Shown: piece by piece, positions 1-64,000 of the stretch | Layout: the number at the start of each line of letters is the position of its first letter | How positions within the stretch are numbered: the first letter of the stretch is position 1 | Assembly (NCBI GenBank): GCA_964016885.1 | Contig: OZ024742.1 | Location: 41,292,001-41,356,000 of the forward strand | Length of the DNA: 64,000 nucleotides | Direction of reading: 5' to 3' | DNA from: Eledone cirrhosa | Taxonomy: Eukaryota | Notes under the pieces: generated by a model | Database searches by the model: none | What the model saw: only the letters and a program-made list of their open reading frames with translations | Told to the model about the DNA's origin: nothing | Translations under genes and position numbers: made by a program

Positions 1-430
1 TTTCCTGAAACATTATAAATATATGCCCATAGTATTGGAGCTGTGATCTCTCAATTTGAAGAGGTAGTGACTCTACCTGGAGCGACTCTGATATCCAAGC
101 TATGCACTCTATCAAGTAACATTACTCTAAAAACCCTTTAGAGGAACCCCATTTCATCCACTTGAATTCATGATCATATTCTTTCAGTTATTGCCCAAGA
201 TAGGTAAGGGTTGGCACGAATACCGAACTGAAGACAGCAAGTTTTGCTTCTACACCTACCTCCCTTCTGATTACCAACTGCTGAAGCTGGTACATTACTG
301 CACCAGCTCTTGCAATTCTTGTACTTAATTCAGCCTCCTACCTTCCATTACCTGTGAACATGGCCCAGAGATACTTGACATTCTCCACCTGCTTCAGAGG
401 AACTCCAATCACATGTAGAGTGGTGTTATC
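1..430 (-). mobile_element. Decayed RTE-type LINE 3' ORF fragment
   Basis: Homologous by eye to 9170-9595 and 16790-17163 (shared GGAGCTGTGATCTCTCAATT, GAGGAACCCCATTT, TACACCTACCTCC). The minus strand encodes a degenerate post-RT LINE region. Confidence 0.6.
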
Positions 431-1224
431 ACTGTATCACATTAAAAATTAAAGATTTTTACTAATTTTTTTATTATTATTACACCTGTCTTGGAGACAG
501 CTGTTATTGAATTTTTTTTTTCTGAAGTAGTTAGTAGATAAGGTTAGGATTTGGAAGGTGAAATTTATATTTTTATTATGTGTTTTGAATGAATATAGCC
601 TACAGAATCATTGTAAATAATACTGCAAATATTCACAACATTCTCTTCACTAGTGAAGATGCTATAAATATTTCAATTAACAAACCTGTTTTTAGATATT
701 TTCAGCTAAATCATTATAGGATGTTGAAATTTAATGTAGATATAACTACAGGTTTTGAATTAGAAGCTTCATTGTGAAAAAAACTATAAGCATTTTTTAC
801 TACCTCTGACATAAAAAAGCTACATAAAATTTCTTAAATTTTCTAATATACACTGTATTATAACTTTTCTCCCTCACGTACTCTGTGCACCACATATGCT
901 GTCCCTTTCTCTCAATTTCTTGACCTCTGCAGCAAAGACACTGACTTTGATATGAAGTCAATGCAAATACATTAACATTTTCCTCCCATCTATATAGCCC
1001 CACCCCACCCAACTTGCATGGATGCTGCCTTTTATCAAACCAAGCCATCAGTTAAATAACCAGACTTCTGCTATGCATTCATCTACCATCACCTATTCTG
1101 TGACTCAACCCTTTCATCACACAATCCTCCATAACTTTTGCTTTCTACAATCAGACTGCTGAGCCTCTCCTCAAAAAGGGATAAATATATATATTGCTTT
1201 CTGGTCAGGAGTTACTTCATTGTT

Positions 1225-1432
1225 AACCACACCCAACCTGAAACCTTCACACCAAACCAAGAAATTCCACACCCACACTCAACTTAGAACCTCCACACCA
1301 ACCCTAAAACCCCAACACCCACCCTAAAACCTCTACACCCAATGTAGAACTGCCACACCCACCCTAAAACCTCTACACCCAACTTAGAACCTCCACATCC
1401 ACCCTAAAACCTCTACACCCAACTTAAAGCCT
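1225..1432. repeat. Minisatellite, ~20-bp unit (ACACCCAACTTAGAACCTCC / ACACCCACCCTAAAACCTCT), about 10 copies
   Basis: Direct tandem periodicity visible in the sequence. Confidence 0.85.
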
Positions 1433-1644
1433 GCACCAGTGCAACACTTGTCCCTTCAACTTCCAAACTAGACTTTACTAGATTACAGATTTACAATCAA
1501 TATATCATCCACTTCAGCTGTACATTCTCTAAGAGAGGAATATGCCACGTAATGTGTAAACTTGATAATGCCTTGTGTTGCTATGTTGAGAGGTAATTTC
1601 TGGGAACATAATGTAAATGTTCCTGATGGTAAGGGAGTCCTTAG

Positions 1645-1869
1645 TCGTTTAGCATTTACATTACTCTATATTTACTATTGTATTTCCACAGTAAACACTT
1701 TATCTCACGTAATTATTTCACATAACATTGAATCTATGGGATTTTGATATTATTTATTTTGAGAACAATGCCTTAACATCAGTATGAGGGGCTGGTTATG
1801 GCCGGTTTGAACAGAAAGAGGTGAGATAATTCTGGCCGGATACGGCCAGTTTAAATGCTAAAGGGTTAA
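1645..1869 (-). mobile_element. piggyBac-like MITE, family A
   Basis: Ends TTTAGCATTT...AAATGCTAAAGGG|TTAA; reverse complement of the copy at 14920-15120. Confidence 0.6.
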
Positions 1870-4800
1870 ACAATCACCATCCTCATCATTAATTTATGTC
1901 GGCTTTGCAATCTGGCATGGGTTGACAGGTCTTTGTAGTCAGAGACTAGATGAGTCAGAAAACCACATCTTGCTCAGATGTTCCATATTTTGGCATGGTT
2001 TCTATGCTCTTCCTAATGCCAAACACTTTACAGAGTATACTGGGTGCACAATATTGTGGCACCAGCACTAAAGGGCTTGTTATGTACTTGACAAGTGTGA
2101 AGTGTCCTCTCTACCCTATAGTCTCCATTCACTTGTCAACCAATTTACAGAGTGTATGAGATTCATTTTATTGTGGCACTTGGTATAACTAAAAAGTTCT
2201 CTCTACTCTATATTGTCTCCATCTGATTGGTTGTTACTAAATTCACTAGCCAACTTCATTAACCATTTCTCTAAGGTATTCAGCAACACTAAAGTTTAAA
2301 TGAAATTCATAAAGGTAATGAAAACCAACTCAGCCTGGAAATATGCAATATTCACAATCTATTTACATCACACATTTTACAGGAGCACTACAGTTGTCTT
2401 TCTAACATATATTGACTACTGCCTTTAATCATTTTCTTACCATATTTCTAATGAAAGACACTATGTTTAATTTTTTTAAATAATCAAGAATTTGAAAGGG
2501 TTTAGTAATATAACTAACTTTTCCCATTATTAACCTGGTACTTGGAATGTAAAGATTCTTACATAAAATTATGATGGAAGGATTTTAGATAGATACTAGA
2601 CCTCCTGTGACCCTTTGGGTCATGTTCACTTAAAAATATTTTTTTAAATCATGTTCATTTAAAAATAATTTTTAAATAATTAAAATATACACATACATGT
2701 ATATTATGTGAAATGAAACTGGAAGACCCATATATATGTGCATGTATGTATATATATATAAATGTGTATGTGTGTGTCTGTGATCTATATACACTGGTCA
2801 TAGACTCACACACATATATATGCACAACACCACCAGCTCTCTTTCTTCCATTCTCCTGTCTCTTCTTCCTCTCTCTGTCTCTCTTTCAATCTACTCTCTC
2901 ACAACCACTATCTTTTTCTATCTATCTTTCTCTCTCTCTGTTTATGAAGGTACCCGGAAAAACTCCATATCTCGGGAACCCGTGCTTCAATTTATGCGAA
3001 ACTTGTTTTATTCCATTTATATTCCCATTTCAGGGTCAACTTCCTTTCAAAGTATTTTCCCATTATGCGCCCTTTTGGCTGCAGACGAGCAAGCAAATAA
3101 TCAATCACAGACTTTTAGTAATATATAGATAGATAAACATTTTAAAATAAACACTTTCATATAGAATCAAAAGGGTTAACTTAATGCCTAGTTGTTTTCT
3201 CAGTTGACTTACTATCTGTCTTTCATGCAAGCTAGCACTGCACATTCAACAGATCATGCCTTCCCAAACATTTTATATCGCAAATCCGTTTTTTTTATTA
3301 AAGAAATTTGTTGTGAACTCCAGTTTGGTAAAAGAAATTTGTTGTGTTATTATTTGAAGAAAAAAAAATTCCGGCGTGGTGGTAATTAAATTTGTTTTTA
3401 AATGTATAATCCTGAGGTTTTATTTTTTGCAGGAAAAATTGCAATAACCATCAACTAATGATCCTAAAGCTAGAATATAAAATATAAATTTTCATTTGTG
3501 ACGGCCTGCACTTTGGGAAGGCCTGCAATAGATCATACTTAACTCATTTCTCTCCAGTCATCAAAGCTATATTATTCAATACTCATACTTCATAATGAAA
3601 TGTGACTAATACTGTATTGAAATAAGAGAAAAAAAATGAAATTTACAGCTCACACCTATGCAAGCCTCTTACGAGGTTGCACTTCATAGGTTTCTTGTCT
3701 TTTAAGTCCAGTCTTATCATGGAAAATGTGAAATGAATCATCTTGTTCAAGAAGATAACACACTCCATGGTCTAGCAATTGAATGAAGAAACTTATGAAT
3801 ACAGTCCAACACTAGGTTCCACCCCTTCACCCTGTATTGGTAGTAGTGTTTGAAAGTTTAAGAATTTTTTTAGTTGGTAAAATTTCAAGTAATATTATTA
3901 GAAAGTTATATTATTTTGCTAACATTTTTCAAACATAAATAATACTTAACTTGAGCATTTGTGAAGTTCAATACTATACTATAGCATTTATTATTAATAT
4001 TATAAGGTCATGGGTTTGATTTCTGGATTGGGTGACACATTGTGTTCTTGTGCAAGATGTTTCATTTCACAATGCTTTTCATGATAGGACTGGGACTCCA
4101 TAATCATTAAAACACTCTGAGGAATCTCCTGTGAGAAGCAACTTTATAGAAGGCCAACTAAACCTACATAAGCATGAGCTGTAAATTTCATTTAATTCAT
4201 TTCTATAATACTGTGCCATCAACCATAATAATATGCATGTGTGTTTGTATATATATATCATTACCATCATCTCCGTTTAACATCCATTTTTCTATGCTGC
4301 CATGTGTTAGACGAATTATCTTGTGAGCAATGCCAGGTCAGGTGACCAGGAATTGCTCATACAGAACCGATTTTGGTTTGGTTTCTACAGCCAACCTCAT
4401 TTAATGAATGCTGGGTGCTTTTTGTTGTGACGCCTATACACCCACTTTACAGTGTGGACTATGTGCTTTTTGCCGTGACACCTACACGACCACTTTACAA
4501 TGCATTTCTTATCTCAGTCATGTTCGCTTTTCAATCACAAGATCATAGGTTCTAATTTTACATTTGTCCCTGTAAGTAATTCTTTCTCTAAAGTTTACTT
4601 ACACATTTAACCCTATATGTCATTTGTATGTGTATGCTGAACATTTGTGTAAGTATATCCTAGAAATGAATTATTAAAATATCATTCTATCTTTAGTGGT
4701 CGTAGAGGTGGAGGTGCCACGGCAAAAAAGCACCCAGCCCACACTGTAAATGAGGTTGGTGTTAGGAAGGGCATCCAGCTGTAGAAATCAAGCCAGAATC

Positions 4801-5044
4801 AGTTCCCGTCCCACCCTTGCAAGCAGGGAAAAAGTGGACGTAAAATGAAATGATGATGATCTTTAATCATTTCCACGTGTCAGTAATCAATATATGCTAT
4901 TGGGTTTCTCTTATGCAAACCATAAATTTATCAAAATAAAATTGCCAGTTTGTATATTATTGTTTATATATCCAGTAATTCTGGTACATATGGCATACTA
5001 ATCCTGGACCCTAAAAATTAAATAAATTCAACGATATTGCCATC

Positions 5045-5760
5045 ATGAGAGGTTAACTTTCTTTGCCTTTCATCCTTCCGGGGTCGATAGAAAAAGTACC
5101 AGTAATGCATTGACTAATTGCTGGCCTTGTGTCAATTATTTACATTGGCAGTATCGGTAGAGAGTCGGACGCCATCCTTTCCAGCATAGTTACGTCCCTT
5201 TACGGTCTGAGTTCAAATCCCGCTGAGGTTTACTTTGCCTTTCATCCTTACGGAGTCGATAAAATAAAGTACCAGTAATTGCTGGCCTTGTGCCTAAAGT
5301 AGAAACAATTATTTACATTGGCAGTATCAGTAGAGGGTTGGATGCCATGCTTTCTAGCATAGTTACGTCCCTTTACAATCTGAGTTCAAATCCCGCCGAG
5401 GTTAACTTTGCCTTTCATCCTTACGGGGTCGATAAAATAAAGTACCAGAAATGCGCTGGTAATTGCTGGCCTTGTGCCAAAAGTAGAAACAATTATTGTT
5501 TTATATCCACTTTTTGCCAGGCAGTTGTTTTATATCTAAAGTAGAAACAAGTATTTACAATATAGGTCTGAATTGGTAGTATCGGTAGAGGGTCGGACGC
5601 CATGCTTTGCAGCAGTTACGTCCCTTTACGGACTGAGTTCAAATCCCGCCGAGGTTAACTTTACCTTTCATCCTTACGGGGTCGATAAAATAAAGTGCCA
5701 GTAATGCACTGGGTAATTGCTGGCCTTGTGCCATAAGTAGAAACAATTATTTACAATATA
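5045..5760 (+). mobile_element. Head-to-tail cluster of about 4 copies of a tRNA-related SINE
   Basis: Repeated unit ...CTGAGTTCAAATCCCGCCGAGGTTAACTTTGCCTTTCATCCTTACGGGGTCGATAAAATAAAGTACCAG...GGCCTTGTGCC, with a B-box-like GTTCAAATCC. The same family occurs at 14055, 34895, 46800 and 53330. Confidence 0.8.
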
Positions 5761-6586
5761 GGTCCATTAGTATTGTTATATTTTGCAATTTTTTTTATCT
5801 ACTACCATTTCTAGGTATTTTAATTTTCTAGGCATTAATTGGTTGAGCGGCATCTTTCCATGTGTGTATGGCGATAGGAGTCCGTCTGTGAAAACTTGGA
5901 TATAGGAACACAAACTAATGAAAGACGAGTAAATTACCCAACCTTACCTGCACGTTGACATTCCTAACGCAGATGAGAAAAGAACAGCCAACGAGGAAGC
6001 CCCAAACGTAGTCGTTCGTCATGCTAGAAATAACAGCCACATTTCCTTCATACAACACGCTATTATCGACTCCGAATGTGCGCAGCTTAGTGGTTATAAT
6101 GTTAGGCTCACAATCGTCTGGTCAGGGTTTCGATCACCGAAAGGGACAGTGCATTTTATCTTTTAGCAAGGCACTTCATTTATCGTTGCTCTAGTCCACT
6201 CGGCTGAAAGAAGGAATACCAGGAGCATCTAGAGGTTAACCTTATGACGGACCTTCACTCGCTTACTGCTACATAAAACCGAGCTCCGGTCTAATGAGCC
6301 TCTAAAGTCGAAAAAAAAAAACCATTAACCCTGTTAGAAAGAAAGAATACATTGGGTGATATAGTCCTATATACACTATGTATAGAGTAAAATAAGATAT
6401 TTACAACTGCTGTGATTTTGATCAGAAATTTACTCGCTCAGGTCTGACCTGGGACTAAACAAAAATAACATGAGTTCAGAAACTGAATGATAATGATGAA
6501 TTTAAAAGAAAACATATTCTCTTCTGTAGTTTTTTACGCTCAGTCTTAGAAAACGAATGACGGTACATTTAAAAAAAAAATAGACA

Positions 6587-6592
6587 TTTATT
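6587..6592 (-). terminator. Candidate polyadenylation signal AATAAA of POLR3F
   Basis: AATAAA on the minus strand 6 nt after the stop codon, followed by a T-rich tract. Confidence 0.5.
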
Positions 6593-6598
6593 TGGATG

Positions 6599-7549
6599 TT
6601 AATAGTCAAGCCATTCTTTCATGTATACACATGAAGTCGGCGAGATGGCACCGTCCTCTGAACAGTGGTGGAAAACTGGGCAGGTTCCGCATGGCATTCT
6701 CATTAAACCGGTCGGCAGTATCAAAGGTTTGATAGCTCGATATAATTTAGTGTTGGTTCCAGAAGTACCGCTTGATGAACAAGGCCCAGCAACTATAGAA
6801 CGTTCTACCTTACCATCATAAATTAAAGTGTCCAAAATAGTTTCTATATCCTCAACAGCAAGCTTCACTTTACTGATACCAAGTTCAGATATATATTTCC
6901 AGACATCTGTCGAAGAAGCGAACGATGCGTTTCTCTGCATGATAGGTGCTGAAAGAGTTTCACGAGCATTAGCAGTTTTCTCGTTGAGGAATTTGAAGCA
7001 CTGTTGGTTAAGTACTTCGACGAATTCTGATTCAAAATCTTGATCACTATACCACGCACCTCCTGTCACTGATCGATCCGGTTCCAGTTCATAAAGCATA
7101 TAAACTTTCTTTTTTGAAGCCGCCACTGATTTAACAGCTTTTATAAGTTTCTTGCTTTCCAAGTTCTTTAATATTTTGTTGACTTGAGTTAGTAATAAAT
7201 TACTTTGATATCGTATATCACGAATCCATATACCTCGGTTACCAGCTTCCTTAATGATTTGGTAAACAACTTTTTCTTGGTTATCTGAACCTTTCACAAC
7301 ACTGACAGATGAGGGGTCTTTTAATTTGTATACTAATTTGTTACCACTTTTCAACAAGTCTATTCTGGCTGTGGATAGTAGCCGGTTAATAGCTTGGACT
7401 CTTTGTTTAGCATCAAATTGAGGCATATCGACAAGAATGGCACTGTCGTCAACCCCGTCCGGATTCTGTTTACATAATTCTAAAATTCTGGTTTCCAAGT
7501 CAACAGCTTCAACAGGTTCTTTTTTCACAATTGTCTCTTCTTCAGACAT
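6599..7549 (-). CDS. POLR3F: DNA-directed RNA polymerase III subunit RPC6 (RPC39/C34), single-exon CDS, 316 aa
   Basis: Uninterrupted ORF from ATG at 7549 (MSEEETIVKK...) to TAA at 6599. Motifs EKVVYQIIKEAGNRGIWIRDIR, KKLIKAVKSVAASKKKVYMLYELEPDRSVTGGAWYSDQDFESEFV, and the C-terminal Fe-S cysteines PCGTCPVFHHC...ISPTSCVYMKEWLDY. The 48 upstream in-frame codons in the ORF track begin at a non-ATG codon and are probably UTR. Confidence 0.97.
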   Translation of the reverse strand: MSEEETIVKKEPVEAVDLETRILELCKQNPDGVDDSAILVDMPQFDAKQRVQAINRLLSTARIDLLKSGNKLVYKLKDPSSVSVVKGSDNQEKVVYQIIKEAGNRGIWIRDIRYQSNLLLTQVNKILKNLESKKLIKAVKSVAASKKKVYMLYELEPDRSVTGGAWYSDQDFESEFVEVLNQQCFKFLNEKTANARETLSAPIMQRNASFASSTDVWKYISELGISKVKLAVEDIETILDTLIYDGKVERSIVAGPCSSSGTSGTNTKLYRAIKPLILPTGLMRMPCGTCPVFHHCSEDGAISPTSCVYMKEWLDY

Positions 7550-7884
7550 GCTTGTAATAAATCCAAACAGACTATAATTCAGGGAACTCTCTAAAGAAGA
7601 GTTACAATTATAGTAAAGCAGCACTACCCCAAAAGTAGTTCCCGTGTAAAATAATACCGTCTTATATGCAATTGTAAAAGCAAGCAATTCCAATAACTAT
7701 TTCGATTTAGAGGATATATATTTCATAACTTTTCGATTTATTTTTATTACATAACTGACGATGAAATAATATTTACTGATCAGATAGTAATTCAAACCAA
7801 ATATAAAAAAAAAAAAAGATATAACAAAGAAATTAAACGTGAAAAAAGTCTGAAAAGAATTGCTAACCATTGTTAGCAATTCTA

Positions 7885-8045
7885 GATGTTTGGAGGAGCT
7901 GGGACATTGACAACAAAATTCTCGTCATCGTTGGCAGCTCACCTTACCGAAGTGCTAGGTGATGCCTGTGAGGGTGCTTGGTTATTCCAGTGCCTTAGCC
8001 TCGCTATCACCGGCAGTAATGCTGTGAACATGTTGGCTTGCCTCA
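7885..8045 (+). mobile_element. Fragment of the C-terminal restriction-like endonuclease region of a CRE-like non-LTR retrotransposon
   Basis: Translates MFGGAGTLTTKFSSSLAAHLTEVLGDACEGAWLFQCLSLAITGSNAVNML, resembling the RLE tail (LG..G....FL..L...L....GD.RE..FLFQRLS.AIQRGNA). Confidence 0.55.
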
Positions 8046-9169
8046 AAAAGTATTAGAGAGAGGTTCCAGCACTCCTTGTGGTGTGTGACCAATTGACACA
8101 CCTAGTATTGAATTAATATTTTCTTCCGTTTTGATTCTATATTTTTATGTGAAATATGCTAGTGTTGGTACTCTTTCAGTTAAGTGGGCAGTAGCAGCCT
8201 AAAATGAAATGCTTTGCTCAAGAACACACCTTGCTACCCGGTACAGCAGTCAAACCCACACCATCGACACCAGGACACTCAGCAATAACAAACAAATATA
8301 TATAGTATGGCACTTTTTGATAAGACATTACTATAATAAATAATGTAATTTGAAATATAGTCACTACAGATAACTATAACAATCGGTGATAATGTTAAAA
8401 TAAATCGAGTGTACTACTCCTGAAGACAGCAAAAAATGGATAGAGATGTCTGCGGGGAATCATGCCATGTATCTTTCATATGCCAGGCGATTATATTTAA
8501 CAATTATGCAAAAGGATTCCAGGCCATTATTAACCGTCTTTTTAGAAGATTTAAACGTGAAGCTAGAAGGGTAAACAACATTTGGTTAACTTTGTTAGTT
8601 AACTAAATGTTAAATAATGTGGTATACTTTATAATTTACACTGGGAAAAAGAATAGACGTTTCGACCTTTTTAGATCTCAGCAAGGCAGCTGAACGTATA
8701 GAAGTTCTCTCCCTTGTTGTTGTTTTTTCTCATCAGCTGCACACCATTAAAGGTAGTTTCGGTCTTGAAATGGCGAGGATAGTCTCAGTTGATTGAAGTT
8801 TTTCCTATTTGCCCTATTCAGACTGCAAGACTCTATGTATGTATACACTTTATACAGAATTCTCTCCAACATGGATTTTCACTTGATGCACATAATTAGC
8901 ACATTGTTTTCCCCAAATTTCCTATATCAATATAGGGTAACTTGCTAAGTAAATGTGCTTTGCTAAAATCGAACATGTCAGTTGCTTTCACCAAGCTGGC
9001 ACATAAACAAGATCCTTGGCATTGCCATAAAATGTTCCAAAAGATTTGGATCAGCCAAGGTTACAAAAATTCTCTTTAATTCTCCTTTAATAAATTGTGT
9101 GAAGTTTTTTACATATTGTGACTGTAAGACTCAATTTGTGCATGTGTGTATATACATGTCCTGTCAGAG

Positions 9170-9595
9170 GACATATTGATCTGGCTGGATCCTCAAACAA
9201 GACTAGCCGAACACATGAGTGTTATCTAACCATCTTCCTCGGGGTCTACCCTGGGTTTCCTGCTGCTCATAAATTCTTTCCTGGGACATTCTAACCATAT
9301 GCCCATAGTATTGGAGCTGTGATCTCTCAATTCAAAGAAGTAGCAGCTCTATATGGAGCAACTCTCTGCTCTCTTTGTTACAAACTCTATCGAGTAACGT
9401 TACTCCAAAGACCCTTCAGAGGAACCCCATTTTGGCCGCTTGTATTTGCAATCATATTCTTTTGGTCATTACCCTAAATTCATGACCATAAGTAAGGGGT
9501 GGAATGAATACCGAATTGAAGATAGCAAGTTTGGCTTTTACACCTACCTCCTTCTGATGACTAAATGTTGAAGCCAGAGCATTACTTCACCAAAT
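9170..9595 (-). mobile_element. Decayed RTE-type LINE fragment
   Basis: Same family as 1-430 and 16790-17163. Confidence 0.6.
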
Positions 9596-9599
9596 CCTC

Positions 9600-11445
9600 A
9601 GAAAAATGGACATGCTGGCAGGAAACAGTAGAAGAGTTGGATTTCCCTCACTCTAATAGGAAAGCATGGAATCTCCTTAGGTGACTTGGTGCAGCATCTC
9701 ACATTCAACAGCAGTCACCAAAAGTAACTGCTAATGTAGTTGCATCATGTTTACTTCTCAACTCCAAGGTACCTTCAACCAAGGAGGCAGGCCAAGAAGT
9801 CCATAACAATCTCTCAGCAGCCTACTCATCTTTACTGAAGAGTACCCCACTTGTTAGACCTTACACCATAAGAAAGATAGATACTGGCCTTTCATCCACT
9901 AAAGAAGGCAAGGCAGCAGGAATTGATGGCATCTATGCTGAACTCCTCAAGAACCTCACAGTCGTTCACTCAATTGGAGTTATCCCAAAGATCTGGAGAG
10001 AAGCCAAGGCCATTGCCATCCTGAAACTCAGGAATCCTGTAGATGACCCTTCAAGCTACCAGCCAATCTCTCTTCTCTATACCTCTTACAAGTGATTTGA
10101 ATGGCTGCTCTTGGTTAGGCTTAGCTCTTTAGTAGAACCAACCCTGCCTAAGGAGCAAGTAGGCTTTGAACCACAAAGGAGTTGCACTGATCAAGTCCTC
10201 ACCCTTACTACCTTCATCGAGGCTGGCTACTAATGTGGTCTCAAGACAGCGGCTGCTCTGGTCAACCTCTCTTCTGCATACGATACTGTGTGGAGACGCA
10301 GCCTCCTTCTGAAGGCCTGTTGTATCATTAAGTTCCAGGCAACATCCTTGCCTCCATACTCAGTAACAAAAGATTCAGTGTCACTAGGAGGTCAAACAAG
10401 TTCAACCAAAACCCTGAATGATGGTCTTCCCCAAGGTTCTGTCCTGGCACCAATGCTCTTTAATGTGAGTGATATGCCCAGGACAACTTTGAGGAAATTT
10501 GCTTATGTAGCTGATCTTGCCTCAGCTACCCAATTTACTGATTTGAACAAACTCAACTTTACAGTCACAGAAGACCTGAAGAAGATGGAAGAATACTACT
10601 TCTATTGGCACCTTTGCCCCAACCCAAGCAAGAGATTCCATCTCAGCACCAGATAAGCTAGGATGAAACTCAAGATTTCCTTCTGTGGTAGACTTGTCAA
10701 GAATGAACAACACCCCAAATATTGTAGCCTGACCTACTGAGAACACATGATGAGGGTTGTCGGATAACTGAAGACGAGGATTAATATCATCTGCAAGTTA
10801 GCAGGAAACAGCTGGGGGTCTGATGCACACACTCTGAACTGCATGCTCAGTTGCAGAGTACTGTTTACCAGTCTGGCCAGAGAGCTGCTAAGCCAAGCAC
10901 GTTGACATCATCCTCAACTCATCAATGATAGTAGTATCTGGCACACTGAAATCTACACCTACTCAGTAGTTGTCTACCCGTTCTCATATAGTTCCTTCTT
11001 ACCAAGTCCAAGCCCAACCTTCCTATTGATGAAGATCTGGAAAACCTTTCCAAAATGCGATTGAAATCACACAAATCATTCTGGGAATCAATGAAAACCC
11101 TTCAAGACAATAACTTTGAGCTGAAGGAAGAGTTGTGAAGATCATGGAATGAGTCCAAATTTTCTAACCAAGACCTCACATCTAAACCAGCTGGCTTTGA
11201 CCTTCCTAGAAAGCAATGGGTGCCAGAACAACCCATCATCTCCATCGATGGAAAATGAAAGACAGCCCAGCATGTGACTGTGGGAACCCCGACTAGACAA
11301 TACTGCATGTTGTTCAGGAATGCCCCCTCAGACGTTTTCCCGGCGGCCTGGAGACAATCTATAATACTATAAATGACGCCTTAGTCTGGATCACGAACCT
11401 CGACCCCTCTCTCTTTAACCATTGTGCAAGTCATGCAGCAAGAAG
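9600..11445 (+). mobile_element. Decayed Vingi/Ingi-like LINE (RT plus C-terminal CCHC), 5'-truncated, many stops and frameshifts
   Basis: Remnant motifs GKAAGIDGIY.E, SYQPISLL, LSSAYDTVW, GLPQGSVLAPMLFN, KFAY(V)ADLA, KLAGNSWGSDAHTL, SVAEYCLPVW, CDCGNPD*TILHVVQECPLRRFPGG. No RNase H is visible. Confidence 0.75.
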
Positions 11446-11479
11446 CTACGTTATCTTTTAAACTTGTCAATACTCTTTT

Positions 11480-11611
11480 TCTACCTTCCCCATCTCTTAC
11501 TCTCTCTATATATACCTCCCCTCTCTCTTACTCTTTCTATACCTTCCCTCTCTCGTCTTTCTCTGTCTGTTTCGTCAGTTTGCCTGTTGTATTGTCACCA
11601 GACACACAGAA
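11480..11611 (+). promoter_or_regulatory. Putative CNDP2 core promoter / 5' UTR: CT-rich tract and Inr-like TCAGTT at 11575-11580
   Basis: Pyrimidine tract followed by TCAGTT (TCAKTY initiator consensus) 32-37 nt upstream of the ATG. CpGs are retained around and downstream of it. Confidence 0.35.
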
Positions 11612-11628
11612 ATGGAAGGTGTCTTCAA
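11612..11628 (+). CDS. CNDP2: CNDP2 coding exon 1 (MEGVF-K)
   Basis: ATG GAA GGT GTC TTC AA|GTAAGT. Joins exon 2 to give MEGVFKYIDDN, matching the CNDP2 N-terminus (LFKYIDEN). Confidence 0.82.
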
Positions 11629-14600
11629 GTAAGTTTAAGTCTTTCATATTTTCTACCGGTGTTAACTACTACTAGTGTTGTTTTGGGTCTACTCTAATCA
11701 ATAACGTCCTCATATTATTTTCAGACATTTAATGTATCTAGGTCTAAATTATTAAATGTTTTCTGCACCTTAATTAAGATGATGCGGTGCGATTTGAAGG
11801 CGAGTTTGGCTGTTATATAATTTCTAACTACACTTAGCAAATGGTATTTATTTATCAGTATCAAATTATAGTTTATAGAAAATTAATTTGGTAACTATGG
11901 GCAGTGACCGTACACTGTTTTCTAATTTAGGCACGGTGTCAGCAATTTGAGGGAAGGGAAAGCCGGTTATATCGAACTAGTCCTGGATTAGTGATACTTT
12001 AAGTCGACCACGGAGATTTAAACTCAGTCAGAACGTAAAGAGCCGGAGACATTCGGATTGTTGTTTTCTTGTTGAATGCGTGATGCATGTGGTGGTGATG
12101 AAATTTGTGAACCGAGGCAAAATGGTAGCGATTTCATCGCTAATAATTGAGATACTGTACATGTATGCATACGAATTTGTATCACTTAAAACATTGACCG
12201 GTAAAGTTTTTAGTGCGTGTGCCGAGTTGGAAATGTATTTATACCGCAAAATGGTTTTCAATGGAAACACCTACATTTTCCGTTGTAGTGTGTAATTCAT
12301 TCGCAACGTTGCTGTCTTTTGCTCTGGTGTTGGCTCCGTTGTTCACCCCTTCCTTTACATTTTCTTTAATATTGTAACATTAAAAGAATATATCTTTCTG
12401 AAAGAATCGGGAGCTATTTATAATGTCTAAGCATTTGTAATATATTTATGTATATATTTAAAACACATTTGTTATGTTATTCTACTGTAAATTTATTTAT
12501 ATGCTCTGTTTATATTTTCATTCTGAAAGAATTGCAAACGATTTGTAATGTATTTATGAAATAAATAAAAAATTGTTCCTAGATAATATTCAACACAAAA
12601 AAAATAAATTCATAAGTGTTTCACGTAAAATGAATGTTTTTAGTTCTATTAAGAATAACAAAGAGAACAGGTGTTTCTTAATGCCGTAATATCGTTTAAT
12701 TACGTTTATTAAAGTATTTCTTTTGCTAAGCTAGTGAACACAGAATAATACATATGAACGAATTAAAACAATAAAAATAACTCAATACTATTCTTTCACT
12801 TTTTATAATGAAATAGAGAGATCAAGGACTTTTTCTTAACGCACTTATTCGACACGATTGCATTCGGACCCTTTTACGAAAATATCAATGTTTTATTCAA
12901 AAGCTTACAGAACGGAAACACAAACAAATATAACTTATATTCTGAACAGGTGATTCGATCTGGTAGAAACAGCAGCTAAATTACTCTCAAACAACACACA
13001 CATCGTTTTAAAAAAGGAAAGAACACATTCCATAATGTATTTTTATTATCTACAATCGCCACAAAACCGACAGGCTGGTTACGACTGGAACATTTGGGAC
13101 TACCAGTACTTATTCGCTAGAAACTGAATGAACATTAAAAGTACATGAATGTAGGCCTACGTATAGAATGCCAACCTCCAAAATACAATTTTAAAAAAAT
13201 GTATTTAATAACAATTATAATATTTTAAATTTTGACAAAAATGTGTTTCATAATTATGTTTTAATATATATTTAAAAAACGAGACGGTGGTCCCTTTCAA
13301 CCCACTTGACTCGTATGTAAATCCTTTACCTTCCATTATGGTTTGTCAAACTCTCACTCGCACATTATGTCTAACACTGGACATATCAAATAATTCAATT
13401 AGTTTGTGGACTTTGTGTGTTTAACAAGTTGGGTTAAAAACCGAAGTTAAAACTGCTTACGATGATCAGTCAGCAGGCGTTTCCGTGTTTTTAAAAGATC
13501 ACATTATCTAAGAGAGATTACAAGTTTTAAAGGTTACTCGATGAAAGTGGGTGGTGCTTTCTCTCAAAGTTCATTGCAATAATACTTATTGCAAATTCTT
13601 TGTTACTATTTATGTTTTGAGCTCAAAATCTCAAACTTTGCCTTTCATCCTCCCAGTGTCGATAAAATAAAGTACGAAGTCTATTTGATTGACTTTCACC
13701 CGCTTCTAAAATTGTTGGCCTTGTGCCAAATCAGAAACCATGTGATTGAGGTGAGGGCGTTTTCTTTCTTTTTTTTTCTGACTCGGTTTTATTTTGTTTT
13801 TTCTTCTAATTGTATATGAATTCAAATAATATTTAATAAACTTGTCTAAACAATTGGATCAAAATACGGTATTTTTGCCTGTACGCTATTGTTTTAATCA
13901 GTTTGTTTATTTGTTTATATAATAATTGTTTCTATTTTTGGCACAAGGCCAGCAATTACCATTGCATTACTGGTACTTTATTTTATTGACCCCGTAAGGA
14001 TGAAAGGCAAAGTTAATCTCGGCGGGATTCGAACTCAGTACAGCCCTTGCCATTCTGAGTTCGAATCCCGCCGAGGTTAACTTTGCCTTTCATCCTTACG
14101 GGGTCGATAAAATAAAGTACCAGTAATGCACTGGTAATTGCTGGCCTTGTGCCAAAAGTAGAAACAATTATTATATAAACAAATAAACAAACTGATTAAA
14201 ACAATAAGAGTACAGGCAAAAATACCGTATTTTGATCCAATTGTTTAGACAAGTTTATTAAATATTATTTGAGTTCATATACAATTAGAAGAATAAAATA
14301 AAAATGAGTAAAAAAAAAAAATAAAGAAACGCCCACTCACCTTAATTACACACTGCAATTGGGACTGCTGTTGTTTACTTCTAAAAAAAATTTTGAGGCA
14401 ATCCCAAACCCTCAAGATATTACTATGGGTAAGGACAAGGCTGAGGCACTAACAACGAATCACCCTTAAAAGCATCCCCTGGTATTGCAGGTGTTTTCTC
14501 CTGAAATTCTTTGGAGCAACCTTAAACACTCAACTTAGAGTAGATGTTGACAAGGCTGAGGCACTAGAACAGTTAAGCACCCTCATGAACATCAATTGAC

Positions 14601-16165
14601 TTATCAATAAGATGAGCCGCTAATGATGGCAAAAATATCATTGGTGGTCCAGCTTCCCTGAATGTGATAGGTTGAAAAATGTAATTCATCAACAAATTAT
14701 GGCATTTCATGATTTTATTCTGTTCAGCTACCAATTCAATAAACTCAACCTCTACCACAGAATTTAGGATGTATGATGGAGTGACACGATCACTGTACGG
14801 TGGTGTCCCATATGAAGCCTCTACCTCTAACCCAAGGACAAAGAGTAAACCAAACAGGCCACTTCCGGCAACCCTGGGTAATCTGGCTAGCTCTGGAGTT
14901 GAGAGAATATTGACACTAGTTAACCCTTTAGCATTTAAACTGGCCATATCCGACCAAAATTCTCTCACCTCTTTCTGTTCAAACCAACTGTAACCGCCGC
15001 TTATACCAATGTTAAGATATTGTTCTCAAAATAAATATTAAAATCTCATAGATTCACTATTATGTGAGGTAAAGCCTTTACAATAGTATATATAGAGTAA
15101 TACAAATGCTAAAGAGTTAAGGTTCATTTTTATATTTAAGTTCTGTTTGGTATGACAAGCAAAGCAACCCATATTCAGTAAACATGACAAACCATAAAAG
15201 CCTCAGAATCGAGGGTCTTCCCACATCGACACAACAATCCGCTATATATATATTAACCCTGGCTCAGCGAACAATAGAGATGTGGAGTTCTTCCAGACTA
15301 GATAAGTTACTGATATATATATATATATATATAGTATATTTAAAATAGGTTTTGGGGTTCAGTTATGCATAACTATATATCAGATATTCAATGCTATTAG
15401 CATATTCTATGAGAGAGTTGAGAATATTCTGTGCAATGAACTTGGCATGACGAAGGTTTCTGCTTGGTTGGTGTCACATCTTCTGACACCTGATCAAAAG
15501 CGCTCCATTACATCACGGGGAAAATATGACACTGTCTGAGGCAGATTCATCTGGTTTCCTAACCCAGGATGAGTGTTGGGTTCATCACTTTGAACCAGAG
15601 ACAATTCATGCAATAGAAACACCCCTGCTCAACTGTTCCAAAGAAGACCAAGGTTGTTTTATCAGCAGGGAAGGTAATGGCCCCAGTTTTGGGGGATGCA
15701 AAAGGCATTTTGTTTATTGACTATCTTCAAAAGTGCTAACAAACTGAGGCAGTTATAAAAGGCTATCAAGATCAAACACCCAGGAAAACTGACAAAAGGG
15801 GTCTTGTTTCATCAGGACAATGCACCAGCACACAAGTCTTTGGTTACAATGGCTGCTGTGTGTGTGACTGTGGCTTTGAACTGGTTGATCAGCCTACTTA
15901 TTCTGATTTGGCCCCATCTATCATCTGTTCCCCAACATGAAAAAGTACTTAGCTGGAAACCAGTATCTCAGTGATGATATTATATCTGTTGTTGATGACT
16001 TTTTCGACCAACAGGATGAAAGCTTCTGCACCAATGTGTGCCAAACACTGCAGCACTGATAGAAGTATGTGGACTGCAAGGGGAACTATGTTGGAAAACA
16101 AACCTCATTTGGTCAAATTCCATGAGAGTATCTTGGTCAGCCTATGAACTTTTCAGCCAACCCCC

Positions 16166-16222
<57 letters not shown>

Positions 16223-19200
16223 GGCTATAACTTAGATTCATACCCAATATTATATGTGTGTGTGTGTATTGATATATATACTTTTGAAGATTCTCGATTA
16301 ATGATAAATCACTAATATTAATTTCTTACTCAGATACATTGATGACAATGCCAAGAGTTTTATTAAACGGCTTGGCACTGCTGTGGCCATACCTAGTGTG
16401 TCTGCATCTGTGGAACTAAGGCCAGAAGTTGTGAGAATGGTGGAATGGACAAAAAAAGTAAGAAAATTTTTTAAAATAATCTATACAATTGCTGCTGCTT
16501 CTTTTTCTTCCCTCTCTGGTAGTGCTAGTGCCACAATAAAATTCAACCAACCCACTCTGCACCTCGATAAGATGCACATAATACACACTGTAAAGTGGTC
16601 GGTGTTTGGCAGGGCAGCCAGTCCGAGAAACCATTGATTGTACTAGCAGGATGTGATCATCTGACTAGCCATAGCCTCAGAACATGGCAACCTGTTTAAT
16701 CTATGCCAGTATGGAAAACAGATACAAACTGGTGATGATGTTTATTGTGCCTTTATGTTGCTAAATTGTTCTTCTTCACCCACTTATTCCTGAGAGGGAG
16801 TCCTCAAACACTCCCTCCAGCGGGTCCTGTCTGAAGCAACCGTCTCCAACTGATCCGGCTGGATCTCCAAGCATGATCTGGATGATATCCAACCATTTTG
16901 CTTGGGGTCTACTACTGGGTCTCTTGCCGGTTGGTTTTTGCCTGTAAAATCTGTTCAGCGATTCTTTCCTGAGACATTCTAACCACATGCATAGTATCGG
17001 AGCTGTGATCTCTCAATTCGAAGAAGTAGCGGCTCTACCTGGAGTGACTCTCTGATCTCCAAGCTATGCACTTTATCGAGTAACGTTACTCCAAAGACCC
17101 TTTGGAGGAACTCAATTTATGCTGCTTGTATTCGCAATTGTATTCTTTCGGTCATTACCCAAATGTTAAAGTGTTTAAATGTAAAAGTGTAATGTTGTGT
17201 TTTATATTTATTTGAAAGGAAATGGAAAAACTTAATATTCATGTTGAATTAATGGATCTTGGAGAACATGTCCACTCAACCTCAACAACACTCAAAATAC
17301 CGCCTGTTATTTTTGGACAACTTGGTAGTAATCCTGAGAAGAAAACCTTGTTAGTTTACGGACATCTTGATGTACAGCCAGCTTATATGGTTTGTGACTA
17401 ATTTTATTTAAATCTTTTCTGATACTAACCTGCCCCAAACTGCCTCTGGTTCTATGGAACAAAACCACCCATTTTAAAATGTTTCTATTTCAGTTAAAAT
17501 CATCTAACATAATTTTACTTTTGTTTTGTTACAAATACCATCTTAATAATGAAATAATTGATAACTTTACTAAATCCTTCAAAATTCTTCAGTAATTCAA
17601 ATACACTGTATTTTATTAGAAATGTGGTAATGACGGGTTAGATATATATTTTAAAATTTCATTTAATATTGGATTTTATTCTTCTGTTCTAAGGGCAGAT
17701 ATTTTGTTGACGCAGTCACATGTTCTTAGGAGAAAATTAGGTTTGTTTACCCAGTACACTTTGTGTATCTGTTAGAGAGATAGAGGAAGAAATAGTGAAA
17801 TATAAGAGAGGGAGACTTTACAAGTCAGATGGGAGGAAAGAGAAGCTGTCACATTTATATCTTTGTCTCATCCATCTTTGTGACTGTTGTTTCACTCCTG
17901 TCTATTTTAGGGATATCAAAGTTCTAGCTAAGGTTCACTTATTGAATTACAGAATCTGCCAGCTCATAAGATGCAAGAAGTGAAATTTTATTGTTATATG
18001 ATATCTAACCCATGCTAGCATGGAAGAGCGGACGTAAAACGGTGATGATGATGATCCTATAATTTTTCTTTAACTCTTTTGATACCAAACCACCTGAAAC
18101 TGCTCTAAAAATTCGAAAATACAACACTGTTTATTTTAAAGTATTTATATTTATCTAAAAACTTTGTCATAATTTTATGTAAGAACCTTTGGTAAGTTAT
18201 GTACCAAACACCAGCTTAATAATGAGAAAGTTAGTTATATTACTAAATAGGGTTTGAGAAGTCTCTTCAGTCTGGATGAGAATGTGATAACCTCTCTAAT
18301 GCTACAATAAAATGCACCCAGTCCACTCCATAAAGAGGTAATTCTGGTGCCACAAAAAACACACCCAATAAGGGGGTTACCACTGCGAAAGGCATTCATC
18401 AGTAGAAACTATGCAAAATATGGATCATAATGAGCAAGATAAAGTCATTCCAACCCGTCTGGCCTTGGACTGTGATAATCCTTCCAAGCCAAGCCAGCAT
18501 GGAAAGCGGATGTAAAATGATGAGTGAAAAATAGGCTAATGTGACCCATACAGATTCTCTCTTTGATTTATAACTTTGTTGTTTAAAAATAAAATTAATT
18601 TCTAATTTCTTTTCTCTTTATTAGTCTGATGGTTGGGATACTGAACCTTTTGTTTTAACTGAGAAGGATGGCAAGTTATATGGTAGAGGATCAACTGATG
18701 ATAAGGTAAGTTTAATGTCTGAGTACTTAATTTCTAGTTAATGTAATCCGTTAGATACAAAACTGAAACTGCCCTTGGTTCTATGATATAAAAATACTTC
18801 ATAAATCTATCCATCATAATTTTATGTGAGAAATTTTTGTTTAGTAATGTTCCAAACATCAGCAGACTTATGAAAAAGTCATTTTTTAAAACTTACTTGC
18901 TATATTTGGAGATGGTCTTTTTAAAAATTAATTGCTATATTTGGAGATGGCCATGTGGCCATAAAAAACATACACTATTTGACTTTCACTTAAGCTTTAT
19001 TATTATTATGAGTTGTTGGTTATTTTGTCAAAGCTCTTTTGTCACATTCTGTGACCCCCCTCAATCACTATTTGCTCTTCTTTCTGGCAATAGCGTAGTT
19101 AGGGGGGGGGGTTATGGAGGCAGCACTTTTGGGTCTGTTGTAGGCTATAAGCATTCTTTTAATGCTGCAGCATATTATAATTGTACACAACATATATATA

Positions 19201-21038
19201 TATATAGCTTTAAGAGTGAGTCACTGACCAATATGTATTTTTTATGGGGGCCTGGGGGCAGCAAACTGAATGGCTGCCCTGGGTGGCACACACTCTAGTT
19301 ATGTCACTGCTTTCTGATCTTATTCTGTTTACTTCATCTTGTCTTAGTAAATAGAAGACCAGAAAGAAGAGACACAGAGAAGAACAAATAGTCATTGAAG
19401 TGGTCATAGAATGTGTGACAAAAATGCTTTGTCAAAATAACTAAGAACTTATAATAATAAAGCTGAAAGGAAAGTCAAATAGTGTGTTTTTATTGGCAAA
19501 TTGGCAACATGATCTTCCCCAAATATAACAATATCTGTTTCAACACAATTTCATCATCATCATCACCGTTTTACGTCCGTTCTTCCATGCTAGCATGGGT
19601 TAGACGGGTTGTCCTGTTGTGGGCAGTGTCTGGTCGGCTGACCATGCCTTGCTCATACAGGAACTGATTTTGGCTTGATTTCTACAGCTGGATGCCCTTC
19701 CTAACACCAACCTCATTTACAGTGAGTGCTGGGTGCTTTTTCCGTGGCGCCTACACGTCAACTTTACAGTGTGGGCTGGGTGCTTTTTTGCTGTGGCACC
19801 TCCACGACCACCTTGCAGTGGGAGGGTGTGGGGGCATTTCACATCAATAATCTTGCAAAACAAATACATAAATGTATTTTAATAATAAATTGCTCCAAAA
19901 TTTTCATTATCAGAAAAGTTAATAGGCAGTATATTTCATTAAGAATATGGTAAGAAAAGAGTTAAAAGTTAAATTCTTTCTCTATAACTCACTGGACAAG
20001 CGCTTTTATCTCAAGCCTATATATATATAATGTTAAGAGTGATGAGAAGTTTAGTTTTAGTGATATTCCCACCAAAGTTCATTATTTGAATTGTCTAGAG
20101 CAGAGGTTCTCAAACTTTTTGGGCCAGCATCCTTACCCCTATTTCCAGAGAGACCTGCCTACACACAAATTGTAAATAATATATAATAAATAAAATCATT
20201 AATTTATATATAATAAATAATATAATATATACTATGTATAAATAATTATTATATATTTTTTATTTTACTATATTTATATATAATATGATGATGATTGATA
20301 TTTAATATACTATTATATCCTATGTATACAATACTATAATAATATAAATAAATTCATAGCATTCCCTAATCCACTGCCAAAAAAGAGACCTTTCTACATA
20401 CGCAAATATATTCTTACTCAATAAAAAAAATGCACAAATTTACAACAGATATTGGATAAGTTAATAGTATACCACTAAAACAACCCATCCAGATAGGTTT
20501 ATAGCGAGGGGGTTCAATGAGAAGGATGTGTTTAGTGAAGTGAAAGAAGCCTCTCAGTCTCAGGCTGAATTGTACTAAGAATAAATCTGAAATCTCCACA
20601 CTGTAATTCAGAGCTTTTACCACTGCTTTGTAAGAAGGTGAGTGACCGCACTGAATCCTCTCTCAACCATATATGATGTTGGAAAGGCAATGAAGAACAA
20701 TTTGACTCTCTTCCAAAGCTCCAGATAGTGGTCACTGATAGCCTTTTGAAGCCAAAATTCTTGATGGCACTTGCGGAATTTTGGAATGTCATTTTGAAGA
20801 GTTACCAGCCCTTCCTCTAACTCTCCACTCTCTTCTTCAACCTATGTTAATGAAGGGGTTGACAATCCATTCAGGAACTCAAAGAACAAACAAATCATGA
20901 AATCATTACTCCATATCTCCGTGCAGTTCAGTTCAGCTGCTTTGGGTGGACAATATTGGAATAAAAATTGTTTTGGATTTCTTTAAAATGCCTGTTGACT
21001 AATTTGAAAGGCACTTCAAAGCGCCTCGTATATACTTT

Positions 21039-21081
<43 letters not shown>

Positions 21082-21953
21082 ACATACATATATGCGCACA
21101 CACACACGTGTGTTGAAAAGTTTATATCTTATTCCTTGAGTTTTGATAAATGAAATTATTAACATTAATTAAAACATAATATTTATGATGACAAAACATA
21201 ATTAAACAATTAGCTAGAATATTTTTTTAAAAGAATTAAGATACACATTTACCTGCGTTCATTCTTTGGCCACTTCAACAGCAGCTTCAGTCGATTCAGG
21301 CCAATTTGAAATATATTCATGACTTGGATTACTGTCTGTGCTAACGAAGGATTGTAAAAACTCAAAAAACCAAAGCAGTTGCTAAAATGTTTGTTTATCA
21401 GTGAAGACTTTGGCTGAAACAACACTTCCAAATGGAATAAAAGTCTGTATGAGGTCTTGATCACTGAAATGTTCCTTAGACTTTAAATGTAATAGAGTGA
21501 AAGAATGGAGAGAGATTCTTCTATGAAGAGGTCCAAAGTTCATATCTCTCACACACACATACACCAACAAGAAAGAAATATGCAAAGAGAGAGAGGGGGA
21601 GAATGAGTTAGAAAGAGATAGACAAGAGAAAGAGAGAGTGAAATTTTTATAACAGCTGGAAGTTACAACTGACCCGTTACACCCCCATCAGTGGTCACTC
21701 TCTCTCTTATGTGAACCTAATACTAACACTTTGTGCTGCACTCTTCATTATTGTTTTTGTTTTCTGTTTTAACTTATATATATATTGCAAGAGAGAGTAA
21801 GAGAGAAATTTAACAGGTCAGCTCAACAGTACTGTTTCCACTCAAAGATAGTTCAATTCCTTGACTGGTGATGTGTGTGTGTGTGTATGTCTATATATAT
21901 ATATATCATCATCATCATCTTCGTTTAACGTCCATCTTCCATGCCAGCATGGG

Positions 21954-21998
<45 letters not shown>

Positions 21999-24900
21999 TA
22001 TATATCACACACACACACAAATGCCACAACCATCTGTGTATGTAGAAACATTTTAATGACTCAAGCAATTAGATAGCAATCTGTTGTCTCTAAAGTTGAA
22101 AAAATTTGATGAATCCGGCCCTGGGTAAAATGTTAAGTAGAATGTGAAAGAAAGCGAGACAAGTTTCACACTGGGTGGAATGACACTTGCATCCTTTCTG
22201 TTCTTCCCAACTCCCCCTTTTTCTCTACCGCCCTCTTAGGCCCCACTTTGAGAACGTCTGGTCTGGAGCATTCTTCTTTTTTAGTTAAGACAAACCACGA
22301 CAGAATAAAATTATATGAAAAGTAGTTTGTGTAATCATGTGCATCCAGTTTAAAATAGGTACACCATATCCCTGTATGTTGTAAGAGATAACTAAAAGAG
22401 TTGGCACCAGGAAAGGCATCTGGCTATACAATATTGCCCCTCCATGTGTATGATTAAACCTGTTGGGGGGGGGGGGCTTTGACACTAACCCTTGATGTTA
22501 TGTGGTGGCAGCGGTGGTGATGGTGATAATTATGATGATGATTATTGGAGGCACATGGCTTAGTGGTTAGAGCATTGGGCTTGTAATTGAAAGGTTGTGA
22601 GTTCAATTCTCAGACCGGGTGATGTGTTGTTTCCTTGAGCAAGACACTTTATTTCACATTGCTCCAGTTTACTCAGTGCTAGAAATGAGATGATAGGGAC
22701 TGGGGTCCATATCACTCCACTGCAAAGTGGTCGTAGAGGTGCCATGGCAAAAAACCCCCCAGAACTCACTGTAAATGAGGTTGGTGTTAGGAAGGGCATC
22801 CAGCCATAGAAAACCTGCCAAACAGTCCCATACGAGCAAGACAACCAATCTTGCCTCAAATGGGACAATTCCCGTCTAAACCCATGCTAGCATGGAAGAT
22901 AGACGTTAAACGATGATGATGATGATGATCCAGCTGTAACAATCAAGCCAGAATCAGTTCCCGACCCACCCTTGCAAGCAGGCAAAAGTCGACGTAAAAT
23001 GGTGATGATGATGATTACTATTATTTCTTTATCCTTTCAGGGACCAGTCCTAGGTTGGCTAAATACTATTGAAGCATTTCAGAACCAGAAAATTGACATT
23101 CCTCTCAATTTAAAAGTAAGAGATAACTTTTATTTCATATTCTAATTCATCATGTGTAATGTGAAAGCTTGTGGCCTAGTGGTTAGTGTTGAACTCTGAA
23201 TCATGATTTCATGGGTTCGATTCTGGGACTGGGCAGCACATTTTATTTTTGAGCAAGATGCTTCATTCCATATTGCTTTTCTTAATAAAACTGGGGCTCC
23301 TATCATTAAAGCACCTAAGAAACCTTCCATGAGATGCAACCTTGTAAGAGACCAATTAACCTGCATACGTATGAGCTGTAAATTTCAGTAGTGAATGTAC
23401 GTGGCCTTGTGGTTAGGGTGTTGGACTCACATTCTTAAGATTGTTGATTTGATTCCTGGAGTAGCAGCATATTGTGGTTTTGAACACGACATGTTGTTTC
23501 ACATTACTTTTCATAATATGACTGGGAGCTCTATCATTAAAACACTCAAGAGAACTCCTATGAGATGTAACCACATAGGATGTCATTAGAATTGGCCTTA
23601 AAATACTTGTTTGTTGAGGCCTTAAAACCTAAATGTATCTACATTTGATTCTTAATAACTATTGTGTATTTATTTCCAGTTTGTGTTTGAAGGTATGGAA
23701 GAATCTGATTCTGTTGGCCTTGATAAACTGCTCATGGATAAGAAGGATTCTTTTTTGAAGGTAAAGAGATCGTTTTATATTATTTTTCATAAATAAAGTA
23801 CTAGTCCAGTAACAGAGTTGTTGTGCTTCTTCTCTTCCTCCTATTAAAATATTGCAACTTTAATCACTTCCATTTTGTCAGTAATTAACATAAGCTATAA
23901 GATTTCTCTTATATAAACCATTAATTTATCAAAATGTAAATTTCCTTGTTTGTATGATTGTTCATATATCTGGTAACCCTAGATAGTGCCCCTGTGACTC
24001 TATCAGGACTCATGGGTGAATAGACTTGGTCAAGGTGCCAGCAGTAGAATTGAACCTAAAACCATATTGTTCTGAAGCAAACATCTTAACCACACAGCCA
24101 TGCTTATACTTGTATTTACATCAACTGCTGAAACTGTATTTGGCCATTTATCTTCTCCCCATTGAAATATAGACCAAGATGGCGACAAGGAAGGTCGCTT
24201 GACCACGTCTTGACCAAACAAAATATAATATTTTCACCAAAAACTGCCCTTTAAACACATGTCAGATGGATTACAATATTCATTATTACAATTACTCTGA
24301 CTGTTCCCTGACAACTAGTACCAGCTTCAACATAGAATTATTTTAACGAAGTATATTTAATTTGTCTTGATTTTCGCCAACAAACCATGTGTGGACATGG
24401 ACGGGGAAAAAGGGGAAAAAAAACAAATCACTACATCCCTTAGGGATCGCAGTAAGTACTTCACAAAACATATAAACAACAATATACACACAGATTTATA
24501 TACAGATATATACCATATGCATATACACACGCGTGAAAAGAAACCACACTATTTCGTGTGAGACACTATACCGGCCAATCTTACGTACATTGGTAAAATA
24601 TCTCTGAACATTGACTTCGCTTCTAACCCACATGCACCTTTTAATTATATATATATACTAGCAGCTGAAAGTTAATAACTTGAAAAATATTATTGAAAGT
24701 TTATTATAAAGAAGCAGTATCAGGAAAAAAAAACGTTATTTCGCTGTTAATAATCTGTTGCCTTCTACAGTACGTTTCATTTAACTTACGCAGCATATTT
24801 ATTTGGTTACATGCACAGACTCTTCTGTACACACACAACATTTAGGAAAACGGAAACAAAATACACAAAAACAACAAAACAAAAAACAGACATTTTATTT

Positions 24901-27900
24901 CTATCGTAATCAAGTGCACTAAACCTATATTGTTTACATTCTGTGTTTTTCTACGGATGGGTAGAAATAACAAAATTGCCATGGTGATATCCATCGATGA
25001 AGTATGCAACAAAACTGGTCGATGTTCCAAAATAGAACATTGCCCAGAAAACCACATTTGCCATATCTGTGCGAAACCCGAAAACTCGTTCCGTAATCGC
25101 TGGGTCGAATGTGGAACCTGTCGCATATCTGTCTGCTTTCAATGCGCCACAGGCTTCCGGAAGGTCCCAGGCCCAAAAAAGAGACATCATAATGCTATGA
25201 TGGATGGAATCTGGGAGATGGTCCAGCTAAAATCCTGGTCCTTTCAGTGCCTGGCCTGTGTGCCTGCCTCCAGTTGAAAAACAACAACAAAAAAAACTAA
25301 TGACTATTTTCCTCTACCATTGTTACTGAACAACGGCAAAAACCTATGACACTGGCTTCTACTGCTATTCCTGTGGGAGAACATCAGAAACAACAACAAC
25401 CCATGTCTTCCGCTCCCAGTACGTCTCGACACCAACAACCTGCGACTGTGTCTTCCCCTACCATTCCCGTGGAGGAACATCATCACCACCAACAACAGCA
25501 GCAACAACAACAACCGACCAGTACAGATTTTGCAGAATTGCAACTAATGATTTCTGCTTTAAGAAGGGAAGTAACAGGAATAAAGGCAAGCATTCGGGTA
25601 GGACCCCACAATGAGGGGTCTTATCGGAATGCCTTGCTAAAGAATCTCCCTGTACCTCTTGCCGTATCTGGCCACACTGAAAAGACTGCAGAATCTGCTA
25701 CCCATGAAGTGATTGCCATTGGGGTACCAGAGGGCAAGGCTGATCTTCAGGCATTTGCTGCCAGCTCAGCCAAGGCTGTGTTCCCCCAAAGGGTGCTCTC
25801 CGCCTTGGTCGACCTGGTCCAAAACCCATACTCATCGGGCTGTCTTTTTCGGACCCTCGCTGAGGCAACCTCATACCATCTGGCCTCTGTTAAAGCTGGG
25901 CGTGAAAATCGGATTACCTTCCGAACACGCCCAGGCCTACCACCCCATGTACGTCCAAAGCTCCGTGCTGCAGCTTCCTTGAATCGGAATTCAGCACAAC
26001 ATGAAAGTTTTAGTCTGCGTGATGATGGGCAGATCTGGAGGTTTGTCAAGGCTGGTGAAACGTGGAAGAGAGATACCAGCTGGTCTGAGTGTGATCTACC
26101 CACAATAACTGGCAATGTAAAAACTGCTACAACTCTGGGAAACTAAACCAGAACAACCTGCCACCCTCTACACACCATCATAAACTGTGAGCAGGGTACA
26201 AATTGTTGTCCTTAAATGCTCGCAGTTTATGCAACAAGATATATCTGTTTGAATCCTACGTCAGAAGCATCGACCCTGACTTCATCACAGAAACATGGGC
26301 ACATTCCTTACTCTGTGATGGGGTTTTCAGCATTACTGGGTACAAGCTTTTCCGCAAGGGCCGCATTAATCGCCGTGGTGGTGGTGTGATGGTCTACGTT
26401 CGTTCAAACTTTTCGGTAATTCCTTGCGTTGATTTGAACGAATCACAGGAAGAAGTTTTTTTTCTGTGACATACGTATGACCATGTCAACACTTCTGCTT
26501 GGTGTTGTTTATCGCCCCCCAAACTACCATCAGGACACACAGCTTTGCGATATCCTCAGAGTTGCTGCCAAGAAAACAGCCACTTATGTGTTTATTGCAG
26601 GTGACTTCAATCATCCTGAGATCGATTGGGAAACCTTTCGTTGGCCACAAGGTGCAAACGATTTCCTTGAACTAGTGCTGGACTCAAACTGGTCACAAGT
26701 AGTCACCTCTCCAACAAGAGGTGACAACACTTTGGACCTGATCTTCACCACTACTGAAGTGGTTATCAGTTGTACTACTGAGGAACCTCTAGGTGACACT
26801 GATCATGCTATGATCATTGCCAATCTGGCACTTGAGGGCAGCAACAAAAACCAGAGCCATCTCCAATCTGCTTGCTTTGATTGGAAGAGAGCGGATTGGA
26901 ACTTGTACTGCACTGAGCTACAGCGCCCAAACTGGCATGAGATGTATAACTCCGGAGATGTGAACACTATACTCCAGAGCATCCTGGACTCAATATGGAT
27001 AGCGTGTGCAGCATCGGTGCCACGTAAGCGGAAAAATAACCACCCCAAAAGTGCAATTTGGGAAACTTCAGCGGTCCGACTTGCCAGGAAAGAACATCGG
27101 AACGCTGAACGGGAATATAAACTGCATAAATCAGATGCCAACAGAAAAATGCGGAATAAATCTTCTAACCATCTCAAGCAAGTGACAAAGAAGGCAGTGC
27201 TTGAATTTGAACAGTGCATAGCAACCAATCCTGACGGTAATGTGTTCTGGAAATATGTTCATTCAAAGCAGAGACCTCACTCTCCAGTTCATCCTCTTCG
27301 CAATCCCCACACAAGCCAGATCACTGACGATCCCAAAGAATGCACAGAACTCATTGCTGAGTGCTATGCAAGTATTTTTACTGTTGAAAACCAGAATGTA
27401 CCATCTCCACCATCTCTAACATCAAATTCCATAACAACTATGGAATTTACACCTGCAATGTTGCGACGTCACCTTAAGAATAAGCGCAACTATGCCTCCC
27501 CTGGTCTTGATGGTGTTACATACCTGCTTCTCAAACGTGGCGAGTATTTCCTTTTGCACCAGCTTTCTTTCTTCTTTCAATACCGTCTCAACAATGGTGC
27601 TACTCCGGAGCAGTGGAAAACTGCCAGTGTCATTCCCCTGTTCAAAAAGGGCAACCGCATGTCACCTGTCAACTATCGTCCAGTCAGTCTTACTAGCTGT
27701 ATGGCCAAACTGATGGAATCCTGTGTCAGAGAAACACTTTGGAACTTCTGGAGCTCTCACAGTTTGGATTTATCCCTAACTCCAGCTGCTCTGATCAGCT
27801 TATCGAGTTCCTTGAAGACATCACCCGGATCACTGACAGCGGCTCATGGGTGGATGTTGTTTACCTTGACTTTGCTAAGGCTTTTAATTCTGTGCCACAC

Positions 27901-30900
27901 AAAAGACTTATGGCAAAACACTCTGCAATGGGTGTGAAGGATGATCTTTTCGACTGGTTGAAATCCTTCATTTTCAGCCGAAAAGAAGTAGTCACGGTTC
28001 TAGGACAGCATTCTTCACCACATGAGATGTCATCTGGTGTACCACAGGGATCTGTTCTTGGTCCCCTTTTGTTTGTGGCATATATTAATGACATAGATGC
28101 CAACTTACAGAATGCCACGGTACTGAAATATGCAGATGACATCAAGCTGTACCTTGAAATCAAAAGGACTGATCCTGAAATTTACAACTCTTTCCTACAA
28201 TCAGACCTGGACACAATGCAGCAATGGATCACAGACTGGCAACTGAAGCTGGCTGTGGACAAGTGTACCAACATGCATTTTGGGAGGAAAAATCCAGCGT
28301 CCACATACTCCCGCCACAACACTGATATCAAGAAGTCCTCTTGTGAACGTCACCTGGGAATTACTGTCAGCAGCGATTTGCGTTGGACAAAGCATGTCTC
28401 TAAGATTGTCAAGAAGGCCGAGGGTGTCTTGGCATCACTCAGCAAGACCTTTGTTAGCCGCTCTCCAGCCATCTATTTAAAACTGTATACAGCTATGGTA
28501 CAACCACACTTGGAATTCGCATCATCAGTCTGGAACCCTTATCTTGCTCAGAACATTGACCTCCTGGAAACTGTTCAGAGACGTGCAACCAAGCGCATAC
28601 CCTCCATCAGACACCTACCATACTCTGAACGCCTTGCTTCCCTGGGCATGGATTCATTGAAGCTCCGACGTCTGGCAATGGACTTGGTGAATACCCACAA
28701 AGTTATTAACCATCTCGCCAATTGCAACCCTGAGCACCCTTTTGATCTCCATGTGTCTAACACACGTGGACATGCCTACAAGATCAGAAAACAACACAGC
28801 TCCCATGACTTTCGTAGACATTTTTTCACGCTCAGAGTTGCTGAAGCATGGAACAAACTGCTTGCGTCAGTTGTTAGCTGCCGAGACACTGCATCCTTTA
28901 AGACACTCATGCTTCCCGAAATACGCCAAGGCTACACCTGATGTACCCCTTCCATACACATGCACACGTGTGTATCATGACTCGTGCACTGTTCATTTTA
29001 CTGATGTTTGTGCATTGCCCTATGTACTGTACATGCACTTTTTGATGAGTTGTGGTGCACCTGGGCACTGTACACAATATTTTATTATTATTATTATTAT
29101 ATCATGACTCCTACACTGTTCATTTTCCTGACATTTGTACATTATTCTATGTACTATACATGCATCTTTGATGAGTTGTAGTGCACCTGAGCACTGTACA
29201 CAATAATTTCATTATTATTATTATACCAATCGTGGACCCTAAAAACGAAATATGTTCACCACTACTCAGTCATTATTGATGGTATGGGTCCACTAGTGGA
29301 ATGTATCGTCTTACTTTAATTTCCTAAATAATTCAAAAAAAGAATATGAGATGTCATTGATATCTTTCTTTTCAGATTTTTCTAAAGATATTTCTGTTCT
29401 TTTACAGGACGTTGATTATGTTTGTATCTCTGACAATTACTGGCTTGGTAAGAATAAACCATGTTTGACTTATGGACTTCGGTAAGAAAGATAACAATTC
29501 CAAATTTATATTCTTTTACATATTCATGACCTGTGTCATTATATTTATTAAGATAAAATTTATAACTTTGTGTTTAAACATAAATGTATTACTGACTATC
29601 TTGAGATGGACCTATCAGTTAGTGCTATTTCAAAGATAAATAAATCACTGCTTTCATTCGGATCATAACCCTTTTGATACTAAACTTCCTGAAACCACCC
29701 CAGGTTCTACTATACAGAAGTACTTTTTTTTAAGTGTTAAATTTATCTAAAAACCTTTCATCATATTTTTATGTAAACATCTGTCATTAAAAATATGATA
29801 ATTAACCCTTTAGCATTTAAACCGGCCAAAATTCTCTCACCTCTTTCTGTTCAAATTGGTTGTAACTGGCCATTCATACTTATGTTAAGGTATTTTTCTC
29901 AAAATGAATAATATCAAAATCTCATATATTCAATATTATGTGAGGAAAAGCCTTTACCATGAAAATATAATAGTAAATATAGAATAATATAAATGCTAAA
30001 GTGTTAAAGAGTTACTAAAATTAGTATGTTTTAATCATCTTCTTTATTTTAAAAATTAAGGAATAATCTCAATAAAATAACATGTTTTAATGAAATTGAG
30101 TGAATAATATAATAGTCGTGATCATAGGGTTAAGGGTTCAATTCTTTGACGGAGTGCCACATTGTGTTATTAAGTTGCTTCATTTCATGTTGATTTTCAT
30201 TAAAATAGCCAAGATACCTCTGGGATGCAATCTCAGAGAAGGCCAGCTAAACCAGTGTAGGTGTGAGCTGTAAAGGGTACACTGTTAATATTTAAGCTTC
30301 ATAATCAGGAAAAATGTATAGATTACACATTAATTATTATGGTAATTGTGTAAAGACAATAGGTTGACACAGATGTCAGTAGTTGTGCTTTATACACTCT
30401 TGCCTGGGGATTCAAGATTGAGTTCAAATCCCATCTGAATTAATTGGCATATGATGGACCCTCCAGATTTTTAATTAACTGACTGTTTGACTTGTGAATT
30501 AAAGTGTAAATAGTTGATATCCAACAGACATGTGATGTGTACCTTTAGCATAATTATCTAACAGAATCAGTGTGACAGAGTATGTGACAAGGCTGGACCT
30601 TTTGAATTTAAGGTACAATTCATCCAACAGGTTTCCACACTTCTCCAAATTGAGAGATCACACACTTGGAGATTCAGCCAGATCAGTTGGAGACAGTTAT
30701 TTCTGATAGGACCCACTGGAAAGAGTGTTTGAGGACTCTGTGCCTATAAACCTCTTAGGAATAAGTGGGCGAAGAAGGTTTCCACACAGTGGAATTGATC
30801 GCAAAACCTCATGATTTGGAAGCAGACTTCTTAACCCTCAGCTATGCCTACATCCAGTATTTCAATATAAAATCATTGTTGCCACCCTAGGACCTAATAT

Positions 30901-33900
30901 GGTGAAATTTCACATAGCAATGATGTTGATACCATAACACATTGTTTAGGGAAAATGTTATCACTATCAGATCAAAATCTGGAAACATTTTTGACTAAAG
31001 AAAATATGAATATTTGGACCTTCATATTATTTCTAGAAGAATCAGTGATGTAAATAAAATGAAATGATTAGAACTAGAAACCAAAACCAAATTGTAGAAA
31101 CAATTTACAGCTTTTTAGCTCTATAATGAATACCACAAACTGTATTGTAAAACGTTTTTTTTTTTTTTTTAACCATTTCATTTCCATATTCCTAATGAAA
31201 AATACACCAATGAAGAATTTGGAGGATTTGCTAAAATTATTAATTTTTTCATTATTAAAAGAGTATCTGTAATATAACAAAGGATTTTTATATGGAATAA
31301 TTTTGGTAAGTTTTCATTTAAATAAAGGGTTCTTATTTAAATCAAAACTTTCAAAAATAATTCTCTATAAAAATATTCTCATAGAACCAGAGTTGGTTTT
31401 GGATGTGTTAATACAAATGAAAGATACATGTGCCTGTGTTTTCAGATTAAATAGCTGCTTATTTGTTTATTCTATTACTAGTGTCACTCATTAGACTGCA
31501 GCTATGTTAGGGTACTGCCTTTATACATACATACATCTGTCTGTCTGTCTCAGGATAGTAGACGTATTTCATATCGGCTCTGCGATTTGGGATTTTTACC
31601 TGCTATTTTTGTGAGTGAATTATTTGAATTATTTTTATTATTGACTCTAACCCCTAGTCTGGGACTTTAGACGTAGGGTAATTATATTTTCACCCCTTTT
31701 GGGGTGAAAAATAATTAATTCAAAAATGTTTATCGATATCGTTGATAACGATATCGTCGAAAACGATATCGCCATATTGGAAGCGAATGCCACGCCTACC
31801 AAAAAAACAAGCGGGAAAGAGGAAACAACAGTTCAAACTGTTGAACAGCCCCTCCTCTCCAATGAAAAAAAAAAGATTATTAATTCAAATGAAAAACTTA
31901 ATTTTGAAGAAAAAAATAACACCACAAATAAGGACTCGATGGTCTGCCCTACGAACTATATATTAATATGCCGGACTTGTTCCCCGATCTCCTCGAGGTG
32001 GTCTACTGCAACTGGCAACAGAACGGGAGAATTCCCTGTTCTGTGACCAAGGGCGTAGTCTCGCTAGTGAGGAAGGACGAGAACAAGGGGGATGACATTA
32101 GTAATTTTAGGCCCATAACTCTGCTAAATGCAGAGTTAAAGATTTTGGCGAAGAGGTTGGCGCTTGTCGTGGGGGGCCTGGTGGGAGATGCGCAGACATG
32201 CGCCATCCCGTCCAGGTCCATCCACGACAACCTCCACCTCATGCGATACATCATAGAGAGGGTTGGGAACGAACCCGGCTTTGGTGGGGCCCTGATAAAT
32301 TTAGATTAGTCTAAAGCGTTCGATAGGGTGGACCATGGTTACTTGGATGCGGTGCTAGCGGCGGCTGGGTTCGGACCCGTTTTCAGGGGCTGGATCACTG
32401 CCATGCACAGTAGCCGCATCTGCTCTAGAGTCAAGGTGAACGGCTACCTTTCGGAGCCGTTCGAAATCGCCCGCTCCATCCGACATGGATGCCCTCTCTC
32501 CTCCCTTCTGTATGTATTGGCTCTCGAGCCACTACTGCGGAAGTTGGAGTTGTTGCAGGGCATCCCTTTGGAACCGGGATTGCGCAAAGCGGTGTCGGTC
32601 TATGCCGATGACGTAACAGTAATGGTGTCGACCACCTCGGAAATCGAGGCAATCGGCACCTTACTGGAGGAGTACGAAAGGTTGACAGGGGCTAAGCTGA
32701 ACCGGGACAAGTCAATCGCTTTGCAACTCGGTGAGTGGAGGGGCAAAGCGATGTCGTGCGACGGTATCGTCGGACGGTGGACGGAGGGCCCGGTGAAGTT
32801 GCTTGGGGTCTGGTTCGGACCGGACCTCCAGGTTGAGAAGAACTGGGGTGAGGTGACGAATAGGGTGTTTGCACCGACCCAGAAGTGGGCCGAGTGCAAA
32901 CTATCCCTGAAAGCTCGGGCGGAGGTGGCGAACGCTTACATAGCGTCCGTCATCTATTACCGCTTGACTGTCGTGCCTTGCCCGGGTGAGATCCTCGCCA
33001 AAATGGAGCGCGCCCTCTTTTATTTCCTTTGGAAGAAGAGGTCTCCTCTGGTGAGGAGATCCATCTGCTGTCAACACCCTTTGAAAGGAGGGCTGGGGAT
33101 GCCGTGGCTAAAAATGCGTAAACACGCATTGAGGCTAAGGCACCTCCAGGTATTCCTCACCGGTCAACCGGTGTGGGCCCCGTTTGTGAGGCGAGCCTTC
33201 CCGAGGCTCGTCTCGCTCACCGAGCTGCAGTCCTGGGTGAAGCAAAGACCGAGAAAACTGGGCGACTGGCACACCAAGTGTGCCCAGGCGCTCACGGCTC
33301 TCTGGCAGGCGGACCCGGCTATCGACGGAGACTCCACCTCGTCATTCTATAGAGGGCTGGTGGTTAGCGGGTGCGACGATGCCCTCGGAGAAACCCTAGG
33401 CATGGAGGAGGATGAACTGGCCAGTCTATTCAGTAGGACTTTCGGCCCGGGACCTATGGACAACTTCCAGAAGTCCTTGGCCTGGCAGTGCTACCGAGGG
33501 GCTCTGCCCGTTCGGGATAAGCTCTACAGACACGGGCGCCCGGGTAGGGACCCCTCGAAAAAGATCTGTCCCAGATGCGTGCACGACAAGGAAACCGTCG
33601 CGCACACATTGGTGCACTGCCCGGGCGTTGCCGATCTGTGGGGCTATGTCGAACAACTGCTGTCACGGGTGGGACCAATTAGGTTGACCACCGAGTCCAT
33701 TGTAATGATCAAGCCGCCTCCCCCCTTCAAAAATGAAGGAGAGGCGGTCTTCCTCTGTGTAATAGCCATGGTAAAAGAGGTTATATGGTGGACGCGGCTG
33801 AAAGGGCTGAGGTCGGACACCTTTCTCTCCGGCCAACAACTGGTCCTTTTCTTCCGATACCATTTTGGAAGAAGGATCAGGATGGAGAGAGAGGTGCTCC

Positions 33901-34432
33901 ACTCCAGCCAGTTTTATGAAAGGTGGGTGAAAGTTGCGAGAATGGCCTGTGTGAATGGGCCTTCTCTCTACCTCAGCCTGTAGGTGGAACAGGAAGAAGG
34001 GAGCACCCTCTCTTTGTGCTCCCGTGGAGAAGGGTCGCACACTTTTTTTCGGGAGTGTGTGTGACCCCAAAACGATCCCTCCCTATTGAGGACCTTCTTG
34101 TTACTATTTTGTTTGTTATATTTTTCTTACTCGATTTTTTATGTAAACTCCCCCCACCCATGTACATGTCCCTTTCTTTTGTGCCCTAGTGGCAAATAAA
34201 CAGAAATTTGTCTGTCTGTCTCTGTCTGTCTGTCTCTCTCTGTCTGTTTCTCTCTTTCCCTCTTTCTCTCTCTCTGTCTCTCTCTGTCTGTTTCTCTCTT
34301 TCCCTCTTTCTCTCTCTCTGTCTCTCTCTCTGTCTCTCTCTGTCTCTCTCTCCCTCTTTCCTTCTTTCTCTCTCTCCCTCTTTCCTTCTTTCTCTCTCTC
34401 CCTCTCTCTCTCTTTCTCTCTCTTTCTCTCTC

Positions 34433-34463
<31 letters not shown>

Positions 34464-37400
34464 TTATTTTTTTTTCCGATTCTGCCTTGCTCATCACCTC
34501 AATCATTCTAATTTCTCATTCATTCTTCTCAGGAAGGACTAGCATCCAAAACGTTAAGACCCTCTTCCTGCTATTCCATATACTGTACCGTTTGTGTTGT
34601 TAATTCTGTTTACCGTTTACATACATACATATATACATATGTTGCAGCAGTAGTGTTTTATATATGTTTCAGTGGTATCTGCTATTTCCATATTGAAGTG
34701 GAATGTTCAAGTAAAGATTTACATTCTGGTGTGTTTGGTGGTTCTGTGTAAGTACTTTTATGTTTTAATTATTTAATTAGTCTCCATTTTAATTATATAT
34801 TTTGTTATTGTTTTGCACCTGTTTATCAGCAGAGATGGTATGACATTTTTGAATGTTTGGATATATTAGAAATATATTTATTATTCATTATGATATCGGT
34901 AGAGGGTCGGACGCCATGCTTTCCAGCATAGTTACGTCCCTTTACGGACTGAGTTCGAATCCTGCCGAGGTTAACTTTGCCTTTCATCCTTACGGGGTCG
35001 ATAAAATAAAGTACCAGTAATACATTGGGATAATTGCTGGCCTTGTGCCAAAAGTAGAAACAATTATGATATTGTATATGAGTTTATATATACAATATGT
35101 TTATTGTATACCCACCTTTCCAACAACAGCCCTGAGCACCTTTTGGAATTCCATGTGTCTAAAAGCCATAAACATGTTTATAAAATCAGAGAGCCGTATA
35201 GCTCCCATGACTTTTGGGAACATTTTTTCATGCTCAGAGTGGCTGAAGCATGGAACAAACTACCTGCATCAGTTGTTAGCTGCCGAGACACTGCATCCTT
35301 CAAAACTTCCATGCTTCCCAAAATTTGCCAACACTTCACCTGATATCCCCTTCCATACACACGCATTCATGTGTGTATATCGTGACTCATACACTGTTCA
35401 GTTTCCTGACATTTGTACATTATTCTATGTACTATAAATGCACCTTTGATGAGTTGTAGTACGCCTGAGCACTGTACACAATAATTTTCATTATAATTAT
35501 ATGGTAATATGGGTTTATATATACAATATGTTTGTTATACAAAAACATATGGTATGTAGGTTGATATATGATATGTTTATTATACATAAACATATAGTAT
35601 GTGGGTTTATATACAATATGTTATATAGAAACATATGATGTCTGGGTTTATATATGCCTTTCCAAGGTGGCAAATTGGCAGAAGTGTTAAAATTTCAGAT
35701 AGAATGTTTTGTGGTAATCGTTTTGGCACTCTGCATTCAGAGTTCAAATCCCACTGAAGCCAACTTTGTCTTTCATTCTTGTGAGGTCAGTAAAGTACCA
35801 GTTCATTGCTGGGCATTGACTCATCCCTTATATCTCTTTCTCACTTCTCTTTCGCTATTACCTTCTGTCTTTGGAAGAAATTGGTTGTGTTTCAACCTGG
35901 AGAAGGATGGGCTCTGCCAGGTTTGAATGCCCAAGACTCAGAAGTTAAAGACCTGTGTTTGGATACAATTTTCATAATTTTCATCATTTTATGTCTGTTT
36001 TCTATGTTGAAATGGGTTAGATGGGTTAGGGTTAGGGTTAGATGGGTTGACAAAATCTGTGTCTAGATGAGTCACTGAACCACATCCTGCTCTTACATTT
36101 CATTTTTGGCATGGTTTCTAAAACACGTAAAAGAATAAAAGCATAAAAATATACCCTTCATATTCTAAAGTCTGTAATAGCAGTGGTACCGGCCTAGTTT
36201 AGTGTTTGAACGGTTGTGTAAGAAGAAAAGAATATATCAAATAAAATAGGCTAAATATCCAAAGTTCAAACCTTTTTTACTAATTACTAACAGCCAAAGT
36301 CTAACATACATCATCATCACTATCATTTAATGTCTATTGTTGTAAATTGATATAATCACCATTATCATCGAGATGGGGGATTGGCAGAATTATTGGAACT
36401 TTGTGGTTTTTATTCTGGCACTTTGTCTTTCATCCTTTTGGGGTTGAGAAGATAAAATACCATTCTGGGGGTCTATATAATCAACTTTCTCATACCCATC
36501 CAATTGGCTGGCCTTGTGCCTAAAATTAAAAAAACATTGTCACTATTGTCTCCATATTGTCATTATTCTTTTACTTATTTTATCAATATTTTTTGTCAAC
36601 TGTTAAGTTATTGGACATAAACACAGACTCACACACATATATACATAACAGGCTTCTATAGAATCTGCCTACCAAATTCAATTCAAAAGGCATTGGCCAA
36701 CTTGAGACTATAGGAGAAGACACATGCCCAAAGTCCCACACATCATTTTGTTCATCCATGTTGGAGTGAATAAGTTTTCAACACATCAGGAACAAATGGA
36801 GATATATTCCATTCCAGACCTATCCAACCCATTTCAGAATGGATAAATCAGGTTATGATTCCTATTTAATAATGACTTGACAGTCTCTCCAATGCTGGTG
36901 CTGCAATAAACTGCACCCAGTATACTCTGTAAGGTGGTAGTGCTGGTGTTATGATAAAATGCACCCAGTACACTCTTGTGTTAGGAAGGGCATTCAGCCA
37001 TAGAAGCTATGCCAAATATGAAACATAAGCACAAGAAATGGTTCTCCAGCCAGCCTTGTCTTGGACCATACCAACCCATCCAACTCATGCTGGAAAGCAG
37101 ACATAAAATAATGATGAGGATGAGGATGAGGATGATTCATGAAAATCAGTTCTATGTATAAAAAAAGTAACTTGAAAAAATATAATCGTATTTCACCTTT
37201 TCTTTTCTTTCCAGTTTTGAAGCCATGACTGACCTTATATTCCTGATGAATTCCTTGGTTGATGTGAAAGGACGAATCCTGATCCCAGGAATCTATGATT
37301 CTGTCAAATCAATGACCAATGAGGAAGATGCCTTATATAATGACATTGATTTTCAACTGGTGCGTCTCTTCTTATTCTTTTATTAGTTTCAGTTATTAGA

Positions 37401-40400
37401 CTGTGACCATGCTGGGGCACTGCCTTGATACTCAGTCAGTCATATTGACTCGAGTAACATATTTTTAAAGTCCAGTCCATATTTTATCGAATTCTTTTTG
37501 TTGAACTGCTAAGTTTGAGACATAAACACACATATACATATCATCATCATCATTTAACATCACCTTCATTGCTAGTAAGAGTTGGATTGTTCATCACAGA
37601 CCAAGTCAGACGAGTACTGCACAAGGGATGAAGGGAGGGGAGGAGAAACTGAAACCTACCTCCGAGGAAAAGCATGCTCGAAAAAAGAACAACGCAGTAG
37701 CATGGGAGGAGAGCATCTACAAATGTAGCTGTTGTATTTGGGACTGCCACTCCTGTGTGAGCCTAATCAGTCACAGCAGACACTGCACTGTCATCATCAG
37801 CTGACACAAGATTCTTCAGGCGCAGATCCATGGTCTTTTGAGACCGAACGATGCCAATAATAAGACAAAAAGACACAAACACACACATACATATATTGGT
37901 GCCCTAGCATGGCTGCTGTATAATGACTGAAACCAGTTAAAGAATAAAAGAATACAACAGACTTTTGTAGTTTCGGTCTACCAAATTCCACTCACAAGGC
38001 ATTAGTCAACCCATGGCTATAGTAGAAGACACTTGCCCAAGGTGCAATGTAGTGTGATACAAATATTGGTCAATCCATGGCTATAGTAGAAGACACTTAC
38101 CCAAGGTGCAATGTAGTGTGATACAAGGCATTGGTCAACCCATGGCTGTAGTAGAAGACACTTGCCCAAGGTGCAATGTAGTGTGATACAAGGCATTGGT
38201 CAACCCATGGCTATAGTAGAAGACACTTGCCCAAGGTGCAATGTAGTGTGATACAAGGCATTGGTCAACCCATGGCTATAGTAGAAGACACTTGCCCAAA
38301 GTGCAATGTAGTGTGATACAAGGCATTGGTCAGCCCATGGCTATAGTAGAAGACACTTGCCCAAGGTGCAATGTAGTGATACAAATATTGGTCAATCCAT
38401 GGCTATAGTAGAAGACACTTACCCAAGGTGCAATGTAGTGTGATACAAGGCATTGGTCAACCCATGGCTATAGTAGAAGACACTTGCCCAAGGTGCAATG
38501 TAGTGTGATACAAGGCATTGGTCAACCCATGGCTATAGTAGAAGACACTTACCCAAGGTGCAATGTAGTGTGATACAAGGCATTGGTCAACCCATGGCTA
38601 TAGTAGAAGACACTTGCCCAAGGTGCAATGTAGTGTGATACAAGGCATTGGTCAACCCATGGCTATAGTAGAAGACACTTGCCCAAGGTGCAATATAGTG
38701 TGATACAAGGCATTGGTCAACCCATGGCTATAGTAGAAGACACTTACCCAAGGTGCAATGTAGTGTGATACAAGGCATTGGTCAACCCATGGCTATAGTA
38801 GAAGACACTTGCCCAAGGTACAATGTAGTGTGATACAAGGCATTGGTCAACCCATGGCTATAGTAGAAGACACTTGCCCAAGGTGCAATGGAGTGTGATA
38901 CAAGGCATTGGTCAACCCATGGCTATAGTAGAAGACACTTGCCCAAGGTGCAATGTAGTGTGATACAAGGCATTGATCAACCCATGGCTATAGTAGAAGA
39001 CACTTGCCTAAGGTGCAATGGAGTGTGATACAAGGCATTGGTCAACCCATGGCTATAGTAGAAGAGACTTGCCCAAGGTGCAATGTAGTGTGATACAAGG
39101 CTATAGTAGAAGACACTTGCCTAAGGTGCAATGTAGTGTGATACAAGGCATTGGTCAACCCATGGCTATAGTAGAAGAGACTTGCCCAAGGTACAATATA
39201 GTGTGATACAAGGCATTGGTCAACCCATGGCTATAGTAGAAGACACTTGCCCAAGGTGCAATGTAGTGTGATACAAGGCATTGGTCAACCCATGGCTATA
39301 GTAGAAGACACTTGCCCAAGGTGCAATGTAGTGTGATACAAGGCATTGATCAACCCATGGCTATAGTAGAAGACACTTACCCAAGGTGCAATGTAGTGTG
39401 ATACAAGGCATTGGTCAACCCATGGCTATAGTAGAAGACACTTGCCCAAGGTGCAATGTAGTGTGATACAAGGCATTGGTCAACCCATGGCTATAGTAGA
39501 AGACACTTGCCCAAGGTGCAATGTAGTGTGATACAAGGCATTGGTCAACCCATGGCTATAGTAGAAGACACTTGCCCAAGGTGCAATGTAGTGTGATACA
39601 AGGCATTGGTCAACCCATGGCTATAGTAGAAGACACTTACCCAAGGTGCAATGTAGTGTGATACAAGGCATTGGTCAACCCATGGCTATAGTAGAAGACA
39701 CTTGCCCAAGGTGCAATATAGTGTGATACAAGGCATTGGTCAACCCATGGCTATAGTAGAAGACACTTACCCAAGGTGCAATGTAGTGTGATACAAGGCA
39801 TTGGTCAACCCATGGCTATAGTAGAAGACACTTGCCCAAGGTACAATGTAGTGTGATACAAGGCATTGGTCAACCCATGGCTATAGTAGAAGACACTTGC
39901 CCAAGGTGCAATGTAGTGTGATACAAGGCATTGGTCAACCCATGGCTATAGTAGAAGACACTTGCCCAAGGTGCAATGTAGTGTGATACAAGGCATTGGT
40001 CAACCCATGGCTATAGTAGAAGACACTTGCCCAAGGTGCAATGGAGTGTGATACAAGGCATTGGTCAACCCATGGCTATAGTAGAAGACAGTTGCCCAAG
40101 GTGCAATGGAGTGTGATACAAGGCATTGGTCAACCCATGACTATAGTAGAAGACACTTGCCCAAGGAGCAATGTAGTGTGATACAAGGCATTGGTCAACC
40201 CATGGCTATAGTAGAAGACACTTGCCCAAGGTGCAATGGAGTGTGATACAAGGCATTGGTCAACCCATGGCTATAGTAGAAGACACTTGCCCAAGGTGCA
40301 ATGGAGTGTGATACAAGGCATTGATCAACCCATGGCTATAGTAGAAGACACTTGCCCAAGGAGCAATGTAGTGTGATACAAGGCATTGGTCAACCCATGA

Positions 40401-43400
40401 CTATAGTAGAAGACACTTGCCCAAGGAGCAATGTAGTGTGATACAAGGCATTGGTCAACCCATGGCTATAGTAGAAGACACTTGCCCAAGGTGCAATGGA
40501 GTGTGATACAAGGCATTGATCAACCCATGGCTATAGTAGAAGACACTTGCCCAAGGTGCAATGTAGTATGATACAAGGCATTGGTCAACCCATGGCTATA
40601 GTAGAAGACACTTACCCAAGGAGCAATGTAGTGTGATACAAGGCATTGATCAACCCATGGCTATAGTAGAAGACACTTGCCCACGGTGCAATGTAGTGTG
40701 ATACAAGGCATTGGTCAACCCATGGCTATAGTAGAAGACACTTGCCCAAGGTGCAATGGAGTGTGATACAAGGCATTGATCAACCCATGGCTATAGTAGA
40801 AGACACTTGCCCAAGGTGCAATGTAGTATGATACAAGGCATTGGTCAACCCATGGCTATAGTGGAAGACACTTGCCCAAGGTGCAATGGAGTGTGATACA
40901 AGGCATTGGTCAACCCATGGCTATAGTAGAAGACACTTGCCCAAGGTGCAATGGAGTGTGATACAAGGCATTGATCAACCCATGGCTATAGTAGAAGACA
41001 CTTGCCCAAGGAGCAATGTAGTGTGATACAAGGCATTGGTCAACCCATGGCTATAGTAGAAGACACTTGCCCAAGGTGCAATGGAGTGTGATACAAGGCA
41101 TTGGTCAACCCATGGCTATAGTAGAAGACACTTGCCCAAGGTGCAATGGAGTGTGATACAAGGCATTGATCAACCCATGGCTATAGTAGAAGACACTTGC
41201 CCAAGGAGCAATGTAGTGTGATACAAGGCATTGGTCAACCCATGGATATAGTAGAAGACACTTGCCCAAGGTGCAATGGAGTATGATACAAGGCATTGAT
41301 CAACCCATGGCTATAGTAGAAGACACTTGCCCAAGGTGCAATGTAGTGTGATACAAGGCATTGGTTAACCCATGGCTATAGTAGAAGACACTTGCCCAAG
41401 GTACAATGTAGTGTGATACAAGGCATTGGTCAACCCATGGCTATAGTAGAAGACACTTGCCCAAGGTGCAATGGAGTGTGATACAAGGCATTGGTCAACC
41501 CATGGCTATAGTAGAAGACACTTGCCCAAGGTGCAATGGAGTGTGATACAAGGCATTGGTCAACCCATGGCTATAGTAGAAGACACTTGCCCAAGGTGCA
41601 ATGTAGTGTGATACAAGGCATTGGTCAACCCATGGCTATAGTAGAAGACACTTGCCCAAGGTGCAATGTAGTGTGATACAAGGCATTGGTCAACCCATGG
41701 CTATAGTAGAAGACACTTGCCCAAGGTGCAATGGAGTGTGATACAAGGCATTGGTCAACCCATGGCTATAGTAGAAGACAGTTGCCCAAGGTGCAATGGA
41801 GTGTGATACAAGGCATTGGTCAACCCATGACTATAGTAGAAGACACTTGCCCAAGGAGCAATGTAGTGTGATACAAGGCATTGGTCAACCCATGGCTATA
41901 GTAGAAGACACTTGCCCAAGGTGCAATGGAGTGTGATACAAGGCATTGGTCAACCCATGGCTATAGTAGAAGACACTTGCCCAAGGTGCAATGGAGTGTG
42001 ATACAAGGCATTGATCAACCCATGGCTATAGTAGAAGACACTTGCCCAAGGAGCAATGTAGTGTGATACAAGGCATTGGTCAACCCATGACTATAGTAGA
42101 AGACACTTGCCCAAGGAGCAATGTAGTGTGATACAAGGCATTGGTCAACCCATGGCTATAGTAGAAGACACTTGCCCAAGGTGCAATGGAGTGTGATACA
42201 AGGCATTGATCAACCCATGGCTATAGTAGAAGACACTTGCCCAAGGTGCAATGTAGTATGATACAAGGCATTGGTCAACCCATGGCTATAGTAGAAGACA
42301 CTTACCCAAGGAGCAATGTAGTGTGATACAAGGCATTGATCAACCCATGGCTATAGTAGAAGACACTTGCCCACGGTGCAATGTAGTGTGATACAAGGCA
42401 TTGGTCAACCCATGGCTATAGTAGAAGACACTTGCCCAAGGTGCAATGGAGTGTGATACAAGGCATTGATCAACCCATGGCTATAGTAGAAGACACTTGC
42501 CCAAGGTGCAATGTAGTATGATACAAGGCATTGGTCAACCCATGGCTATAGTAGAAGACACTTGCCCAAGGTGCAATGGAGTGTGATACAAGGCATTGGT
42601 CAACCCATGGCTATAGTAGAAGACACTTGCCCAAGGTGCAATGGAGTGTGATACAAGGCATTGATCAACCCATGGCTATAGTAGAAGACACTTGCCCAAG
42701 GAGCAATGTAGTGTGATACAAGGCATTGGTCAACCCATGGCTATAGTAGAAGACACTTGCCCAAGGTGCAATGGAGTGTGATACAAGGCATTGGTCAACC
42801 CATGGCTATAGTAGAAGACACTTGCCCAAGGTGCAATGGAGTGTGATACAAGGCATTGATCAACCCATGGCTATAGTAGAAGACACTTGCCCAAGGAGCA
42901 ATGTAGTGTGATACAAGGCATTGGTCAACCCATGGATATAGTAGAAGACACTTGCCCAAGGTGCAATGGAGTATGATACAAGGCATTGATCAACCCATGG
43001 CTATAGTAGAAGACACTTGCCCAAGGTGCAATGTAGTGTGATACAAGGCATTGGTTAACCCATGGCTATAGTAGAAGACACTTGCCCAAGGTACAATGTA
43101 GTGTGATACAAGGCATTGGTCAACCCATGGCTATAGTAGAAGACACTTGCCCAAGGTGCAATGGAGTGTGATACAAGGCATTGGTCAACCCATGGCTATA
43201 GTAGAAGACACTTGCCCAAGGTGCAATGGAGTGTGATACAAGGCATTGATCAACCCATGGCTATAGTAGAAGACACTTGCCCAAGGAGCAATGTAGTGTG
43301 ATACAAGGCATTAGTCAACCCATGGCTATAGTAGAAGACACTTGCCCAAGGTGCAATGGAGTGTGATACAAGGCATTGATCAACCCATGGCTATAGTAGA

Positions 43401-46400
43401 AGACACTTGCCCAAGGAGCAATGTAGTGTGATACAAGGCATTGGTCAACCCATGGCTATAGTAGAAGACACTTGCCCAAGGTGCAATGTAGTGTGATACA
43501 AGGCATTGGCTAACCCATGGCTATAGTAGAAGACACTTGCCCAAGGTACAATGTAGTGTGATACAAGGCATTGGTCAACCCATGGCTATAGTAGAAGACA
43601 CTTGCCCAAGGTGCAATGGAGTGTGATACAAGGCATTGGTCAACCCATGGCTATAGTAGAAGAGACTTGCCCAAGGTACAATGTAGTGTGATACAAGGCA
43701 TTGGTCAGCCCATGGCTATAGTAGAAGACACTTGCCCAAGGTGCAATGTAGTGTGATACAAGGCATTGGTCAACCCATGGCTATAGTAGAAGACACTTGC
43801 CCAAGGTGCAATGTAGTGTGATACAAGGCATTGGTCAACTCATGGCTATAGTAGAAGACACTTGCCCAAGGTGCAATGTAGTGTGATACAAGGCATTGGT
43901 CAACCCATGGCTATAGTAGAAGACACTTACCCAAGGTGCAATGTAGTGTGATACAAGGCATTGGTCAACCCATGGCTATAGTAGAAGACACTTGCCCAAG
44001 GTGCAATGTAGTGTGATACAAGGCATTGGTCAACCCATGGCTATAGTAGAAGACACTTGCCCAAGGTGCAATGGAGTGTGATACAAGGCATTGGTCAACC
44101 CATGGCTATAGTAGACACTTTCCCAAGGTGCAATGGAGTGTGATACAAGGCATTGGTCAACCCATGGCTATAGTAGAAGACACTTGCCCAAGGTACAATG
44201 TAGTGTGATACAAGGCATTGGTCAACCCATGGCTATAGTAGAAGACACTTGCCCAAGGTACAATGTAGTGTGATACAAGGCATTGGTCAACCCATGGCTA
44301 TAGTAGAAGACACTTGCCCAAGGTGCAATGTAGTGTGATACAGGGCATTGGTCAACCCATGGCTATAGTAGAAAACACTTACCCAAGGTGCAATGTAGTG
44401 TGATACAAGGCATTGGTCAACCCATGGCTATAGAAGACACTTGCCCAAGGTGCAATGTAGTGTGATACAAGGCATTGGTCAACCCATGGCTATAGTAGAA
44501 GACACTTACCCAAGGTGCAATGTAGTGTGATACAAGGCATTGGTCAACCCATGGCTATAGTAGAAGACACTTACCCAAGGTGCAATGTAGTGTGATACAA
44601 GGCATTGGTCAACCCATGACTATAGTAGAAGACACTTGCTCAAGGTGCAACGTAGTGTGATACAAGGCATTGGTCAACCCATGACTATAGTAGAAGACAC
44701 TTGCTCAAGGTGCAACGTAGTGTGATACACGGCATTGGTCAACCCATGACTATAGTAGAAGACACTTGCTCAAGGTGCAATGTAGTGTGATACAAGGCAT
44801 TGGTCAACCCATGACTATAGTAGAAGACACTTGCTCAAGGTGCAACGTAGTGTGATTGAACTCAAAACCACATGGATTTAAAAATAACACCTATTTAGTG
44901 AGTCTTGACATCAATTGTAAAGCTGTGTCTAATTCAAAGTCCTCTTTAACACCTACCTACCTAAGATCACCCATAGTAAAGTGTTCATATTTAAATTTAA
45001 ACCTCCAGCAAAATCTCTTTATAACAAAAATGATAATTGTTTCTACTTTAGGCACAAGGCCAGCAAACACCCAGTGCATTACTGGTACTTTATTTTATCG
45101 ACCCCGTAAGGATATGAAAGATGTCGGTCAACACTAGCATAATATACACCAATATTCCAAAGTTATTTTTTTTTCTATTGAACAAAGAAACTAAGTTATA
45201 TGAATTATCACTTTGCCTTCCAGCCATTCGGGGTCGATAAAATAAAGTACCAGTAATTGCTGGCCATGTGCCAAAAGTAGAAACAATTATCACTATAAAT
45301 TGGGGATATAAATCCATGAGGCAAAAAAAAAAAGTGGATAATCTTATTCACTTTTTTCCACTTTATGGATTTCTTTGCTCATCATCATCATCATCACCGT
45401 TTAATGTTCACTTTTCCACACTGGCATGGGTTAGGCGAGTTATCCTATTATGAGAAATGCCAGGTCAGGTGATCATGTCATGCTCATACAGAACCAATTT
45501 TGGCTTGGTTTCTACAGCTGGATGCCTTTCCTAGTGCCAACCTCATTTACAGTGTGGACTGGGTGCTTTTTGTCCTGATACCTTCATGGCCACTTTACAG
45601 TGTGGACTGGGTGCTTTTTGTTGTGACACCTACATGGCCACTTTACAGTGTGGACTGGTGCTTTTTGTTGTGACACCTACATGGCCACTTTACAGTGTGG
45701 ACTGGTGCTTTTTGTTGTGACACCTACATGGCCACTTTACAGTGTGGACTGGTGCTTTTTGTTGTGATACCTACAATGCCACTTTATAGTGTGGACTGGT
45801 GCTTTTTGTTGTGATACCTACATGGCCACTTTATAGTGTGGACTGGTGCTTTTTGTTGTGACACCTACATGGCCACTTTACAGTGTGGACTGGTGCTTTT
45901 TGTTGTGATACCTACATGGCCACTTTATAGTGTGGGCTGGGTGCTTTTATAGTAAAAGAAGCCATACTTTGAAATTTCAATCTCCCATGTACTTCATACA
46001 CTTTTTAATATACCAATAACTCCTTCCAAAAGCTTGTTTATCATTCTCATCATGCGTCCATTTTTCTAAACTGGCATGGGTTTTATAGGTTGTTACAGAC
46101 CCAGTCAGAGTTATTATCCTTCTAACTTGATTCTACTAGAGTCTGTATCTCGCTTACATTTTAACATGATTTCTATAGCTGGACATGAATACCAGAATGT
46201 ATGCTGAAAATTAATTGAAATGTTTACATGTTAAAATTATACTCATGAAAGTTTCACTTCAACCATCCACATATATTTGTGATTATCGGTCATTTAATCT
46301 TTGTACAGGAGGAGTATTGCAAAGATGTTGGCTGTCAAAAACTGCTGCATTCATCAAAGATTGAAATTTTGAAGCATAGATGGCGACACCCATCTCTCTC

Positions 46401-49400
46401 TCTTCATGGTAAATCTCCACTTTATATTTATTTAAGGGGTTAAAGTATTAATGCATGCCAAAAAAGGACAATACAATCAATAGCATTATCATAGAGAGGA
46501 TTCTTAATAATGGTAATGACTTTAATGGGATGATTAATGACCACATAGTTATAGAATCAAATTTAACCTCTTTCATAACGAACCACCTGAAACCAGCCCT
46601 GGTTTTATCCTTGCTGGACTTTCAAGAACTCTTATACTTCTGTATGGTTAAACTGATTCTAAATTTTTTAAAATCCAGTTTACACTCATTTCTGATCTGA
46701 AAAGTTTTCTTACAACAATTTAATCACTCAGACACAATGAAGTATAGTCACTTTACTTTATTAGAACATTATATTATGTATAATATAATTTGCAGCATAG
46801 TTATGGCCCTTTACGGTCTGAGTTCAAATCCTGCCAAGGTTAACTTTGCCTTTCATCCTTACAGAGTCGATAAAATAAAGTACCAGTAATGCCATGGGAT
46901 AATTGTTGGCCTTGTGCCAAAAGTAGGAACAATTATATTATGTATATATTTTTCTTTTTAGGCATTGAAGGAGCTTTCAGTGATCCTGGTGCAAAGACTG
47001 TAATTCCCAGAAAAGTGAAAGGAAAATTCTCCATTCGTATTGTGCCAAACCAAACTCCTGGTGAAGTGGTACAATTGGCTAAGTCCTATTTGGAGAAGTG
47101 TCACCAGACAAGGGGTTCACCCAACAAACTTCAGTAAGCAGAACGAACTCATTTTTGTAATTTCTTGTTTCTTTTGTACACTGCATCTATATCCTCCTCC
47201 TTATCATCAGTACTATCCCCACCATCATCATTTAATGTCCATTCTTTTTCCATGCTGGTATGGGCTGGACAGGTCATTACAGACCAAATCACTTCTTAAT
47301 TGGAACTAGTTTTCCCAGACAAGCTGAAGGCTCCACCTCATTTGTATACATTCCAATTTTGGCCTTGTTTTTACAACTTGATGCCCTTCCTATCATCAAT
47401 CACTTTACAGAATGTACTGGGTACATTTTATCATGGCATCAACGTTCGGTAAATTGCTATGTCCCTGATACCATTGAAGAGTCCTTCCAACCCTTTGACA
47501 AGTTTTCTATGGTTAGATGCCTATCTTATCACCAACCACTGTGCAGAGTGTATTGGGTGCATTTTATTGTGTCACCAATATATGGTTGTCATATCCTTAA
47601 CACAGCTGAAGAGTCTGCTCAACCCTTTTTTAGGCATGCTCCAATAAACCCGTAAATAAAAAAGCTAGGTATGCGGAAAACTACAATCCCGTTGATAAGC
47701 CCGGGTAACTTAAACTCAGACCACAAAGGGCCGCAAAGCATGACATCTGACCCTCTATCGAAGCTGTCAATAATGTGAACTCATCTGGTTAATTATGAGG
47801 TAAAGAACTTATTGTGTCATTATATTTTCCAGTTTTTTCTTTGGGTATAAGTACAGCAATAGGAGTCATCCAGGATCATAACAATCTATGAGCTGACAGC
47901 CTGCAACGATAGACACTAGTGTCTTCTTTGTTGAATGTCCACTTGATGCTGTTTGACAGTGATCAAAGAATGAGTTCAACTCTTAAATGATTAGATACTG
48001 CACACAAAAAAAAAGTAAGCCATTCTACCTGGCATTCGTCGATCTCGAGAAAGCCTTTGACAGAGTTACACGTGCTGTAATCTGGTGGGCTCTTAGAAAA
48101 CTAGGAGTAGATGAATGGCTTGTGAAAGCTGTACAAGCCATGTATAGGGGAGCAGTCAGCAAAGTTAGGATTAGCAATGAGTATAGCAAGGAATTTAGCG
48201 TACAGGTTGGTGTCCACCAGGGCTCTGTTCTTAGCCCTCTCCTGTTCATCATAGTCCTGCAGGCAATAACGGAGGAGTTTAAGACCGGATGCCCATAGGA
48301 ACTCCTGTATGCTGATGACCTCGCACTTATAGCTGAATCTATGTTAGAACTAAAGAAATTCCAAACTTGGAAGCAGGGACTAGAAAGAAAGGGTCTCAAA
48401 GTCAACATGACAAAGACTAAGGTCCTTGTAAGTAGACGAGAAAACAGTACCCAGATCCCCTCAGGGAAATGGCCTTGCTCAGTATGTAGGAAAGGTGTAG
48501 GTAGGAACTCCATTCTCTGCCCCAAATGCAAACAATGGGTACACAAGAGATGTAGCGGGATCTCAGGAAGCTTAATTAAGAATGTAGGCTTCACATGCAG
48601 CAGCTGTGCTGGGACAGCAAGCAGCAAACAGCCACAGGAAACAAGCATCACCAAACTCTGGGAGGGCTCTGTAGAAACAGTAGACAGCTTCTGCTACCTA
48701 GGTGACCGAATTAGCAGTGGGGGTGGGTGTTCAGAAAGTACAATAACTAGGGTAAGAGCAGGATGGAAGAAGTTCAGGGGACTACTGCCACTGCTAGCTG
48801 CAAAAGGCTTCTCCCTCAAAATGAAAGGCAGACTGTATGATGCATGTATCCGAACAGCAATGTTACATGGTCGTGAGACCTGGGCGCTGAAGGTGGAAGA
48901 CTTACGTAGATTAGAAAGAAACGAAGCCTGCATGCTCCGATGGATGTCTAATAGTAATATACGCGAACGACAAAGCATAAATGAATTGAGAGAGAGACTG
49001 AGCATAAGAGGAATCAAATGCTGTGTGCAGGAGAGGCGGTTGCGTTGGTATGGACATGTGATGCGTATGAAGGATGACAGCTGCATAAAAAGGTGCAGAG
49101 CACTAGAAGTCAATGGAAACCGCGGAGTGGGGAGATCCAAGATGACCTGGGATGAGGTGATAAAAGCCGACCTTACCCAATTACACTTCTCAAAGGCGAT
49201 GACACACGAGCATGACCTCTGGCGTCACGCAGTAATACAGAGTACCCGACCTCCCATGTGTACAAGCTGAAGCATATAGACAATATGCCCCCACACCCTC
49301 CCACTGCAAGGTGGTCGTGGAGGTGTCACGGCAAACAGCACCCAGCCCACACTGTAAAGTGGACGTGTAGGCGCCACGGAACAAGCACCCAGCACTCACT

Positions 49401-52400
49401 GTAAATGAAGTTGGTGTTAGGAAGGGCATCCAGCTGTAGAAATCAAGCCAAAATCAGTTCCTGTATGAGCAAGGCATGGTCAGCCGACCAGACACTGCCC
49501 ACAACAGGACAACCCGTCTAACCCATGCTAGCATGGAAGAACGGAGGTCAAACGGTGATGATGATGACACTGCTTAAAATATACTTTCGTTCAACGATTT
49601 TAGAAGCCACATGCTTTGTCACATTTTATCAAATCAATAATTCCATAGAAAATGAGGTATTATAACTAATTAAAAAAAAAAGTCTTTAAATTTTGTTTTG
49701 TTTATAATATATTCTCCAACTGATAAATCTTCCTTGTTATATTTTCTCAATAAGAAGATATATTAAGTATTCTTGGCTAATTGAAACAAATAAGTTAAGG
49801 ATTTGTTTAACAGCCATGAGTTCATTATGAAATCTTCATTCTCACTTTGAAGTAATACGTCCTCACTGAAAATTACAAATACTTTAGTTGTACAATGCTG
49901 TTAAGGTGCTAAAGTATTATATATACAGTTTCTTTCATTATTGCCATCTAAAATAATTATGGAAGTAATTTCCATTCTAAGTAAGTTATCTCCCTTAAAT
50001 TGTAAGGAACTTGTCTTTTATCCCATTTTATAGAGTGACTGGTGATGGTGGTCCAGCCTGGCTCAGTGATTTTCAACATGAAAATTACTATGCTGCTAAA
50101 AAAGCTTGCCAAAAAGGTAAGGAGTTACATATAGAGATATACCTTTGTGCATGAAAGTGCTTATATGTGTCATTGTCATCATTTTACATCTGTTTTCCAT
50201 GTTGGCATTGATTGATTGGTTAGACAGGTATATATATATAATTATTACGGTCAGTTACTACAACGGTGTCATATCAGGAACGTACGTTTCGTTAGCACAG
50301 ATGACCACCTTGTTCAATCTGTGCCGATGAAAATAACTGGAGAAGCGCAGATAATCTGGATAGTCTAGGGGAGACAATTTGTCCGAACAAAAAAAAACGT
50401 GAATAAATGCTAAATTAGTTAATAATTATGAGATGGCTAGAAAAAAATCGATAGATTAAGAAAGATAAAAATCAATATTAAGGACGCCAGTTCTTTAAAA
50501 CATTGTAACAACTTTGTTGAAGGCCAGCTAATCCTGCATAGGCTAGAGCTATAAATTTCAGTAGCACGTGCATTGTCCGTTGATTTCGATTTTCTTTATA
50601 TGATGAAATATATTGCTTAAGATTTAACAGAAGTGATTATATTTCACTCAGTATACTCATAGCATTTAAGGTATATATTTGAAAATATATTAGCCACCAT
50701 GCAGATAACTATAATAGTTGAATACAGACATGTCAACCTCTAAAAACCCAAATAGTGAGTACCATGAAAAAAGTGCCCCAAAATGGGGAGATTTTACATA
50801 ATGAAAGCTATACCTATTTTCACAAGAATGGGAGACGGAGTAAACAGGTCTGTGAAGAAGTTGAGTAAAAATAGCTCTTGAGACAGAAAATAGTGGGCAG
50901 AGACACCTATGGGAATTGAACCATGCTTTGTCCACATCTTTCCATCTATAGGAGTACTTTGCCTGACTTATTCAACTATTATTTATAGTTAATAAATCTG
51001 CACTGTGGTTAATATAATTTTTAATTTCTCAAATGCTTCGTAAATTAACCAAATGTATATATTCTAAAGAATTTTTTATCTGTAGTATATTTATGTATAA
51101 GCCTTTTCTCACTTAAAAAAGCTTCAAGCACTGGCATTGTTTGATGTGATATTATTTGCAATGCATGGTATTGCTGGCCATAGGCAAGTCTCTAGCTAAA
51201 AAGCCACGTCTGTGATGCTCATGCTTAAGTATCAAGCAATGGCATTACTCAAAATCGAGTTGCAGCCATCATGTTTATGTTTATCTACACTTTGTATAGG
51301 GATATTATGGATACAGACATGGTTGAGTGATTGAGAAGTTTGCTTAGAAATCAAAAGGTCTCGGGTTCAATCTCACTACATGAAATTTTGGGCAAGTGTT
51401 TTTTACCATACAAGACTTATGAATGAAATTAGGAAGACAAAACTGTATGGAAGCCCATCAGATGGATTGTACCTCCAATTCAAAAGTTTGGCCTTGTTAC
51501 ACAAGGCCTGATTTGGCCTGAGAGTTACATTGTTTTATGTGTTTTTAAAATATTCAGCAACTTATACATGTTAAATTAATGAGAAAATAGTTTTATTGAT
51601 GAACAACTAACAAAGGGACCATTGTTATCATCATCATAAGGTGCAGGCATGGCTGTGTGGTTAAGGAGTTCACTTTGCAACCATCTTCTTCTTGGTTCAA
51701 TCTTCATGCGTGGCACCTTAGGCAAATGTTTTCTACTATAGCCTAAGGTTGGTAGGCAGAAACTGCAGATGTCCATTATATGTATATATATTTCATCATT
51801 ATCAATTTATGTCTGTTAAATATATATATGTGCATGTGTGCCCATGTTTATTATGTCTTGTAACTTAGCTGTTTGACAAAATAGCGATCGGTAAAATAAG
51901 TATTAAACTTGAAAAAATAAGTTCTGGTGTTGATATAATCGACTAAATAAAAGTGGTGCTCCAGCATGGCTGCAGTCTAATGACTGAAACCAGTAAAAAA
52001 AATATAGCATATGTATATTTGTAAGTGTGAAAGACTGTTTGGAACAAAAATTTAGGTTATGATGTATTAGAAAGTTTTCTTGTAACGAAAGTGTTAATGT
52101 TGTTTTTGTTTCTACCAGTGTATGGTGTTGAACCTGATATGACTCGTGAAGGGGGTAGTATTCCAGTAACCCTGACTTTGGAGGAAGCCACTAAGAAAAA
52201 TGTCTTACTACTGCCCATGGGGGCTTGTGATGATGGTGCACATTCCCAGAATGAGAAGATCAACATCAGCAACTTCATTAATGGGGTCAGTTACTTACAA
52301 GTTATTTGGGTCAACTGTTTAATTATATTTACATGGATTGGAGTGGTAATTGTTTCGGAAGTGAATTCATCTGAGGCTTAGTGTTGAAACTAATTAAAAC

Positions 52401-53632
52401 AATTACCATATGGAAGAGTCATTTTAGTCACTTACAAAACACACAAAAGCTGTTATCTTTACTTTGACTGCAACTGAAAAAGTTTGACACCAAGAAATAA
52501 ATACAATCATTTATTTCTTGGTGTTAAACTTTTGTCAGTTGCAGTCAAACTGTGTCAGTGATCAGCTCGCAGACAGTGTGGTGAAAATTTTGACTCCAAG
52601 AAATATATAAAGTAAAGTTACCAGTATTTGTGTGTTTTTTAACTGGCTAAAATGACTCTTCTCCACAGTAATTGGTTTATATTTGTATAACTATTCATCA
52701 ATCTACCTTGTTAATGGATTAGCTTTTAGTTAATTAAAGATTCCTGAATGCTACTTACTTAAGATAATAATAATAATAATGAAAATTGTGTACAGTGCTC
52801 AGGTGCACTACAACTCATCAAAGGTGCATGTATAGTATATAAAATAATCCTTGAATATATAGATTTTTTTTTTTTTTTAACAACTAAGCCACATACATTC
52901 ATAAACATTTAATAGATACAGTGTGTGTGTGATAAAGAATATGATTACTAAAATATATAACAGACACATATATATGAAAGTATATACAGTATGTTTATGT
53001 ATAATAAACATACATAAGTCTCTCTGTCAGTATTTTAAGCTGTAATCATGTCACAGCTACCTCAGTTGCTGTGTGAGAAAGACACACTAGTGTTTCAGGA
53101 TTTTAATCTATCTTCAGTACTGGTACTGAGGCAAAACAAGATGGTAGCTTATATGTATGTATGTCCCATAACTCCTGATAGAATTGTAGGGGTGCCGTAT
53201 TGACATATGGCATTTCTTGGGCACCTTGAAGCCTGGCGGAGCCCATCCCTCTCCGGGCCTGAATACAGCAGATTTCTTCCAGTGAAAGAGAGAAAAATGA
53301 GAAAGAGATATAAATTAAAAATCCACCTCAGTACTAGACTGGTACTTTTTTTATCAACCTTGAAAGGATGAAAGCAAAGTTGACCTGGGATTTGAACTCA
53401 GAGAGCAGAGTGTTGGGACGAATACTATAAAGCATTCTATCCGACGTTCTAACAACTATTCCAATTCACTGTCGATAGCTTATATAGATTTTTGCAAATA
53501 ATACATTTCTGGCGATGCTCAGTTGTATACAGTGCCGGCTTGATGGGCTGCTACTTCTAACTAAAATATATTTACTTTTTTTTACAGACCAAATTATTTG
53601 CTGCCTACATTGATGAACTCGGAAAACTCTAA
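11612..53632 (+). CDS. CNDP2: Cytosolic non-specific dipeptidase (carnosine dipeptidase 2, peptidase M20A), 14 coding exons, 469 aa
   Basis: Exons: 11612-11628, 16334-16457, 17219-17389, 18625-18705, 23041-23115, 23680-23760, 29408-29481, 34673-34747, 37215-37359, 46309-46408, 46962-47133, 50034-50116, 52119-52285, 53588-53632. They total 1410 nt, all introns are GT-AG and phases are consistent. Metal and catalytic motifs are present: [54 protein letters not shown]. Confidence 0.96.
13741..14351. repeat. Long near-perfect inverted repeat (~300-bp arms, 16-nt spacer 14039-14054) containing a SINE segment and flank
   Basis: The left arm is the reverse complement of the right arm, e.g. GAACTCAG/CTGAGTTC at the centre and TAATTGTATATGAA/TTCATATACAATTA distally. 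Confidence 0.93.
14548..14790 (-). mobile_element. Second CRE-like RLE endonuclease fragment
   Basis: Minus-strand translation VTPSYILNS...[23 protein letters not shown]...FLPSLAAHL...EGA*LF*CLSL is homologous to 7885-8045. Confidence 0.55.
14920..15120 (+). mobile_element. piggyBac-like MITE, family A
   Basis: TTAA|CCCTTTAGCATTT ... AAATGCTAAAGAG|TTAA: terminal inverted repeats flanked by TTAA. Confidence 0.75.
15378..16168 (+). mobile_element. Mariner (Tc1/mariner) transposase remnant with right end
   Basis: Degenerate motifs [16 protein letters not shown] (WVPHEL), [29 protein letters not shown] and a YSPDLAP-like segment then HLFPNMKK. Ends in ...GAACTTTTCAGCCAACCC next to a TA run. Confidence 0.88.
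16334..16457 (+). CDS. CNDP2: CNDP2 exon 2
   Basis: cag|A TAC ATT...; [41 protein letters not shown]|gtaaga. Confidence 0.93.
16790..17163 (-). mobile_element. RTE-type LINE 3' fragment
   Basis: Minus-strand ORF remnant ...[19 protein letters not shown]; same family as 1-430. Confidence 0.65.
17219..17389 (+). CDS. CNDP2: CNDP2 exon 3
   Basis: aag|[16 protein letters not shown]...[31 protein letters not shown]|gtttgt. Confidence 0.93.
18625..18705 (+). CDS. CNDP2: CNDP2 exon 4
   Basis: tag|[27 protein letters not shown]|gtaagt. Confidence 0.96.
18950..19505. mobile_element. Foldback MITE with ~100-bp TIRs
   Basis: ACACTATTTGACTTTC...TTGTCACATTCTGTGACC pairs with GGTCATAGAATGTGTGACAA...GAAAGTCAAATAGTGT. 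Confidence 0.7.
19088..19309. mobile_element. Small hAT-like MITE nested in the foldback MITE
   Basis: TIR CAATAGCGTAGTTAG / CTAGTTATGTCACTG; 8-bp TSD CTTTCTGG/CTTTCTGA. Confidence 0.7.
19550..19838 (-). mobile_element. RTE-related non-coding element with (GAT)n tail
   Basis: Near-exact reverse complement of 49285-49568. Confidence 0.8.
20514..20950 (-). pseudogene. C-terminal remnant of a Charlie/Buster-type hAT transposase
   Basis: Degenerate minus-strand translation: ELHGDME...VPEWIVNPF...[12 protein letters not shown]...[25 protein letters not shown]...[26 protein letters not shown]. Confidence 0.85.
21253..21505 (-). pseudogene. CELF/Bruno (CUGBP) family RRM3 gene fragment, frameshifted
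   Basis: [27 protein letters not shown][frameshift][42 protein letters not shown] aligns with CELF RRM3 (F.[61 protein letters not shown].KN). Confidence 0.88.
22547..23013 (+). mobile_element. tRNA-derived SINE with two successive (GAT)n tails
   Basis: A-box TGGCTTAGTGG, B-box-like GAGTTCAATTC, internal hairpin, RTE-like body. Tails end near 22930 and 23013. Confidence 0.8.
23041..23115 (+). CDS. CNDP2: CNDP2 exon 5
   Basis: cag|[25 protein letters not shown]|gtaaga. Confidence 0.95.
23680..23760 (+). CDS. CNDP2: CNDP2 exon 6
   Basis: cag|[27 protein letters not shown]|gtaaag. Confidence 0.95.
24951..25277 (+). CDS. Cys-rich PHD-finger-like ORF at the 5' end of the CR1 element
   Basis: ICHIC...WVECGTC...VCFQC...WSFQCLAC has PHD-like spacing; the exact start codon is uncertain. 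Confidence 0.5.
   Translation, partial: LRMGRNNKIAMVISIDEVCNKTGRCSKIEHCPENHICHICAKPENSFRNRWVECGTCRISVCFQCATGFRKVPGPKKRHHNAMMDGIWEMVQLKSWSFQCLACVPASS
25346..26146 (+). CDS. Putative CR1 ORF1 (poly-H/Q tract, short coiled coil, RRM-like C-terminus), 266 aa
   Basis: Open ATG ORF immediately upstream of ORF2, with coiled-coil-like [20 protein letters not shown] and a VIAIGVPE motif typical of LINE ORF1 proteins. Confidence 0.6.
   Translation: MTLASTAIPVGEHQKQQQPMSSAPSTSRHQQPATVSSPTIPVEEHHHHQQQQQQQQPTSTDFAELQLMISALRREVTGIKASIRVGPHNEGSYRNALLKNLPVPLAVSGHTEKTAESATHEVIAIGVPEGKADLQAFAASSAKAVFPQRVLSALVDLVQNPYSSGCLFRTLAEATSYHLASVKAGRENRITFRTRPGLPPHVRPKLRAAASLNRNSAQHESFSLRDDGQIWRFVKAGETWKRDTSWSECDLPTITGNVKTATTLGN
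26203..28941 (+). pseudogene. CR1 ORF2 (endonuclease plus reverse transcriptase), split by two frameshifts
   Basis: ORF pieces 26203-26469, 26477-27937 and 27739-28941 carry consecutive APE and RT motifs. Confidence 0.9.
29408..29481 (+). CDS. CNDP2: CNDP2 exon 7
   Basis: cag|[25 protein letters not shown]|gtaaga. Confidence 0.96.
29802..30007 (+). mobile_element. piggyBac-like MITE, family A
   Basis: TTAACCCTTTAGCATTT...AAATGCTAAAGTGTTAA. Confidence 0.72.
31552..34208 (+). mobile_element. Tx1/L1-clade LINE, internally deleted, inserted in a TCTG/TC microsatellite
   Basis: 14-bp flanking direct repeat TGTCTGTCTGTCTC (31538-31551 and 34209-34222). RT motifs [36 protein letters not shown]-terminal CPRC...[16 protein letters not shown] near the 3' end. 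GC- and CpG-rich compared with the host. Confidence 0.9.
31932..33983 (+). pseudogene. Tx1-like ORF2 remnant (RT plus zinc knuckle), one in-frame stop at 32307-32309, endonuclease absent
   Basis: ORFs 31968-32309 and 32328-33983 are in the same frame, separated by TAG in LD*SKAFD. Confidence 0.88.
34209..34465. repeat. (TC)n/(TCTG)n compound microsatellite
   Basis: Directly visible. Confidence 0.95.
34673..34747 (+). CDS. CNDP2: CNDP2 exon 8
   Basis: cag|[25 protein letters not shown]|gtaagt. Confidence 0.96.
35115..35500 (+). mobile_element. 5'-truncated CR1 3' end, related to the 24.9-29.1 kb element
   Basis: [35 protein letters not shown] plus the same 3' UTR. Confidence 0.88.
37215..37359 (+). 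CDS. CNDP2: CNDP2 exon 9
   Basis: cag|[48 protein letters not shown]|gtgcgt. Confidence 0.95.
37590..37800 (+). mobile_element. RTE-type LINE extreme 3' fragment (C-terminal zinc-finger remnant)
   Basis: Translates ...[24 protein letters not shown], resembling the RTE C-terminal C..C...C.S..GL.SH.R.C motif; ends in (CAT)n. Confidence 0.5.
37994..44856. repeat. Tandem satellite, 65-bp unit, about 105 copies, expanded inside a minus-strand SINE (CNDP2 intron 9)
   Basis: Unit ACAAGGCATTGGTCAACCCATGGCTATAGTAGAAGACACTTGCCCAAGGTGCAATGTAGTGTGAT. The flanks continue as the SINE body (left, CCAAATTCCACTC) and tRNA-like head (right, TGAACTCAAAACCAC). Confidence 0.97.
45546..45948. repeat. Minisatellite, 47-48-bp unit, about 8 copies, inside a minus-strand RTE-related SINE
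   Basis: Unit CACTTTACAGTGTGGACTGGTGCTTTTTGTTGTGACACCTACATGGC, preceded by the SINE body and (CAT)n tail at 45380-45545. Confidence 0.92.
46309..46408 (+). CDS. CNDP2: CNDP2 exon 10
   Basis: cag|[34 protein letters not shown]|gtaaat. Confidence 0.95.
46962..47133 (+). CDS. CNDP2: CNDP2 exon 11
   Basis: tag|[32 protein letters not shown]...RGSPNKL-Q|gtaagc. Confidence 0.96.
47995..49270 (+). mobile_element. 5'-truncated RTE-clade LINE (RT, embedded Cys/His finger, C-terminal region), one stop at 48296-48298
   Basis: [70 protein letters not shown]. Confidence 0.92.
49285..49568 (+). mobile_element. RTE-related non-coding segment with (GAT)n tail abutting the RTE ORF
   Basis: Shares GTTGGTGTTAGGAAGGGCATCCAGCTGTAG and the tail ACCCATGCTAGCATGGAA...(GAT)n with many SINE copies in the window. 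Confidence 0.75.
50034..50116 (+). CDS. CNDP2: CNDP2 exon 12
   Basis: tag|[28 protein letters not shown]|gtaagg. Confidence 0.92.
52119..52285 (+). CDS. CNDP2: CNDP2 exon 13
   Basis: cag|[55 protein letters not shown]|gtcagt. Confidence 0.96.
52395..52680. repeat. Nested inverted repeats (MITE-like) with an 87-nt inner hairpin at 52463-52549
   Basis: Outer arms GAAGAGTCATTTTAG / CTAAAATGACTCTTC; inner arms TTTGACTGCAACTGA... / ...TCAGTTGCAGTCAAA. Confidence 0.8.
53588..53632 (+). CDS. CNDP2: CNDP2 terminal coding exon 14
   Basis: cag|[14 protein letters not shown] matches the CNDP2 C-terminal helix (TKMLAAYL...). Confidence 0.93.
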   Translation, partial: TKLFAAYIDELGKL

Positions 53633-55069
53633 AAAGTGCTGAATCAATGGATTTTTGTGAAAGAAACGTATTCTCTTAATTCCTATGAACATTAAATAAG
53701 GTGGCTTTCTTTCAACACTTCATTTATTACTATATTAGCACTAAATATGGTTATTTTAGCATTAAATATTATAACTAACTGGGACCATGAAATTCCATAG
53801 TTTCATTAGAAACAACCATTAAGTATTAAGATCAATATAACCTTTTAAATTTATATTATATATATTATGTGATAAACAGGTGAAACTCCAGAGTAACAAG
53901 ACTCACTATTTACCTTTAATAAAATGAATATAGCGTGGAAGATAGACAACGATGATGATGATGATGATGAACAACCCATTAAAAGATGATGATCATCATC
54001 ATCTTTATCCCTTTTCTTACCATATTTCTGCTGAAAGACACTGCCTGTGATTTTCAATTAATTTTGAGATTTAGTAATATAACTAACTTTCTCATTATTA
54101 AGCTGCTGTCTGGAGCATAATTTTACAATGGAAAGTTTTTAGATAAATATACATACTTTGAAATAAATAGTTTTGTATTGTAGAACCAAAGGTATTTTCA
54201 GGTGGTTTGGTATCAAAGAGGTTAACATGTATTCATTGAAACATTCAACTTGAAGAATATTTTTATCAAGTAAATAAATCATATATTTCTTTAAAAGAAA
54301 AAAAAAAAATTTTTTTTATAGTTATTCTTAATACATGGGATATTGCTTGCAAGAGCCAAGATTGCACTAAATATGGACATGTATTGAGTAAAGATGTGCC
54401 AGGGGAAGGAAGCTATGGAAGAGAAAGGCAAAGGAAAACATAGGCAGAAGTGATGAAAGCTAATCTCAGAAATCTTACCTCACAAAGATAAAAGAAAATG
54501 CAACCAGTGGAGGACCTATCAAACCTGTGGAAGTATGGACGTAAAAGTGATGATATATAATAAGAGTTTAGATTGATATCCAGTGATTTCAATCTTGTTG
54601 ATTACAATTTGTTCAACAAATTCATTTGGAGCATACACAAAGGAGTAATTGTAATACAACATCCCAGCCAGACCTAAAGCTATGAAAACAACGTAATTAT
54701 TGTATCGATGGATTAACATATGAAAAACGTTAAAGTACTCACAATTTCATCAAACTGAAATGGACAGTATCCTCCTAGTTTAGCACATAAAAATCCACAG
54801 CTAAGTGGGTACAGTACTGTTTCAAATTCTGTGAAGAATCTGCTGGTGATCGATTATATATGATCATCACTGTGTCTTCACAGACTGAGTTAGTAATCAA
54901 TTGGGACTTCTGAGCCCTCAGATGGGCTGGGAGCTTGCATATGATCTACCATGGATGAGGTGGAGGTGTACACAGATGGTGAGGATAGCTACTCAGGAGT
55001 GATAGTGGAGGGTGGTGGGGGCATAGGGATGGATAAGGTCACATTTTGTACTGGTAGGCAAATATTCTA

Positions 55070-55570
55070 CAGTACATGACACCAATTCTTAGTCCTTTGT
55101 CATCTCCACTGTGAGGTTCAACCCTGGTCTGCCACTAAGATTTCTTTTCAACAGCTGTTATCTTCCATACACGTCACATGTCCACACCAACACACTATAT
55201 CCAATTCCTCTTATTCTAAGTTTTCCTCTCAGCTGGTTTATGCTATATCCTTCACACACACACTAACATTACACATCTATCAGAGCATACTTATTTCATT
55301 TCTTTCTAGTCTTCTGCAGTACACACACAGGCATTGTGCAGTCTACCTTTCACTCTGAGAGAAAAGCCCTTTGTTGTCAGCATAGGTACCAGCTCCCTAA
55401 ACTTCTTCCAGCCTGTTCGTACCTTGTTATCCCCCATTGCTGATTTGGTCACCTATGTAACAAAAGCTGTCAACAACTTCTAATGAGCCTCCTTGGCACC
55501 TGAGGTTATCTATTTCATATGTGCTCTTAGAACTTACTTCTCCTGTGGTGCATCTACCACATACAGTCTA
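55070..55570 (-). mobile_element. Decayed RTE LINE fragment related to the 48-kb element
   Basis: Minus-strand VRTGWKKFRELVPMLTTKGFSLRVKGRL matches [28 protein letters not shown]. Confidence 0.8.
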
Positions 55571-56399
55571 TCACTTCAGTTAAGGGATATTAATCTGGGC
55601 ACCAAATGAAGTCTGCCTCCCAAATAGGCCACAGTAAGATTTGAACTTAGAGCACAAATACTGTAAGGAATTATATCCAACTGTCTGATGTCTCAGCCAA
55701 TTTGTAAAAAAAAAAAAAAAAAATAAAATAAAAATAAAACTCAATTCCCCAAATGAATTGAAACAAAAACAAAATTAAGGATCAATTTTATAACTTTTAA
55801 TTTAAAAGAAATAAGTAGCTTTTTTTAAATATAACTTTAAAAAATATATATATTCATAAAAGACTGGAAATGGAAGATGGTTGGAGGTTTCTAATAGTGT
55901 TGAAGAAACCTGAAGAATGGAGGTGAAAACTAGAGTTTAGAAGACAATCACTCACCTACTTTTCTAATAATGCTGAAGAACACAATTGAAGGCATTAAGA
56001 GATGAAGGGATGGAAATAAATCTCAAATGGGCAGGGTAAAGGCTGAGAGTAGCTCTCCACCTCGTATATTGATGGAACAATAACAGATAGAGACACTTTC
56101 CTGGCATGCCAACTAGTTGTTAGGGTATTGGGATCACAATTGGAGGCATTAAGGGTTCAATTTCTAGACCAGATGGCATGTGTTTTTGAACAAAATGTTT
56201 TACATTGCACCAATCTATTCAGCTGGAAAAAGAATACTAACAGCAGTTGGAAATTATTAAAACCTGGGGCAAACTAGCATTCCATCCAGGAACGAGTCTT
56301 GTATTTTTAGTTGCGTAATGGTGGTTAGCAAGACTGATTTTTGCAAAGAAAATTTGTCCACAGAGATCATGGTTGGTGGAGACCATGGTGAGAGTTGGT

Positions 56400-56765
56400 G
56401 AATCTTTCATCACAGCCTTTTACCCTCCTCAGTTCTCCAGCGATTATCTCTTTATAAGATGACACCATGCTGTTCTGTCTTCTGTGTGTTTCCAAAACTT
56501 AACATTACATTGGTGCTCTTCATTATCTGTTTCAATTGGTCTTTGTAGTGTTGCATGGGGCAGCTGTGTGATCTCTTGTCCGTGCTGAGTTTGATGTGGA
56601 AATCTGGTGCTATTTATATGGTGGACAAGACCTGTCCATCTAAAGTGATACTTAATGATGATGGCCTCAATGCTGTTGGCATTTGCCCAGTCAAGGACTG
56701 CAAGGTTGCTGACATAGTCTTCCCATTTGATGCTCATCAAAGTTTCAATTGATGAAATCATTCCA
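56400..56765 (-). mobile_element. Decayed RTE-type LINE 3' fragment of a different family
   Basis: LMSIKWEDYVSNLAVLDWANANSIEAIIIKYHFRWTGLV resembles IL.I.W.D.V.N.EVL.RA...SIE......LRW.GHV. Confidence 0.75.
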
Positions 56766-57652
56766 GTTTTTATATATATATATAGTTCAAGATTACACGA
56801 GACAAACACAGAGATACAATTATACTAAGTCTTATTAGTTTCATGCTTGTAAAAGAAAAAGTTATATATGTATTTATATATATAGGCAAAAGGAGGTGGG
56901 ATTTGAACAGCATCAGTTATGGCAAAGGATCCTGTTCGATTCTTTTCTGCCAATCCATCATGCCTGGTACTTTATTCATCCAACTCAAAAAGCTGAAGTG
57001 TAAAGTTGACCTCTGAAGGATTTGAACTCAGTCATTTAATCCTATGCCCTAACAACTCTGCTAAATCTTCACCTATAAATAATTTGATCTCTTTTACATC
57101 TGAACCATAAGCACAGTTTGTGACTAAAAGTAGGTAAGCATTGATTTCAACTCTTATCACTCAAAAATGTGTCTCAAGCCTGAAAGGTCATCAGGTGGTG
57201 CTTATATATATATTTTTTTTTTTTTTTTTTGTGGTGAGAGTACATGCTTTTCCCACTGGACAGGATACTAGTTCATCACAGAATTAAACCCCCAGTTACT
57301 GCTGGTACTCATTTTCAGCTGAGTATACTAGAGCAATGTGAAATGAAATGTTTTGCTCAAGAACACAATACACCACCAAGTCCAAGAATCCAACACCCTT
57401 ACCACTAGGCCATGCACCTTCACTGTTAACATGTAAAAAAATTGTAATGGCTGAATTATGTTAGCAAGTAGCACTAACACAGCCTTGTTCATAATAGGGC
57501 CCTATATGAAGGCATATACAATATGTTTGTCTTGCTATGAATATTTTAAGCTGTGATCATATCTCAGCCATATGCAAAATGTCAGATGTGTTTCTGTATT
57601 TTTACCAATCATCAGTGACATTTACTCACTTGGTACTGAGACAAGAATAAGC

Positions 57653-57824
57653 TTAACCCTTGCTATTGTATTTTCATGGTAAAGGCTTTATCTCACATAA
57701 TATCGAAGCTGCGAGATTTTGATGTTATTTATTTTGAGAACAATATCTTAATGTCAGAATGAGTGGCCAGTTGGAACAGAAAGAGGTGAGAGAATTCTTG
57801 TTGGTTTAAATGCTAAAGGGTTAA
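57653..57824 (-). mobile_element. piggyBac-like MITE, family A
   Basis: TTAACCCTT...AAATGCTAAAGGGTTAA; body is the reverse complement of the 14920 copy. Confidence 0.65.
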
Positions 57825-58847
57825 AGTAATCATTGTTTGAGTGGCAGAGATGAAATGAAATGGCAGCAGTAGAAGAATTTGTATTAACTTCATACCGAAG
57901 ATGTTGCGTTGTGGAGGGTATTGTTTGTATTATTCTTTGAAATTTATATGATGCACCTAGTGACAAACAGAATTTGGTAAAATATTGAGTTGATGCCTCC
58001 CTTGATCCTCTTAACTCTTCTGATACTAAACTGTTTTTGGTTCTATGATACAAATTTCATTGTTTTACAGTATTCATATTTAAGCCTTCCATCATAATTT
58101 TATGTAAGATTTTTATTCATTTAGCTACAAACATCAGCTTAAAAATGAAAATGTTACATTACTAGATCTTGGTAGTGTTGGTGCCACAATAAAATGCACC
58201 CAGTAAGTTGTAGTGCCAGTGCCACAAGGAAAATGCACCCAGTCACATGATAAAGTGGTTGGTGTTATGACGGCATTTGGCTGTAGAAATTAAACCCAAA
58301 ATGGAACATTTGAGCAAAATGAGGTCATTCTGACTTTTCTAGCCTATTCAACTCAGTCAAGTATGAATAGCAAATGTAAAATGATGAATTTCAAAATTAT
58401 TTGAAAATTATAAGCAGTGTCTTTCAATGAAACTTTGTTCTTCCAATTCATCAAGTCAAGTGAATTTAAAGTAGACAAAAGAATGAATGCAAAATTCAAA
58501 ATGAATGCTAAACAAAGTGTTGTCAAAGATGTTTGTAGTTTATTAACCCGTATGTTTTCAAGTGCTCATGCTTATATTAAAATCTTTCATCATAATGTAA
58601 GAACTTTTTGTTAAGTATGGCTCCAAACAGTTTATTATTAATGAAAAGTAATTTTACTAAATTCTTTCATAATTTATTGAAATACATTGGTAGCGTATTT
58701 CATTAGTCTTCAATGAGGATTTAGTTACCATATTTCCAATGAAATAAACTGCCTATGGTTTTTAAATGATCAATTTAGAGTAATTTCATAATATAACTGT
58801 ATTATAGTATCAGGGGTAATTTCAAGGGGGTTTAGTATCTAAAGGAT

Positions 58848-59005
58848 CAGTGCCGGATTTGGCATTGTGCTTAAGCACAAGGCGCCGTTGATCGGGGGAG
58901 TGGCACAATTTCCTGCCAAAAGATTTTTTTTTACCGAGCCTACCTCCTTCAGGGGGCCTCATAACTTAACTAGTACAGGGCCTCATTTGCCTAAATCTGG
59001 CACTG
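58848..59005. mobile_element. Small hAT-like MITE
   Basis: TIR CAGTGCCGGATTT / AAATCTGGCACTG; flanking duplication CTAAAGGAT/GTAAAGGAT. Confidence 0.7.
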
Positions 59006-59859
59006 GTAAAGGATTAAATAAAAGGTGTCTGGGTGAAAGCTCTTTTAGTTTATACCTTGGGAGGCTGAGTCCAGCATTGCAAGCTAATAAACTAATTTAT
59101 CAGTTATAGTCTTCTTCATAGTATCTTTCTGTAACAAGGTAGACTGGACTATTGAGCATTGTCTTAGCCAAAGGTGATCCAATAACTTTGTGAAGATCAG
59201 ACCAGCCAACACAGCTATCCACAACACTCAAAATCAACAAGGTAGCATTAACCCTTTTAATACTGAAATGCCTGAAACCGGATTTGGTTTTACAATACAG
59301 ATCAGTTTACTTTAAAGTGTTTATATTTATCGAAAATCCTTCCATAGTTACATTCTAAACACCAGCTTAAAAATAAGAAAGTTATTTATATTACTAAATT
59401 CCTCCAAATTCTTGATTATTTAAAAAATCTTAGGCAGTGTTTTTCATTAGAGATATGGTAATGAAAGCGCTAAAGTGATGCTGATATCCAAAGTGGAAAA
59501 AGTATTGCAGTCTTATGCTTTCTTTTGCATTAGATGATGTTGAGGGTTGCTTTGGAAATATTTATGAGAGGCAGGACCTGTAGCATTGTCACAATAAAAC
59601 AACTCTAGTGCACTCTGTCACGATAAAGTGGTCCATCTGAAAGGTCAGTAGCTCTGATTAAGTAACTGACCTGGTTTGTGACATGTTCAACCCTTGATAG
59701 CAGGGAAAATGGATATTAAATGTTAATGATGATGGTAGCACAGTTGAGTTTTGTTGGACATCCATTGGTTTAGACAACAAGTGTTCCAGTTATTTGATCA
59801 ATGGAACAAACTGCTTGTTAAATTAACATGCAAGTGGCTGAGCATTACACAAACGTACC

Positions 59860-60133
59860 TTAACCTCTTTAGTGCCGTAGACAAGATAACTCATCCTAAC
59901 ATTCTATTGCCATGGATGAGATAACTCGTCCTAACATGTTTGAACTCTTTTCCAACAGTTCATAACTTCAAAGCTAGATTAGGTTACTAGTTTATTGATG
60001 TGACATTTGTCAATCATTCAGATATGTGTTAATAAATGTTTGTTTAAAAAAAAAATAGTCATTTTACTGAAAAAAAACAACCCAGCACAGCAACTGTAGC
60101 TGTGTAAAATATATACGGCAGTCAACAGGTTAA
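59860..60133. mobile_element. piggyBac-like MITE, family B
   Basis: TTAA|CCTCTTTAGTGCCGTA ... TACGGCAGTCAACAGG|TTAA. Confidence 0.55.
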
Positions 60134-60627
60134 TGTAGTTGTCAAACTCACAATCTCATGATTATGAGTTGAACATCCTAACCACAAAGCCATGTGCCTT
60201 CACATACATTAATGTAAGCAATCAGACAAAGACTGAATTATTTGTATATGGTATCAGATATAGATGAACTCCCATACAAACAAATAAAAGTAATAAAAGT
60301 AGAGAGAAAAGTATTTGCTAAACATGTTCAAACAAGTAGCAATAAAGAAATATCATAAGTTTTCTTTGTTTCAACCTTGAAATTTTTTTCTATAAAGAAT
60401 CTTTTCAAAAAATGACAAAAGTCATAAAAACCAAATAAACAAACACAGGCATGGCTGTGTGGTTAAGGTGTTTACTTCACAACCACATCAATTTGGATTC
60501 AGCCATACTGTATGACATCTTGGACAGGGTGTCATACAGTGTGACTTGGGTTGACCAATGCCATGTGAGTGAAATTTGGTAGCAAACTGCAGAAGCCCAT
60601 CTAATGTGTATATATATATATATATAT

Positions 60628-60942
60628 GGAGGCACATGGCTTAGTGGTTAGAGCATTGTGAGTTCAATTCTCAGACCGGGTGATGTGTTGTTTACTTGAG
60701 CAAGACACTTTATTTCACATTGCTCCAGTTTACTCAGCTGTAGAAATGAGATGATAGGGACTGGTGTCCCTATCATTCCACTGTAAAGTGGTCGTGGAGG
60801 TGCCACGGCAAAAAAGCACCCAGCACTCACTGTAAATGAGGTTGGTGTTAGGAAGGGCATCCAGCTGTAGAAATCAAGCCAGAATCAGTTCCCGTCCCAC
60901 CCTTGCAAGCAGGGAAAAGCGGACGTAAAATGTAATGATGAT
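60628..60942 (+). mobile_element. tRNA-derived SINE with RTE-like 3' part
   Basis: GGAGGCACATGGCTTAGTGG head, internal palindrome TGATAGGGAC...GTCCCTATCA, (GAT)n tail. Confidence 0.85.
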
Positions 60943-61832
60943 ATATGTGTGTGCGTATATAAACCTGTAGAGCGAATATTTATTATTAGCACGATTAAAA
61001 GTTTAAGTAAACAATTTCTACTTTCACCCTTATACTTTTAATCTGTGCTAATATATATATACAGTGAAATTCTTTATAACGATATCGACTGAAACAAATC
61101 AAGCATTTGTTTGTTATAATACATATATCACCATTTAATGGAAAATGGATTTTAAATGATGATACATATGTATTTGTGTGTGCCCTTGTGTCTGTTTATG
61201 TCATGTAACCTTGCACTTCCACAAAAAGACTAATAAAAAACAAGTGCTGCATTCATATGATCAACTAAACCCCTAAATATAGCTATATTTCTAATGAAAT
61301 ACTATATTTCAATTAATTATTGAAAATTTTTTAGGGATTTACTAAAATTATTAATCATTTCATTACTAAGATAGTAAGTTAACATATGGTTCTTTTATAT
61401 ATTGGAAGATTTATTTAAACAGGAATCCTTAACATTGGGTGGCTTTATTTCACAGAACCAGAGCTGTATTGGTGAGAGTTAAGGCGGTGACCCAGTATGG
61501 TCACTCTAACTAAAAACAAAACACACAATCACTATCAATAAAATCTCCAGTATAACCCAACATTAGTTAATATGAAACTTATTAACCTCAACTTTTGTGT
61601 CTACGAGTTTGATTCCCAGTGACATGTATCATTAAGTAACACACTGTCGCATGCTCAGCTAGTTGCATGTTAATCTCACAAGCAAGCTGTGACATTATTC
61701 AAACAATTGGAACACTGACCATTGAAACTGATGGAGATCCAATACACTAAGAGTGGTGCAAGGTAAGGCATCTGGTTGTAAAATGACCTCATAAGTATGT
61801 CAATCATGGGTTCTACAAAGTTAGATCCCGCT

Positions 61833-62039
61833 TAACACTCTAGCATTTTAACCGGCCATATCCAGCCAGAATTCTCTCACTTCTGTTCAAACTGGCTGTA
61901 AACGGCTGCTCATACTTATGTCAAGGTATCGTTCTCAAAATAAATAATATCAAAATCTCATATATTATGCGAGATAAAGCCTTTACCATGAAAATATAAT
62001 AGTAAATATAGAGCAATGTAAATAATGCTAAAGAGTTAA
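61833..62039 (+). mobile_element. piggyBac-like MITE, family A
   Basis: TTAACACTCTAGCATTT...AATGCTAAAGAGTTAA. Confidence 0.68.
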
Positions 62040-62723
62040 GCAGGGAAATTGGCCTTAAAATGCTTGTCATTAACACTTCCATTTACCACATTTTTCCCTG
62101 TTAGCAAGGGTTGGTCTAATTATTTATTAGGTTTTCCTAACCATATAAGTTCTGATTACTACAGGTCAATATTGATGGTTGCATCTTAAAACTGAAAATA
62201 ATAAGGAAAAAAAAAAAAGAAAGGAAAGGAGCTGATTGTTAGATCAGAGCAAAGAAACCATGCTTTCATTGGTCTTTCCATTGCTGCCAGTTGTAATTCC
62301 TGGCAGAAGGAAACAAGATTGGAAATGAGAATCTACAGAGCAGGAACAGACACTTTAACAACTCCACCAATTCACCACTCTTGCTGAACTGGTACTTTAT
62401 TTATAGATTCCAAAAAGATGAAAGGCAAAGTTAATCATGGCAGGATTTGAATTCAGTGCACAGAAAGCCAGAACAAATGCTGAGGAATTTTATCCAATGC
62501 TCTAAAGACTTAGCCAATCACTGCCTTGCAGATGTCAGAAAGAAAGAAACAAACAATATCAATTCAAAAACAGAGATATTGTGCTAAAGCAGGAAAGAGG
62601 AACTGAGGATATAACATTAAAACTATTTCCCTGGAGTGTGATTTAAGTTGGTTGGTTGTTGTGTACCTTTAAGTGCAAACATATTCTGAGATTTCATAAG
62701 TAAATAAGTTATGACTGTGGCTA

Positions 62724-63055
62724 ATCATCATCATCATTTTACGCCCACTTTTCCCTGCTTGCAAGGGTGGGACGGGAACTGATTCTGGCTTCATTTCTAC
62801 AGCTGGATGCCCTTCCTAACACCAACCTCATTTAAAGTGAGTGCTGGGTGCTTTTTTGCCGTGGCACCTCCACGACTACTCTGCAGTGGAATGATAGGGA
62901 CCCCAGTCCCTATCATCTCATTTCTACAGCTGAGTAAACTGGAGCAATGTAAAATAAAGTGTCTTGCTCAAGGAAACAACACATCACCCGGTCTGAGAAT
63001 TGAACTCAACCTTTCGATTGCAAGGCCAATGCTCTAACCAAAGCCATGTGCCTCC
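62724..63055 (-). mobile_element. tRNA-derived SINE, full-length, inverted relative to the 60628 copy
   Basis: Reverse complement of 60628-60942 and of 22547 onward. Confidence 0.85.
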
Positions 63056-63359
63056 AGCTAAGTAATTATTATTTTCCCTATACTCGAATAAGCTGACCCC
63101 TATTTTATGCCTGAGAAATGGACAAAAATTAAAACTCTGTTTAAAAGCCAAGTCAGCTAATCAACACAATGTTTAGATGCTGCAGTTTTGAATTCTCATG
63201 AATAGAGAATTTATACAGTTTTAATATTTTGATAATAAAAATGTTTTAAGTGTTGTTTATATGGTTTTTGTTTCAGAACTCCCTTACCAATTTCTGACTG
63301 TTTTGAAGGCCATATTTATTCAAAACATCAAAAACAACAAGGAAAACGAATTTCACATT

Positions 63360-64000
63360 GAAAGTGAAATTGGTGTAATATTCACCTCCAAAGTGAAACT
63401 GGTGTAATATTCACCTCAAAAATGAAACCAGTGTAATATTCACCTCCAAAGTGAAACTGGTGTAATTTTCACCTCCAAAATGAAACCAGTGTAATATTCA
63501 CCTCCAAAGTGAAACTGGTGTAATATTCACCTCCAAAGTGAAACCAGTGTAATATTCACCTCTAAAATGAAACCAGTGTAATATTCACCTCTAAAATGAA
63601 ACCAGTGTAATATTCACCTCTAAAATGAAACCAGTGTAATATTCACCTCCAAAGTGAAACCAGTGTAATATTCACCTCCAAAATGAAACCAGTGTAATAT
63701 TCACCTCCAAAATGAAACCAGTGTAATATTCACCTCCAAAATGAAACCAGTGTAATATTCACCTCCAAAATGAAACCAGTGTAATATTCACCTCTAAAAT
63801 GAAACCAGTGTAATATTCACCTCTAAAATGAAACCAGTGTAATATTCACCTCTAAAATGAAACCAGTGTAATATTCACCTCTAAAATGAAACCAGTGTAA
63901 TATTCACCTCCAAAATGAAACCAGTGTAATATTCACATCTAAAATGAAACCAGTGTAATATTCACCTCCAAAGTGAAACCAGTGTAATATTCACCTCCAA
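63360..64000. repeat. Minisatellite, 29-bp unit AAAATGAAACCAGTGTAATATTCACCTCC, about 22 copies, runs off the window end
   Basis: Directly visible tandem periodicity. Confidence 0.96.

What the first reader, a model, noticed from the sequence alone, without database searches (positions are those of the whole stretch)
20101..22260. Charlie-type hAT transposon carrying a CELF/Bruno RRM3 gene fragment (Pack-hAT candidate)
Seen: TIRs (CAGAGGTTCTCAAA / TTTGAGAACGTCTG) and an 8-bp TSD (GTCTAGAG/GTCTGGAG) bound a 2160-bp unit in CNDP2 intron 4. On its minus strand, a frameshifted CELF RRM3 fragment (21253-~21505) lies upstream of the C-terminal part of a Charlie transposase (20514-20950), in the same orientation and where the missing N-terminal transposase sequence should be. 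Known: host-gene capture by DNA transposons is well described in plants (Pack-MULEs) and much less so for animal hATs; CELF proteins regulate neural and muscle RNA processing. Inference: this may be a mobile family that disperses an RNA-binding-domain fragment, or a one-off insertion into a resident transposon.
Basis: partly seen in the sequence, partly recalled or inferred. Interest (0 to 1): 0.75.

Follow-up and report, generated by a model that had tools for sequence, protein, structure and literature searches.

The report
One-off CELF mRNA patch in transposon
A 210-base, intron-free scrap of the RNA-binding gene CELF sits broken inside just one copy of a common DNA transposon, likely as an RNA-derived patch over a DNA break, so this is an ordinary retro-insertion and not a transposon family that spreads a host gene.

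Summary
The unit is real: 14-bp TIRs and an 8-bp TSD (7/8) bound a 2160-bp non-autonomous Buster/Charlie-type hAT in a CNDP2 intron, antisense to the gene. Ten other two-ended copies have their own nnnTAnnn TSDs. The CELF piece is 21259-21468. It matches two exons of the CELF gene on contig C5 with the ~1.48-kb intron removed, so it derives from spliced RNA, not genomic DNA. Outside the gene it is single-copy (3 of 3 candidates), and 20 of 20 aligned sibling copies lack it. It has no TSD or poly(A), but a ~9-nt target deletion, a 1-nt overlap and 4 untemplated bases, the signature of a class-2 templated insertion. It is frameshifted, and 17 of 18 substitutions are non-synonymous. The transposase N-terminus was already lost subfamily-wide, replaced partly by a LINE ORF1 scrap. 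Whether this copy hopped once with the cargo is unresolved. One oddity: the insertion point is a recurrent breakpoint in siblings. The scan noted similar retrocopy-in-hAT cases (Ku70) elsewhere in this genome.

The parts
20093..20100 (.). left 8-bp target-site duplication (central TA)
   Evidence: 7/8 identical to the right copy
20101..20114 (+). terminal inverted repeat at the transposase 3' end
   Evidence: same TIR in other family copies
20115..20513 (-). hAT 3' subterminal region
   Evidence: shared with family copies
20514..20932 (-). decayed C-terminal remnant of a Buster/Charlie-type hAT transposase (from about aa 473 of a ~620-aa enzyme; stops and frameshifts)
   Evidence: tblastn to P0004; near-full-length copies L092 and L145 carry the rest
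20933..21036 (-). subfamily filler A: scrap related to ORF1 (Myb/SANT-like N-terminus) of a LINE, joined to the transposase remnant
   Evidence: 25 of 25 candidates scored, 14 other copies match most of it at 84-94%
21037..21254 (-). subfamily filler B: (TA)n plus an AT-rich stretch ending in a GTAAGT-like donor motif; left flank of the insertion
   Evidence: 22 of 22 candidates, 21 distinct loci including this one
21255..21258 (-). 4 untemplated bases at the 3' junction of the CELF piece
   Evidence: match neither the CELF gene nor the sibling sites
21259..21468 (-). spliced CELF cDNA fragment (most of RRM3, lacking the first strand/RNP2); exon junction between 21371 and 21370; 2-nt deletion near 21388
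   Evidence: 94% and 86% to exons at G000:C5:15683063-15683164 and 15681471-15681581; spliced contig in run X4
21469..21700 (-). subfamily filler C, right flank of the insertion; 21497-21564 is also the end of an unrelated repeat family
21711..21786 (+). 76-bp piece of a young high-copy repeat, absent at this position in 5 of 5 siblings viewed
   Evidence: 885 candidates, 40 scored, many at 95-97%
22072..22246 (-). hAT 5' subterminal region
   Evidence: 41 matches; 40 of 77 candidates scored
22247..22260 (-). terminal inverted repeat at the transposase 5' end
22261..22268 (.). right 8-bp target-site duplication
18625..18705 (+). CNDP2-like coding exon upstream of the host intron
23041..23115 (+). 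CNDP2-like coding exon downstream of the host intron

Best explanation
A single copy of a multi-copy, non-autonomous Buster/Charlie-type hAT transposon holds a 210-nt spliced fragment of the host CELF gene, likely pasted in as a reverse-transcribed patch while a double-strand break inside the element was repaired by end joining. Shown: the fragment joins two CELF exons without their intron; it occurs once; siblings have the empty site; the junctions have no TSD or poly(A) but a ~9-nt target deletion, a 1-nt overlap and 4 untemplated bases; it has decayed without sign of selection. Inferred: a germline break at a fragile point, cDNA made in trans by one of the genome's many LINE or Penelope-type reverse transcriptases, and capture by NHEJ/MMEJ (endonuclease-independent, class-2 templated insertion). 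The transposase probably played no part in the capture, and the product is likely inert: it lacks RNP2, is frameshifted and lies antisense to CNDP2.
For: Splicing: two hits 1,482 bp apart on C5 meet at one window position; exon A in the gene is followed by a GT intron; a contig of run X4 reads across the same junction while contigs of X2 and X5 continue into the intron (table 7). Parent is C5, not the C13 paralogue (86% vs 75% on the 3' half). Single copy: 3 of 3 candidates at E up to 10; only the two genes, the window and two unrelated RRMs; junction 20-mer: 1 exact hit, 13 in all against 9 for the control; no other carrier among 256 fetched loci. Empty sites in 20 of 20 aligned siblings. Junction anatomy matches the class-2 definition in PMC5110952. 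Decay: 18 substitutions in 202 nt, 17 non-synonymous against 80% expected under neutrality (p=0.23), plus a 2-nt deletion. The same copy also holds a private young retroposon piece. Most animal Pack-TIRs are single-copy gap fills with small deletions and short microhomology (PMC8277862).
Against: The CELF piece is 8.9% diverged from its parent (95% CI 5.4-13.7%), more than this copy's terminal branch on the transposase side (0.030; Poisson p 0.0006-0.03 for 3-4.5%). Taken alone this suggests capture before the last move of the element. The copy looks mosaic, however: private substitutions are 13 of 697 on the transposase side and 25 of 476 on the CELF side (Fisher p=0.002), which removes most of the conflict. 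The two exon halves differ (4 of 98 vs 14 of 104, p=0.025, post hoc) and this is unexplained. The own-genome DNA search skips common words and the assembly may be incomplete, so a missed second copy cannot be fully excluded. RNA templating is inferred from intron loss: copying from an older, since-lost processed pseudogene would look the same.
Confidence: 0.78

Rival explanations
1. The patch was acquired at an earlier locus and the loaded element then moved once by cut-and-paste into CNDP2, leaving no donor copy: transposition after capture, but no amplification.
For: CELF divergence (8.9%) exceeds the element's terminal branch on the transposase side; both ends are intact; this subfamily did amplify other foreign filler, a LINE ORF1 scrap. 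Cut-and-paste need not raise copy number (established knowledge).
Against: The CELF-bearing half carries 5% private substitutions, within reach of the CELF figure; the TSD and a TIR each have a mismatch; in primates 91 of 97 single-copy Pack-TIRs arose in place (PMC8277862).
Confidence: 0.2
2. DNA-level gap filling from a pre-existing processed CELF pseudogene, now deleted or missing from the assembly, with no RNA template at this break.
For: Would explain the excess divergence and the lack of poly(A); Thomas et al. treat TSD-less retrogenes in Helitrons as captures of pre-existing retrogenes (PMC4224331).
Against: No other CELF retrocopy was found by DNA or protein search.
Confidence: 0.12
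3. One reading: a mobile Pack-hAT family that captured CELF DNA and disperses the RRM fragment.
For: Real TIRs and TSD; a family that was mobile (10 other two-ended copies); host sequence lies between the TIRs.
Against: One copy only; 20 of 20 aligned siblings are empty; the intron is missing; the fragment is broken.
Confidence: 0.03
4. Classical LINE target-primed retrocopy (class 1) whose TSD and tail have decayed.
For: Spliced, 5'-truncated, in a LINE-rich genome.
Against: It ends 13 nt before the stop codon, with no 3' UTR or A-tail, and the target lost ~9 nt instead of being duplicated; about 9% divergence is too little to erase both hallmarks.
Confidence: 0.07

Closest known systems
Class 2 templated sequence insertions / endonuclease-independent retro-insertion (Onozawa and Aplan 2016, PMC5110952; parts 1-2 of 4 read)
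   Same: Distant donor, spliced cDNA among known templates, size within the reported 73-414 bp, no TSD or poly(A), microdeletion, microhomology and untemplated bases
   Different: Described in human cells and polymorphisms; here an old germline event in an invertebrate, with a DNA transposon as the target
Single-copy animal Pack-TIRs made by transposition-independent gap filling (Tan et al. 2021, PMC8277862; abstract, passages and section 8 read)
   Same: One copy, internal breakpoints, small deletion, short microhomology, empty relatives; hAT examples exist (Pack-hAT-N8_XT)
   Different: Their cargo is genomic DNA, often from nearby; they discarded intronless captures from multi-exon genes as retroduplicates, so this case falls outside their set
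Retrogenes nested in bat Helitrons (Thomas et al. 2014, PMC4224331; passages seen)
   Same: mRNA-derived sequence inside a DNA transposon, with empty-site relatives
   Different: Those were amplified after insertion (four cases, 118 copies) and carry poly(A) and TSDs; this one is single-copy and has neither
Buster (Charlie) group hAT elements (PMC3942097 and PMC12637253; passages seen)
   Same: 14-16-bp TIRs, 8-bp TSD, ~600-680-aa BED/DDE-type transposase in full-length relatives; central TA in all TSDs (that Buster rule is recalled)
   Different: This copy is a non-autonomous deletion derivative with a filler made of retroelement scraps

Membership tests
hAT superfamily, Buster/Charlie group | Short TIRs (10-25 bp) shared across copies | tested here: met
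   14-bp TIR in this copy and 10 other two-ended copies
hAT superfamily, Buster/Charlie group | 8-bp TSD, different at each locus, with central TA | tested here: met
   11 of 11 family TSD pairs have TA at positions 4-5; nnnTAnnn as a Buster trait is recalled, one search confirms only that target choice separates Ac and Buster
hAT superfamily, Buster/Charlie group | Transposase placed in the Buster clade | tested here: inconclusive
   44-60% identity to the unnamed 638-aa P0004, whose BED-finger, DDE and CxxH motifs I recognise from recall; Pfam gave no hAT hit; no tree against named Buster proteins was built
Multicopy Pack-TIR (Pack-MULE-like) | Two or more loci with the same cargo and different TSDs | tested here: not met
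   1 locus; 20 of 20 aligned siblings empty
Multicopy Pack-TIR (Pack-MULE-like) | Cargo copied from genomic DNA (introns kept) | tested here: not met
   1,482-bp intron absent
Single-copy Pack-TIR (Tan et al.) | Non-TE host sequence between intact TIR ends, with small deletion and microhomology | tested here: met
Single-copy Pack-TIR (Tan et al.) | Not an intronless copy of a multi-exon gene | tested here: not met
   crosses an exon junction; exclusion rule seen
Single-copy Pack-TIR (Tan et al.) | Orthologous empty element in an outgroup species | not testable with these tools
   G000 has no relatives in the genome tool
Class 2 templated insertion | No TSD and no poly(A) | tested here: met
Class 2 templated insertion | Microdeletion, microhomology or untemplated bases at junctions | tested here: met
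   ~9-nt loss, 1-nt overlap, 4 untemplated nt; a 1-nt overlap alone is no more than chance
Class 2 templated insertion | Intact donor at a distant locus | tested here: met
   CELF exons on contig C5, element on C3
Class 2 templated insertion | RNA, not an older retrocopy, was the direct template | tested here: inconclusive
   spliced, and no other retrocopy found, but a lost intermediate cannot be excluded
Class 1 (LINE target-primed) retrocopy | TSD plus poly(A) or tail | tested here: not met

The most novel reading that the evidence does not exclude
This hAT subfamily carries a position-specific break site, next to a splice-donor-like motif, that is repaired one-sidedly and traps reverse-transcribed RNA. 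Four distinct deletions in 7 of 20 siblings and the CELF patch all start within about 3 nt of each other (rough p about 5e-4). The subfamily has already spread a LINE ORF1 scrap. It would be a cut-and-paste element acting as a recurrent cDNA trap, able to carry spliced host fragments onward, and this copy may have hopped once with its CELF cargo.
Probability: 0.15. Interest if true: 0.5.

Novelty: new member of a known kind. Interest (0 to 1): 0.2.

Why it matters
As it stands it is a clean invertebrate germline example of a spliced-cDNA patch with end-joining junctions, readable because 20 sibling transposon copies preserve the empty site. It is the kind of case that the one animal-wide Pack-TIR survey filtered out. 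It gives no evidence of a new gene or of a transposon dispersing an RNA-binding domain. If the shared breakpoint is a true fragile site, the family would offer a natural replicate series for how breaks in DNA transposons are repaired and how RNA-derived cargo enters TIR elements.

Tried and rejected
Other loaded copies: sought by DNA, protein, junction pattern and BLAST of all fetched loci (180, 256); none found. C13 CELF paralogue as donor: rejected, 75% vs 86% on the 3' half. RNA-editing trace: no A-to-G change among the 18 substitutions. Exonisation into CNDP2: the splice-like signals around the piece are on the minus strand and CNDP2 is on the plus strand. Subfamily filler as a captured host gene, which would have made a true multicopy Pack-hAT: followed up and rejected for filler A, whose relatives are a LINE ORF1 in hundreds of copies (688 candidates, 150 scored; endonuclease-like ORF downstream; Myb_DNA-bind_4 below cut-off). 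The origin of filler B is still unknown. Long family copies as carriers of other host genes: the ORFs seen looked like retroelement or simple-repeat frames; the output was cut and these were not screened against families. Rfam on 20000-22400: 10 weak hits, all below gathering score, on microsatellites. Expression: no RNA holder listed, which is no evidence either way. Organism B (run X5) has no contig cover over 21245-21379; a hole proves nothing. Only 21110-21545 was laid against sequencing runs, so the element's ends and the CELF gene's exon-B acceptor were not checked in reads. Literature searches for a prior report of this element or of cDNA capture by hATs (listings only) showed none; some searches were background searches. 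No supplements were read; the case tables of Tan et al. might list octopod entries.
Full report
Observation. The TIR pair (20101-20114, 22247-22260) and the 8-bp TSD (7/8) are at the stated coordinates. A scan of the whole window with the same criteria gives 4 such pairs, so the pattern needed support from other copies. The window lies at G000:C3:41292001-41356000 in a 3.0-Gb genome; earlier scan notes call it octopus-like, which I did not test. The transposase side gave 47 matches (40 of 95 candidates scored) and the other end 41 matches (40 of 77 scored). Among the loci fetched, 12 units have both TIRs and a matching TSD: this one, 10 other family copies of 312-5670 bp and 1 related-family element. 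All 11 family TSDs have a central TA. The remnant at 20514-20932 aligns to aa 473-499 and 519-588 of a 638-aa unnamed protein, and near-full-length decayed copies exist (L092, L145). I call it Buster/Charlie-type from TIR, TSD and recalled motifs; Pfam gave no hAT hit. The host is a CNDP2-like gene on the plus strand, so the element and its CELF piece are antisense to it.

The CELF piece is spliced. Window 21259-21468 matches G000:C5:15683063-15683164 (94%) and C5:15681471-15681581 (86%), which meet at one position in the window and lie 1,482 bp apart in the gene. The parent exon is CELF1/2-type RRM3 (PDB 2cpz, 2my7, E about 1e-25). The paralogue on C13 is only 75% identical on the 3' half. 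In run X4, a contig of depth 408 runs from exon A directly into exon-B sequence as the window does, while contigs of X2 and X5 continue into the intron. X4 is not on record as RNA; I infer a transcript from the splice. The piece starts 44 nt into exon A, after the RNP2 strand, and ends 13 nt before the stop codon. It carries a 2-nt deletion and 18 substitutions in 202 nt compared (6 nt at the junction left out because the assembly is doubtful there). Of these 17 are non-synonymous against 80% expected without selection (p=0.23).

It is single-copy. A DNA search with the piece alone returned 3 of 3 candidates: the window and the two exons. Protein searches with each exon returned only the two CELF genes, the window and two unrelated RRM hits. 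The 20-mer over the 5' junction has 1 exact hit; with 2 mismatches there are 13 hits against 9 for the control, and the 9 others fetched share nothing else with the unit. The left flank search scored 22 of 22 candidates, 21 distinct loci. I aligned 19 of the 20 others (L175 left out, its match stops before the site) plus L088. None of these 20 has CELF sequence, nor has any other of 256 fetched loci. Contigs of X1 and X2, one sample, span both junctions without differences.

Junctions. Against the most similar empty site (L176 type), about 9 nt of the element are lost, the 5' junction has a 1-nt overlap and the 3' junction has 4 bases found in neither partner. There is no TSD and no A-tail. 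This is the class-2 templated-insertion pattern described by Onozawa and Aplan, where spliced cDNAs are among the templates (PMC5110952). The mechanism I favour is a break inside the resident element patched by end joining with a reverse-transcribed CELF fragment. The break, the reverse transcriptase and the repair route are inferred; splicing, single copy and junction form are shown.

The missing transposase is a separate, older event. Copies of this subfamily leave the transposase at the same point, 20932, whereas L092, L145 and L146 continue in transposase. The CELF piece sits about 325 bp away inside a shared filler. Filler A (20933-21036) is related to ORF1 of a LINE with a Myb/SANT-like start, present in hundreds of copies. 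Part of filler C is the end of another repeat. So the subfamily did amplify foreign sequence, but retroelement scraps and not host genes. This copy later gained a 76-bp piece of a young repeat as well.

Results against my reading. CELF divergence is 8.9% (95% CI 5.4-13.7%). The copy is 7.5% from the subfamily majority but only 7.4-8.3% from two neighbours on C3, with a terminal branch of 0.030; 18 changes are unlikely at 3-4.5% (p 0.0006-0.03). The copy appears mosaic, with 13 private changes in 697 sites on the transposase side and 25 in 476 on the CELF side (p=0.002; one of the two neighbours lacks the filler, which inflates the contrast). That largely reconciles the ages, but I cannot tell whether capture came before or after arrival in CNDP2. 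The uneven divergence of the two exon halves (4 of 98, 14 of 104; p=0.025) is unexplained. No related genome was available for the orthologue test.

An oddity. Relative to an intact sibling, 6 distinct deletions of 20 nt or more occur in about 240 nt. Four of them, seen in 7 of 20 copies, begin 6-8 nt into the same donor-like motif, where the CELF patch also begins, and a fifth spans it (L164 grouped with L169 and L171 by eye). A rough chance estimate is 5e-4. It assumes independent events, and the copies were found with the left flank. Tan et al. invoke internal fragile sites for single-copy Pack-TIRs; this may be one.

Comparison and verdict. It works like a class-2 templated insertion landing in a transposon, and resembles single-copy Pack-TIRs, but it is not a member of that set as defined, because intronless captures were excluded. 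Retrogenes nested in DNA transposons are known from bat Helitrons, where they were amplified (PMC4224331). Earlier scan notes describe a Ku70 retrocopy in a hAT about 1 Mb away (e1-9562698, e1-8816641). I confirmed only that a more distant hAT transposase (26-36% to P0004) lies there. Verdict: real feature, known kind, no dispersal of the RRM fragment; interest 0.2.

Noticed in passing
window 21245-21275 and siblings L158, L159, L164, L166, L168, L169, L171: Four distinct deletion junctions in 7 of 20 sibling copies begin within 3 nt of the CELF insertion point, beside a conserved minus-strand GTAAGT donor-like motif.
   Followed up: partly
G000:C5 ~15681575-15681590 (L025): The assembled CELF exon-B start lacks an AG acceptor and differs from the spliced contig of run X4; likely a local assembly error.
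   Followed up: partly
L154, L155, L259-L265 (C1:244.78M, C3:262.85M, C3:239.1M, C4:78.0-78.3M, C4:237.8-238.0M): Other family copies carry a longer LINE ORF1 scrap; in L154 and L155 it is joined to the transposase at a second junction, read in frame in L132.
   Followed up: partly
window 20101-22260: The element looks mosaic: its transposase half groups with two neighbours on contig C3, its 5' half does not.
   Followed up: partly
window 6599-7696 (-): Uninterrupted 365-aa frame for RNA polymerase III subunit Rpc34/POLR3F (Pfam E 7e-99), upstream of and opposite to CNDP2; intronless, possibly a retrogene (introns in other animals recalled, not checked).
   Followed up: no
window 3255-3525: 271-bp hAT-like MITE with 14-bp TIRs and an 8-bp TSD (7/8).
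   Followed up: no
window 21711-21786: 76-bp tail of a young repeat (885 candidates, many at 95-97%) inserted in this hAT copy.
   Followed up: partly
window 26438-28941, 31932-33983, 48299-49270: Three LINE-like remnants inside CNDP2 introns (endonuclease, RT, zf-RVT, PHD hits).
   Followed up: no
L285, L286, L290 and many more: A very young, high-copy LINE family whose ORF1 begins with a Myb/SANT-like domain and a Q-rich tract (688 candidates).
   Followed up: partly
L145 (C2:388.56M) and L092 (C1696): Near-full-length family copies have a splice-acceptor-like site just before the transposase ATG, suggesting a 5' UTR intron.
   Followed up: no
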